A stretch of DNA of 64,000 bases from Phoronis australis (taxonomy: Eukaryota; Animalia; Phoronida). The notes beneath the pieces are model-generated. The model had not been told where the DNA came from and did not search any database. It saw only the letters and a list, made by a program, of their open reading frames with translations. The stretch covers positions 1,145,059-1,209,058 of the forward strand of contig NMRA01000035.1 of assembly GCA_002633005.1 (NCBI GenBank), in the 5' to 3' direction. Positions 1 to 64,000 of this stretch are shown here, in pieces (the first letter of the stretch is position 1; each line of letters begins with the position of its first letter). A program made the translations under genes and the position numbers.

Positions 1-559
1 AGAAAATGTTTAGATTATGNATTTCGCGCACGTAGCCCCAGAAACAAGTAAAGGGTTTCAGAATTTCTTAGCAACTGAAAGTAAAGACGTGGCCGTCGTT
101 TTGCGATTAATAAGGTTGTCATTTTCACGTTGGCTGCCTTAATACGATAAAAAGGAGAAGCACATCTCACGATTGTCTGCGGGACCGCTTGCGCGCTAAC
201 GGTGCCGCAGTGCGATATCAGGGATATTGTCGTGGATATTCGGTACATGTAATAAGGACATCTTATGTGAAAAATAAACATTTTTGTCCACCACAAAGTT
301 TGGTAAGTCGATCGCTTAAGAATTAATAGAAACACCGTTGTTTTGTGAAGTTTTATCACGTGTTAAGCAGTGGCCCGAAACTTTCTTCGGCGAATCCGGG
401 AATTTACAAAAGTGGCCGAAAGTGTTAGCCAATGAAACGCGTCAAAGATCGATTCTGCATATCCCATGTTCACGTGACTTGCTTACAAGTCAACGGGAGG
501 GCTGTTCTTGGTTAGTGTTCTTTTGCACTCGGATTAACAAGAGCTGCTTTGTATTTGCC

Positions 560-712
560 AGGTATCTGTTGAGAAGTGTAAAAACTCAGCTCGCATTCGT
601 TGGAAATTCCAGGTCGCATTTTGCGACTTTATACGAGCTGACAAAAATCTCAGCTCGCATTTCCAAATTTCAGGTCGCAAATGCGACCTGCAGCTGGTTA
701 TGTCGAGCCCTG
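560..712. mobile_element. Right terminus of a hAT-like non-autonomous DNA transposon
   Basis: Ends in GGTTATGTCGAGCCCTG (reverse complement CAGGGCTCGACATAACC), the same terminus type as the 20411-21681 element. Subterminal CAGCTCGCATT and GGTCGCA motifs are repeated. The left end was not found. Confidence 0.5.
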
Positions 713-1529
713 TCTATTGTTCTTTATTGTAGTTGATTGTATGCTCTCTATTTGATTTCTTCGCTAGTCACATGAATGTTGTCGTGTTTGACAAACTACC
801 ACTTTAGATAGAGTTTTGAACGGGCTTTCAGAAGATATTTTCCACTTTGGGCTACGACGTCTGCTTTTTGAATTATTCGAGATTTTCGGATACCGTTGTT
901 CCTTCGGTCACGTATGCACGCAGCTGGCTGGCTTTCAGTTCGCTTTGTTTTGGTTATGCCTAGTTGACCCAGACTGACCCAGCCAGCACTGTCCTACTGC
1001 AGACTGGACCGTCATGTTGCGCCATCTATTGTTCTTTATTGTAGTTGATTGTATGCTCTCTATTTGATTTCTTCACTAGTCACATGAATGTTATCGTGTT
1101 TGACAAACTACCACTTTAGATAGAGTTTTGAACGGGCTTTCAGAAGATAATTTCCATTTTGCGCTACGACGTCTATATTTTTTGAATTATTCGAGATTTT
1201 CCGATACCGTTGCTCCTTCGGTCACGTAGGCACGCAGCTGGCTGGCTTTCAGTTCACTTTGTTTTGGTTATGCCTAGTTGAGCCAGACTGACCCAGCCAG
1301 CACTGTCCTACTGTGGCTGAATAGCGCTCTGTAGACTGTACAATTTCAGGCCAAATACTTATTGTAAACATAACTTTGCTTTGCAGACTGTCACATAGCG
1401 CCACCTATTTTAGAATGTGGGAAAAGACACGGTTCGTCCGCCATGTTGCGCCATCTATTGTTCTTTATTGTAGTAGATTGTATGCTCTCTATTTGATTTC
1501 TTCGCTAGTCACATGAATGTTATCGTGTT
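713..1529. repeat. Tandem repeat: two ~310-bp near-identical units plus a partial third
   Basis: TCTATTGTTCTTTATTGTAGT...CACATGAATGTT starts at 713, 1025 and 1454. Units 1 and 2 align over ~290 bp with few substitutions. Confidence 0.9.
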
Positions 1530-1961
1530 ATTCATAATTGCTGTCTTGATCGTCATGATTATCGTCGTCTCCCTCATCGTCGTCGTTTCGATTAATTCCG
1601 TCAAGTGTCGCTCCTCCGAGCGCTCTCGTTTTGTTCGTTACTGGTTTCGTAGAACACCAAGCATATTTGAGTTATCAATTCTGAGCTTATTGACTTTCAG
1701 GGTCCAACTTTTATGTTTTATTAAAGTGAGTAGTGTCAGTGGTGGATACGAGGAATAGAAAAACTCAAGGGCCTGTGTTTGCGTCTGTATTGCTGGCGAA
1801 AGCGCCACCTGGTCAAATCCTACCGTGGACATAACAAAGCCTTCAACTGATCAGATTACAAAAATTAATCACGAGGTAGAAAAATTGAATTTGGAACACA
1901 AGGAATAAAGCTACATTCCTGATCTCAACTGGTCCATAGTTACAAACATTCAAGAGAATAC

Positions 1962-2018
1962 CTGGAATTGTATGAGACTTTCTGTCTGCTCCGGCGACAA
2001 ATCCTCAACTTCCGCCAT
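1962..2018 (-). CDS. FAF2: FAS-associated factor 2 (UBXD8)-like, first coding exon; the rest of the gene is probably left of the window
   Basis: The minus strand reads MAEVEDLSPEQTESLIQFQ followed by a GT donor (CAG|GTATTC). This matches the FAF2 N-terminus as I recall it (human MAAPEERDLTQEQTEKLLQFQ). It is too short for the ORF track. Confidence 0.75.
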
Positions 2019-3174
2019 ATTTGCTGTAATAATCTCAGACCAAATATGGTGCTCAGTTTAGTCACTATAGAAAATAAGAGCAAATACGTACAGCAATGAT
2101 GTTTTATATTAAATTAAACCAGTAAATTTTACCTTTTTCAAACGACTATTACAAATATATTCGTCATCAAGGTAACATTTTGAGACTATAACGGTAGGTG
2201 GTCACCACTAGAGGTCTCTTCCACACCAGAAAGTATCCACCGACTGACTAACCACTCGGTGGTTTCGCGCTTTAGTGAGAATGTAACTACTTTGTGCTTT
2301 TTAACTTAACTTAGACACACGTTTACGATGAATATTTTATGCAAATCTTGTGATGGCGTCCAATCTTGACTAATTGACTTGGTCCCGTTTGATAAACAGA
2401 TCTCATCCCTGTCCCTGACCCTGTCTAGCGGGTCTCTGTTTAAATTACAAACAATGAGTTGCAACAAACTGTGCTGTATCTGTGCACGATTATTGTTATG
2501 AGACATGGTGAGGTTCGGGTGCCTGTGGCATTGTGTTTGTCTACATGTTCTGCCTCTGGGTGCTGACTGTCACCGGTCACAACCAGAGACCAGGGAGCCA
2601 ATCGGCGCCAACTCGAAAGGGGTCTGAAACTGAACCTGACTTGAGGTGTATATAATTGATATTGTGGATTGTGAAAAATACTCCCAGTCTGGCTTGTGGC
2701 TAATGGCCTTTGAAATGCCCTTACTTTCCAAGGGAGTTAATTGCTCTTGGGCCGACCAGTCGAGACAAAGAATCACTGCTTTGGGCCTGGGCCCAAATCT
2801 CTTAGATTTTCCTTCAGAATTCCTCCGTCTCCGCAATTAAAAAAATTGCCATGTAAGGGGGTTTTGAGACCCTTTCTGTAGCCATGCTAAATAATGTTTC
2901 TGATTTTTCAGGTTCCCCAACAATGCTAAAGGTTTAGATTTTGAACCCACTGCCACGTGGTCTGGAGCCAAATCCCTGCATTCTACATGGTGTTTAACAA
3001 ATGCGAATAATTGTAATTTAACATTTTTTTTAGCGTTCTACTATGACATAAGAACACTCGGCTTTATATCCAAGCAAATTGCAAATTTTAAAGATTTATT
3101 TTGTAGTTGAGTAGGATAATTGTTTTGGTTCTGATTTGTGACATTTATAAGTATGTCCCTGTGTAATTGCAGCC
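2019..3174. promoter_or_regulatory. Candidate bidirectional promoter and 5' UTR region between FAF2 and KYNU
   Basis: The divergent start codons are ~1.15 kb apart. The KYNU ATG is preceded by a splice acceptor (TTGCAG|CCATG at 3172), implying an upstream non-coding exon; a candidate donor is AAG|GTAACA near 2171. Confidence 0.45.
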
Positions 3175-6100
3175 ATGGCATCCCAAAACTGTTTTAAGCC
3201 CCTGCAAAAGCATCCAGGTGATGTTTTGAGTGACAAAGCCCAGTCATGGGGATTGAAAGTTACAGATGTAGAGTTTGCCAAGCGAATGGATAATGAGGAT
3301 ACCTTGAGACACTTGCGACAGGAGTTCTGTTATCCAAAGAATAAGGAATTGCCAAAAGGTAGTTAAAGAACAAAATTCAGATTTTTATGTGTTGAGTGAT
3401 GTGTGACTTACTATGGTTAAGGTAACTGCATACCTTCATTACTGTTTGGCAGTTTCATTAAAAAGTAAGACCAAGTGTGAAATTTGGTCTTGCACTCGCA
3501 CTTCACAATTACTGAATAAAGTTTTAGTCATCTAATTATTAACACTTGAAAACCTATGTACAAATTATCTCGGTAATTATCTGTTTGTTCTAAGAGACTT
3601 TGTACTTTTGCTAAAGTGAGATTTACTTGATTTTCCTGAAGTATTTGCGTATTTAAGCCTGAACTTACTTTTCATGAAACAGACCCCAGGGATCACGTGC
3701 ATTCCTTACAATTTATTTATAAATACTAATTAAAAACCCATTGAAGCATATTTTCAAAATCCTTGGTGACGACAGTTACATACTGTGTGCGTGTAAATAC
3801 CCCGGTTATGCGCACTTGATGTCGTGTGATAGGGTGGTTTTTTTAATTGTTTATTTATTATTATTGTGATATTTAAAATGAGGGTGGCCTCTTCAGTGAC
3901 AGCACTGCTTTCCAAGAGGGTGCTGTTTTTTATGGAGATCGAACGATTTGTGTGAAAACTTCTACCGGTGCAAGTTAAGTTAATTTCATTGAACAATGAT
4001 TAGGTGATAAGATCGTCAAGAATCTTTAAAACACTTGGTTTCTTGGGTTTGTGGCCAGACCAGTATTTAAAAGATTTTCAATTAATGTGACCCTTGTTAA
4101 TGACGGTTTGAAAACCACAGGGAAACCACAGTTAAAGCTGGTATACATGTGGTATTGGAAACATTGGAGGTGGTAAAAGTTTATGTCGTGGAGTAACGAA
4201 ATGTTTTGATTTTAGTGGATACAAGCTTAGTTGACCCTGATGCTGAGTCTGTGTACTTCTGTGGAAACTCGCTAGGCCTGATGCCCAAGATAACCCCACA
4301 GCTGGTGAACAGAGAACTTGATAAGTGGGCGAGAATGTAAGTAAATTTTTAGTTCTTAGTGTATCACGACTCTTCCCTTAAGAAGACGTTTGAAATTTGA
4401 CTGTAAACTATTTCTGATTTCATTTCATGAAACTGTAAAATCATGCATGAGCCTCACAATTTCGAAAGTTCATGTGTTTCTGAACAACAAATGTCTGACT
4501 TTTGAATATAGGATGAAGACAGAAATGATCACTGCGTAAAGATTAGACTCCTATCTTAAAATGCCATTTTGCTTTTTTATGTTGGATGCTCTTTTGCAAT
4601 AACTTCTCAACTTTATTACTTCATGTTCATTTACAAACACTCTAGTTGTCATTTGTTCAAAGCCTTGATTCATTATATCTAAGCACTTCACTACATGGAA
4701 CTCGAAAGTCACTAGGTGTCACAAATGAAGCAAAGGACCTTGCCATAGAAATGCCTCATTCAGGTAACTTTCGTGGGTCCTTGAAACCATGGATAACCAC
4801 TGGCTGACAATCCAGCATTGTGCAAAAGTGTCTTCTACTCCTCTGAGCTCGGTCTTACTAGTGAATGTATGCAAGGGAGTGAATGAGAACCCGGATGTAA
4901 TGCAAAAGCTATTTCTGGGGCTGTGCTCGTTTTTTATTTCAATTTTTAATTAATAGCTGATTTTCAAAATATCCATGTCATATTGAAACTCACTAACCTG
5001 CCAGACGGCAATCAGGTCTTTGGTCTACAAGCATTCTGCATCACCTACAGATCCCATATAATGCGGACGGCAAGTTTTTAACCTATTGATATAAACAGCG
5101 TTTCAACATCTTTCCTGCTATTTTAATGACTGTACTTCGGGAGCAAGTTTTCGATAATACAGAATTTTTTAAATGCACGACACTTTTCATTGTTCACAGT
5201 CTTTATTCCGTTACGTTGGTACTTTCGGAACAAAACATTACTCTCAACTGAACATAGATACAGTAACTGACCTAGCGACATAATTAAAAGACACACGATA
5301 TTTCGAAACATACTTGTTTCATTCTCAAGTGAAGATAAGTACGAACGTAACGGAATAGAGACTGTGAACAATGAAAAGTATCGTGCATTTAACAAATTCT
5401 GCTATTTTAATGAATACATTTCCCACTGCAAAAAAGTGTTTGTCAACAAATCCAGTGGCTCAGGCTGATAAAGTGTGAAAATTTCGATCCCAGCCGGTGT
5501 CAAAAGCTAAAACAAATTAGTGAACTTATCGCACAATAGGAGGCGCTGACAGTGAAATTTATTCCTCTGCTTTTAAATTAATGAACCACTATGTAGTATT
5601 TGGATTTCTGTTCACCAATTCTGTGTCGGGATCAATTAGAAGTAATTATCGTGCTCTTGTTAGGCTCCCGCGCTGTGGAGTGAGTTTCCTGATTTTGCTG
5701 ATCAGAATTCGGGATACAGCCGTGTCGTTATCAGTTTGACAGTGATAGCAAGGGGAGAAAATTGGCAAACCAGTGTTTACATTGTCCAGTGCTATCATTG
5801 TCTGCGTTCATTTGATAAGCTCGCGTAAGTCAGCAATCGTGTTGTAAACAATGTGCCTGATGCTAACCAATATCTAAAAAATACTATTTCCAGTTCAACA
5901 AATGTAGTGAAGAAGATGTGTCTTTTATAATACGCCATCATGAGAAAACTTCGAACGTAGAAAAATTGTTGACTTTCAGAGAAATTAGGCTTAACTTTGA
6001 CCTGCTGATTCCTCTGCGTAACTGTAAGCTCTGTTCCCCTTTACTATCACAGCATTGTGTACCAACACAATAGGCTTGTTTGTCAAGTTTAATAGAACAT

Positions 6101-9100
6101 TTGACCGTGATGCTGGAAATTTCTTTGGTTTTGACAGTCCAGGGTAATGGTATGTAACGTCGTTATTCTAGAGAGCGCCAATATGAAAAGTCTCCTATTG
6201 CTTTCTGCTCTTGAGTTATTCAGATGTCAAAAGAGGGATCTTATTTACTTGCACCACCTAGTGTGAAAATCGAGTTCCCATTACTCAGAAGGCAGTAAGA
6301 AAACTGCCCAAAAGTGACTGTTTTCCTGTGATATTTAGGTATTGCAGGAGTAAATACACATTTAAGGTTTGTAAGTTCACAAGACAATTCAATTTTTGAA
6401 TCTTGGTGTCACGCCTGCTTTTAGAATATTTTTTCTCAAAAATTTTTATAATGGTAATTAAAATATCAACTTGCTCAGATTTTAAAATTAGTTGTGTTTT
6501 CTCCATGTATATCAAAACAACGAAGGATTTAAACCGCCAATGCTCCTTTCAATTACTTTGCTATAATAGACCAAGCAGAAACAACAAAGGAGCTGAAAAT
6601 TCACGAGCCTCTACATATCAGTTGGTGTTAGCCCAGTCTCAATAGGCAACTGCCGCGCTATAGGCTGTCTTCGGTAGTCTAGTCTGTTGCTACTCCCCTG
6701 TAACTGACTGTCTGTGTATCATTACTTGTTGTTGGGCCTAGCAAGGTGGCCACTGCTTTTTTTCTGATGATGGTGTTTTAATAAACGCCGAAAAATGTCA
6801 AGCTGGTTTAAATGTATCGTTGTTTTTATTAATATAGTTGTGTTTTGTGTCTATGGCTGCTGTCAGGATGTTTTTCAAGACAAACAAGGAAACAATGTTC
6901 TGTTTGATTCCTACTCTTTTTTGCTCACTTGCACTTTCATTCCTAACTCTAACTCTGAGGCTTTGTTTCTCTAAAGAGAATGGTGTGTATGACAAGTTCT
7001 CTAACACAATCAAAAATTATACAACTGTTATTAAACCTATCAGCTCATAGGTTGGGATCTGCAAATTTTCAGCTATTTATGTCCACCCCTGTCAGTCTAA
7101 ACCACCAATCTTTTTGGTTTTCTTGGAGAACTTAACATTAATTTCATTTACTCAAGTGCTTGGATGCTAACCGTTTTTTTTCCCAACTAACTAGGGGTGT
7201 GTATGGGCACCGAGAGGAGGTCATGCCATGGGCGTTCTGTGACGAGTGTATTGATTCAGACATGGCAAACTTAGTGGGTGAGTTCAAACTGGCTATTAAT
7301 ACATAGGTAAAGGGAAAACACCCAAGGCACTTCTGTACCTCTCTCGCATGTTCCTACAGTGTATATCGTGCACTGATCCAGAGATGATTGTAAAAAGTTG
7401 CACATTTGTAATGCTAGGCGCTTTCAGTGATTGTGTGCCACAAACTGTCTGCTGAACATACTGAAGCCTCTAGCATAGTATCCAGCTAACAATCTGCGTA
7501 TTATGTATGCCTTCTGAATAAGTCTTGACCGAAATCTTAAACGTGTGTATTTGTGACGTACTTTTTCAGTGGCGTGAATGGTCACTTTATGGGAGAAATG
7601 CCTTGGGCGTTTTGTGATGAGGTTATCGAAGACGACATGGCTTCCATTGTCGGTGAGCTATTGGCTGAGTGTTTTCTTTTAACGATCTTGAGGGTTCAGT
7701 GTCACTTTAAAGCATGCTTTACCCGAGGCTGCATCTTAGTGTCACCTCTGACTCTTATCTGGTGTTTCTGCCCGGTGGATAGGTGTCTGGCATCCGCAGC
7801 TCTATATCCGAAGACCATTGGTGGGTTGTCATGGAATGAGCTCCCACTGTAGCTTAGAAGTTTGTGATACACCATCTGAATATATTTCATCCATTTGTAT
7901 TGCTCTAGTTAAAAATGTCTGTACTGGTTACCTAGAATTTTATGTTTTTTGCACTTCTAAGGACGTCCTTTGTCCATGCCTCCTGTTATCTCTTGTATTG
8001 CCTGAATTTCGAAGTTTTCTGAACAAATCGCACATTGAGCCAAAATTTGAATGATTCTAGAGGCTGTCCAGAATAGTGTGTGGGTTATGGAAATGTATTT
8101 GATGACAAGACATGCATTGTATAAAGTTGTAGATTTTTCTTCTAATCATTTGTTATTAAATGAAATAGACGGTGTTATGCACATTGCACATATTTTCTTT
8201 GTTTTCCTTCATATTGGGTGCTGCTAAATGTATTCTCTGTTTTTCTTTGCCTCATTATCATAACAGATATTGCTAATTAATTGACAGGTGCTAAGCGTGA
8301 AGAGGTTGCTCTGATGAATGGGTTGACAGTAAACCTACATCTTCTGTTAACATCTTTTTATCAACCAACACCTCAGCGACACAAGATTCTTTTGGAGAGC
8401 AAAGCATTCCCGTCTGATCATGTGAGTTATTGTTGCTATTTTGTCTCAACATTTTCCCATTAAGCGCCCTCTGTTGTGTTAGCAAGTAGTGACTGCATTT
8501 TCTATTCAGTACCACTATGCTGAATGACTGATAAAAAGTAACAATGTGTAAATTATTAGTTAACTGGAAACTCCCTGAAAATTTTCTGTTGACGTTGCAG
8601 AGCTGTCTGGCTCCTTTTCAAGAATGATGACATAATTCTGGAAAAATTGCATTCCCTCTGCCAGACAATAACTCCAGGGCTTTGAATCTCGAGGCAGGCT
8701 CCTCTGTGTCTCCAAAGTAATGTTTGTGATTGGTCTCGGTGTTCCAAGTAATTTTTGTATCCTTGATTAGCTGTCGATTTCCTGCGTTTTGTTGACCCAG
8801 ATCTAGAATGGTGTCATATAGACCTTGGTCTTGGTTCATGGTGGGTAATCCACTCATTGAAAAAGACCATTAGATGAGGGTGAAAACATCGAGTCATCAA
8901 TCACAGACAAGTTCGTAGTTAGTGAATTTTTACCTACTCAACATCGTCACGAACTATGAAAAACCTAGTTTATTGCATGCGTGATGTGGTCAACTGCGTG
9001 ATATAAAGTTAACACTTATCACCATTTGTACAGATACTCTATCAGAGGCTGCCCATCATGCACAAATGAGCACAACATGGAAACATAAAATCATTGAAAC

Positions 9101-12100
9101 CACAAAATATGTAATGAAAACCGTCTGCCACTAATTGTGTTACTCTTAGTGATACGTTTGTTGAATACTTTTTTAACGCTGTATTTCACTGTAGTGTTCA
9201 AACCTTGTATTTAAAGAATTGTCCACTTTTCTTTCAGTATGCCTTTGAATCCCAAATTCGTTACCATGGATATGACCCTGCCTCAAGCATGATCTGCATG
9301 GAACCCAGAGAGGTAACATTAGCTGTCCGCTATTGTCTTGCACTGCTTGGAAACAGAATGAAATTGCCAGGGGAGGTGACCCCTGCTTGGCGATTTGCTC
9401 TTGCGATATCGGGGGGGGGGGTCCTTTGCTATTGTGTAGGGGGAACTACAGGTCTGTCCATGGTCAGGCCCCTAGAGACCCTAGTTTTCCATTTCAAAAA
9501 TGTAGAAATCTACTTTAGTAAATGCAAAATACTTTTGTTTTCATCTTGTGCATTTAGCAAATTGTGTTTTACTGTTTTGAAGTAATTAATAACATAAAAA
9601 TTGTATGTGAATTGCCTTACAATTTCCTCTGAGTTGTGCTGCAGCTCCGTTTTGCTGCAGCTCCGTTTTGCCAATACCTGTTGCACGCCATTTTATTTTT
9701 CATAACCGGAAAAGAAACCAGAATGAATGAACAGCTATTTGAGCATGTCTAAACTATTGGTGATTGATTTGTGGCCAGAATTCTCAAATTCAGTAGATTA
9801 TATTCTGGTAATTAAAACCAAAAATTTTAGTAGAGTTATGTTATCTGCCACTAAACTATGTTTCTTCCATTAGAAATCTGTAATTCTGTGAATTCCTTCC
9901 ATTTTCTGTGATCGCGGAAAAAAACTCAGGGTCGTTAGACACTGCTCTGCTCATGATCCTGTATTTGCGCCTGTATAGCATTATATTGTGATTCAGTAAA
10001 TATGTTACACCTGCATATTTCATAGTTATTACTGGAGTGTTGTATTGTACTACAATGTTTGTGACTTAAATGCGACGCCAGTATTATTTATTGTATTCTT
10101 TTTAATATCACAAACGTGGGACAATTATAGTATGAACTGGCATCTGGTGCTAAATCTACTGCCAATCTGAGAAACTATCAGTTAAGCTTATTAAGTGTAA
10201 ATGGAACGTTGTCTTAAACACAACATGTCTTAAACGTTATAGCTAAGAGACAAAGATATATGCTTGATCACCTCTTGCCTGCTCGTGTAAGGTGGTGCTG
10301 CTGTCTTCCGTTTCATTTCTCACGTATTTGCGACTTTTGAGATTTTTTGCACGAACTAATCGCTGAGGTCTCAGATAGCATGCCCTAGAAAATGTTTGCC
10401 TGACTGCCATTTCAGGGCGAGTTCACATTACGCACAGAGGACATTCTGGCCAAAATTGAGGAGGAGGGTGACTCTATTGCCGTGGTTTGCTTCAGCGGTG
10501 TACAGTACTACACAGGGCAAATGTTTGACATGCCAGCTATTACTGTGGCGGGGCAGAAAAAGGTAGAATAAATTTTTCATTTTTCTTAGAATTTGAAGGG
10601 GAAAGCAACCATTTTTGATGTTCTCTTTAATAAAAACGCTTGTCCTTGGTATCCATGTAGAGACATTGTTCTGTGTTAATTACCATTTGCTTTCCATTGA
10701 AGAGTAGGAAGTGATGTCATTGGCCCAACAAAGGGCCAGCATTTTCTGTGTGCATTCATGTCCTGCACTGTATTGAACGCATTTTGTGGAGGTCATACGT
10801 GTTTGCTCAATGAGAGTAAATGCAGAACCAGGTTAAAAATTGACATATTACCCACCCATGACATTCACCTTGCATGTAAAACAGTCATGGAAAACCATAA
10901 GTCTTTCTTTTAGACTCTGAAGTATTTCTTTCAATAAATGGAAAAGTAAAAAAGCCAAGGCTTGCTTTTAAAATGTCCCATCAAAGTAGTTGCGCTAGTT
11001 GTGAGCCCTGCTGGGCCCTAGTTTGTTCTCTGAATCAGACTCGAAATTATAATTGTCTATGATTCTGTGGTCGAGTACATTATGTTTTATGTGGTTTACT
11101 GTCTAATTCTAGTTTGGACTTTATGTTCCCCGCTGTGGGGTCAGCTGCATTACATTTGCCTCTAACAAAGAGCTGGAGTTTGTCAGCAGTAATGTGCAGT
11201 CCAGATAACTAAAATGACTAATCTTCTATTTGTTGTGGTCCTTAACATATTTCCTGTTTTTGTTGATTTGTTCTCAGGGTTGCTATGTTGGATTTGACCT
11301 TGCCCATGCTGTAGGCAATGTTGAGCTGTATTTACACGACTGGAACGTAGACTTTGCCTGTTGGTGTACGTACAAGGTAAGTGAAGCTGCTGTCATCCTA
11401 CATTCTATTGACGATGTTCGTTTTGTGCCAAATAAGTAGTAGAAACCCCAGCACAATTGTCGTTAACATTCTGTACACATACGAGTCCAACGTTTTGACG
11501 AAGTTCAGTTCATCATTCTCAAGGAGTTCATCAAAACCCAACAACAGGGTTATAAGTAACAAAATCAACTGAACCAACACTCACTTGTAAAGCAGTCGCC
11601 TTCAAAGGTCAAAGCTATCCCCAAAGGGTGAGCTCAGCTGACCCCAGGTTGCCTTTCATTGAAGCCCTAGGGTTTAGATCAACAATGGCAAGGCTCTCTT
11701 TAATAGCCAATCTGAATCTATTTACATCATTGTGAAGAATTGTAGGATTAGCACAATCTATTACATGACCTGTTACCATAGAATGAATACAGAGGGCACT
11801 GTTGTCACTTTTCGAATGTTCTTTTGCTCTTTGACCTAATCTAGTTGTCATACCAACATAAAACTCACCACACTGGCAGTTAAATCTGTGTACAACATTA
11901 GTCCTCTGCAAGCGTTCTGCATTTTGTGCCTGAACCTGCTATCCCGGCATCTTACGGATGTTGCAGGATGAGTATACGCAACTGGGTACATACCCAGTCA
12001 GCAGCCCAGTGGGCATCACTTAACTCCTGCAGAGAAACCAAGGAGAATTTTCCCAACGTAATCTAACCAAAAGGTTCAAAAAGCCTTCTGAGTCTAGAGA

Positions 12101-15100
12101 GATTGGGTATGAGACACGTCATTCAAATTTTGACGGGCCACTGCAACCTAGCCCGACACAGACACATTACTGGGCATATGGGGAGCCCTGTGTGTCCCGA
12201 GTGTGGTACTGACGTAGAATCTCCTAAACACCTGGTAGAGTCTTGCCCAGCTTTTTATAGGCTAAGGAGCAACCTACTGGATGGCATTGTTACATGCCTA
12301 CAACATATAGTGCATGGCAACAAATGGAAACGTCTGTCCGTTTTCCTAAAGGAGACTGGCAGACTTGAAAACTTTCTTCACGAGGAGCCATAATTGGGGT
12401 CTCGTGCCTTTGCTCAGGTGTTTTGTGCAATGGGCCCAACCATGAGGCCTGCGCACGTCTGATGCACCGCAAATGACATCAGACCACCTGCACTGTTTTT
12501 TTTTTGNATTAATAACCTACAAGATGACTGTACCTACATTCTGTCAAAATTAATTTTTAATTTAGATCATTTAACTTAAAACTGTTCTCAGCTTATCCCT
12601 TACTAAGATTAGAAGTTATGTTTGGTCTTGATGAGAACTGATAATTTGAGACTAGGTTTATTAAGTAAGCCTGAACTGTCGAGCCATTTTATGCATTGAG
12701 TGTGATCTCGAGTACAGCAGGGTGTAACCTAGGAACTCACACACGGCTCAGAATCAGACTTGAAACTTGACCAGTTCTGCAGCGTGATTCGTGTACAAAT
12801 TTTCAAGTTTACTCGAAGGGTGTTATGTACAGTGATTCGACTCCGGACCCAGAAGTTGCTTCTGGTCTGAGTAATCAACAATTTGAGACCATTTTTGTAA
12901 CAGTTACCTATATAAATTGTAAGTTATTCATTGACATGAGGCGAGTGTCTTGCACCTGTATAATATAAACATTGCAGGACCTTGTAACAACTGTCACAAA
13001 ATGCAACTCATGTGTAATTATTTCCGAAACTGAGTTGCAAATGTTTTAAAATCTCTATGTTTCCATTGATGAAGACTGAAGAGATACGTATGTTTTAACC
13101 AAGAACTATTTTTCAGTATTTAAGTTCTGGAGCGGGAGGTATTGCAGGCTTCTACATGCACGAGAGATATGCCGTCAATGACTTCCCTAAACTGCTGGGC
13201 TGGTGGGGTCATGACATCAAGACACGTTTTGTAATGGACAATGGTAAGTATACTGCGTACCCACAGAGGAGACTGTATGGTTCAGTAGTTGTCCCATTTG
13301 GGAGTCCCGGGTTCAAGTTTGTGGCTTTACTGGCTGACAATTTAGCATTGCACAAATGTGTCTTCTACTCCTATCAGCTCGGGCTTACACTAGTGAGTGT
13401 GTTCAAGGGAGTGAATGAGAACCTAGATATAATGCAAATGCAGTTTATAGGGGTGTGCTAAATAAAAAAAGGTATATTTTTTCAGATCTGGTATAGTCTA
13501 AGAAGCAGCATTTAGTCAATTTCACTTCAAGAGTCCTGAAATCGGTACCGTCACACACAANAATGAGACCTGTTTAGACAGATTTTTATGTAGATCATGC
13601 ATGGTTTTTCTTGCAGAAATTCATGCACATTTAATTTTAGTTTCAAGGTAGTTAGATTCCATGCATACGTTTTCAACAAGCAAATTTCATGTTTGTGTTT
13701 TGTTCTAGCACACAAGCATGTTCCATCTATTCTTGTCATTGTAGGCTAAAGCTCACCGGTGAATACCACTTGGAATTTTGTTCCTACACAGATATTCATA
13801 AAAGTCTGACATGAATGCGTCCAATCTTTACTGACCTCATTTGAAGTTTGGCATGATGTTACTTCTGGTTTGTGTGAGTGTAACTGCATGTTCCATTTTG
13901 CAGCTATTTTGTTTTTTCAGTTATGGTATTGTCACCTGGTCCGCGTGGATATCGTATCTCCAACCCACCCCCGTTACTGTGTGCGCCACTAGAGGGCACC
14001 TTTCAGGTTAGGGTTTCAAATTTCTAGCTTGTTTTTAGTTTAGCACTTTGTTTCAGTTTCAAATTTGAAACTGCTAACGGCTTACTTACCATAACCATGC
14101 TTCAACTAGGAAACAAATCAAATGTTGGTGTTCAGAAATGGACTATGATAATCGCATTTTTTGAATTTTGCTTTATTTTGGATAAAAGTGACTTCACTTT
14201 GTTACTCGTTTTTATTTTAAGCAATTGGAAATACAGTATGGGCCGAAATTATGAGATAGTTATTCTGAATTTCTTGCGGAATTAACCGGTAGAGTTGCTG
14301 AAACGACGTGTCATTATCCAAACTTTTCCTGATTATTTTTGGCTGTTGTGTTGTTGCCAGAAGTTCGAGTCTTCTCCCGCTTTCTTAGCATTTCAATCTT
14401 TCCAACTACATTATGGAGAGCCTCACTTTCTGTGTTTTGAGGGGCGGTCTGGCCATGTCTAGTAGGCGTAAGTCAAGCAAGATTGCCTCAGTTAAGATTT
14501 ATCCCCAAACGCAATGGTTCTAAAAGGAAAATGGCGAACACGAGTTGTTGAATTCAATTTCCTTTCCCTTTAGTTTTCCTCTTTGTCTCCCTTTTCTTCC
14601 CATTTACTGTACATGCATGCCTGCCTGTAGTTTCCATTGTCTCTTTAATATACTCACCTGACAAAAAGCTGTGTATTCTCGAATGCTTGTGATTGTATTT
14701 TTGCATCTGTACTTGATACTGGATAAGTCATTCAGACATAGACCCTATGTCAATGTCAGTATGCTGTGCGGAAATGCAGTGGACTAATACGAAATGTGTT
14801 GTATTTTACATCAGGTGTTCAAGAAGACCACCATGTCATCTCTCCGTCAGAAGTCCCTTCTACTAACGGGATACTTAGAGCTCCTTCTGAAGATTTTGTA
14901 TAGTAAGCCTGATGACCCCAGCAGTACAAAGCCATACGTGACTATGATAACACCGTGTAACCCTGTGGAAAGGGGATGCATGCTGTCTTTGATGTTTTCT
15001 GTGAATATTAAACACGTCTTTGAAGAGTTACAGAAGCGAGGTGTCTCGGTATGTTAAACTGATCTTAAGGTCATTTAGCACCTTATCAACAACAAGTCTG

Positions 15101-17640
15101 TGTTTAGCCAAATATCAACAAAACGGTAGATTTTAAGGCAGAAAAAGTATAACGTTTTCTGAAATTAGAAAGGCTTTAGAGTTTTATTTTTAATTTTATC
15201 TCCCATCAAACGGGTCATGTGACCATATCTTTTTCAGTAAAATTTAGCAAAAGGGAAAGGTACATTTTTTTCTACTTTTACCCTTCACACTCGAAGCCGA
15301 GTATTCCGAAGTGGTTCTCATTCATTCCTCACTATGGAGACCGAGCTCAGAGGAGTAGGAAACACTTTTGTGCAATACTCGATTGTCTGTCAGTTAAACC
15401 AGGATTCAAACCACAGTCTCCCAAGTGGGAGTCCAGAGCTCACACCACTGAGCCCCACTGTCTCCTCCTAAGCAAAACAATGGTGACAATACCACGACCA
15501 AATTTTGTTTGATATAAATGATCAAGATGAATTCTCAGTTTTCTAATGTATCGTTTCTTTTTTCATTTTTTGCAGCTTTTGATTATTTTCAGAAAAATTC
15601 ATGAAAGTTCTATTTTTGATAAATTTTCATTCAAAAATGAAACATTTTAAAAACAATTTGCAACATCATGTTGGATAGTAGCGCGTAAAGTATAGTAACT
15701 GAATAGCCATTTTTCTGAGATACGATGTTCCGAAGTTTGGCAAATTTTTTCTGTGGTCCTACAAAACCTTAAATGTACTGCACGTGATTAGAGTGTGCAA
15801 ACCGACTTAATCCATTGAAATGAAAACTGAAGCATCACATTCAATATTAAGGTAACTATGCTCAAATGCCTCAGAGTACTTTTGTTTGAACTTAGCGAAG
15901 ATGTCTCGTCACTGTCTTAAAGATGTATTGCATGCTCTTAACTATGCAGGAACTAAACGACATTGCTGTTTGAACACCAACTACGCTAAACAAAGTGCAG
16001 TTGTGTTCATTGACAACTTGTAAATGTGAAAGCTGAAACTTATGCAAATACGTGAACTTTGCGCTAATGACGTACCGTGGGGGCTCACATAGCTCGCATC
16101 ATGCAGTGTTATTCCCCAACACCATGTCACGATACTTACTGGACATGGTTGAGTGATTTACGGCAGATCGTTTTCAACACAATTCATTCTTGAAAACATT
16201 TGGCAATTTTCAACCTAATTCATATCCACACTGTCGCTATATGTTGCGTTTTTAACTAATTTGACCAAGTGATCACAGAGACTAGGAATTAGAGTGCAAG
16301 TTCCACTTTAAAGCCTTCAACGGCAACACATGTAAATTTTGTTCGTACAGTATGTTAAGAGCATCGCTCTGAACCCACTTGTGCCATAAATTGCCAAATG
16401 TAACAAACTGTTAGGCGTACTGGCTTGCTTTTGTCTACGTCACTGCGAGAATCACCTTTTAAATTAAATCATACAGCTGCAAATAACACCAGCATGCAAT
16501 GGTGTTCTTTTCAGACCCCTATTCAATACAAACTTTTGTTGTTTGTGCTGGGATTTTGCGGTGACGCAACATGGCACGAAAAGGCAACTTCACTTATGAT
16601 TTGACGGGCTTACACTTGTGTGATTGAACTCGCGTTTTCTTATTTTACTAAGGCTGTGCTAGGACAAAATTACGTTGAAGTTAGGCTTTAAGTGCTGTTG
16701 AAGGTTGGACTTTTATAATTGTCTGGGAACAGTGTTTATGGAACTCGACTTGATCAATATTATGACATACTGAGAGCAAACTTACAAATTAATAATCGAA
16801 TTATGTGGCATGATTGGTTAAATTACGTAACACCATCTGTGATTGTCAGAAATTAGCTCCAGCACATAGTCGAACATACAACCTTCGCTCTCGCAGTCAA
16901 ACGCTCTGCCAACTGAGCTAAACCATACTTGATAAATGACACAGCAAGTGTTCTTTAAAACTGGTACAGTCACTGACCTTGATTTCAGCGAATGTCTAAC
17001 AAGAATGAAAATTCAGGTGATTTGAAATAAAATCACAAAACTCCCTGAATTTATTGTTTTGTAGCTCTGGTCAAAGGTAATAACTTCAGAAAGTCTCCCA
17101 TCCATCAATGATCCCAAATATGCATTTTTGGCTGCAGAAATAATGACATCCCTTTAAATTTTGAGTCCAAGTGCGAGTCAAGTGTGAGTATGGAGATTAG
17201 ATCTTGGGCCCTCGTTCTGAACTTGAGCTTTTACTGGTGTTCAAGAGGACATGCGTTAACATCAAGCCTAGTCTGGGTTTGAGTGCTAGATACTCGCTTT
17301 GGTCCTTTATCTTCTAGCGCAGTGTAGGTAATTTTATTTGCTAGTGCCTCAGTGAAAAATCGAGACCTGCTGCATTTTATAGGGTGTAGAGATAAAAAAA
17401 AATCATGTGCGGTTTTGTATCTTCACCTGTTGAGGTCTAACCACAGTTCAATATTCAATTTTGTTTTTTTTGTGTGATTCATGGCTTTTTATTTCTAATG
17501 ACTTCTTTTTATTTCAGTGTGACGAGCGTCTTCCCAGTGTGATTCGCGTTGCCCCTGTTCACATCTACAACTCCTTTGAAGACGTTCACCGCTTCGTAAC
17601 ATTCGTGGGGGAATCCCTGCTGGCAGCTGCTGCTTTATGA
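3175..17640 (+). CDS. KYNU: Kynureninase (PLP-dependent L-kynurenine hydrolase), 11 coding exons per isoform, 470 aa
   Basis: Exons 3175-3358, 4216-4336, [7195-7277 or 7570-7652], 8288-8421, 9238-9312, 10416-10562, 11278-11376, 13117-13243, 13921-14006, 14815-15048 and 17518-17640. All introns are GT-AG and phase-consistent, totalling 1413 nt. Motifs: [44 protein letters not shown] (PLP lysine), GWWGH, RISNPP, IRVAPV. Confidence 0.97.
4760..4928 (+). mobile_element. SINE family copy (body only)
   Basis: Shares GGCTGACAAT...GTGTCTTCTACTCCT...GAGTGAATGAGAACC with 13266-13460 and, in reverse, with 15285-15470. Confidence 0.6.
5114..5413. mobile_element. Foldback/MITE-like element
   Basis: A ~40-bp imperfect inverted repeat (5161-5201 vs 5359-5400) is bracketed by the direct repeat CTGCTATTTTAATGA (5114-5128 and 5399-5413). 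Confidence 0.6.
6400..6810 (+). mobile_element. Decayed Penelope-like element 3' end
   Basis: The ORF remnant ...[19 protein letters not shown] resembles the end of Penelope GIY-YIG domains. A hammerhead-like motif follows ~200 bp later. Confidence 0.45.
6750..6807 (+). ncRNA. Minimal type I hammerhead ribozyme-like motif (degenerate)
   Basis: CTGATGA-T-[GGTGTTT taat AAACGCC]-GAAA-AATGTC-AAGC. It has both core boxes, a 7-bp stem II, a GUC triplet and GCTT/AAGC stem I potential. GAAAC appears mutated to GAAAA. Confidence 0.6.
7195..7277 (+). CDS. KYNU: Kynureninase alternative exon 3a (83 nt)
   Basis: TAG|G acceptor and G|GTGAGT donor; encodes (M)[27 protein letters not shown](G). Confidence 0.88.
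7570..7652 (+). CDS. KYNU: Kynureninase alternative exon 3b (83 nt)
   Basis: CAG|T acceptor and G|GTGAGC donor; encodes (I)[27 protein letters not shown](G). Confidence 0.88.
11440..11930 (-). mobile_element. Penelope-like retroelement fragment (GIY-YIG endonuclease and 3' region)
   Basis: ORF 11615-11911 reads [28 protein letters not shown]...SALCIH...KESLAI, a typical Penelope GIY-YIG domain. A degenerate hammerhead-like motif lies at 11482-11526. Confidence 0.85.
12030..12510 (+). mobile_element. Non-LTR retrotransposon 3' fragment (C-terminal Cys/His motif, I/Loa/R1-like)
   Basis: [13 protein letters not shown]...[21 protein letters not shown]...FLKETGRL matches the C-terminal zinc-binding region of LINE ORF2. 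Confidence 0.8.
13266..13460 (+). mobile_element. tRNA-derived SINE copy
   Basis: Head AGGAGACTGTATGGTTCAGTAG...GGGTTCAAG with A/B-box-like sequences; body shared with 4760-4928. Confidence 0.6.
15285..15470 (-). mobile_element. tRNA-derived SINE copy
   Basis: The reverse complement has GGGGCTCAGTGG (A box) and GGTTTGAATCC (B box), followed by the same body as the other two copies. Confidence 0.65.
16308..16691. mobile_element. TTAA-flanked non-autonomous DNA transposon (Kolobok/piggyBac-type)
   Basis: Imperfect TIRs TTAAAGCCTTCAACG ... CGTTGAAGTTAGGCTTTAA, with TTAA at both ends. Confidence 0.5.
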
Positions 17641-18372
17641 GATTTAACTGTCTACTGTTCTTCTATTGATTGCAGCCTTTTCAAAATCTTTCACAAGATA
17701 ATTACAATTGGGATTGTCTCAGATGTCTCACTGACGGATCTAGGATGTCCGGGAGGGGGGTTCCAACCACATTGTCAAAGGGAGAAGTGGTCTTAGAAAT
17801 TGGTATGCCGGTCGTGTTGATGATTGTTTTTGGTCATGACTGGAAAGTGTCCTGGCCCTTTCAAATCTTCCTGGATTTCTTTGTTTGACAAATGAATTTC
17901 TTTACAAAATTTTTGTCTGTAAGACGTGTGCTGCCAGGTACTTAGCCAAAGTTTACAAACCTGTAAAGTTCCAGAAGCTAAAGGATTGCCATTTTACATA
18001 CTCATCCGAGGCAGGGGAAATACACAGTTCCAAATTTAATAAGACAATCAAGACCGTCTTGTACACAGCCAAGACACAAACTTGGACTGTGTGAATGACA
18101 GCATTGCTACACACAACCACTGTGTTTTGTATACTCATAATCATTTGGCAGTAAGCCAGCTATTTTAGAACACTCAGTTTTACAGTGAATGTGTACTGAT
18201 GGTTTTTATGAACACATTTTTATACAGGGATGTTATTTTTAGAGTTCGTCTTTTACGTTTTTGTGTGTGGGGGAGCTCTCTTTCAAGTGATGGGAGATCC
18301 CACTACAGCCTGTATATAATGTTATGGATCGGCCAGTAATTGTATTACTTTTTGTTCAATTTCTTGAGGTGA

Positions 18373-18378
18373 AATAAA
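18373..18378 (+). terminator. Candidate poly(A) signal of KYNU
   Basis: AATAAA ~730 nt after the stop codon, at the end of a U-rich 3' UTR-like tract. Confidence 0.4.
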
Positions 18379-20410
18379 CAATTATCTATGCTATCATGCA
18401 TGTTGGCTACTGACCACCTAGCGGCACCCAGGGAACCAGCGAGGGTCGATATGTGCGTGATATCCCAGTCAACCGGCAGTGGCGCTGCGCACTATCCGTT
18501 TCCGTCGTCTGCTCCACTGTACGTGCAACGAAGTAAAGTACCTACTTTATTTTTTCAAAGAAAACGGAATCTGGGTAACGGTGAAGAAACAGAAGCTACT
18601 GTTAAGATGTAAATTTTAATCGCAGCTTTAGTGAATCACATTTGCTATCAAGTGGTTAATGCCAATATGAAAAACGTATTAATATTGGTCTTTTGGGCAA
18701 TTAAAGACTATTTTAAACACAACTTTTACTATGAACTGGTTGCACGAAATATAAAGCCTGTTACTTTAAGGTTCGCACGCAAACGCCGTGGACCATAAAC
18801 AAGTTTGTCTCTTAGTATAATTACAAGTGGAAACTTGGTGGTGCATTTGTAGCGCACTCGTCAGTTCAAATTCAATTCCGTGGCATTTACAAATTTTCCG
18901 GTATTACACAATCTCATTTTTTTCCTTTTTTAGTTCTTCAGGAATAAAGGCAAATGGTTGTTTTTAGAGGTAAAAACAAAGTTTTCTCCTGGGCGGGAGG
19001 GGGGCCAACCCCCATCCCGTCCTCTCCCGTTCGGCGCTATGCGCCTCTACAATCGTGCGCGATTGTTTACGAAACAACGGACACCCCCTTATGATATCCT
19101 AGATCCGCCGATGTGATTATACTTTCAACTGTTTTTAGTCTTGTTTTCGATGTAAGTTTCCCTACGTAAAAACTGGAACAATTTAAGGGTAAAACTCTGA
19201 TATAACGTGGCCGTATTTTGAGAACCAGTTTGATGCCTGTTATTGAGTGGAGAAAAATGGTCTTCAAAATTGGGACACGTTATATCAGACCATTACCCGA
19301 TTTAAGAACTATATTCCGACGATCCACCGAGACTTCAACCTTGTCATTTTGTAGGAAGAACGTATAAACATGGCGTCAGAAGCGAGAGATCTCTAGTTAT
19401 TCCAAGCTATTATACAAAATATTATAGTTATTACAATCTTTGCTACGAAGTTGTTACGACATGAAATCGTCTCTCTAAAAATACTAAAGTCATAAGTGTC
19501 CTAAACAATTTTAACTGATTGCAGTCAAATGTTGCCGTAAAACATCTGTGATGTTTATATGCTCTCCGTGAACAGGGCCACCCCATTTTGGTACAGTGAA
19601 ATTATATGTTGTAAATATCATTCGTACATAACTTTTCGTCGAAAACTAGCACTTGTGCTAACGTTAATTTGTTTATAACTCGACTCGATTTTTAATTTTT
19701 GCTTCACTTTTTACTTTCCCCTTTATACTTTTGAAGTAAAATTCAAAACATCATAATCGTTGTACGTCACGCGATGAAACTTCTGGAATATTTCAACAAT
19801 TGACTTGGCGTGCAATGTAATCAATATTGGTGAACGAAAATATTCGTGGAACTTTTTTCAGTTTAATTCAAGAGTTCTAGTGAGTTTTGAGTGCATGCAT
19901 GCCTTGTTTATAGTAAACATTCATCGAATTCAAACTCAGACCCGATTCTCAGAAAACATTTTCCTTTACTTTTTCTTTTTTTTTGAATCGTGTTATTTCT
20001 TTTCGCGACTTTACACGTGACGTCAGACTGCGCGTTCAGTTACGCGACGAGTTTTGAAAGAAACTTTTGTGCAAGTAAAACGTGCTTTTGCTTTGCTCTG
20101 TGTATATTTGCGACAAACTACGACAAATTGAAAGGTTCTGATCACATTTCACCTTCAAAAGAGAAGTAGTCACGCCTAAAAGGTAAGTAGACATTTAAAA
20201 CTGCATTCAGGCTTCTTTAGCTGGCTAAAAGAACGATAATCGAGTAAATCCTTGTAGACCATGTATTCTTTGAAAATTGGTATAAAATGTTCTTACCATG
20301 ACTTGTTTTCTGTTACCAAGAACATAAAACCCTCATCAGGTCATTCACGAAATGCATCTGAGTTACTGAGGTTGGCCAAATCCTAGTTTTCTTCAAATAC
20401 CCTCCACTGA

Positions 20411-21681
20411 CAGGGCTCAATATTAACTTTAAGTAGTTGAAATTTTTACTTGCCCGAACAACGAATTCACTTGCCCCAAGTACAATCCCAAATAGCACCG
20501 TGCATGTGCACACCTAGGTAATGTGTTACCGTAGGGCTGCCTGTGCTGAGCCTCCTCTTGTGTTGTGCACGCTAAATACATGAGTTGCTATTTTTTAACG
20601 ATTCTTCTTGTAGAACATTTATTAAATATAAGGTGTGTCAAAACACTAGAGAGACAAATTAGAAGAGTAACTATGGTACCTGAACCACTGTTACACGTTC
20701 ACAGGCGCCGAAATGAGCTAGGGCATGAACTCTGGACACTTCTGTGTATTCATTAGTTTATACGCCCTCATGCATTAAACTTGAGTTGTTGCTAACCTGA
20801 AATTCATTTTTTGCTATCCGTAAAAATCTTGCACAGTTTTGGTCATCGGTAGCTTGTATTAAATTAAAATCAAAATTTAACATATAATAATGCCACATAT
20901 ACTTTTATTTTCAATAAATAATTACATTTTTGAAAAATAGACTGCGAAAAAGTCAGACTTCAGAGCGGCAATCCCGAAGACCGTATTCCTCTTCTTTCGG
21001 GAGTCGCCACCGGGAGCCGGGAATTCATAAGAATGTCCTTTAGAATTCCCCCTGAATAAATACCAGGCCTTTTAAATTGCTGTGTAGTGTAGAAAATATG
21101 TCGTCAATCATTCACTTTTTAGGTTTTCCGCTTATCTGCATGACTTACATCCGCTGACGAACGCAGTGCTTCCAGCTGTAAATTGGTAAACGCCGGCAAA
21201 AATCAAACGTCATCCCTTGTTCACTGTCTCGCAGGCCAGAAAACCTAATTTCCCATGACGGAACCCATCCCCGCACTTTTCGTTTCATATTATTGCTTTG
21301 ATTCTTCCTGAACTCGTTTTTTAGCAACTAAACCAATGCCGTCCAGGCCTGGACGGCTTCCATGTTTAGACGTTTTGCCAGAGTGCAGACGATCAGTAGT
21401 AGCATGTGACAACTTATTCAGAAACTGCAGGCACGTTCAGAGAATCCAAAGGATTTGACCGCGAGCGTCATCTGTGCACGTTGCATCACACTCGTTCTAT
21501 TTTCCTTTCGGTGCTCATTCGAAGACGGGAGTTTCTTTGACGGCCACAGGGGCTTTTTCGACGGTTTTTAGGCTTGTGTCGGGGTTCGTTACTTTGGAGC
21601 AAGTACTTTTCAAATTCCACTTGCCCGACGCAAAATCTACATGCACACGGGCAATCGGGCAACCGTTAGTGTTGAGCCCTG
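20411..21681. mobile_element. hAT5-like DNA transposon derivative with a 5-bp TSD
   Basis: TIRs CAGGGCTCAATATTAAC / GTTAGTGTTGAGCCCTG are flanked by ACTGA on both sides (20406-20410 and 21682-21686). Subterminal CTTGCCC motifs are present. A minus-strand remnant, RGWVPSWEIRFSGLRDSEQGMTFDFCRR, resembles a TTF-type zinc finger. Confidence 0.8.
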
Positions 21682-24600
21682 ACTGATTTCACGCTCATTC
21701 GACACAAGTCGTCATTTTCCGTACGACGTTATAACAAAGACGTTAGGCCCTAACGGTCGAGACTAAACTCATTGGCCGCCACCATTATATTCTGTTGCCT
21801 TATTCGGTTAGTCAGTCGCGTAAGAACTTGGAACATGGAAGTAAATATGGAATTGCGATCTCGTTCAAGCTGAATTGATGATGTAAAAATTATCAGTGGT
21901 AAAAATACAGATTTTATCTGACCTTGTTCACATTTAAACGCTTACAAATCTTTGCTCTACTTGCGAGATTAGTCGAGTTACCCTAACGTTCCGCGTTTAC
22001 TCACACCAAATCTTGAGAAATAATGCTATTTTAGGTCTTGCTGAGAAATTTAGCCAGTCAGCAGGTGGCTAAGGGTACTAGTTTCATTCGCTGGTTCCGT
22101 GGGTGTACGCCAAAATTTCCTCTAGCGGACGCACAGGGAACCAGCGAGCTAGTTCCAGAGACCTATCCCATTAAGTTTGCTAGTTCTCATTTCGAAGTGT
22201 GCAAATTCGTCAATTTAAGACGTATTTTGGACACAATGAACAGCAAATGCGACGGAAATGATTGCCAAGATGCCAGTGACTATCCACACTGCCTCGAAGT
22301 TTGACGGGATATCCTTAATATTTCAATATAATCCAAAACATGGTTTACCTGCAAAATTTGTTGAAAAAGATAAGGTAACGTGGTATGTAGTCGGGAGGTG
22401 CTCTAGTCGGAAGATGCATAAGATTCGGGACAAGAGGGTGTTTCCCATATTTTTTCTTCATGCAATAATACAGAATAGTTAGGTTGTTAGACGCTGTGAC
22501 ACAGGCCTACCTTACCGAAAGCAGTCGTGTACTGGGTACTAATAAGCGGGTTTCCTGCGCGTACGAAACCGGACTTTAAAACAAGCCTTGATATTTCTCT
22601 GTACAGGATTCTTCGTTACGACACCTAATGAACGCGAAAAAACAATCTCTAAATATTTCCAACGAAGTTACTGCGTTTGACTCGTGCGACATTGAAGACG
22701 ATGGTTTGTGCGTAACACCTAGTACTAGAGCTGCTCTTTCGCTATGGAAGAAAACAATGTTAAGCTTGCGAAGGGTGACGCAGGAAGTGCCGTTCGCCAA
22801 CAATCCTAAATCGAGGCATTTTTAATGCAGAATCTCAATAATCAAAGAAAACATCTCATTATATTTAGGCAAAAAAACAACAACACAGAATTGCCACTTC
22901 CCACCCCAAAAACACCACTTCCTTCCCAATGCTCAGCATCAGCCAAACATTAAATTCTGAGAAGCAAATTTCCTACAAATTCCACATATGGGGGCCAAAA
23001 GTGCTGTCAACCAACTAGATTTTGTGCAATTCTGGCTTGTTTGAGGGCTACCTAAAATCGCAGCCGATTTCTCAGTCGCTAATTGGCAATGGACTGATGC
23101 AACAGGTGGCCGCTATCTTGAAGAAGAGTGGAACCAACAGGCGGTTTTTTCTCATTTCCAACACGTTCATAAATACAAGCAAACCAGATTCACTGCGCCT
23201 TCATGCAACGCTTACTTCAAAACGACTCCCAAGCCTGGCCTACTTTACAATTATATTTTGGCAGTGTTCAGTGCCACATAATATAGACCATAACGTCACA
23301 CGGACATGGACGAGAGTGTGAGCCAACGAAGCAAAGTAGCGAACCCTAAAATTCGAAAATGGCGCGCAGAGAATTACATTTAAATTAAGTAGGTGACGTG
23401 ACACAACAACGACCACTAGACATAGATTGTGTCTATTGCGCCGTGTTATGGAGATTTTCTTTTTGATTGAGTGACTCCCCAGTTCACTAGAAGAATGGCG
23501 GATTCTGATGTGATTTTAAATCGCATTCTGGCACTTTAATTAAGGGGGTTCGACACAGTTTTAATTTATTATCGAAATTTTTTAGAAATTTCCATCTTGT
23601 GTTTTTTGGCCTTTGCATGACACTATTTTGTGTACTGATTCTCTTACGCCGGCGTAAAAGTTTTTGTCTTGATTTTGAGTGTTTCAAATTGTAGCGCTTT
23701 AGGTTTTACACAAAAAGTCACACAGTTAATATTTTCCTGTTGTGTTTAATTTGATGTTCATCGTGTTTTCTATAAAAAACAGTGTCACATAAAAATGTGT
23801 TATTTAATTTGTGAAAAGCGCGCCGTTTTCACGATACAATTTACCCGGTGCAATTCACTTTATGGCGATTGTGTTATGTTGCTGGATGTTAAATTAACAA
23901 TCTAAGAAATATCTTATTTTTTGATGTTCGAAGTAAGTCACACCGTGTGTCAGTACTCGGGTTTATAATGTCATTGTGAATTTAATTTCGCACCAAAATA
24001 ACAAAAGCTTAACACAATGCGCACATTTTACAAATTAAATATTCTGTTATTTGATATGAAATATCAAAATATCATATTAAAAATATTTATAAGTTAATCA
24101 ATGTCGTAAATAACGACATTGTCGAGCCTATAACAGTTTTGGGTCTGTCAAAAATCGCGAATGTGGTAAATGGTTATCAGAGGCACGGCTCTCGATGTAA
24201 TGCAAACAGTCTCAGCAAATGTGTCATCGCCATGCAAACGCAAATCAATTACCACAGACAAACTGTCTTCGTTTTTATCGTTGGCCAAATAGGAGAACGT
24301 TACTCACGTAAATCACGTGCGAAAATTAATTGTTGTTAACGACACAAATTGATTCTTTACGGATTAAATTAATTATTAAGGAAGTAAAGTTTTTAATTAA
24401 TTGTTTACGGTGTAATTTTTTGCGGCTCATATTAAAACTTGCGCCGCAAAAAGTCTAGTTTTAACGTCGTAAATTAATAATTAAAATTGCGTATGGAATT
24501 ACAATTTACGCAATTGATAATTAACTTACGATGTTAAAAGCCGACGCATACCTGAGTATGTGAATTTCTTTAATGGGTTGTATTACGTAATTTTAGCTTC

Positions 24601-24885
24601 TTGATATGTCAACTTACTCTTTTTTGGAAAATGGTCAATGGCGTTTTTTGGCTGAGTCGTAGTGGATCTCCTAAATCCGCCTCTGCATGCGGTCTGAGGC
24701 CGAGTTATAAAATGGACTCAATTTTCATTTTCAAATAATAATTAGAAGTTTATCAGACGCAGGATGGCGCTTCCCCCATGCTCGCTGCAACCTTTGGCAG
24801 TCGCGGAAGTTGCAAAGAGGGATGTGGCAATCCAACATTCTTGCAAAAGACGTGATTCGTGGTTGCCCAACAAAGCCACCAACAG

Positions 24886-26750
24886 ATGGCGTCAACGTCC
24901 GCACAACTTGCCTTGATGTTCCATCAGGATGGGGCAATGTTCAAGATCTACGGCCACTTTAGGTGTCTCGCTCTGACACTTTTACCATCACCACGGTAAT
25001 GAATTTCTTGTTGATTTGATGTACCAAAAACTATGACTTAATTTGTTGTTGCTAAAATGGTAGATCTAATATGCATGGGGATATTTGATATAGTAAAGTG
25101 AATAAAAAGGAATAAATTTTATTTACAAACAACATGTAAAATTTAATTCCTTTGTTTTTCAGACGACCAAACATCATGCCAGCGGAAATAAACAGTAATT
25201 CGACAACTCTTCCAGAAGGTGATGGAAATCCAGTCCATAGCCATGGCCAGCACTTCTGGAACAGTATTGACCCAGTCAGCGACGCTATCACCAGCGGAGT
25301 GTACCAACCGACGGACTCAGAGGACGAGACGTACGACCCAACGAAATCCGCCTACGACTGCCAGGATTCCTGCTTCACGTACGACGCGACATTGTTCCAC
25401 CATAGAAGTTCCTTGTTTCCAATCTCACCGTATGTACCCAATGAAGGTGACGAGATGACTGCCTGGTGGGGCCCTCCAGTTGACTTTGACACCCACTCTT
25501 CCACGAGTGCGACATCATGCAGTTCTGATGACGACGAGAGTTCTTATGAGGAGAGCGACAGCGAGGGGTTTGCAGACGATGAAATGAGTGACAGCGACTT
25601 TGCAGACGACGGCTTTGTGAGTGAAAGAATCGCTTATGATGACGATAATTACGACTGTTTGCAGCAAACTGGTGGGATCTGTTCGACAGTTGATCAAGAG
25701 TGCTACCATCCTTGCGACGAGTGTGAGTCGGCTGTTGGAGATGATACAAGCAACGTCCCATTGATTGTCATTTCCACTGACAGTATCGATACATGCTCTG
25801 GAGGCGACGACTGTGTTATCACTGCAACACAACACGGAACTAGGGGCAAGGGGGGTGAACACGATGTAGACGTGGAGCCCAGCTACGGCCCACTCCTCTC
25901 AGCGGCCATGGATAGCACTGGCGACGACTGCGTGATTTTAGGATTTGATCAGACTCGCCGAGGCACGAAAAGGGGGAGGTTTGAAAGAGACGATCATCCA
26001 GAAGTTGTGGACGAGATTGAGACGATGGAGGGAAGATGCAGCAGCGCAGTTATCTTGGTATCATCAGACAGCAGCGGCGAACTGGCATGTAGCGACGAAG
26101 TTGATGACGACATTAGCACTAAATGGAGGATGACTGATAAAGGTGTCGGCAATGTAGACGTCGATGATGAAATTAGCTACAGTCCATTTCCCGGTCTATC
26201 CGTTGATAGCAGCGATGTTACGTCTGCTGGCGACGATGAAGAGGATGGTAGCGCTGACCAAGCTGGCCCTGGAAAGAGGAGGAGGGATTTAAGCGACAAC
26301 GACGAAGACGAGACTAATGCAGCCAAGAGACCGCGCCACGATGACCAGACCTCTTCCCCAACTGAAAGCGTTCAGTCGAGGTCCACTCCACAGCTTGATT
26401 CAACACCGTCAGCAGACATCGATATGGCAACCACGACGTCATTGGATGCGTCTTCGAGACAAGGCCAAACATCTCTCGTGAATCTTCCAGTATCGCCTCA
26501 TCGCAACTCATCGGCGACAGGAGACGTGGATGAGGTTTCACGGGTGAATTCGCCGCTGTTGCCTTCTTACGAGTCCATGTTTTCTTCCGACGAGTCTTCA
26601 CCTTCTCGTCCGTCATCACCAGAACCCAAGGCTTTTGCTCTTAGTGACATCACGCATATCATGAACAACGTCCCTACAAGCCGCCGTGATGAATTTGTGT
26701 GGAAGAAGCGATTCCCACAGCTACCGTACCCATACTGGCCTTATTTCTAG
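24886..26750 (+). CDS. Uncharacterised acidic, intrinsically disordered, probably nuclear protein (524 aa from ATG 25176, possibly extended by exon 24886-24995)
   Basis: A 1.6-kb stop-free, GC-richer frame in AT-rich DNA. Acceptor TTTTTCAG|A at 25162; the phase-compatible upstream exon 24886-24995 ends CG|GTAATG; TATAAAA at ~24707. The protein is rich in Asp, Ser and Glu and has a bipartite-NLS-like KRRR...KRPR. Confidence 0.7.
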
Positions 26751-27315
26751 ACAGAATTGACAACAGGTGTAATTTTAACAATCTCGATGCAAGGTTTTAA
26801 AAAACCTGTCGGGCAGTACACGACGGAAATATTTTGCTCCGTGCAAACCAAAAATGCTAGACTGTAGTAAGTGATCCATGGTTTGCTCGATTTCTTTAAC
26901 ACGACTCAAAGTTCATAAAGCTACACCACAGCATGAGTGCAATTTTCGGAACTGTGAGGATATGGGTCGGCATTGACGTCCTAAATTGTTACAAGTTGCT
27001 GAAACTGTTAAAAAACCAGAGTTGCGAAAATTTGAACCAAATTGTCATAAGATCCTAAACTATCAGAACTACACAACATGAGCCTGTGAACTATTTCAGC
27101 CGGCGTGATGGTTTCCAAACTTACGACGGAGTGACATAATCGGACACAATCAGGCTACTCGAAGGAACAACACGGCTGCCTCACTCAGAAAAACGATTCA
27201 CGCGTCCAATAAAATCAGTTCACCGACTAACAAACTGCAGTGCCTGGACTCACAAACGTCACTTACGCTCACCAAGGGTAAAACACGATGCCGGACTTAC
27301 AAAACACGGCTTAGG

Positions 27316-27461
27316 CATGGGCGGCGCACCATAGGGGGCTGGGGGAGGGGCTATATCTCCACCTTTTTCAGTGGTGCGCCGCCCATGGTCTATAGGCGGT
27401 GCACCACAGGGGGGCTGAGGGCTTTGGCCCCTCCACATTTTTCAGTGCTGCGCCGCCCATG
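27316..27461. repeat. Two tandem ~70-bp GC-rich MITE-like hairpin elements
   Basis: CATGGGCGGCGCAC...GTGCGCCGCCCATG inverted ends. A reverse-orientation family member lies at ~55714-55791. Confidence 0.7.
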
Positions 27462-28824
27462 TTAGGGTTCCGAAAAGGCATACCTCACACGACCATAAAC
27501 TCACACTCAGTTTTACAACAGGGTGCACCGAGTCCATGTTCATGGCACACAATTTTTCGAGCCTTAAATCGTTGTGGGATTATATTTCCAAACGCGAGGT
27601 TGAGTATCACATGAAGTACATTGTCTACACAGACCAAGACATAATTAAAATACGAAAACGACCCGTGACCTGACTTTAACATTTGAATTTGAGTGGCCAT
27701 CTACGTTCACCTGTGAATTGCTACTGTTGAAACAATCGACATTTCGCCCCAGACATCATTTATTGAGGGGCTAACCTCCTGAACCCCCAACGAATCCGTT
27801 ACTGTTTTATGCACCAGTTGTTACTGAAAGCGAGCAAAGCACCCCACAATTGTGTCTATTTGTAAATTTGCGACAATTTGGGCTGTATGTTACAGCCCCA
27901 ATTTGTCTCACCCAAAAATGACAATTTGGGCCGTTGCGAAAATTTGAGCTTGGATGATAAAATTTAAATTTTAAAACGCAGTGCGTCATTTGACGAAGAT
28001 ATAGTAGTGAGCGGTTGTAACTATACGTTCGAAACGGCGCTGGGGGAGATAACTGGAAAAGTGATCATGAACTCTCGGTCAAATTAATGTAAAACACATT
28101 GTGAACTTAAACGCCCACTTTACCTTTGTATCGTGCGACATATCCTTTGTCAAGTTTTAGTTTTCATTCTTTGCCATGGGAAGAAATTGCACAGGTCATC
28201 AATGAAGACTTTTTGAGATTTGTTTCGTAAATGGTTTGTTTTTTCGCACCACTTAGCCGATTTGCTTCATTGGATCATCGTTCTGTTCGGTAATTTCTTC
28301 AGTCATCTTCAACTATGGCAGCGTTCTAAGAATAATAGCACGGACACTTGATAATCTCAATGTAGTCAGTGATGAGCACTTTTTCGGATCTTTGTTTTTT
28401 TGCTTGGTGGTGATGTTGAGTGTACCACACACTCGTCCTCGTTCTGAGAGCGCTTTAACTCCTGAAGATGGTCGTGTGAAATTATCGAGCGAAACGGCGT
28501 GTCAATAGAAATAGGATAGAGGTTACACTTTTGAAGATGACTTTTTAAGAAAAAATGTTTTCTGTAACACCACTTCAAGGTGCTTTTTAGAGGTGTTTTC
28601 GTCAGATTCAGAGATTTCATAAGTATTTCTCGTTTTCTCAGAAAGGTTTTTAAAAAGCAACTTACAGTTAGAACAATTTGCTTTTAGTCTGAAGCTAATT
28701 CAAACAAAGTGATCCATTAAAGTTGTGTGGAGTTCGAGAAAACTGGCAAAATTTGTCTAACTTCACTTTTAGAGAGAACTCTTTAATATGTACTAGAGAC
28801 TATCAAAAATAGTATTTTAGACGT

Positions 28825-30098
28825 TTATTTCATACTCGAGGCCGTCTGGGCGTCCAGCGTCCGCAGCTGTATCTCCTAAGCCCCTTGCAGGATATTGAAG
28901 AAATGTGGCAGATGGGTTTTATGAAGCTGGAGACAGATAACGACGAATTTCAGACGGATCGGACTACCGGTGTGCCCCCAAGTGGCAATTTTAATTTTTT
29001 ACGTTAACCTCTTTATCTTCCGAGGTCCTCAACGGATTTGTGTGAAGTTTGGCACATAGGCACCTACTAGTGGGATGACGTTATCCTCCCATTTTCGGAC
29101 GGATTCGAGGCATTTGGCGCTTCCTAGTGGCCATTTTTTCTGTTTTCGAGGCTGTCAGCCCCTCTATCAACCGAACCGCTCTAAGGATGGTTATGAAAAT
29201 TGGCATGTATATTCCTACTATGAAGAGGAAGGCTGACGATGATTTTTCGTTGACTCCGGCCACTGTGACATCTCCTAGTGGCAGTTTTTTGCGCTCGTGG
29301 CAGTATCCCGTAAACACTCTGTAAGATCTTCTCTAAATTTATCAAGTGTATTTATATGAATTTGACGACGGAGGACGACGACCTTCGGACGGATTTGTAT
29401 ATTGGTGTTCCCCCTACTGGCAATTTTTATTTTTTTGCGTTTACCTCTGTATCTACAAAGGTCATCAACGGATTTTCATAAAATTTGGAATATAGGCAAC
29501 AATTGATAAGATGACCGGCGCTATCTTCCCGTTTTAGAAAGGATTCAACTTTTCTTCGCCACCTAGTGGCCATTTTAGGTGTTTTTGAATCTGTTTTTTG
29601 GCGTCCACAACTCTATCAACCAAACTGTTCTAAGGATGGTTGTGGAAATTGGGATATCTGTTTTCAGTATGAAGAGGACGGTTGACCATGACTTTGGCTA
29701 CTGTGGCGCCTCCTAGTGGCATTTTTTGTGCACGTAGCTGTATGTCTTAAACCCACTGCAGTATCTTTATTAAATTTAGCAAGTGTATTCATATGAAGTT
29801 GAGAACAGACGACGACGACTTTCATACGCATCGAACAAACGCTGTGCCCCCTAGTGGCAATTTCATTTTGTTATCAGTTTTTCTTTGTTTCTCTGTTTCT
29901 CTGTTCGTGAAAGATTTTTATGAAAATTGGTAAATAGCTTTATATTAAAGTAACGATGGCATGTTCCCGTTTTCAGATGGATTTAACATATTTTGCGCCA
30001 TCTAGTGGCCATTTGTATGATACAAATAGACATCGCTAGAAGCACACCATTTGCGATGCATTCGTGGGCGCATTTCAACGCTCCGCGTTGCTCTTATT
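28825..30098 (+). mobile_element. Helentron/Helitron-associated non-autonomous element (HINE/DINE-1-like) with an internal ~436-bp tandem array
   Basis: Starts in a T-rich tract. The unit marker GTGCCCC(C)TAGTGGCAATTT recurs at ~28972, 29407 and 29844, with repeated AAATTTGG motifs. It ends in the hairpin CAACGC-TCC-GCGTTG followed by CTCTTATT. Confidence 0.65.
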
Positions 30099-33000
30099 GA
30101 GAGTTTTTGCTGCAAGTGAAAAATGTTATTTGCCAAAAACTTACTAAAAAGACACGGTCACATGACCCAATTAATGACAGACTGGCCATAAAAAATAAAT
30201 TTCTGCATATTTTCTTCTTTCAGAAAATGTAGATACGTTTACTGAGTAAATGTCTGAATCGTTATGTTGATACCCAGACTAATCGAAGCCGTTCTGTCTT
30301 CAGTCATTTAACTAAATCAGTTGTGATAAACCGGTGCATTTCCATTTTGGAAACGGTAATCATTTCCATTCAGTGCTACGGCGGATCAAAGAATGTCGGG
30401 GACTATACCAGTGGGGAATCATGAGTGTAAAAGTTTACATAACGACACCTTGACCATATTTAGAGACTTAAGCTAGAGGTACTTGGCTCTTGTTTTAACC
30501 GACCAACAATTCTCATCACAACCAGTTTCGGACAGACCAAAACGCAGTGTATTTTCTAAAGAATCTCCTAACTTCCTTTCAGTGTTTCAACTAAATTCAT
30601 AAATTACCCATACAAAAGTAAACTTAAGTCGAAATTGAGCAATGAACCAATTATGGTCAAATTTCTCTAAATGTACATAATCGAACTGCTTTTGCAAGAT
30701 CAGACGAGTTCTTCATGACTTAAAAGTTGAACTCAGTTTGTTAGTCATTTATCTAAAACTACGCGACTAACACCCGTCTAATAGTTCTATGGCGAGATGA
30801 GTCATTTAGACCTATAAGTGTTTAAAAACTAGTCCGAGACAGGATCACGAGATAACCGAGTTAGGTGTCCTGATTCTGAGAAAGCTAATATAACGATCAA
30901 GGAATGTTCTTTATCCACCACCGAACAAAATCATGTCATCTCGAGAACAACTTAAAATACAGAAAATTATGTAAATCAGAATAAACATTGAAAGTCTCAT
31001 AAAATCAGAATTTGTCACATGCCAATTTTACCGGAAACCAATGAGGTATTCCGATAAAAAGTCGTTTTCATATCCTGAAAAATCCAGTGAAAACAATGAA
31101 ACTGCGAGTGCCTATTGACTTTCATCAGTGGCCAATGGATAATACTTTAAACGAGACGGTAGTGCAAAGGAATAAATGGTCAGATTGTAACTATCCTAAT
31201 AGTGTGAAAAAAGATTCAAATTGTTATAGAGTGGTTATACTTAAGAAGACATGGAACGCGAAAGCACTTCAAAAATATGTTTCCTGACGAAAGCACCATC
31301 TCGCAACGTCTAGTACAGAGTCATTCACTTTTCCCAGAAAAAAATCACAAAACTCACGGTTTATAAAATAAGCGCGAAGGAAAAACTCCAGTCACCACAC
31401 ACTTTCTAATCTCACTTCCTTTGTCTCCATAATTTATTGGTAGCTAGTCAATGTTTTGTCAAAAAAAAAACAAAAAAGAAACAAAATTGACTCTTACTGA
31501 GGGGGCCTCCACGTGGCAAGAGTTGGACAATGTTACATCGTTGTATGGACATTGACAGACACCCTCAATGGCTAGCTTCATTAAACTAACTCAACTACTA
31601 TGTTTCGTGTAACACTCAGAAGGGCAAGGTTGATGATTATTTAGTGGACTAGTTTAACTTAATTACGTATATTGAACATTATTTTTTCACTTAAACGCGC
31701 AGAACTTGCAAAACCTTACTCGATGAAAAATATTACTAAACACAAAGCAAATATTTAACATTTTTTTGCAGAATCGAAAATGGGCCTTTGAAGGTGATAA
31801 GACATTACTGAACACAAACCATTGGTATTTTTAAATAACATTTTGCGCGCAATATCAAAAATGGACCTCTGAGAGTGTTTAACATATTTTGATAATTCAA
31901 AACACCGCAAATCCCGTAGGGGGAAGTGGGATGTCTTGTAGCGATCTGCACTATTTGAGTACTCTCTAGACACAAAATATGACCTGGGCTAAAAATTCAT
32001 GAAACCAGCGATGATAAATGACCGAAACATCCAGGGTTCATTCTGAGATAGGGGATATCACTGAAATGTCTCATTTCTTGCACCAACGTGCGATAAATGC
32101 CTTGTGCTTGTTTGTCGCCATTTCACAGGGTGAACCATATAATTTTTGTTTTATTCGTCGTCTTTTTTCTTGTGGTGGCAAACTGATCCTTTTCATCAAA
32201 AAGAGGAAGTAGCTGTAACCTTCTTGTTCAGTCATTTTAAAAAACTACTGTCGTCTGTCACTCACTGAATGCCTAGCGCATACCGTTCGTCACGTTTCGT
32301 TTTTACCTTTTTCGACGAAGGTGTGGCCGTCGTTCGTTTGTTCGTCTGCTTCGTCGTTAGTTACTTTTGAATCAACAATGGTTTAACGACCATTTACAGC
32401 CTGTTGATAGTATTCGTATTTTTACTATATACACGTAGTCTCTATTGTCTACGTTTTTGTTATTGTACAAGGACTAAGAACGAGAATTTTTGAAAATGAA
32501 CGATATTTGAAAATAAGATATCCTAAACATTGAAATGACATCTGGTTGACACTTTGCTAAAAACAAACAAAATTGACTCTTACTCAGGGGCCACACGAGA
32601 CAACAGTTGGACAACTGCCTTACATCGCAGGTAGGCACAAACAGACCCCTCAATTGGTTTACGGAAAGAATAATGTCACCAACCGAAAAAAATCTGGAAA
32701 TGAAAATAAGCCACGAAAAGGAGCATTTTGTCACGTGGAATGGCTCAACCGTTGCTTGCAGTTTAAAGACGAATGAGATGATAGTAGGAGCGTCATCAAA
32801 ATACTCGTTATTGGAATATTTTTAAAAACACATTAAGGGGAATTTAAAGTTTTCATGACCGAAAAACAAATTTTTGGTTTGTACTATATAGGAATGGAAA
32901 ACTTTCTGCAGCTATTAGCTTTAACTAGAGCTATTATAGTACAATAAAATCCGTAGTATGTTTTGATCTTATTACAAATCAGTTCTCGCCGATGTGTGCT

Positions 33001-34119
33001 GGAGATTAGCCAAGTTCAAGGGCCGTGACTTTACCAGTTATGAGTAATTGTAACCTTAATAAGGTTTTCATACTACACAGAAATAAACACTCAAGTAAAA
33101 CATTACGTTTGATATATGTTTACTCCAAAAAACTGCATAGTCCTTTATTTTAGGCGAAATTTCGCTTGGATTGGGCTTATTCTTGCAAATTTTAACCTAT
33201 CTAAAGTTGAACGACCGCGAATATATGCACAAAACGTACCGAGAGTGGCATAATTTCCCACGAGACATTATTCCAAAGGTCTAGGTCGATACGCGGAATG
33301 ATGATCGAACCGACTATCGACGTCAAGTCGACATTGGCCTACCTTTTGAACTTTCCATGTCAGAGGGCAATGTTCAAGTAGCGCAGGAGGGGAATATAGG
33401 CTATAGTCCATTCGACTCTTGGAAGCCTAGAAAATCACTTCCGTGGCCACTTTTTGGGGGCAAGATAATTTTGGTGTTTTTAAGGCCATTAAGTACTATA
33501 CATTAAGAATCTAAAACGTTCCCAAGGTTTGAGAAATTTGACCTAAAAAATCTGACTTTTTGCATAATTTGGCACAGGAAACCAATCTCCAAAAATCAAC
33601 AACACAAGACAAAAACTGATAATTTGATTGGTACTTGTTCATTTGAAGTTACTGAACAAGAAAAGTGATATATATATTATGATATTAGGTGGAAAATTGA
33701 TCAAAAAGAGAAAAAGAAATATTTTTGCAGCGCCTCCCGTTGGCCATAAAACATACTACGATATTCTGATCTGTCAAAAAACAAATACTGTTAAAGATTT
33801 GGATGGAACTTGATGAAGATTTGATATCACAACCTACATATGAACAATATACATGTCCAACACTTCTGCAACAAATTCACTGTCATCACTTTCATTAATT
33901 GTCACAATTAATTATCATTATCCCCATTGCTGTTCACGGTCAACTGTCACAGGGAACAATACACCCAACAGTCCCCACAGTCACCCGCATGATTAAATGT
34001 TGTCAGTATTTTCCATTAGGTTGAAATTTTAAAGTTCTTTAACAACATAGCATACATTTATTATGTTTCTTCATCCACTCCATCATAACATTATTGTCAT
34101 CAAAAGTTGTTTTTTGACT

Positions 34120-34560
34120 GAGACACCGTCTTTACAAAGACTGGACAGGCGCACAACTTAAAACCTGGCATGCCTGACTTCAAACAAGAGCACATTTTTT
34201 TACTACAACCACTTCTTTTACACTTGCCATTAACATTTTCATGACATTTTCTGGGGCTAAAGGCAGAGTCATCCAGTGGAGCTTCAGACTAACCTGCTCC
34301 AAAAGCCACCCATTATCAACTGGAGATGGTGCACTGACATGCTGTTGCAAGGCTCATTTGTGAATGGAACACTAGTAGTTTGCTCTTTTAGAATGAAGCA
34401 GCAAACAATCATGATGAGGAGGCAGATCACAGATTTCAACCTCAATATGTGGTAGCGTGCTTTGTTAACTGTTGATGACTTGCCGCACACTTGCATACAA
34501 ATGGTTCAATGTCTTCCATGAGTTAATCAGGAAACACAAATTTTGAGCCCAACTTTAACG
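34120..34560 (-). pseudogene. Decayed Academ-type transposase C-terminus
   Basis: Translation across frameshifts and stops gives VNKARY...DLPPHHDCLLLHSKRANY*CSIHK*A...PSPVDNGW...LHWMTLPLAPENV...KCKRSGCSKK..CSCLKSG..CAC. This is the LPP..LH..RANYQ..W / GW / WMT..PAP / CXC pattern. Confidence 0.65.
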
Positions 34561-35981
34561 GCAAAGACAAAGACAAAGTTAAAAAAAATCTCTGCAAGCC
34601 TGCATCCTACCCAGTTTAAAAAAGTTTTGACAACCTGAATACTGTTTCATCTAAACACCTTGCTACAGTAATCCTATTTACCGGTAACTGAAATAGATAA
34701 CCAAAATGCTCTTCACTTTAGCACACAGTATGGACAACAACTGAAATTTCATTTTGTCTAAGTGCTCATCAAAAATAAGCATTAAGAGAAATGAGCATCA
34801 TTACTAGCATTGATTGCACTGTGCAGCTGCCTTAAAACAATTTAAAACATAAACATTTTTATCATCCTTTATACAGTAGTTCACCCATTGAAAATAGAGG
34901 AATGGGGTCATTTTATGTAAAAGGGTCTTAAAATAGGCTTAGAAATTCATAAAAAGCAGTGCTGATCACTCACATGTAGATAAAAACTACTGCCAGTACA
35001 TTTGAGGTTGAGACGACTATTACTACAAATTTATGAAGCAAAATAATTTTTGTAGTGTGACCTAAACTAAAGATTATTTACCATAAATGACACCTTTCAA
35101 ATTAAGAATAGGTAGGCCTAATTACATTTGAATGTTTGGAACTGGGATAGGTTTTCAACTTTTCTTTTGTTTGTGAAGTTCCCCTGTGATAAAATTTGGT
35201 TTGAGGCAAACGGTTCATTGTGGTGGCAAGACATATACGGTATATTTCTTTGAGCACTGTTAAATGTACATGTAACTGACAGAAACAATCTCCTTAATTT
35301 TCTCGTGGGCTCAACATTATTTCCATCATCAGCTTGGTCTCTTTTTCTTTTTTAAGAGCTCTTTCAATTTTTGTTACATCCGTTAAGTGTCTGTAACACA
35401 GCTTGTGATAGAAGCATGCGCGCACCAAGCCTAAAAATTGGTGCCATTTTTACGTATTTGAAGTATTTTATGACAATTGGGTATAGTTTGAAACCATGTT
35501 CACTGAGTTGGCCTGACGGGGTAGCCATTTTATGAGCTCGGCTGCTGCAGGTGATAACGGTAGTTGATATTGTGCAATAGAGGTTGAAAGGGTTTGTTTT
35601 AGTAAGGACACCTCACTATCGATACTGATTGTGTGGTAGGAATCTCATCGGTGTTCGTTGGCAATGAAACACGCCAAGTAGGGTTTAGCGACTGCTAAGA
35701 GAGTTCGATTCCGTCTTGAGATTGGTCTAAAGAAAAAACACTTTCTCGCCGATTGTGTCGCTTTAAACGGATATAAAATGTTACTAGTTCATAGAAAATA
35801 ACCCGTCTTCACTGAATCTACTTTCTGACACAACGTAAAGTGTTTGCTAACTGGCAAAGGCTTTTGACTCTCAAAGGATACACAGGTGTGAGACACAATT
35901 TGTGAAGTTATTAAAACATAGATTAGTGTTCGCTAAGAATTATTTGGCCAATGGTCGGTTTGTATCCAATACTAGTTTGCT

Positions 35982-36533
35982 ATGGTGGGCCGTTGAGGGG
36001 AAAGTTTCGCCGTACAATAACGTTCGTAAAGTAAATGGGGAAAAGTTTCGCCGTAAAATTACGCTCGTAATTACGAGCGTAAGTTAAATTGCAAAAGTGT
36101 TGCAGTAAAATTACGCCCGTAAATTAAATGGGGGAAATGTCGCCGTAAATTACGCTCGTAAAATACCGTAAGAAGGTTCCAAATTTAAACCAGTTGGTGA
36201 TGACCTAACATACACGACTGTTGCTGGGCAGCTCGTTCTTGCACTATCGCTGACATGGCAACAGCGATTTGATCCGCCATGATTTAGCGCTCGTATCGTA
36301 GACGTGAAATCCGTCAGTAAATAAGTATTTCCATGAGCGCGCGCGATCGTGGATTGTAAAACCCAACGTCATTGGCTAAGAGTTTAAACTAAATTACGAG
36401 CGTAATTTTACGCCGTGAAGAATTAAATTACGCTCGAACTTTTACGGCGTAATTAACTGCGTAAATAACGGCGTAATGTACACAGTTACGCTCGTATTTT
36501 TCCGGCGACCCTTTCCCCCCAACGGCCCATCAT
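35982..36533. mobile_element. MITE with ~30-bp TIRs, TSD and an internal TTACG/CGTAA array
   Basis: ATGGTGGGCCGTTGAGGGGAAAG ... CTTTCCCCCCAACGGCCCATCAT, flanked by AGTTTGCT at 35974-35981 and 36534-36541. Confidence 0.85.
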
Positions 36534-36990
36534 AGTTTGCTGCTAGATACGGCGTGCGTTTGTATCATTGGTTGATCATTAGAGACTACGCTAGTGGAAA
36601 GCGGATTTTGCTAGCGTTTTAGGCGCTACTCATCAGAGCCAAGCCATAAATTATCATATACTCTTCCGCTTCATTTCAGTTATAAACTTCATTAAAACGA
36701 ATTGATTTTAGTGCAAATTAGTACAACTAGTACTATCAAAGGGAACACCAAATGAAACGCATTCGATTCTTCAGTTTAATTTTTAACGTCTGGCATATTG
36801 AGTGACAGCTGATTCATGCGTTATGTGTACTCACTCAACTGCTGTCATAAGTGAGAACAATTGAACAGGCGGATGAACATTTCGTGAGAATATACTTACT
36901 GTGTATGCCTTCAAAATGTATGTTTGCACATTGTAATCGCTTTAACTTTCAAGTGCTTTGTTAAGTTACGCTATAAAATCAACTTCATAG

Positions 36991-39900
36991 GCTCGGCAGC
37001 GTCGTCGCCTCCGACGCGGTGTTCTAAAGCAGACGTCGTTTTCATATTGAACAGTTCGCAATGCGTAGGCGCAGCCAACTTCGACCTCTCCAAGAGTTTT
37101 ATTGCTGACGTCATCAACAGCTTTACGTTTGGTGTACATGGCATTCAAGTAGGACTGATACTTGTCAACGGTGATGCGCATTTACAGTCCTATTTGAATG
37201 CGTACAGCAAGAAAAACGACATTGTGTCCGCGGTAAGGAGGATCCCTTACGACGGAGGAACGACAGCAACACACGCTGCGATCGAAATGATGAGAGAACA
37301 TGTGTATCGTCCTCATAATGGTGACCGACCAAACGTACCAAACATCGCCATCGTAGTCACGGATGGAATTTCAAATTCCCCTTTAGAAACAATAGATGAA
37401 GCTGGAAAAGTGAGGTCGTTGAATATTGTACCATACATCATAGCCGTAGGAATAGGCTTTAGCAACCGACCGTGGGAACTGGAAAAAGTGGCCAATAAAC
37501 CAACAGCTGAATGGGTATTCATGGCGAAGACGTTCAGTGATTTGGCGGGAATAAAGGACAGGGTTGCTCAACGGGTCATGAAAGGTACAATGTCATGTTC
37601 TAATTACAACCTAGAAAATACCTGTACTAACTCAACATGGATTTCCCATTATAATTAAAATTAGAGAAATTAATTTACAAGCACTTATCTATTGTATGAA
37701 GTACATATTTCTGTTTTTTGCCGTCGGTGTGTGTGCGGCGCGTGCGTGTGTGAATTTGAATAATGTCTACGAGTTCGTTAAAGCCGTTATGAACCCTCCT
37801 TTTGTATGCCGGCGTGGTGATTTGAGGAGCATGCTCGAGATCAAGAAGAATAATTTTGGTTACAACGATGGCCATTTTAGCCGGTGATTATAGGCTCAAC
37901 CAATAACGAGCACAGAAATCATTTCCAACACGAGCTAGGAACACGTTGAGACCAGTTCATAACATAACATGATCTGAATCAAAGGTTAATGTATTCTTTA
38001 CTTGTATGTGAGGATCATATATAGTTTGTCAGCCGAACAGCAGATTGTTGACCGAGGAAAGTCACTTGGCGGCTGTTGCAATCGTAATTTAGAGGGAGGG
38101 GAGGGAGAGGGTGAGGGGGATGGGGNNNNNNNNNNNNNNNNNNNNNNNNNNNNNNNNNNNNNNNNNNNNATTGCCCATCGCCTTACTCTGATGCTCTCAA
38201 TCTTACAGTGATGAATGTAGATCAACAGCATTATTCCGTTTGCATCACGAATATTGTCCTGTGCAGATAAACCTGGAAGCGCTTAAACATGACCACTATT
38301 GCCAAACAGTCCTTTTTGTGAATTACCGCGGCCCGGTGGCTTTCCGTTTTCGGTTGGTATACGCAACAGGGAACATTCCATAGTAAAATGCCTGCAACAA
38401 GACAGTCGTGAAACAATCATCGGATATTTTTGTACTGACGATGAACGTAAAACAACCACGGTTTTGTTTCTGTGCTTAAGGAAATACCTCTCCCTAACAT
38501 AGTTGTCCTTGTCCACGTACAAAATTATATGATGAAAGAAGTTAACAAGACTAATCTTATTGGCCGCCGCCATCATTGTGTGACAGATCGTAGCGACACC
38601 TAGCGGTTGTGTGCTCCGACGAAGTACGGGAGACGATATTTGTTTTCCTCGGAGCACGCGCGTGCTACATATAGCCACCGTCCTTGAAACAAGGTTTGCT
38701 ATAAGCGGTCCAATGGTATTGCACTAGGAGATTTGTCTCTCTCTACGGTCTCTGGCATGATCAAGAGAAACTCTGGGTACGTCACAATGAAATGTTTGTT
38801 TAAAAATAAGCACATCAACACTGAAGTCGCTGTTCGTGCAACATTTTGTGATTTTTAGAGCTTTTTCGCAATGGTGGTTTTGGGAAGAAATGGAATGAAA
38901 TGAGGAACTGTTGCAGACAATATTTATTGGAAGAAATGAATTGCATTGATAGCCTTTAAGGAAGGACAAAGAATTTTTACATGTACATGAATTTTATTTC
39001 AGTTGCCCAGAAGAACGGTGAAGCATGTGCAACAAAAACAACATCTGCAACATCCACCCTGCCTCCAGCAATACTGGAACTCACAACAAAAACAAGAAAA
39101 ATACCACCAAAACCAACACCGAAAACAAGCACAAATGGCAAGTCAAAATAATGTAGCCTGAGATCTCCAGAGAATTCAGAAAACGATTATGCCGCGCAAC
39201 GCCTCCGATCCGCAAACTACAAGATTCCAGAAACTGTATGTCGGAGATTTCATAACACGGAACTTCGAGTTGTTAGTTGGAGTTCATTTCGTGAAAGTTT
39301 TTTGGCCTCAGCGTAGATTCAAATCAGATTTATGACCAATCTGTCATAATAGGCCTACATCATGAAATTTCCTTGACTCAGCTAAGACCGAAAATGAGCT
39401 TGCTACTGGGTAGGTTTAAGACCGGATTTTTGTCTAAATGACAAAACTTGTGACTGCCATAACTGTAAATTGTCGTAAAATTTTCCGTTTTTCTAAATCT
39501 AATGGCTCCAAACAATGTCGAATTGAATATTCCCTCCTTTCAGTTCGGGAGGTGGCAAAACACAGTAGCGCCATTCACAAATATATTGGGACGCTTTTGT
39601 AAATCTCAGTTAATGTTTTCCAGCGCAACCACTATATTCTCAAATGATAAGAGATTACAATTGAAATTATGGCTCCCCAATGTTGTACTACGCAAATGCC
39701 TACTTAAAGATGCCTCGCATCGTGTAACTATGCAAGACTTGGCAAGATTTCATCACAGCGTCGTTAGAGCAGTCTGTATCGCCTTGAACAACTTTCAGGC
39801 GGGAATAAAAATGGACGGAACGGACGTGTGAATTGAAATACCCTTAAGCCGTGAAACAACTACGGATGCAATATTGAATGCTATCGGCTAATTTCAGGTT

Positions 39901-42900
39901 TTATTTTTGTATAGGTATTACTCCACCAACACCAAAGTGTGAAGCAGCGGGTGATTTGGTTTTTTGTTCTCGACACCTCGTCTAGCGTCACCAAACTTGA
40001 CTTCAAGTTGGCAAAGAGCTTTATGAAAAGCCTCGTCGGAGCTTTCTTCATACACCCCAGGAAAGTCCTGATTGGACTAATTCTATATGGAACGCACGTC
40101 AGAACTGAAATACCCTTAGGCAGTGAAAAAAACCATGGATTCAATATTGCAAGCCATTGGTAGTATCTCACGCATTGGGGGCTCGACAAACACCGGGGGG
40201 CGCATTAAAGGTCTTGCAGGAAACAGTTTTTACAAAACGTGGAGGCGACAGGGAAGAGGCTCCCAATGTTGCGATTGTTATGACTGATGGCTTGTCAGAT
40301 GACCCGTTTTTTACAAAACAAGAAGCGAAATTCGTCCGNNNNNNNNNNNNNNNNNNNNNNNNNNNNNNNNNNNNNNNNNNNNNNNNNNNNNNNNNNNNNN
40401 NNNNNNNNNNNNNNNNNNNNNNNNNNNNNNNNNNNNNNNNNNNNNNNNNNNNNNNNNNNNNNNNNNNNNNNNNNNNNNNNNNNNNNNNNNNNNNNNNNNN
40501 NNNNNNNNNNNNNNNNNNNNNNNNNNNNNNNNNNNNNNNNNNNNNNNNNNNNNNNNNNNNNNNNNNNNNNNNNNNNNNNNNNNNNNNNNNNNNNNNNNGC
40601 CACAGCACCGTCAGGGCAGAAGTTGTACATTGACAATCATTATTTGAGTAATGTAAATGTAAATAAAGATTCCCCTAACACCTGGCCGTGGGATGGAAAT
40701 CGAGTTGTTTCACAACAGTTTCTGCCAGCCGCGTGAAACACTAAATTAGCATGAGCTCACACGGCCACGGTGTCCCGTCAATTACTGAGTTTTATTGCAC
40801 CTAAAGCCGGTAAGCAGTGATTTATTCATTGCTGGCTTCTCAAATCATTTGCACTCACGAACACTCCAAAGGCATTACAAATTGCATCTAATGAGACAGA
40901 CTTTGTTTCAGTTTTAAATAAGTATTGGTTAGGGTGAGAATAATTCATTTTGAAACAGAACGCTCAGTAATAAACGCCAACATGGCATGGGCAACTCGCA
41001 ATCCCGACTTAGGACGAGCTAGAGCTCACCAGTCCCGACTTCGCAGGTGGTTCGTTAAGTTTTACAGGTCATCAATTCGAACAGGAATACGGTGATTAAG
41101 AAATACTAGAGAGGCTTCGTGAACAAGCTCAGACAACGGAACGCATGGAGTTATTTGGCCGGTAAGCCGGCATTCCGTCAGGCACTGTCGACGTCTGCAG
41201 GCCACAGACACGGAGATGTTTCACGGCCTCATACTTGCTATTTACAGCGTACATTTCATTCTTCACTACCATGAGCCACTTCCTAAGCATTTCGGACTCT
41301 CGAGGAAGTAGAAAAAACGATATACCCGCTTTCTTCTCAGCTGCTTAGTTCGGACAAGCGGGAACGATGCACCGCAACATAGCGGCGTTCACTCTGCGTA
41401 TGAACCACTGACGTCGCTAGCGTCGTTTTTCACCTTCCTCACAGGTTAACGCGACACCTCTTGGCAAGGTAAGGTCGACCGTATGCGAGGCGATGTGAAT
41501 ATAGACCGATTAAGACGACAAAAAGACTAATTAAATCGGGTGGCATTCTCCTTTAACATCAGACAAATTGTGACGTCAATGATAGAACAAGCTAGCACAA
41601 CACCACGTGTATAAAGATATATCGCCAATCGATCGGTGGGTGATCAAGTTGAATCTTGCTTGATCATTACCAAACCCTCCATTATTTTCAACACACATAG
41701 TCGTCGCCGTAACTAGGAGTCGACTGTGTCGCCGTATCGCCAAGGGGGGTGGCGGCGGATTTGGAGGCAAAATTATCAACAGATGTCAAGTTTCATTGAA
41801 AACCGCCATTGCGTGAAACAAGGATATATCAGGAAAATGACCATCCTATTACAGAATCAGCGTTCAATAAAGCTTTAAAGATTGTCGCAAAGTACATCTA
41901 TTCGACGTTAAATCTTTTGAGATGCGTGGGTTGGCGCGGTGTGCACATGCGATGATTTTTTACTCGAATTAAGTCAAATAACGTGATGTTATGTTACAGA
42001 AGGTCAAGCAAGTGACGACACTAAGACGAGTTAACTGCGTCAACGAAACTTGGGTAAGACCTCTCAGCCGGCTGAACAAGCTGAACCGGTGGAGTAAATG
42101 AAGGATAGCCATTGAAGAAAAGAGTTACGTGTGCACTTTTCGCTCGCGGATGATTAAGGGCCAAGGCAGATAGAGACCTGCAAGCTGAGCTGGCCGCCTC
42201 GTTTGTGCGAAAACTGAGCTGACAGTTTACGCCAAGGTATGAAGATAAGACAGCAATTGAATAAATCAAGCTGCTACTTCATTCAGTTGACGTGAGCTGA
42301 CAGTTCAACTTTTGAAGTTTTGAGGCATCCAGCTAAACTCATAGCCTTCCATCGGCGCTGATTCTCAAGGGGAAAATCCTACATTATCTATCGTTTCAGT
42401 TGTTTTACAAAACAAACCAACCACGGCGACATTAGGAACCACGAGAGAAACCATCAGGCCGTGGAGCCCATGGTTAACATCCGCAACAGCAGGAGCATTA
42501 AAAACAGCAACGACAACAACTACTACAGCCATAACATCAACAGCAACAGGAACAACAACATCAATCACACCAATAGCAGTATCTGGGGCGACCTCTAGCG
42601 CAACTGAGTTCACTGCGGAATTCACGACTACTACAGATGCAGGTAGACCACACTATGCTATGGAAAAAGTGCTCGCTTCATCTAGTTTTGTGCCAATTTA
42701 AAAAAAGGATTTGTAACAATAAGATGAGTGATCCTTAGTTCAGCAAAACTCACAGTTCGTTTTTGGTTGAGNTTGACGTGAGCTGACAGTTCAACTTTTG
42801 AAGTTTTGAGGCATCCAGCTAAACTCATAGCCTTCCATCGGCGCTGATTCTCAGGGGAAAATCCTACATTATCTATCGTTTCAGTTGTTTTACAAAACAA

Positions 42901-45014
42901 ACCAACCACGGCGACATTAGGAACCACGAGAAAAACCATCAGGCCGTGGAGCCAATGGTTAACATCCGCAACAGCAGGAGCATTAAAAACAGCAACGACA
43001 ACAACTACTACAGCCATAACATCAACAGCAACAGGAACAACAACATCAATCACACCAATAGCAGTATTTGGGGCGACCTCTAGCGCAACTGAGTTCACTG
43101 CGGAATTCACGACTACTACAGATGCAGGTAGACCACACTATGCTATGGAAAAAGTGCTGGTTTCATCTAGTTTTGTGCCAATTTACAAAAAGGATTTGTA
43201 ACAATAAGATGAGTGAGGCTTAGTTCAGCAAAAGTGACAGTTCGTTTTTGGTTGAGATCAGGTTATAAAAATTAATTTCTTGCGGCCTGTCAAGCATGGT
43301 ATCGTACAATAACGAACTGACAGTTCTTTGTAAGACTAAGAACGTCTGACCGGAGTAAAGAATAAGTCAAGACCAATATGAAAGCGGTAAGAAGTTTGCC
43401 GCAAAATTCCGTTTCCTAGGCAGGACGCAGGTTTAATGCCGCTTTGATTTGTATACGATTAGTTGGCGAAATAAGGGAAACTATCAAAGAAAATGATTCT
43501 GCTTTTGTGAAAATCAAAGAAATGTGCTTGGACATGGCATCACAAAATGTTGGCAAAAATGTTCAAAGAATTAAATTACCAGAAATAGTTCGACTGGGAT
43601 CAAATTTTGTCTTCCTGATTCCAGGAATCTCACATTTTTTGCAGTGCGTAGAAGTTACGAGAAATTGTCAGATTTGGTTCTGTTCGTAGAGAATATTTCA
43701 ATGAGTGTTTTTACATCAAACGCGACCTGGGCTGAAGCTCCAGCGCACAAACCTAGGATTTTCAACAATGTCAGAGGACATTTAACAAAACTATTTCCAT
43801 GGTTCTGACAGTTGCAAGTGTGTTCGCAAGAGATGTAGTAGCTGAAGGACAAGTGCGCCGCCTGTCGTGAAGGCTTTGAGAGAATCAGCTATGCAGAGTC
43901 TAATAAAACACTCATCGTTTTTGTGCAATTTATTCAATCGTGGCACTTGGCCTCACGCCTTGCGTCATTCCCAGAAGCAATGGGATTCCTTGGGTCTTTT
44001 TCATGAAAAAAGATTCGAAACTTCAAACAGAAATTTTGTCTTAGCTTCGCCTTCACATTTGCTGAATAGAGGTTTAGCCAAGTAATACGAGCGCATCCCA
44101 GTCTTGCAATATTTTACAAATATTATCTCAGTAACTAGCAATTAGGAAAATGTTCTCAGATACTTTGGATTTTTGCTAAAGTGAGGTTTAAGCATATTTC
44201 AAATAGTTATGTGGAACGTAAAACCAAATATCTGACTTAACTCTTAAGTCATTTTTCATGAAACAGATCTCTGGAATACATAAAAACAAACCATTAGGTC
44301 TCAGTAATACGATTTTTAACATTCATATTTCAGAGTGTGACATTGCAAGGACTCGCTGTGTTCTGCATTGTCTGTCAAAACAAAACAGAAAATGTTCAGC
44401 TTCATTTCTTGCTTGCATTTTATTTAACAGGTGATGGACGTTCCAAAACACAGAATGCAAGAATTACGAACGTTGTCTTCGTCCTGGATGCGTCGGACAG
44501 CTTGAGTATTGAAAATTTCGAGTCAACGAAAAATTTTGTCAAAAACGTCATTAAAAAGTTGCTCGTCACCAGATACATATTTCGAGTTGGCTTCGTAGCA
44601 TTCGGAGGAGACGTTAAAACAATAATTCCCATAGGCGCCTACTCAACGGCTGATGCGTTGATCGAAACAGTTGACAAGATACGCTACATAGGGGGTGCTA
44701 CAAATACCGCAGAGGCGCTAAAAGCCTTGCGGAAGGACGTCTTTGCCAATGGAGATAGGTGGGAAACTTTCAACGTTGCGATCATTCTAACAAGTGGGAT
44801 TTCCAAATACACCGATTTGACGAGACTCGAAGCCATCGCAACTCGTAAAAACTCTCTTATCTTAGCAATAGTCATAGGACATAACGCGTCAGTAGCCGAG
44901 CTTATCAACCTTGTAGGATTTCCACCGAGGAATCGAATTTTTCACGCAAAAGATTTCAGCGAACTATCAACCCTTGAAAACAGATTAGTCAACCGCCTTA
45001 TTCAAAGTGCTTGA
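36991..45014 (+). CDS. Multi-VWA-domain extracellular-matrix-type protein (matrilin/collagen VI-like VWA x3 with Thr/Pro-rich linkers); 5' exon not identified, partly in an assembly gap
   Basis: Phase-1 exons: 36991-37584 (VWA1: CSKADVVFILNSS...AIVVTDG), 39003-39137 (T/K/P linker, GC donor), 39915->40338 (VWA2: DLVFVLDTSSSV...IVMTDG, three homopolymer frameshifts, runs into Ns), 42400-42642 (Thr-rich, duplicated at 42885-43127) and 44431-45014 (VWA3: VVFVLDASDSL, ends TGA). AATAAA at ~45373. Confidence 0.82.
42288..43256. repeat. ~485-bp near-identical tandem duplication split by a single N (probable haplotype/contig-overlap artefact)
   Basis: 42288-42771 and 42773-43256 differ by only a few substitutions; the N at 42772 is exactly at the junction. 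Confidence 0.85.
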
Positions 45015-45464
45015 TGTATATAGCTAAGGCTGTTGCCTCGTCACCTTGGTGGTTCTAGACACGTGAAAGAGAGGCTAGAGTATTACAATCAGGGCGCCAA
45101 AATGAAAATTATGTTTAAGTGTAACACTTGGCAATAACAAAATGTCAATATGGACTGTACTTTTATGAAAGGTTCAGGTCAATCTTCATAAACATCGATG
45201 AACGCACTTCAGACTACGATAGCAACGATGAAAAGTAAGGGAAATACAGGGCTGTACATTTTCCTTTAATTTTAAGCATAAAATCAAATTTATGGTGAAA
45301 TCTGAGAATGAATGTGTTGTTCACTGCTGCTTGTGAACTTTGTATAATTTAAATATTATATTGGAGTTTTTTAATAAAGATACCTTAAACGATGGAAAAA
45401 CCTGGTTTTCTGAGAATACAATTTGTCCAGTGTTATGTTTTCTGCTTTTTAACATAACATGCTG

Positions 45465-47044
45465 GCCTTAAGTGCCTGGGTATAACGTTTGACAGAACGC
45501 TGAAAGAGCAGGTAAACCACCTAATTAAGCGGTGCGCACATGGACTAGCTGCATTAAAGACCACGGCTACCTGTAGAGTAGAAGAACGCCAGCTATTGAT
45601 TTTCTTCAAGGCGGTAGTATTGATTACGGTTTGGGCATTATCACAGCATCCAAGACACAAATGATGAAATTAGAGAGGGTACAGAACACTGCGATGCGAA
45701 TTATCCTTAGATGTACTCAGGTCCCAATAGCAGCATTGAAATACATTCTTGGTCTCTCGAGTATTGAACAAAGGCGCAGACTAGACCAGGTGAAAGCAGT
45801 GTTCCGGGTGGCTAAAAACAGGAAACATCTCTTGCATGATCAGTTGGCTGTACCCAAAGGCACCAGATTAAAACGTGGCAAATCATGGTTGGCAGCAGCG
45901 GAAACCACAGTAGAAAGAGTGCGTGAGCTGGATCTGGTTCGCAGAGGAGAAGAGTATACGAAGGTGAATGACAAAAAAGCTAGCAGATTCACCAGGGTTG
46001 TCATTACTATGGGCCGAGAGTGTCGTGAGAGGGCGGTTGGTACACCCTAGTACGCAGCAACAGCGTGGCATGTTGACTGACTTGTAAGCAAAAGCAAACG
46101 ACGACCGAACTTATCACAACCGAGGTAGAACAATGACTGACTCGACTGCTGTCACAGTCAGACTATATGAAAAGAAATATGCGCGAAATTCTTGCCTCCC
46201 AAAACGTCACTTCCGGAGTAGACGACGAATAATTAATTAAATTACGAAAAGCAGTAAATAAGTGAAAAATTTGTCTGTTATAATCAACGAACCTTATTTT
46301 TGCTAAAAAGGACATGAAAAAAGGTTGCCTTCGCCTTTAACAGTGAAGTTCTTGAGCTGGTCTATGAAAATTGTAGTGAGGGAGATGCTGTGGTGTACAC
46401 TGATGGATCGGTTAAAAGAGGAGAAAGATCTGGATGGAGCTATGTAGTCAATGTGGATGGCAAAATAGTAGCGGAAAATGGTGAGGCATATGCGCTCACG
46501 ACATCTAGTATGAAGATGGAGGAGGTTGTTGCTGAAAAAGCACTTGCATGGCTACAGGAAAGCACTCATACCTACGCAGTTATTGTGACAGACTCTCAGA
46601 GCATGCTGAGAAAAATCGAAAAGGGATATCTCAAACCCGAGTGGCTGCTGCATTTACAAACAGTGGACTGAGAAAGCTGAATTGGATATTCTTCCCTGGG
46701 CATGCCGGTGTCGCCGGAAATGAGAAAGCTGACAAGTTAGCGGGAAATGCACCGATACAGGGCGCTCTCAGATTGGGAGAGAGTGAGATTCTCGGAGCGC
46801 TTAGAGAGGTGGAGCTACTGGAGAATGGAGATGCAATTGACATAATGCAGCTGTTTGGATATGAGAGAGGCTGTGGTGCTGATAGTCGGTTGCATGGCCG
46901 GGCAAGACGAATGTGTAATCAGCAGTTGGTTGGAGTGGTTAGTCAAAGGACCTTGTCTGACTTGATGACGTGGAAAGCCGAGCATCTAGGGGTCTGCCCG
47001 GAGTGTGACAACGCTGGTTCTGCACCCAAGTAATACCCAAGTAG
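45465..47044 (+). mobile_element. 5'-truncated non-LTR retrotransposon (end of RT plus RNase H; I/Ingi/Nimb-like), frameshifted
   Basis: KCLGITFDRTL, LERVQNTAMRIIL, VYTDGS, VIVTDSQS and WIFFPGHAGVAGNEKADKLA motifs. A 15-bp TSD TAACATAACATGCTG lies at 45450-45464 and 47045-47059, with a CCAAGTA repeat tail. Confidence 0.92.
46040..46340 (-). mobile_element. Truncated Kolobok-like DNA transposon end nested in the LINE
   Basis: Interrupts the LINE ORF. The minus strand begins TTAAAGGCGAAGGCAACC and leads to MPRCCCVLGCTN, a THAP-domain-like start. Confidence 0.55.
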
Positions 47045-50000
47045 TAACATAACATGCTGAATAAAGATTTTTATGAAATCATACACTGGTGATATACCAA
47101 CAATAAATGTATTATAGGTAGTGTGTGTACATCAATGTGTTAAAAAGGCATTCCAACATGTTACATCGTGTTTTCAAAAATGTGGTGACATATTGCTATT
47201 TTGACTGATTTTACTGAAGAATAAACATAAACTGTTTTTTTCAAAAACATTTAATGCGTTCAGTCTTGACTAATTTAGCAGTTGAACCTCTTTCTGATCT
47301 CTGCCAGTCGGCGGCATAATTACACAAAACTCAATTTCATACATGGTCAAATCAGTTTTGAAATCCCAATGAACTCACAATTATTTAACGGCTCACCTTC
47401 GCAGTTTTTGGGGCAACTATCATAAGAATACCGCGTAGTTGGACCCATACCAAGACTGGCAAAGAGAATTTACAAGTTAGCTGCGGTACCTGGAGGGCTG
47501 CGAGACTTAGACACAAGAAATTAGTAAAAATACAAGATCATACAAGTCTTCATGAAATGTCGAAGTCATGTTACGCAGGGCACGTTTTCACACTAACTGT
47601 TCTGCGATTTTAATTTCTTGCGTCAACGAAACGCAACCGTGACCCAGACGGCCACGAGGTTAAACAACCAAGGAACTCGATGGTGACTGATCTTGCAGAT
47701 ATTTGAGACAATAAACGCGCCGAAAGATAAATACAGCTATGAAAGAAAAACAAAGTATTTTGATGAAAAAATTCGTGACAACTGTCAACTGTTGTCCGAG
47801 ATGAATTCGTGTTATTCTATCGGACATTTTATTCATGCTTCATTGCCGGCGATCTTGTCACATTGGAAAAGTGACATCATCAGCACAAAAAAGTTTTCTT
47901 AGATGAAGTTCAACGTGGAATCGAAACCACAACCTCAGCGATTGCAGTGGAGCGTCCTGCTTGTGTAGAATGTCTGAATATTTTACAAGGATACTAAACG
48001 CTGTTTTGATGATTTTCACCGATTCTTGTTTTGTAACCTGCTTATGCATCATCGGCGCCAATCTTGCAACTTAAAGAGAGGAACCAACTAAAAGCTTATA
48101 CCCGTATCTCACAAATTGGATATTATGGTCCGTGGTGGATGGCGGTCTTTTCCAACAGCTGCCGTGTAATTCGCTGAAAGCTTAGGTCACGTTTGCCCGT
48201 TTATCAGACTTCGAAAAGAGTTTTCAAACTTGGAGGGTTATCAAGCGTTACAAAGCATTATTTTGTTTCAGAGAACTGGATGGAAAAGTCGTTTTTATCT
48301 GTTGATAGACCAAACCCGGGTTTAGTACCTTTTAAAAGTAAATTGGTAAATTCAGCAACTTCAGCAATTCAGCAAATGGCTGACAGACGACGGAAGGAAT
48401 TGGCCATTTATTATGAAATCACAAAACAAAACTGATTTTGTTGTTTCGCAGCTTTAGTCAAAGCCCGTAATGTCGAGAAGTCGATACCGTTCAACAATGA
48501 TTCTAAAATGTGTTTCGAAAGCAAAACGGACTACACCGGGAATTCACGAAAATAGGCCCACGGGCGGATATTTGGAAAGTACCCTTTCAAAAACGTTAAT
48601 TGAAATCGAATACACGGCCAATCGTATTTTTGGAAGCTGTCGAGCATTTTATGGTGCATTTAAAAGTAATTAACTATTCTTATTCACTCATAACTGTTTT
48701 CAAAGTACCCCTAAAAGTGAACAGCCATTTTGTAAATTTGTATAGTCCTTTAAAGGCCATACTGTGTCCCGTCTATTTAGTTTCTCCCTATTTTATGTTC
48801 TCTACCTCACGTTACTTGTCACGGAACATGACATGATTTTATCCGTCCAACTATCAAAATCATAAAACAACCTTTAGGTTATTGGTGAAATACGGTGGCC
48901 CACACGTCTCTTTTTTGATTGACGTATTGCAAGCTCCGCCTCCTTGCGAAAAGTTACGTGACACCCGACAAACAGGCAAGATGTCAGAGGCAAATACACA
49001 GTCGCTAAACGACGTTCCTGGTGGAATTGTTGGGTGTTTCTTTGCACTTTCCGAAAACGCTTTGACAAAGACAACAGGTGGTACTTTTCAGCTGAGAATC
49101 GTACGTTCATGACTTGGGAATTTGTAAAGCTGCGACGATGAAAAAAAGTGTTCGAGGAAAAGTATTTCGGAGCCATCGAAAATCCGAAGAACTCCACACG
49201 GGGTTCACCTTCACTTGAAAACTGACAAGGCCACTGATCGAATTTGTTCATGTAAAGCTGCGTATTTACCTTGAAGTCGAATTATCTGTACGATGCCATA
49301 GATTTCAGGATATTTCGAACCAAATCAGTAAAAATTCGCCGATATTTTTTATTATATTCTTCAAGTAAAGTAGGTCTACTCGATAGCACTGTTTATACTT
49401 TTCTGATCTTCAAGCGAAATATTTTGATTAAAATATCAGGTCGGTAGGTCAGGCACATACTCATCTTATCCTAGGCAAGCAGTTAGCTCCGGTAGGTCTA
49501 GGGCTGGGTCCAAAAGTCAAATTAACGCATGGAATTTGCCGTAATTCAGTGCATCATAAAGATATTTAAGTTAGGTTTCATACTTTTTGTAGTTTCATTG
49601 CATATAGGTAGTTTGCATTTAATTTTATACGTAGCATGATCATGAAGCTGTGGTATGGTAACAAAAGATGACGAGTCTGGTGTAGTGGCAAAAAGTGGCC
49701 ATTTACAAAAATAACTAAAATTGTTTTTTAAACCTTCAAAAATCCACGTATCGTGTTTGAACAACAACAAAATGAGCTCTCCTCAACTCTACAGGCGTAG
49801 TGTATACTAGAAGTTCTCATCAAAAAGTAATTCAAATGTTTATTTTTTCGTGACAACAGCTCGAACGAAGCTTTGAGTTCAGTAATTTAGTGCCCTCCCA
49901 GCATATGCCGATCGAATCTATCAATTTTGTTGAGAAGTTTTGTTGAACCCCAGCCTACAGGTATATGAATAACAAAAATTGTATCTGTGCTTCGAAACAG

Positions 50001-50959
50001 TACGATGCCCATTATAGATCGAAATAAATGAAAAATAATAAAAATATCCTTAAAAACAACTTTCCGGGTACTACCGCAAGGCTAGCGCTGGGCTCCATCA
50101 AATACTGAGACAGAGGTCCCCACATTCCTGAATCAAAATCAGACAGGCCTACAGTACAGCCACCAAACTGAAAAGTATGTATCTTGGAACAAATATGTTT
50201 GTGTTTAACCTTCGAGTAATCCAGCAACATTGTTAAGTTTAGCTGCTCGTGTGTCGTGTGCTCGTTCACACTGTTTGATACATCGTTTACAGTCGACAAC
50301 AGTTTTTGGCTTAGGGAATGCCCAAAAATGTCGGGATATTCTTCTCCAGCTGCATAACGACAGTCAAAACTACACACGCCATATCAACACCGTTTCACCA
50401 TTTTTATCGCACAATTTTTTGAGCTATGGACTAAAAATTTACCGACAACGACATTGTTTGTCGGGTAAAATGGCGACTTGGAAATGCAGACGGAGGTGTT
50501 TCGAGAATGCTGCATTCTGATTGGTTAGTTAAGCCGTCAGCCATAAGCCTGGCGATAGGTCAATTATCGCAGGATCTCGAGATCCCTGCTTAATTTTCTC
50601 AGGATCTCAAGAAACGCGCGATGTCATCTTTGGGCCACTGTAGTGAATAGTCTATTTCTGTTTCATTTCTGTGTTTACAAAAACACCTCTGCAGGACACT
50701 GTTGACCTGCACGTGCAGCATTGTACGATCAAGCGACACTCGGGGTCAGACTGAGGTCGCAGTGAAATGTTAAATTAATACTCAATCATAAAAACTTAAT
50801 CACTGTTCGTGCAACATGTTGACACGGATTTTTAGAGCTTGTTCAGAAGTCTGAAATGGTAACGCTATCATGGCATTGGCAAGAAATGGAGCGAAATCAG
50901 CAACCCGAACGGTTGCTGAAAATATTCATTGTAAGAAATGGAATGCATTGTTTGTACTA

Positions 50960-53900
50960 CACCCCGGCCAACCCGCGATCGAGAACGCCCGGAAGGCGAT
51001 CGAGAACGAGACCTTACACCAAAATGGCAGACGACAGTGAAGTACCCGGTGAGTTTAAGTGTCATTTTCTTCTTAAATAGAGGCTACTTTGGTACCAATG
51101 CGACACATCGAAAAGCGTCAGAGCTTAGCCTTTGTTATGGATCTGAAAAAATACTTGGCTTTTGCTACTTTTTGAAATAGAGAAAGGCAGAATGTAATGG
51201 CTTTCGGTAAAATGACTTGCGTCTCGTAAACTCGTCAATTTCTACTTGTTATTAGCAATTCCTGGGTTCTTCAGTGGACACGTGCGACGTTTATAATTAA
51301 ATCGTCCCTGGTGACACCTTTGTTAGTTATAATTTGTGAAACAAGTTGAGCTATCTACCGATACAAGCAGGTCCTTGTGTGAGACGGCGATCGGGAACGA
51401 AGCTGTTAATTCTCCATGGCGATCGTGAATGCAAAAAATGCGATCGCGAACGCACGTTTTTTCTGTGCATTTTCCTGAATAATTGTTCAAGTTACGGTGT
51501 TTTATACCACAATATTAGCGCCAAATGGCAGATACAACCGTGTAATAACCCATAAAGTTATCTCACTAGTGAGATAACGATTTGGCGGGAAACCGAGGAC
51601 GGAGTCGAACCCGGGACCTTGAGTTTGCTGGTCGCCGACCTTAAGCACTACACCACGTAGCGGCTGAGTGAAAATAGAATACTTAAATGAGCACGCGCAA
51701 TAATCGCACGTTCAACAAACCGCATTGTACTGTACGTATACGCTACGAAAAATAAGACACATAATTTCCATAAAAATGACATCTTAATTCAATGAAATAT
51801 TTCTCTCATGTCCTCTTACTTGTAAATCACCGATCTCCAGTTTGAATGCGGGTATCGTGTCGTCAGGATCTTTGGCTTGAGAATTATATTCAGTTACCAG
51901 TGGTAACCTACTTTAGCAGACGATAATTTCCCGGTCAAAGCTTAGCGTGAAAAAAACGTGTTTTAAGCTATAATAGTTGGTAAACCTTAATTTATAAATT
52001 CAGTTTATTTCTATTATATTTAAGTTTTCAATTGGTTTTGAGTAAAAGCATTATTTGACAAAAATAGCCCGGCTTTTCTTAAAAGGTCACGACCTCCGAC
52101 TCCGGGCCTCTGACCTAGAAAGTAGTTACAAAGCCGTGGAGAGTCTATATATATCAATAATTTTAGAATAATACGACCATGAATTAGTTGACAGGTCAAT
52201 TGTTTGTTATACTTTCACCGTTTTTTATGATTTCTGTATGAGATTTAGCCTCACAAATATGATTAAATGCGTTTGATTTTTCAGTTGAACTGTAGCCGCT
52301 TGAGGAGTCCTTCAGAGTGTTAACATACACGCCTTCAAAAAAGAGTACCGGTACCACAGCTGCTGCATGTGACAAAGGGCTGTGTATGCATATATGTTGT
52401 GGAGCTTCGTTCCTTTTTTGTATAACCACATGACAATAAAACACTGTCACTCACTATCTGCAAGCAAGACCTTTACCAGCCCCGTGTTGCATGGGGAAGG
52501 ATTTTTTTGCCGCATAAGAAAACACAATATGAAGCATAGTGCTCAGGAACCAAGTTGATTCAGTGCCCTATCTGCGATCAATGTTTCACGGAAAAAGTAA
52601 GCCTGAGGACACTCCTTGTTGTAAGTTGTGAATGGGTCATGCAAAGAGTATGCCTCCTTCTACAGACATGAGAATCAGACTCACCGTGAATCAAATTATT
52701 CAGTCCAGTAGTGAAAGTTGTTAATTCACGAAACTTTATTCAGATTTACAGAATTTATGGTTGGTAGTTGCCTGGTGTGATAGTATTTTGACGTTTTGTT
52801 TTGAACCTTTTTCCTATTTGTGTTATTTCAGCAGCATCTTTAACAGTTACAGAACCAGTGCATTTTTGTTGTGGAAGGGTACATTTTAATGGTCACTCTA
52901 TGTGTCATTGGGTGATTCTTACATACAATTGTTAAGACCAATTAATATTTTAAAAGAAAACTATATCTCTGCCATAACTGTAGAAACTGTTTTCATATTG
53001 TTGTTGATACCCTGTGAGAGAATTTTATACTATGAACCGGTCCGAAATAGATTGTCTATAATTCAGTGATGATTTAGTCCAATACACTCCAAAAATAATT
53101 CGCAGGAAATGTACACTGGATGTGTTATGTTGATTTCTCTAAAGCAATGTTTCATATCTTTCTTTTCCGTATGACCAATTTTGAGGTATGTGTGATAAAA
53201 GATTAATAACATTATAGACATGCTTTAATATTGTTGTTGATTTCCTGTGTAATCACTACATTGTGTCTTGAAGTGATGTTAAAGACAACATTTTAACTAG
53301 AACGTTTTTGAGAAAATCACAATATAGTAGGTGTATTATATCTTGCCTCATCCTTTTTCAATGTCACGTTAAACTGGAGATCATGAACTGAAGATGCACT
53401 CAGGACCAATACTACAAAACAGAAGAGTCAAACATATGTTGCATATCCAAGCCACACAAGTGCCACAAGTCAATCTGTTAATCTCTGTATCGATAATATC
53501 AGTAAAACATCCAACAAAATATCACCCGTTTTATCAGCAAAACAGTTAACACTATTTCTGGCATTTTTTTAAATCCCAGACGTTCATGAGCGGTAATCTT
53601 TGAATCACCTCACGAATGGTGTTGCCGCACTTTATTCGCTCCCCACAGGCACGCTCATCATCATTCTTTAACTTCACTGGCGTACAATCTTGCAAGAAGA
53701 AATTTAGGGGGCATGGCCCCCTTGACCCCCCTCCTAAATCCGCTTCTGCTTTCATCTGCATCAACAATTTGTATACTCCTGGCTTACACGCCACATTGAA
53801 AAATTGCTGGGTGAGTCTTAGTTTAGAACCCTTTGTTCCACTTGGTTTCGTCTAAAAGTATGTCTGTATTTCAAAACCCAGATAGGGTGTACTTTCACGC

Positions 53901-54660
53901 ACTGATCAATCTGTTCGTTGAAGCTCGTCTCAATAATAACAGTGAACGTGTTTCCTGAAATGAAAATAAATTCATTTGTGAAAATATCTATAATTAAAAT
54001 AGGGCTTGATGTACATGAAGTCGCTCATTTTAATTTAATGGCAATGCTGTGATACTGTTTAGTTTGGAAACGAAAGTAACAGTAATGACTCAAAATGTGA
54101 TTAATTCATTGCACCACACTTATTTTATAACCCTTTTCACGTTTTATAAGTAAAAAGTTCATAACTGTTCGGCACACCACGATGCGTTCTCGATCGCATA
54201 AACAAAACAAAAATTTGCGTTTCCGATCGCTTATCTTTGCGTTCTCGATCGCATCATTCAACGGAAAAGTGTCGAAAAATCAGAGATCCTGACAAAACTA
54301 CGAAAAACAAGCGTTGTGTTATATTTTCACAAGTCACTTCTTCATAACTTCATGGTCAATTTATTGATTTAGTGCCAAAAATAACCGCAATTTGCCAAAA
54401 TGACATACAAATCCCCTTTGACTCAAGCGATGCCTCGTTCAACGTAACTTATCTCCAATAATTGAAACAGACACCAGCCCAAACCTCTACCTGCCCTTCC
54501 TCAATGTGTTACGCCTTGAACTCATGTCTCTGTTTTCACACTGGAAGTAAAAACAACGTAAATTCATCAAATTTACTCACCTTGCCTGGTTTCGCTTCTC
54601 GCAACCGGTTTCGTTCTCGATCGCTTTCCGGTCGTTCTCGATCGCGGGTTGGCCGGCGTG
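50960..54660. mobile_element. 3.7-kb DNA transposon derivative with ~54-bp TIRs, CAC...GTG ends and a 5-bp TSD
   Basis: Left CACCCCGGCCAACCCGCGATCGAGAACGCCCGGAAGGCGATCGAGAACGAGACC; right (reverse complement) CACGCCGGCCAACCCGCGATCGAGAACGACCGGAAAGCGATCGAGAACGAAACC. TACTA lies at 50955-50959 and 54661-54665. Confidence 0.88.
51585..51666 (-). mobile_element. tRNA-like SINE head
   Basis: The reverse complement has TGGTGTAGTGC (A-box-like) and GGTTCGACTCC (B box), but no clean cloverleaf. Confidence 0.55.
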
Positions 54661-55946
54661 TACTAGTGATAGCGACACTCTTATGTCGGAAGTGACTGTG
54701 TAATGTACGCAACAAGCGTTTTTGTGCGGTTTTTGAAACAAACATAAAAATCTAAAAATTGTGCAGTTCTTTGAAATAAACAGGCCCTTTTAATGCACAT
54801 AGCTTTAATTTGCGGTATCTCATTGGTAACAATATTATTCGTCGACACTCATTTCGTATACACAATAAGCAAACAGAATCATGTGTCGTGTCATTTGAGT
54901 GAGTGCAGTGCCCAAAAATAGTGTCGTGTCAAAATAAATACAATTTTATATGAAAGCATATTACATGCGTATTTTAGAACAATCTAACAGATTTTCATAA
55001 CCTGCAGAGTTGCCGAAAATACACAATGACCGTACTTATGTCCATTTCCAAAATCCCCAGTACCAAGTACCAATCTTGCCCCTCTTTATCATACAAAAAC
55101 GTTTACAATTTGTTGAGTAATGCTAGCCAAACTTCATCAAGTATATCCTTCCCGGCTTCTGAGTTTTAAAACGGAACATATGACAAGCGAATTTCTGAAT
55201 GACATGGCATAAACAAGGTTGAAAGGGTAAGGATAAAAAAACGTATTCAGTATTGCAACTCAGCTTTTTGATACGTGTGTGGCTTTGATGCCCTGGCGAT
55301 GATTTGTCATTCCCGCAAGCATGACAAAGCACATTTCTTTGTACACGTATTAGAAGCAGTGTTAGCGATCCCAATCACACTCGTGTCACAGAAACGCGAC
55401 AGAGCAAGCAAGGTAAGGTTCAGTCCGAATGTTTCTGCAAAGTTGTGTCTTGCATTAGTTTCTGAGGTGTCAATATTCACCGACTCAATCAACGATTGTC
55501 CTTAGAATATTTGGCCTCGCTCGGTCATTAAAAAACAAGTTTATTTGAGCTAGATGCAGCTGGGTCAACGTTATCGGGCACAACAGTACGCATGATAGAG
55601 GAAAATGGGTCAACGCTCACCATGTAATGTCGAAGGCTAGTCAGTTCAATAGCGTCCCCGTCTTGAGTGATCATACCGTCTATAGCAATGAATACGTATG
55701 CTACATATGTAATTATGGGCGGAGCAGCACTGAAAAAGTGGAGGGGGAGGGGGCTACAGCCCCCAGCTCCCTATGGTGTGCGCTGCCCATGGACAGGTTT
55801 TGGTTATAAAATGAGTTTTACAATAAATGTGTGCATGGTAAATTTTACTGGTGAAATGGCAAACAATTGTTCTTTTAGGTTGCCTCTGTAGATCTCCGAT
55901 GTTTTAACGATTTCGAATAGACAGTAATTTAAGCGTTGAAAATATG

Positions 55947-56022
55947 TGACTCATTTGACAAGTGAGCAAACGAATCACAAAGAAAGAGTAGACTATTTTA
56001 AGAAGAGAGCGCAGTTACCGAG
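55947..56022 (+). promoter_or_regulatory. Candidate GST promoter and non-coding first exon with an AP-1 site
   Basis: TGACTCA at 55947-55953 and a donor GAG|GTAAAT at 56022. The GST ATG exon begins with an acceptor at 57214, so an upstream UTR exon is expected. Confidence 0.3.
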
Positions 56023-57228
56023 GTAAATGTGCTGTTTGTATGCTTTTGCGTTTATCTTGGCCGATCAAGGCACTATGCTATTTTGATCAGTGCGTGCCTT
56101 GATCAGAATCACAGTTTTATCGCAGTGTACGTGCGTCGGCGAACGTAAGTTTAGCTTTTTTAGGATTATTTTAGAACTAAGATGACCCTAGAATGCAATA
56201 CAACGTGTAGTCTTATCGGATGGCGATAAACGTATTGACAGTAATACATGTTATTTCCATCATTGCTATGAATGTCTGAATCTATTGTGAGTAGGCCTAC
56301 GGGAGTATCAAAAACAGCTTTAAATATTACACGAATTTGTCATTTACACTGACTTCTACATCTGCTAACGTAAGCGAGGTCAAGATACCTCGGACTCCAC
56401 TGTGTGCAAGGCTAAGACGGAGTTAATCGAACGTTCCGAGCACGGTCATAAAAAGTAATAAACAAGTCTGCCTATCCAAAGTATATCAAAAGTATAGGGG
56501 GCAAGAGAAAGAGTCAAAACGATTGCAAAGCAAGAGGCTCTCTTCAGAAGAAGACCCTCACCAGCGTTTCGAATTATGAAACTGTTTTTTGAAAATTATA
56601 CACTTTCAAGAACTAAAGGTTTCCACAAATATGTGGAACATAAAAATTATATGCGAAATCAGTGTTCAAATCATAAAAATCAGTTCACCATCACTGAGTT
56701 TACCCTGCTTGACTGACAAGGACAACAGTCCACGCTTAATTATCTTTCCCTGAAGTGCTACAAACAGCACAAAAGATACGGGAATGAGCTGCCAGGAGTC
56801 CCTGGATAATGAGTCGATCCAAGGAGTGTTTAATGTAATTTGTGACGTGACGTTAGTAACTGTACGTTTATTGTTATGCGTATTTAGTTGTTATTGTTCA
56901 TTTATTCTAATGCCAATGTACTTGACGCGTCTCAGTGAGCCTTTGTTGCGTGGGCATGCAGGCGCGACTGTATGTGTCGTGCACTTCGATAGCGACAGGC
57001 TCCAGAGAAGGGTGTGTTTCCTTCCTTCTTTGGCAACTATAGATTGAGCGTATGTAATTTCGAACCGAACTTTAATGTACATGTATGTGTAAGGTGAAAT
57101 ACACATTTTGGTGTTCTTTGGAGATTTCATCTGTTACAAATTGACAAATTCATGTCGTGAAACCGCTATCTTACTTTTGACGTGTAAAGACCTTTTCATT
57201 TCACTTTCTTACAGTTCCAAACTTAAAA

Positions 57229-59753
57229 ATGCCGAAATACGAGCTCATGTACTTCAACGGGCGGGGACGTGCCGAAACCGCCAGATACCTGTTTGCCCTT
57301 GCTGGTGTTGAATACACAGACAAGCGAGTTGGAGGCGAGGAGTTTCAAAAAATGAAACCGGGTAAGTTAAAACAGCTGCAAACACGCCTTCCACCACAGA
57401 AAGTAGATTTTTGGTTTAGGCCTTTTAACCGCTATGAGATTTGTGTCGAGTTGTTCCATAGTCAAAATGGGCGTGTTTTCAGGGCCTTGAAAGAACGGAT
57501 CATAGACATCACAGTATAAGTGTAACGGACAGTTCGATATTGATCGGTTTCTTCCTATGGTTATTTTATCACGGCGTGTCAGTTCATGAGCCCAACATGA
57601 TCTCAACGATCTGCCTGTTCTTTGCAAAGCCACACTAACTCCTCATCTTAGTAAGGAACATGTGAGACATATTTTATATGTGCTCACCCATGGGAGGCTC
57701 GGGGGACTCGAACGACCCCCCATTTGGCGAAGTTGGCCGAAAAGTCCGTCTCTGAGAAATACTGAAAAACTCCGAAAATATAGAAAACCAGACAAAATTC
57801 CATTGAAAAGGCAGGACCTACCAAAATTCGGCGAATGCTCAATTCATAGCTCTGAACGTAGGCTACCCCGTGAAACTTAGTAAAAGGTCCACATTCTCAA
57901 AAATTCGAGCCCCCACTTTTTAGGCTGGGAACGCGCATATTTTACAGCGGTAAGTGGTTTCAATCAAAAGTTTGCTCACTGGACAGAACTGAAACGCCTC
58001 CTCACTGCTGTGGTTCGAAACGGGCCGTCTTTGCCTTTAGCCTTCTTCAGAAGACTTTGTAGTGCGTTTTCAAATTTCTTCCTTTTTTCCCATATAAGTG
58101 CACAGGGAGATAACTCCTCCGTGATGTGTACATTTATAGTCAACTACCTGGGGTTATACTTGACTGAAACAACCCTGTGTTGATGCTTCACCTATCTGCA
58201 GTCTCATGACATCGACTACTTGTTATGTCGTCATATTCATGCAGGAAAAAAACTAGGCAAAGCGCTGTTATTGGCCAAAACGAAAATGTGATTGACAGTA
58301 TACAGGACAATTAGGAGTTTCTAAAATGAAATCATTACAAAAATACGGAATAATAATGTTCTTTCATAGTAATACTATGGCAGCCACTATGTTGGGCAAT
58401 TATTATAATATAACAAGTTTTAGTAGTTTCCATCAAAGAACTTAATCGAGTCATCTTTTCAAAAATTATTGTTTTATTGCAGATTTGTTGTTCAGTGGGT
58501 TTCCCGAACTGAAAGTAGACGACTTTCGCTTATGTCAAAGTGGGACAATAGGCAGATACCTGGCCACGGAATTTGGTGAGTACTTATATTAAATGGTCTT
58601 TGAAAATACTGTCTGAAACTCAAATAATATTTCAGTGACGTTTGCCTTGACATAATGACCTACTGGTCGTTTAGGCAGTACCCTTAATAATTTATTCTCC
58701 GTTTCTTTCAAATGTAAGATTGATGCATTCTACTTTCAGGCCTGATGGGAAGCTCCAAGAAAGAGCAGTTTACCATTGACATGATAACGGGGTGTCTTGA
58801 TGACATCACTTCCCCTTTGATAACCATAGTTCATGAAAAAGAGGAGGCAAGAAAGGTAAACCGTTTCGTTATCATCCTGAATACACGTCCTTATAAATCA
58901 TGATGTGTGCAAGAAAATTATTCAATTAAAAAGAAATATGGTTGCAAAGTATTGTAGTATACCTTCGTTTTGTAGGCGGATTTAATGGCGAAATACGTGG
59001 AAAAGTTACCAGCGCTGCTGTCAAAGTTGGAAAAAATGCTTTCAGCAAATAATGGTGGCAATGGTTGGTTCGTTGGAAATAAGGTATTTTGTTAGATTTG
59101 TTTTATATTCTCTGCATTCGCTGGTCGCAAAACAAATACATAGCTCACTTACTGCGAAAATAACGAGATTACGCTAGACTATGCAAAATCTCACGAGTGC
59201 TTACGAGTATGCTCGAGACCTTCATAACATAACCAACAAAATGGCGGCCACTGAAGTGATTGGAATGTTGAATTATGGGGTAACATTCAGGAGTTATGGG
59301 ATATAATTCAATGTCTCCGTTCCATTAACAAAATTTTATCGCCACTATTGCATGGATAAACGGAACTGAGCCAAATGCACTTTTCAAAACCTCAAGCGAT
59401 GCAAAAGTGACCTAATGGAGTTCTACGGTGACCGAATATTAGCTTGAATGTTCTGGAAAATTGCCCTTTGACGTTAAAAGTTCTTGAGAAACTGTTTCTT
59501 AATTAAATTAAGTAGTAATTTATTCTACAACCGATCAGTTGTGACCTGGAACCCAAGAAAAATATAATTTTTATCGGTGCTTTTTTAGCCATCGCTTGCC
59601 GACGCACACGTCGTCAATGGCCTGTCCTGGCTGAAGGGCCCTCCAGAGGAAGAACTCAAGAAATTCACAAAGCTCACAGCCCATATGCAGCGCTTCTACG
59701 CGGAGCCAAAGATTGCTGAGTGGATTAAAAAGAGACCTGAGTCCACTTTTTAA
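57229..59753 (+). CDS. Glutathione S-transferase, sigma-class-like, 204 aa
   Basis: Exons 57229-57361, 58483-58575, 58740-58855, 58976-59083 and 59589-59753 (615 nt, GT-AG, in phase). Motifs: [44 protein letters not shown]. Confidence 0.95.
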
Positions 59754-60452
59754 ACATTCTTAAAACTATTGGGTTTAATGTGTTGTTTTATTTTTTGTAG
59801 GAACAATTTGACATAATTTCATTCATTAAATATTTTGTTGAACTAGAATGTTTACTTATTTTTTATTGTTAGGGTTAGAGTTTACATCAATCTTTGGACG
59901 TTCGTTGCTTACCAACACGCTTCTGTACTGAGAAAGCTGTGCTCATGAACAGAGATTACACGTTCAAAATGCACATGTTCTATCCGGTAGGCATAGAGTG
60001 TTGAGACGCAGGGTTTCCTTTAAGCTTGTTTTGTTCAAAGCTACACCTTCATTCTGCACAAGATCTATCACGAACACATCGATTATTTGAAGTAAAATTA
60101 GTTAAAGAACCAACAATCCAGTTCGGATCTGTTTATTTATTTCTTTTTTAATTTTACATAATAAAACACCTGCGGTAGTCTTAAATGAAAGCTACAAGTA
60201 ACGTGGATTATAGCCGTTTATAAGCTCACTTTTTACGTAAATGATCGATACACAGCTAAATCGGCCTGCCAATTTTACCAGTAGTGAAGAAGGTGATAAC
60301 ATACACTCTCTCAGTGCTACGAAAGGTAGCACTGTCGAATGTTGTTTAACATGGCTTCTCATTGGTTAAAGTAATGCAACCGACGGTCATAACATTCAGT
60401 CATTCCCATTGGTTGAAATCTGGGAAATCCTTTCAGTTTACTGTAACGTAGT

Positions 60453-60601
60453 ATGGCGACCACCTTTGCAATTTATTAAAACGGGCAGTGATCGAAGTAA
60501 ACAAAATCAAAGGAACCACGATCCAGTGGATTAAGTCCAAACAAGTACACTGCATAAAGGCTTGTGCAGGTGGTGGCGATGTGATCGGTATACTTCCGAC
60601 C
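60453..60601 (+). pseudogene. Truncated RecQ-like helicase N-terminus (possible AcademH remnant)
   Basis: IKSKQVHCIKACAGGGDVIGILPT resembles the RecQ Q-motif-to-motif-I segment and breaks off where GxGKS should follow. Confidence 0.45.
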
Positions 60602-63600
60602 AAGGCATGCGCATTGATGCCCACACACGGAATTCCGTGTGTCGTTCATCATATTGCTACAGGGCCACTTTTCAGTATAGGTAGCGCTGTGTCAGAGGGT
60701 AGTGATAACACTGTTCCTTCGCAGCGCCCTCGCGTGACCAGATTGTCTCTCCAAATGTCAACCTCATGACACGGGGAACTTATGGTATGGAGGCACTGTG
60801 CCTGGTCGAATTAATTAATCGTCCCGTGTTAACAAGTCATGGGGGTGTTGCTTCTGTTGAACTTTTCTACAAGCCATGCAAATGACACCTTTGCTAAATT
60901 GTTGAGTGGACTGACTGCAACGCATAATGGGTTCCAATCTGACTTCAGCCAGCAGGTACGCAGTTATCAGTTCAAAAAGCAACGTTTTCTCTTAGCCTTT
61001 AGTGGGTAAAACACCGGCCAGTTTTACAGCCATCTTCGACGCATACCTTCACGCAGTTATAAGAAAACATCACCCTTACACACCCTGTCACAGCTCACTT
61101 CAACAGTACACATTTCATAAATTCTTTGTTCGCCAGCTCACTTCCTTTTGTTTCATTTTAGTGACAAACGTAACTGAGTTTGAAGATTTCGGATCTCGGA
61201 TATTAACCAATCAAAAATTTGTATGCGGCTACGTCATAGTCTCGCTGGTTCCCTGCATGAACACGCAGGTATCATTCAGTAGCACGCGCTTTATCAATGC
61301 TTGCTGTAACCTCGGCAGTCATTGGTTAGCTTTACAACAAAGAAAAAAATGTCGGACTATGAACAATTTTTAACCTTGTCATGCAAGTGGCAGAAACTAT
61401 TTCGTTTCTGCAGTAATGTTTAATAGCTGCGTGCTTAAAGCAGGCATACAAGTACAATAAACACACATTTGATCGACGTCACCAGTCTATTATTCATACC
61501 GTGTGAGCAACCTAAACAAAAGTCGGCGACAGTAGAAAGATGCACTCCGAAAAGGCGCAACCCCAGTTTTCTGGGATTCACATTTCTTGAACATGAATTA
61601 AGCATCAATTTGTCTGTAGAACACACCACATTTACACACCCTCCATCAATCATGTCAGTTTCTTTGCGTAAAGTGCTACATGTTGAGAATTCGACCAGCC
61701 AATTAGAAACACCGGTGTAAAAAATTTCCCGAAGAAAATTAAATGATACCTGCTTGCTCTCTACCACCGTCATAGTCTTTGCAAAGAGCCAATGAGAGAC
61801 TGCGTTGGACTTAACATTAAAAATGCTTCTGCTTGAACCAAGGCATGATGGTCAATGTAGGCAGCAGTAAAAGATGCACACAGATAAGCCAAACGTTCAC
61901 AAATATTTGACTCGTGACCTTTCTATAAATAAGTATTTACACTAGTAACAAACACGGTACAAGCTGACACACCGTGGAACAGAACTGACAATGCCGTGGT
62001 GTTATCGAAAAACGAGAAGTCAGAAAGCGAAAGATATCAGTAGTAGATGAAAATATCAATATTTTCGACACAAGTCTCCTCCCAGTGCCATTTCACCAAA
62101 AGCGCATCAACCGAAGACATTATATCGTGATCTGAGAAACGATGTGAAAATGAACCAATCAAATTTAGTCGTTTTCAACTTATTCTTGTTTGGAGACCTC
62201 TAAGGAGGCGACCATAGAAACTCGGGTCAGTCCATTTTTCAACAAAGTTCACGACACAGAGTCAATTTTAAACCCGCAGTGCACATGACGCGCGTTACTC
62301 ATTTAGGACATGTTTTTGGTCTTCAGGGGGCATTTTAAAGAAATTCCAGTTATTAGGGCACTAAAAAGATGTGCTCGCAAACTCACGCTTGAGGAAGTTT
62401 AAGGTAACATAAGAAAATCTTTATTGAGATTGCCAAAAGTCATCTCATTTGGAGACAGGAAAAGACCTTACACGATTTTCGTTTTTTAGCCATCTAAACA
62501 GAGCGAAATGTGGTTTTGAATATAATTAGGCTCTACTGAAATTATCTCAAACACGAAATTAACTTTGAGGTATGTATTGAGCACTGTTTAGCTAGCACAG
62601 GTGAAACTAGGGACATCCCATTTCACACTGTCGAGTGTTTTGATTCAATTTTGTCACGCGTTAAAAAAGTACCAGTCGTGCAATAAGGGCCAGTTAGCAC
62701 ATTTTGCTCTAAATGGGTACACCGTTGCCGGGATTTGCTCCAAGCTCCCTCACTTAGACTTCTACATTGATTTTCTTCAGAAGGAGCATGTTTACGATGT
62801 TTAAAAACAAGACATATTGCTGGTCATTGTAATACCGCAGTCACTTGTGTCAACTGCGGTTAATCGTACAATACTCGAATGCATTGTAGTCACGGATGCA
62901 GAACCTCCTCCTTTGTGTAGATCAACCCTGCTAACGCATGTTATTCCTTTCGTGATAGTTATTCTATACCGTTAGTCTACGCTCAAATCACGTGTCGAAA
63001 GTTTCTGTTCTTAAAGTAACATAGTCCCAGGAATTTATGGCTATATTCTTCGCAAATAAACAAATTAAACCGCTTTTACGCCAAAAACCGCAGTTTGGGA
63101 GATTGTTTTGGGTACGATTGGTTTTTTGAAGATGTGATCTTTGGCCAGATCAGTAATACAACAAGAACTGTGGTGTCATTGCAATTTTACCTAATAGCGG
63201 ATGCCTGAATAACGGCAGCCAGTCAAAGTTACCCGAAATCGAGGTGGCGACCTCACCATTCACTTTAATTTGTGTTTCGTTTAAAATGACCGACGGAAGC
63301 ATAGTGTATTGCTGGCCAAAGTCGGCGACAAAAATTAAGCGCTAATTTACGTGAGAAAAAGAGTTGAATATCCAACTCTAAAATAACACTTGGGAACGTC
63401 ATCGTGGAGCACTGGCCTGCCGTTAGAGACGAGGTGAACATTTTCAGAAATGTCGAGCTCTGGTACACAGCCTGGCGGGATTGCATTTCTCCCCCGTGTT
63501 CCAGAGATATATTGACGTCCATGCTTACTTTTGATTGATAGTTAGCGTAAACCTGACGTTGTTCCTTTTGAAAAGCTTTTAACGTTACAAATCTGAATTT

Positions 63601-63644
63601 AAAACCGATTGAATACCGCGATTGGGAGGTCTGTGGGAGAAAAT

Positions 63645-64000
63645 TAATTGATCGCAGTGAAAGCTGTACTCCATGGGAGAGAAATCATCATCATCAACTG
63701 CCACCTGATAAAGACCTACAACTTCACATTCTTCCCCTGTCAAACCAAGACCTACTCATCTTAGGTGACTTTAATGGTCACTCACCACGCTGGGAATATA
63801 AAGACATGAAAAGAAGAGGAGAACGAACTGAAGACTTTATGATTGACAACTGTCTCATCCTCATCAACAAGCCGGACAATAAGCCAACCTGCCTGTCCCG
63901 AGCTTGGAAGACGACAAGCACTCCAGACCTTGCCATAGCCACGGAGGACATCCAGAAAACATGCAATAGGGTTGTTGCAAACCAGTTAGGAGGGAGCGAC
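63645..64000 (+). mobile_element. Non-LTR retrotransposon AP-endonuclease domain fragment, continuing past the window end
   Basis: LLILGDFNGHSPRWEY...LILINKPDNKPT...TTSTPDLAIATEDI...LGGSD; one frameshift near 63700. Confidence 0.88.

Follow-up and report, generated by a model that had tools for sequence, protein, structure and literature searches.

Two tandem exons for the His102 loop of a Phoronis australis kynureninase: alternative splicing, coding selection and a candidate intronic switch

Kynureninase stands where the routes to anthranilate and to 3-hydroxyanthranilate part, the latter being a precursor of NAD and, presumably, of rhodoquinone in worms and molluscs. In the stretch of Phoronis australis DNA analysed here (64,000 nucleotides, hereafter the window), its gene carries two neighbouring exons for one and the same active-site segment. 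This raises the question of whether one gene makes two enzymes and, if so, whether these differ in their choice of substrate. A preliminary description of the locus had held that the exons are mutually exclusive and that such splicing was undescribed for this enzyme; indeed, no account of mutually exclusive kynureninase splicing was found in the PMC and bioRxiv literature, a body that leaves most subscription journals outside. Two natural enzymes that differ in nothing but this loop would constitute a test of the preference for kynurenine or 3-hydroxykynurenine with His102 and Asn333 untouched, a matter also pursued in the design of therapeutic kynurenine-degrading enzymes.

The window contains a single complete kynureninase gene (3175..17640, + strand) of 11 exons, with GT/AG introns and an open frame of 470 amino acids. 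The coding exons, all on the + strand, are 3175-3358, 4216-4336, one of the two alternatives (A or B), 8288-8421, 9238-9312, 10416-10562, 11278-11376, 13117-13243, 13921-14006, 14815-15048 and 17518-17640, and the introns from the gene start to the 8421>9238 joint are supported by RNA reads. The protein is 60-67% identical to named lophotrochozoan kynureninases, and a close homologue matches PDB 3e9k with an E value of 1.5e-167. In a quick maximum-likelihood tree of both isoforms and 45 homologues hand-picked from 123, the enzyme falls with the lophotrochozoans but not within the mollusc clade (SH-aLRT 94); a coral source, considered at first, was discarded because coral kynureninases cluster at a great distance from it. 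Searches for close relatives with the window exons (four matches in one search; 86-89% at best, over one short exon) or with proteins (about 65% identity at best over the full length) returned none, and tblastn found no second copy of any other kynureninase exon in the 64-kb window. In seven genomic ORF fragments (P0214, P0225, P0227, P0233, P0301, P0314 and P0339) the homology ends exactly before residue 98, breakpoints which suggest that the intron preceding the loop exon would be ancient.

The two alternatives, exon A (7195..7277, +) and exon B (7570..7652, +), were found exactly as first described: each has 83 nt, AG and GT ends, phase 2 on entry and phase 1 on exit, with a spacer of 292 nt between them and the translations originally given. 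Either one alone restores the 470-residue frame. When B follows A, a premature stop is reached at codon 132 (GTG GCG TGA, the TGA at 7575-7577), no more than 8 nt into B (7570..7577, +), and when both are skipped a stop arises at codon 104, right after the joint; these predictions also stood. The A- and B-isoforms differ at 11 residues, ten of them within the exon and one in the split codon, which reads Met with A and Ile with B. At the nucleotide level 54 of the 83 positions are identical, while 17 of the 27 whole codons specify the same residue and 8 of those 17 do so by a different synonymous codon.

Such a pattern bears on the earlier claim that selection has acted on both exons, which is borne out. 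The Nei-Gojobori proportions of differences are 0.766 at synonymous (pS) and 0.247 at non-synonymous sites (pN; Fisher p 0.0003), as an average over the time since duplication, and the differences fall 7, 7 and 14 on the first, second and third codon positions; by this comparison of sequences, synonymous sites are saturated and the protein is conserved. Furthermore, when random decay was simulated, none of 20,000 runs in any of four settings kept an open frame whose score, on a profile built from 108 distinct and mostly animal homologous segments, was as good as that of the real exon. The excess of pS over pN and these simulations together argue that both copies are old and that coding selection has acted on them through most of that time. 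On the same profile B scores 68.4 and A 63.5, B thus being nearer the family consensus; it has no stop or indel in its coding frame and retains His102, Gly105, the Pro-Trp pair and the Cys-Asp-Glu triplet.

Transcription was followed in three runs of stranded raw reads (X1, X2 and X3), all from a single study, about 18-19% of each being read, with a joint listed from three reads at two starts upwards. The upstream constitutive exon e2 (4216..4336, +, with a phase-2 donor) is joined to A by 35 reads (10, 8 and 17 in X1, X2 and X3) and to B by none, and the downstream constitutive exon e4 (8288..8421, +) receives 14 reads from A (7, 2 and 5) and 10 from B (3, 4 and 3), so that B accounts for 10 of the 24 joints into e4; for comparison, e4 is joined to e5 by 11, 4 and 10 reads. 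The junction count proposed in the preliminary description thus confirms that both exons are spliced, and the reads show all four of their splice sites in use. No joint of e2 with B or with e4 rose above threshold in the three runs, and a fourth run, available as contigs, contained nothing on either exon. The acceptor of B was seen in use only in the A>B joint, supported by five reads with five different starts, all in X3 (0, 0 and 5). A finer mapping at 88% likeness gives the bin holding the first 19 nt of B a depth of 0.08, 0 and 2.04, equivalent to 0.2, 0 and 5.3 reads spanning the acceptor; this depth is fully explained by the five A>B reads, and hence no e2>B read is present. The corresponding 95% upper bounds for e2>B, somewhat optimistic in that mates were possibly counted twice, are 8% of the splices from e2 and 45% of those into the B acceptor.

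A is, then, the productive default in the sampled runs, and the exclusion is leaky. Mutual exclusion holds at the level of the protein, being imposed by the frameshift, and fails at the level of the RNA, where five reads join A to B. Of the proposal that one gene makes two enzymes, the part concerning a productive A-only mRNA stands, whereas for the B enzyme the runs offer 0 e2>B reads against 35 e2>A and its existence is our inference.

Two further observations on the reads deserve mention. X1 and X2 together hold seven B>e4 reads and none across the B acceptor (7570-7588), a combination with a chance of about 0.01-0.03 at equal rates, and perhaps a structure-related library bias lies behind the missing reads. 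Moreover, the 3' end of intron 2 (7050-7194) has a sense-strand depth of 3-4 in X3 and 1-2 in X1, with none in the A-B and B-e4 introns; removal of intron 2 may come late, or the intron may be retained.

These joints would also be expected if B acted mainly as a poison cassette which, spliced after A, shifts the frame of the mRNA and lowers kynureninase, its coding conservation being a legacy kept in part by pairing with an intronic element described below. The sole upstream partner seen for B is A, the stop lies only 8 nt into B, its share of the e4 joints is high for a mere leak, and the A>B share varies between runs. Nevertheless, a poison cassette needs no correct phase, open frame or near-consensus residues, and B has all three in spite of saturated synonymous sites; in addition, an isoform with only the B-type segment is annotated in the snail Gigantopelta aegis, and the reads are few and come from one study. 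We hold this explanation to be a serious rival, if a rather unlikely one; were it true, a duplicated coding exon would have been turned into a regulator.

Another possibility is that B is a recently abandoned relic, spliced by leakage and with no present role. Productive B mRNA was not seen in the three runs, and the splice signals of B look slightly weaker: judged from its sequence, the acceptor of A (7167..7194, +), with a CTAAC at 7167 that we take to be branch-point-like by consensus, a T run and the AG, appears the stronger of the two. However, B is frequently included in all three runs, is free of lesions and has a complementary element that is not random, which makes a relic very improbable.

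The explanation that we favour is that these are old duplicate exons for the His102 loop, both spliced, with A as the default, and that an enzyme containing B alone is likely made in tissues or conditions outside those sampled, its preference between kynurenine and 3-hydroxykynurenine being predicted to differ. We give this full reading a little less than even odds (a probability of roughly 0.45); that both enzymes are made somewhere, whatever their preference, we regard as probable. The leaky A+B mRNA would in this case be cleared by nonsense-mediated decay.

What could the swap change? Alignment confirms that the segment corresponds to human residues 98-124 including His102, as had been proposed. 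His102 (His107 in the enzyme's own numbering) is present in both exons, and Ser332-Asn333 (its own Ser337-Asn338) lies in a constitutive exon. Ser332 is presumably part of the 3-hydroxykynurenine specificity motif. The known His102/Ser332/Asn333 determinant is thus unchanged between isoforms, and it follows that any switch must work through the loop residues 100 and 103-106. A and B differ at human positions 100, 103-106, 115, 117, 118, 122 and 123; the loop reads His102-Arg103-Glu104-Glu105 in A and His102-Phe103-Met104-Gly105 in B.

This loop has been explored in engineered human kynureninases, where it is reported to move on binding and to hold about a third of the changes of the evolved enzymes (PMC11329768). 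The same account gives His102 with Asn333 as the 3-hydroxykynurenine-type motif, which it terms exclusive to animal enzymes. It also describes that the triple change E103F-V104H-G105T by itself raises the kcat/Km of the human enzyme on kynurenine about 17-fold, and that E103F, present in both evolved high-kynurenine enzymes, makes a hydrophobic contact to the substrate ring (PMC11329768). Residues Y100-S115 are reported to be protected during catalysis (PMC9191678). The likeness to the variants HsKYNase_8, _93D9 and _66 is that their loop 102-112 carries activity changes and that E103F gives the residue found in exon B and in one Gigantopelta isoform (PMC11329768; PDB 3e9k, 2hzp, 7s3v). They differ in being laboratory variants in a human background, with Phe103 alone in common, since B keeps Gly105.

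In natural enzymes Phe103 occurs in 76 of 80 bacterial-type loci, including each of the 20 whose residue 102 is Trp or Phe; these loci are the best 80 of 577 from a metagenome scan, intronless and picked by animal-derived patterns. The presence of Phe103 in both the evolved human and the bacterial-type enzymes leads us to predict that B would be the more kynurenine-competent form, with the direction of the shift uncertain. Of the 108 distinct homologous segments 102 have Gly105, where A has Glu105 instead, and G105T forms part of the activating triple, so that A could turn out to be the more kynurenine-active form. Across the same 108 segments position 103 is Phe in 21 and Arg in 5, and animal enzymes with a single such exon, for example those of frogs, a shark and echinoderms, commonly have Phe103.

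Should Phe103 in B act as predicted, it would shift the enzyme to kynurenine and its output to anthranilate, a direction that is the least certain step of the proposed mechanism, while A would remain a 3-hydroxykynurenine enzyme supplying 3-hydroxyanthranilate for NAD and possibly rhodoquinone. Against a shift of this kind it may be argued that both isoforms are made with about equal preference, the swap tuning stability, turnover, inhibition or dimer behaviour, or being nearly neutral. Both exons keep His102 with Asn333, positions 100, 103, 104 and 106 are highly variable among animals, and specificity is described as set by a network of epistatic changes (PMC11329768). Yet changes at 103-105 alone suffice for the 17-fold effect in the human enzyme (PMC11329768), and the Arg/Phe contrast recurs in a second lineage, for which reasons we regard equal preference as unlikely.

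Outside this locus His102 itself has been replaced in nature (P0024, P0043, P0044, P0002 and P0052), by Tyr where scallops and Gigantopelta have a second kynureninase gene, and by Arg in the enzyme of a sponge and in a gastropod-like sequence; judging by the residue exchanged, such paralogues may have altered specificity. In turn, the combination of His102-Phe103 with Ser332-Asn333 is found in 53 of the 80 bacterial-type loci (L001-L080, the best 80 of 577, chosen with animal-derived patterns).

The second lineage is that of the snail. Two Gigantopelta aegis isoforms, X1 (XP_041361627.1) and X2 (XP_041361628.1), each of 465 amino acids, show 12 differences, all in residues 96-121, and differ at none of the 378 compared sites outside the segment, the swapped span being that of exons A and B. 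RefSeq isoforms are usually backed by RNA. X1 carries Arg103 and Cys115, as in A, and X2 carries Phe103, Ser122 and Ile123, as in B, whereas sites 104 and 106 go the opposite way. A random pair would show Arg and Phe at 103 with a chance of about 0.018, on the frequencies of 5 and 21 in 108 and for a position noticed post hoc. The likeness to the Phoronis pair therefore extends to the same family, the same swapped segment and the Arg103/Phe103 contrast, together with Cys115 in X1 and Ser122-Ile123 in X2; the difference is that the snail pair is known from automatic RefSeq models alone. In the annotation of Gigantopelta another gene, too, has a segment resembling that of X2 (21 of 27 residues identical).

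Of 30 protein clusters, that of Gigantopelta X1 and X2 is the one showing an isoform pair confined to the exon, counted among the members listed, which for the four big clusters are 15 each of 28, 18, 57 and 34, in a comparison to which unannotated second exons are invisible. No protein with two copies of the segment occurs among 360 proteins or in the enlarged set. One further candidate, P0052/P0367, was rejected as an isoform pair, since its eight differences inside the segment are accompanied by 34 in 387 sites outside. In a tree of the 27 segment columns, A groups with Gigantopelta X1, apart from B; nevertheless, AU tests reject no grouping (p 0.18, 0.47, 0.33 and 0.30), and a shared and an independent origin both fit.

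How would one exon be chosen over the other? Steric exclusion is out as the mechanism, since the intron has 292 nt and A is joined to B in the RNA. An AG close to where A ends might have allowed re-splicing, an idea also discarded for lack of a pyrimidine tract and of any supporting read. A candidate signal of a different kind lies between the exons, where the intron that separates A from B opens with 70 nt that read as an inexact antisense version of the exon, found post hoc and in one sequence. This antisense mirror (7279..7346, +) is predicted to fold on A (7211-7273) with 50 bp and -46.6 kcal/mol, enclosing the donor of A, and its core (7315..7334, +) is Watson-Crick complementary to B (7594-7613) at 18 of 20 positions. 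The A hairpin is more stable than any of 150 intron shuffles (z -3.7) and the strongest among 11 donors (next e9, z -2.4); against shuffles of the whole sequence, 4 of 200 are as stable (z -2.25). The pairing of the core with B is matched by 1 of 2000 shuffles, by none of 216 other 292-nt windows and by none of 23 other exon/flank pairs. Thus one element is complementary to two competing sites beyond chance. A possible third partner (7666..7683, +), just 3' of the B donor and pairing with 7307-7324 of the element, is weak: 39 of 2000 shuffles reach it, and it too was noticed post hoc.

The composition of the element is also informative. Its core agrees with B at all four positions where A and B differ, and its flanks match A-specific codons, a mixture that makes a relic of the inversion of one exon hard to argue. 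Moreover, the natural codons pair with it better than synonymous recodings do, in 996 of 1000 cases for B and 954 of 1000 for A. This element, able to pair with A or with B according to the folding model and new here, is a candidate splice switch. When paired with A it would hide A and its donor, so that B is used; when paired with B it would hide B, so that A is used. Against such a simple scheme, the energy minimum prefers the A hairpin by about 10 kcal/mol and so predicts skipping of A, opposite to the RNA, and forcing the element-B helix does not open the A donor (unpaired 0.45 vs 0.43).

Competing RNA structures are known to govern exon choice in Dscam, 14-3-3zeta, Mhc, srp and ATE1, and FGFR2 IIIb/IIIc is given as a case of exclusion assisted by nonsense-mediated decay (PMC6071210). 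As in those systems, one element faces two rival partners, and an exon of non-triplet length makes double inclusion a target of that decay; unlike them, where docking and selector sites loop exons out in the systems described, the predicted partners here are the exon bodies themselves (PMC6071210). An intronic mirror pairing with exons would be a compact and testable splicing mechanism.

The closest known system is coq-2, in which the mutually exclusive exons 6a and 6e act as a rhodoquinone switch, described also for annelids and molluscs (PMC7434440; also PMC8659336) and for Alvinella (PMC12403961). There too, tandem homologous internal exons remodel a substrate site, and the pathway is the same: 3-hydroxyanthranilate is the presumed substrate of COQ-2e, and rhodoquinone is reported to be missing from kynu-1 mutants (PMC7434440). 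The enzyme, however, is another, kynureninase standing one step upstream, and both coq-2 isoforms and their functions were established by RNA and mutants (PMC7434440), whereas for kynureninase the second isoform and the difference in function are inferred. The link of the exon pair to rhodoquinone and the coq-2 switch would thus be drawn by analogy; if it were true, the pathway under coq-2 control would have another switch that works by splicing. In its broadest form the idea would be that of an ancient lophotrochozoan switch common to Phoronis and vent snails, in which an Arg103 specialist for 3-hydroxykynurenine alternates with a Phe103 generalist competent for kynurenine, a change at which directed evolution of the human enzyme arrived as well, the intronic mirror decides between them and, alongside coq-2, tryptophan is routed to NAD, rhodoquinone or anthranilate at low oxygen. 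As a whole, this we consider decidedly doubtful.

Elsewhere in the window, on the + strand, an open frame of 536 codons (25140-26750), acidic, rich in Ser and Asp and of low complexity, is probably one large exon. Three exons (36888-37658, 40127-40340 and 44298-45014) resemble by eye von Willebrand A domains of a collagen VI or matrilin-like protein, with a gap of Ns in the second. Finally, two open frames at 45577-47033 resemble, again by eye, a broken 3'-terminal portion of a non-LTR retrotransposon, with a reverse transcriptase tail and an RNase H-like portion.
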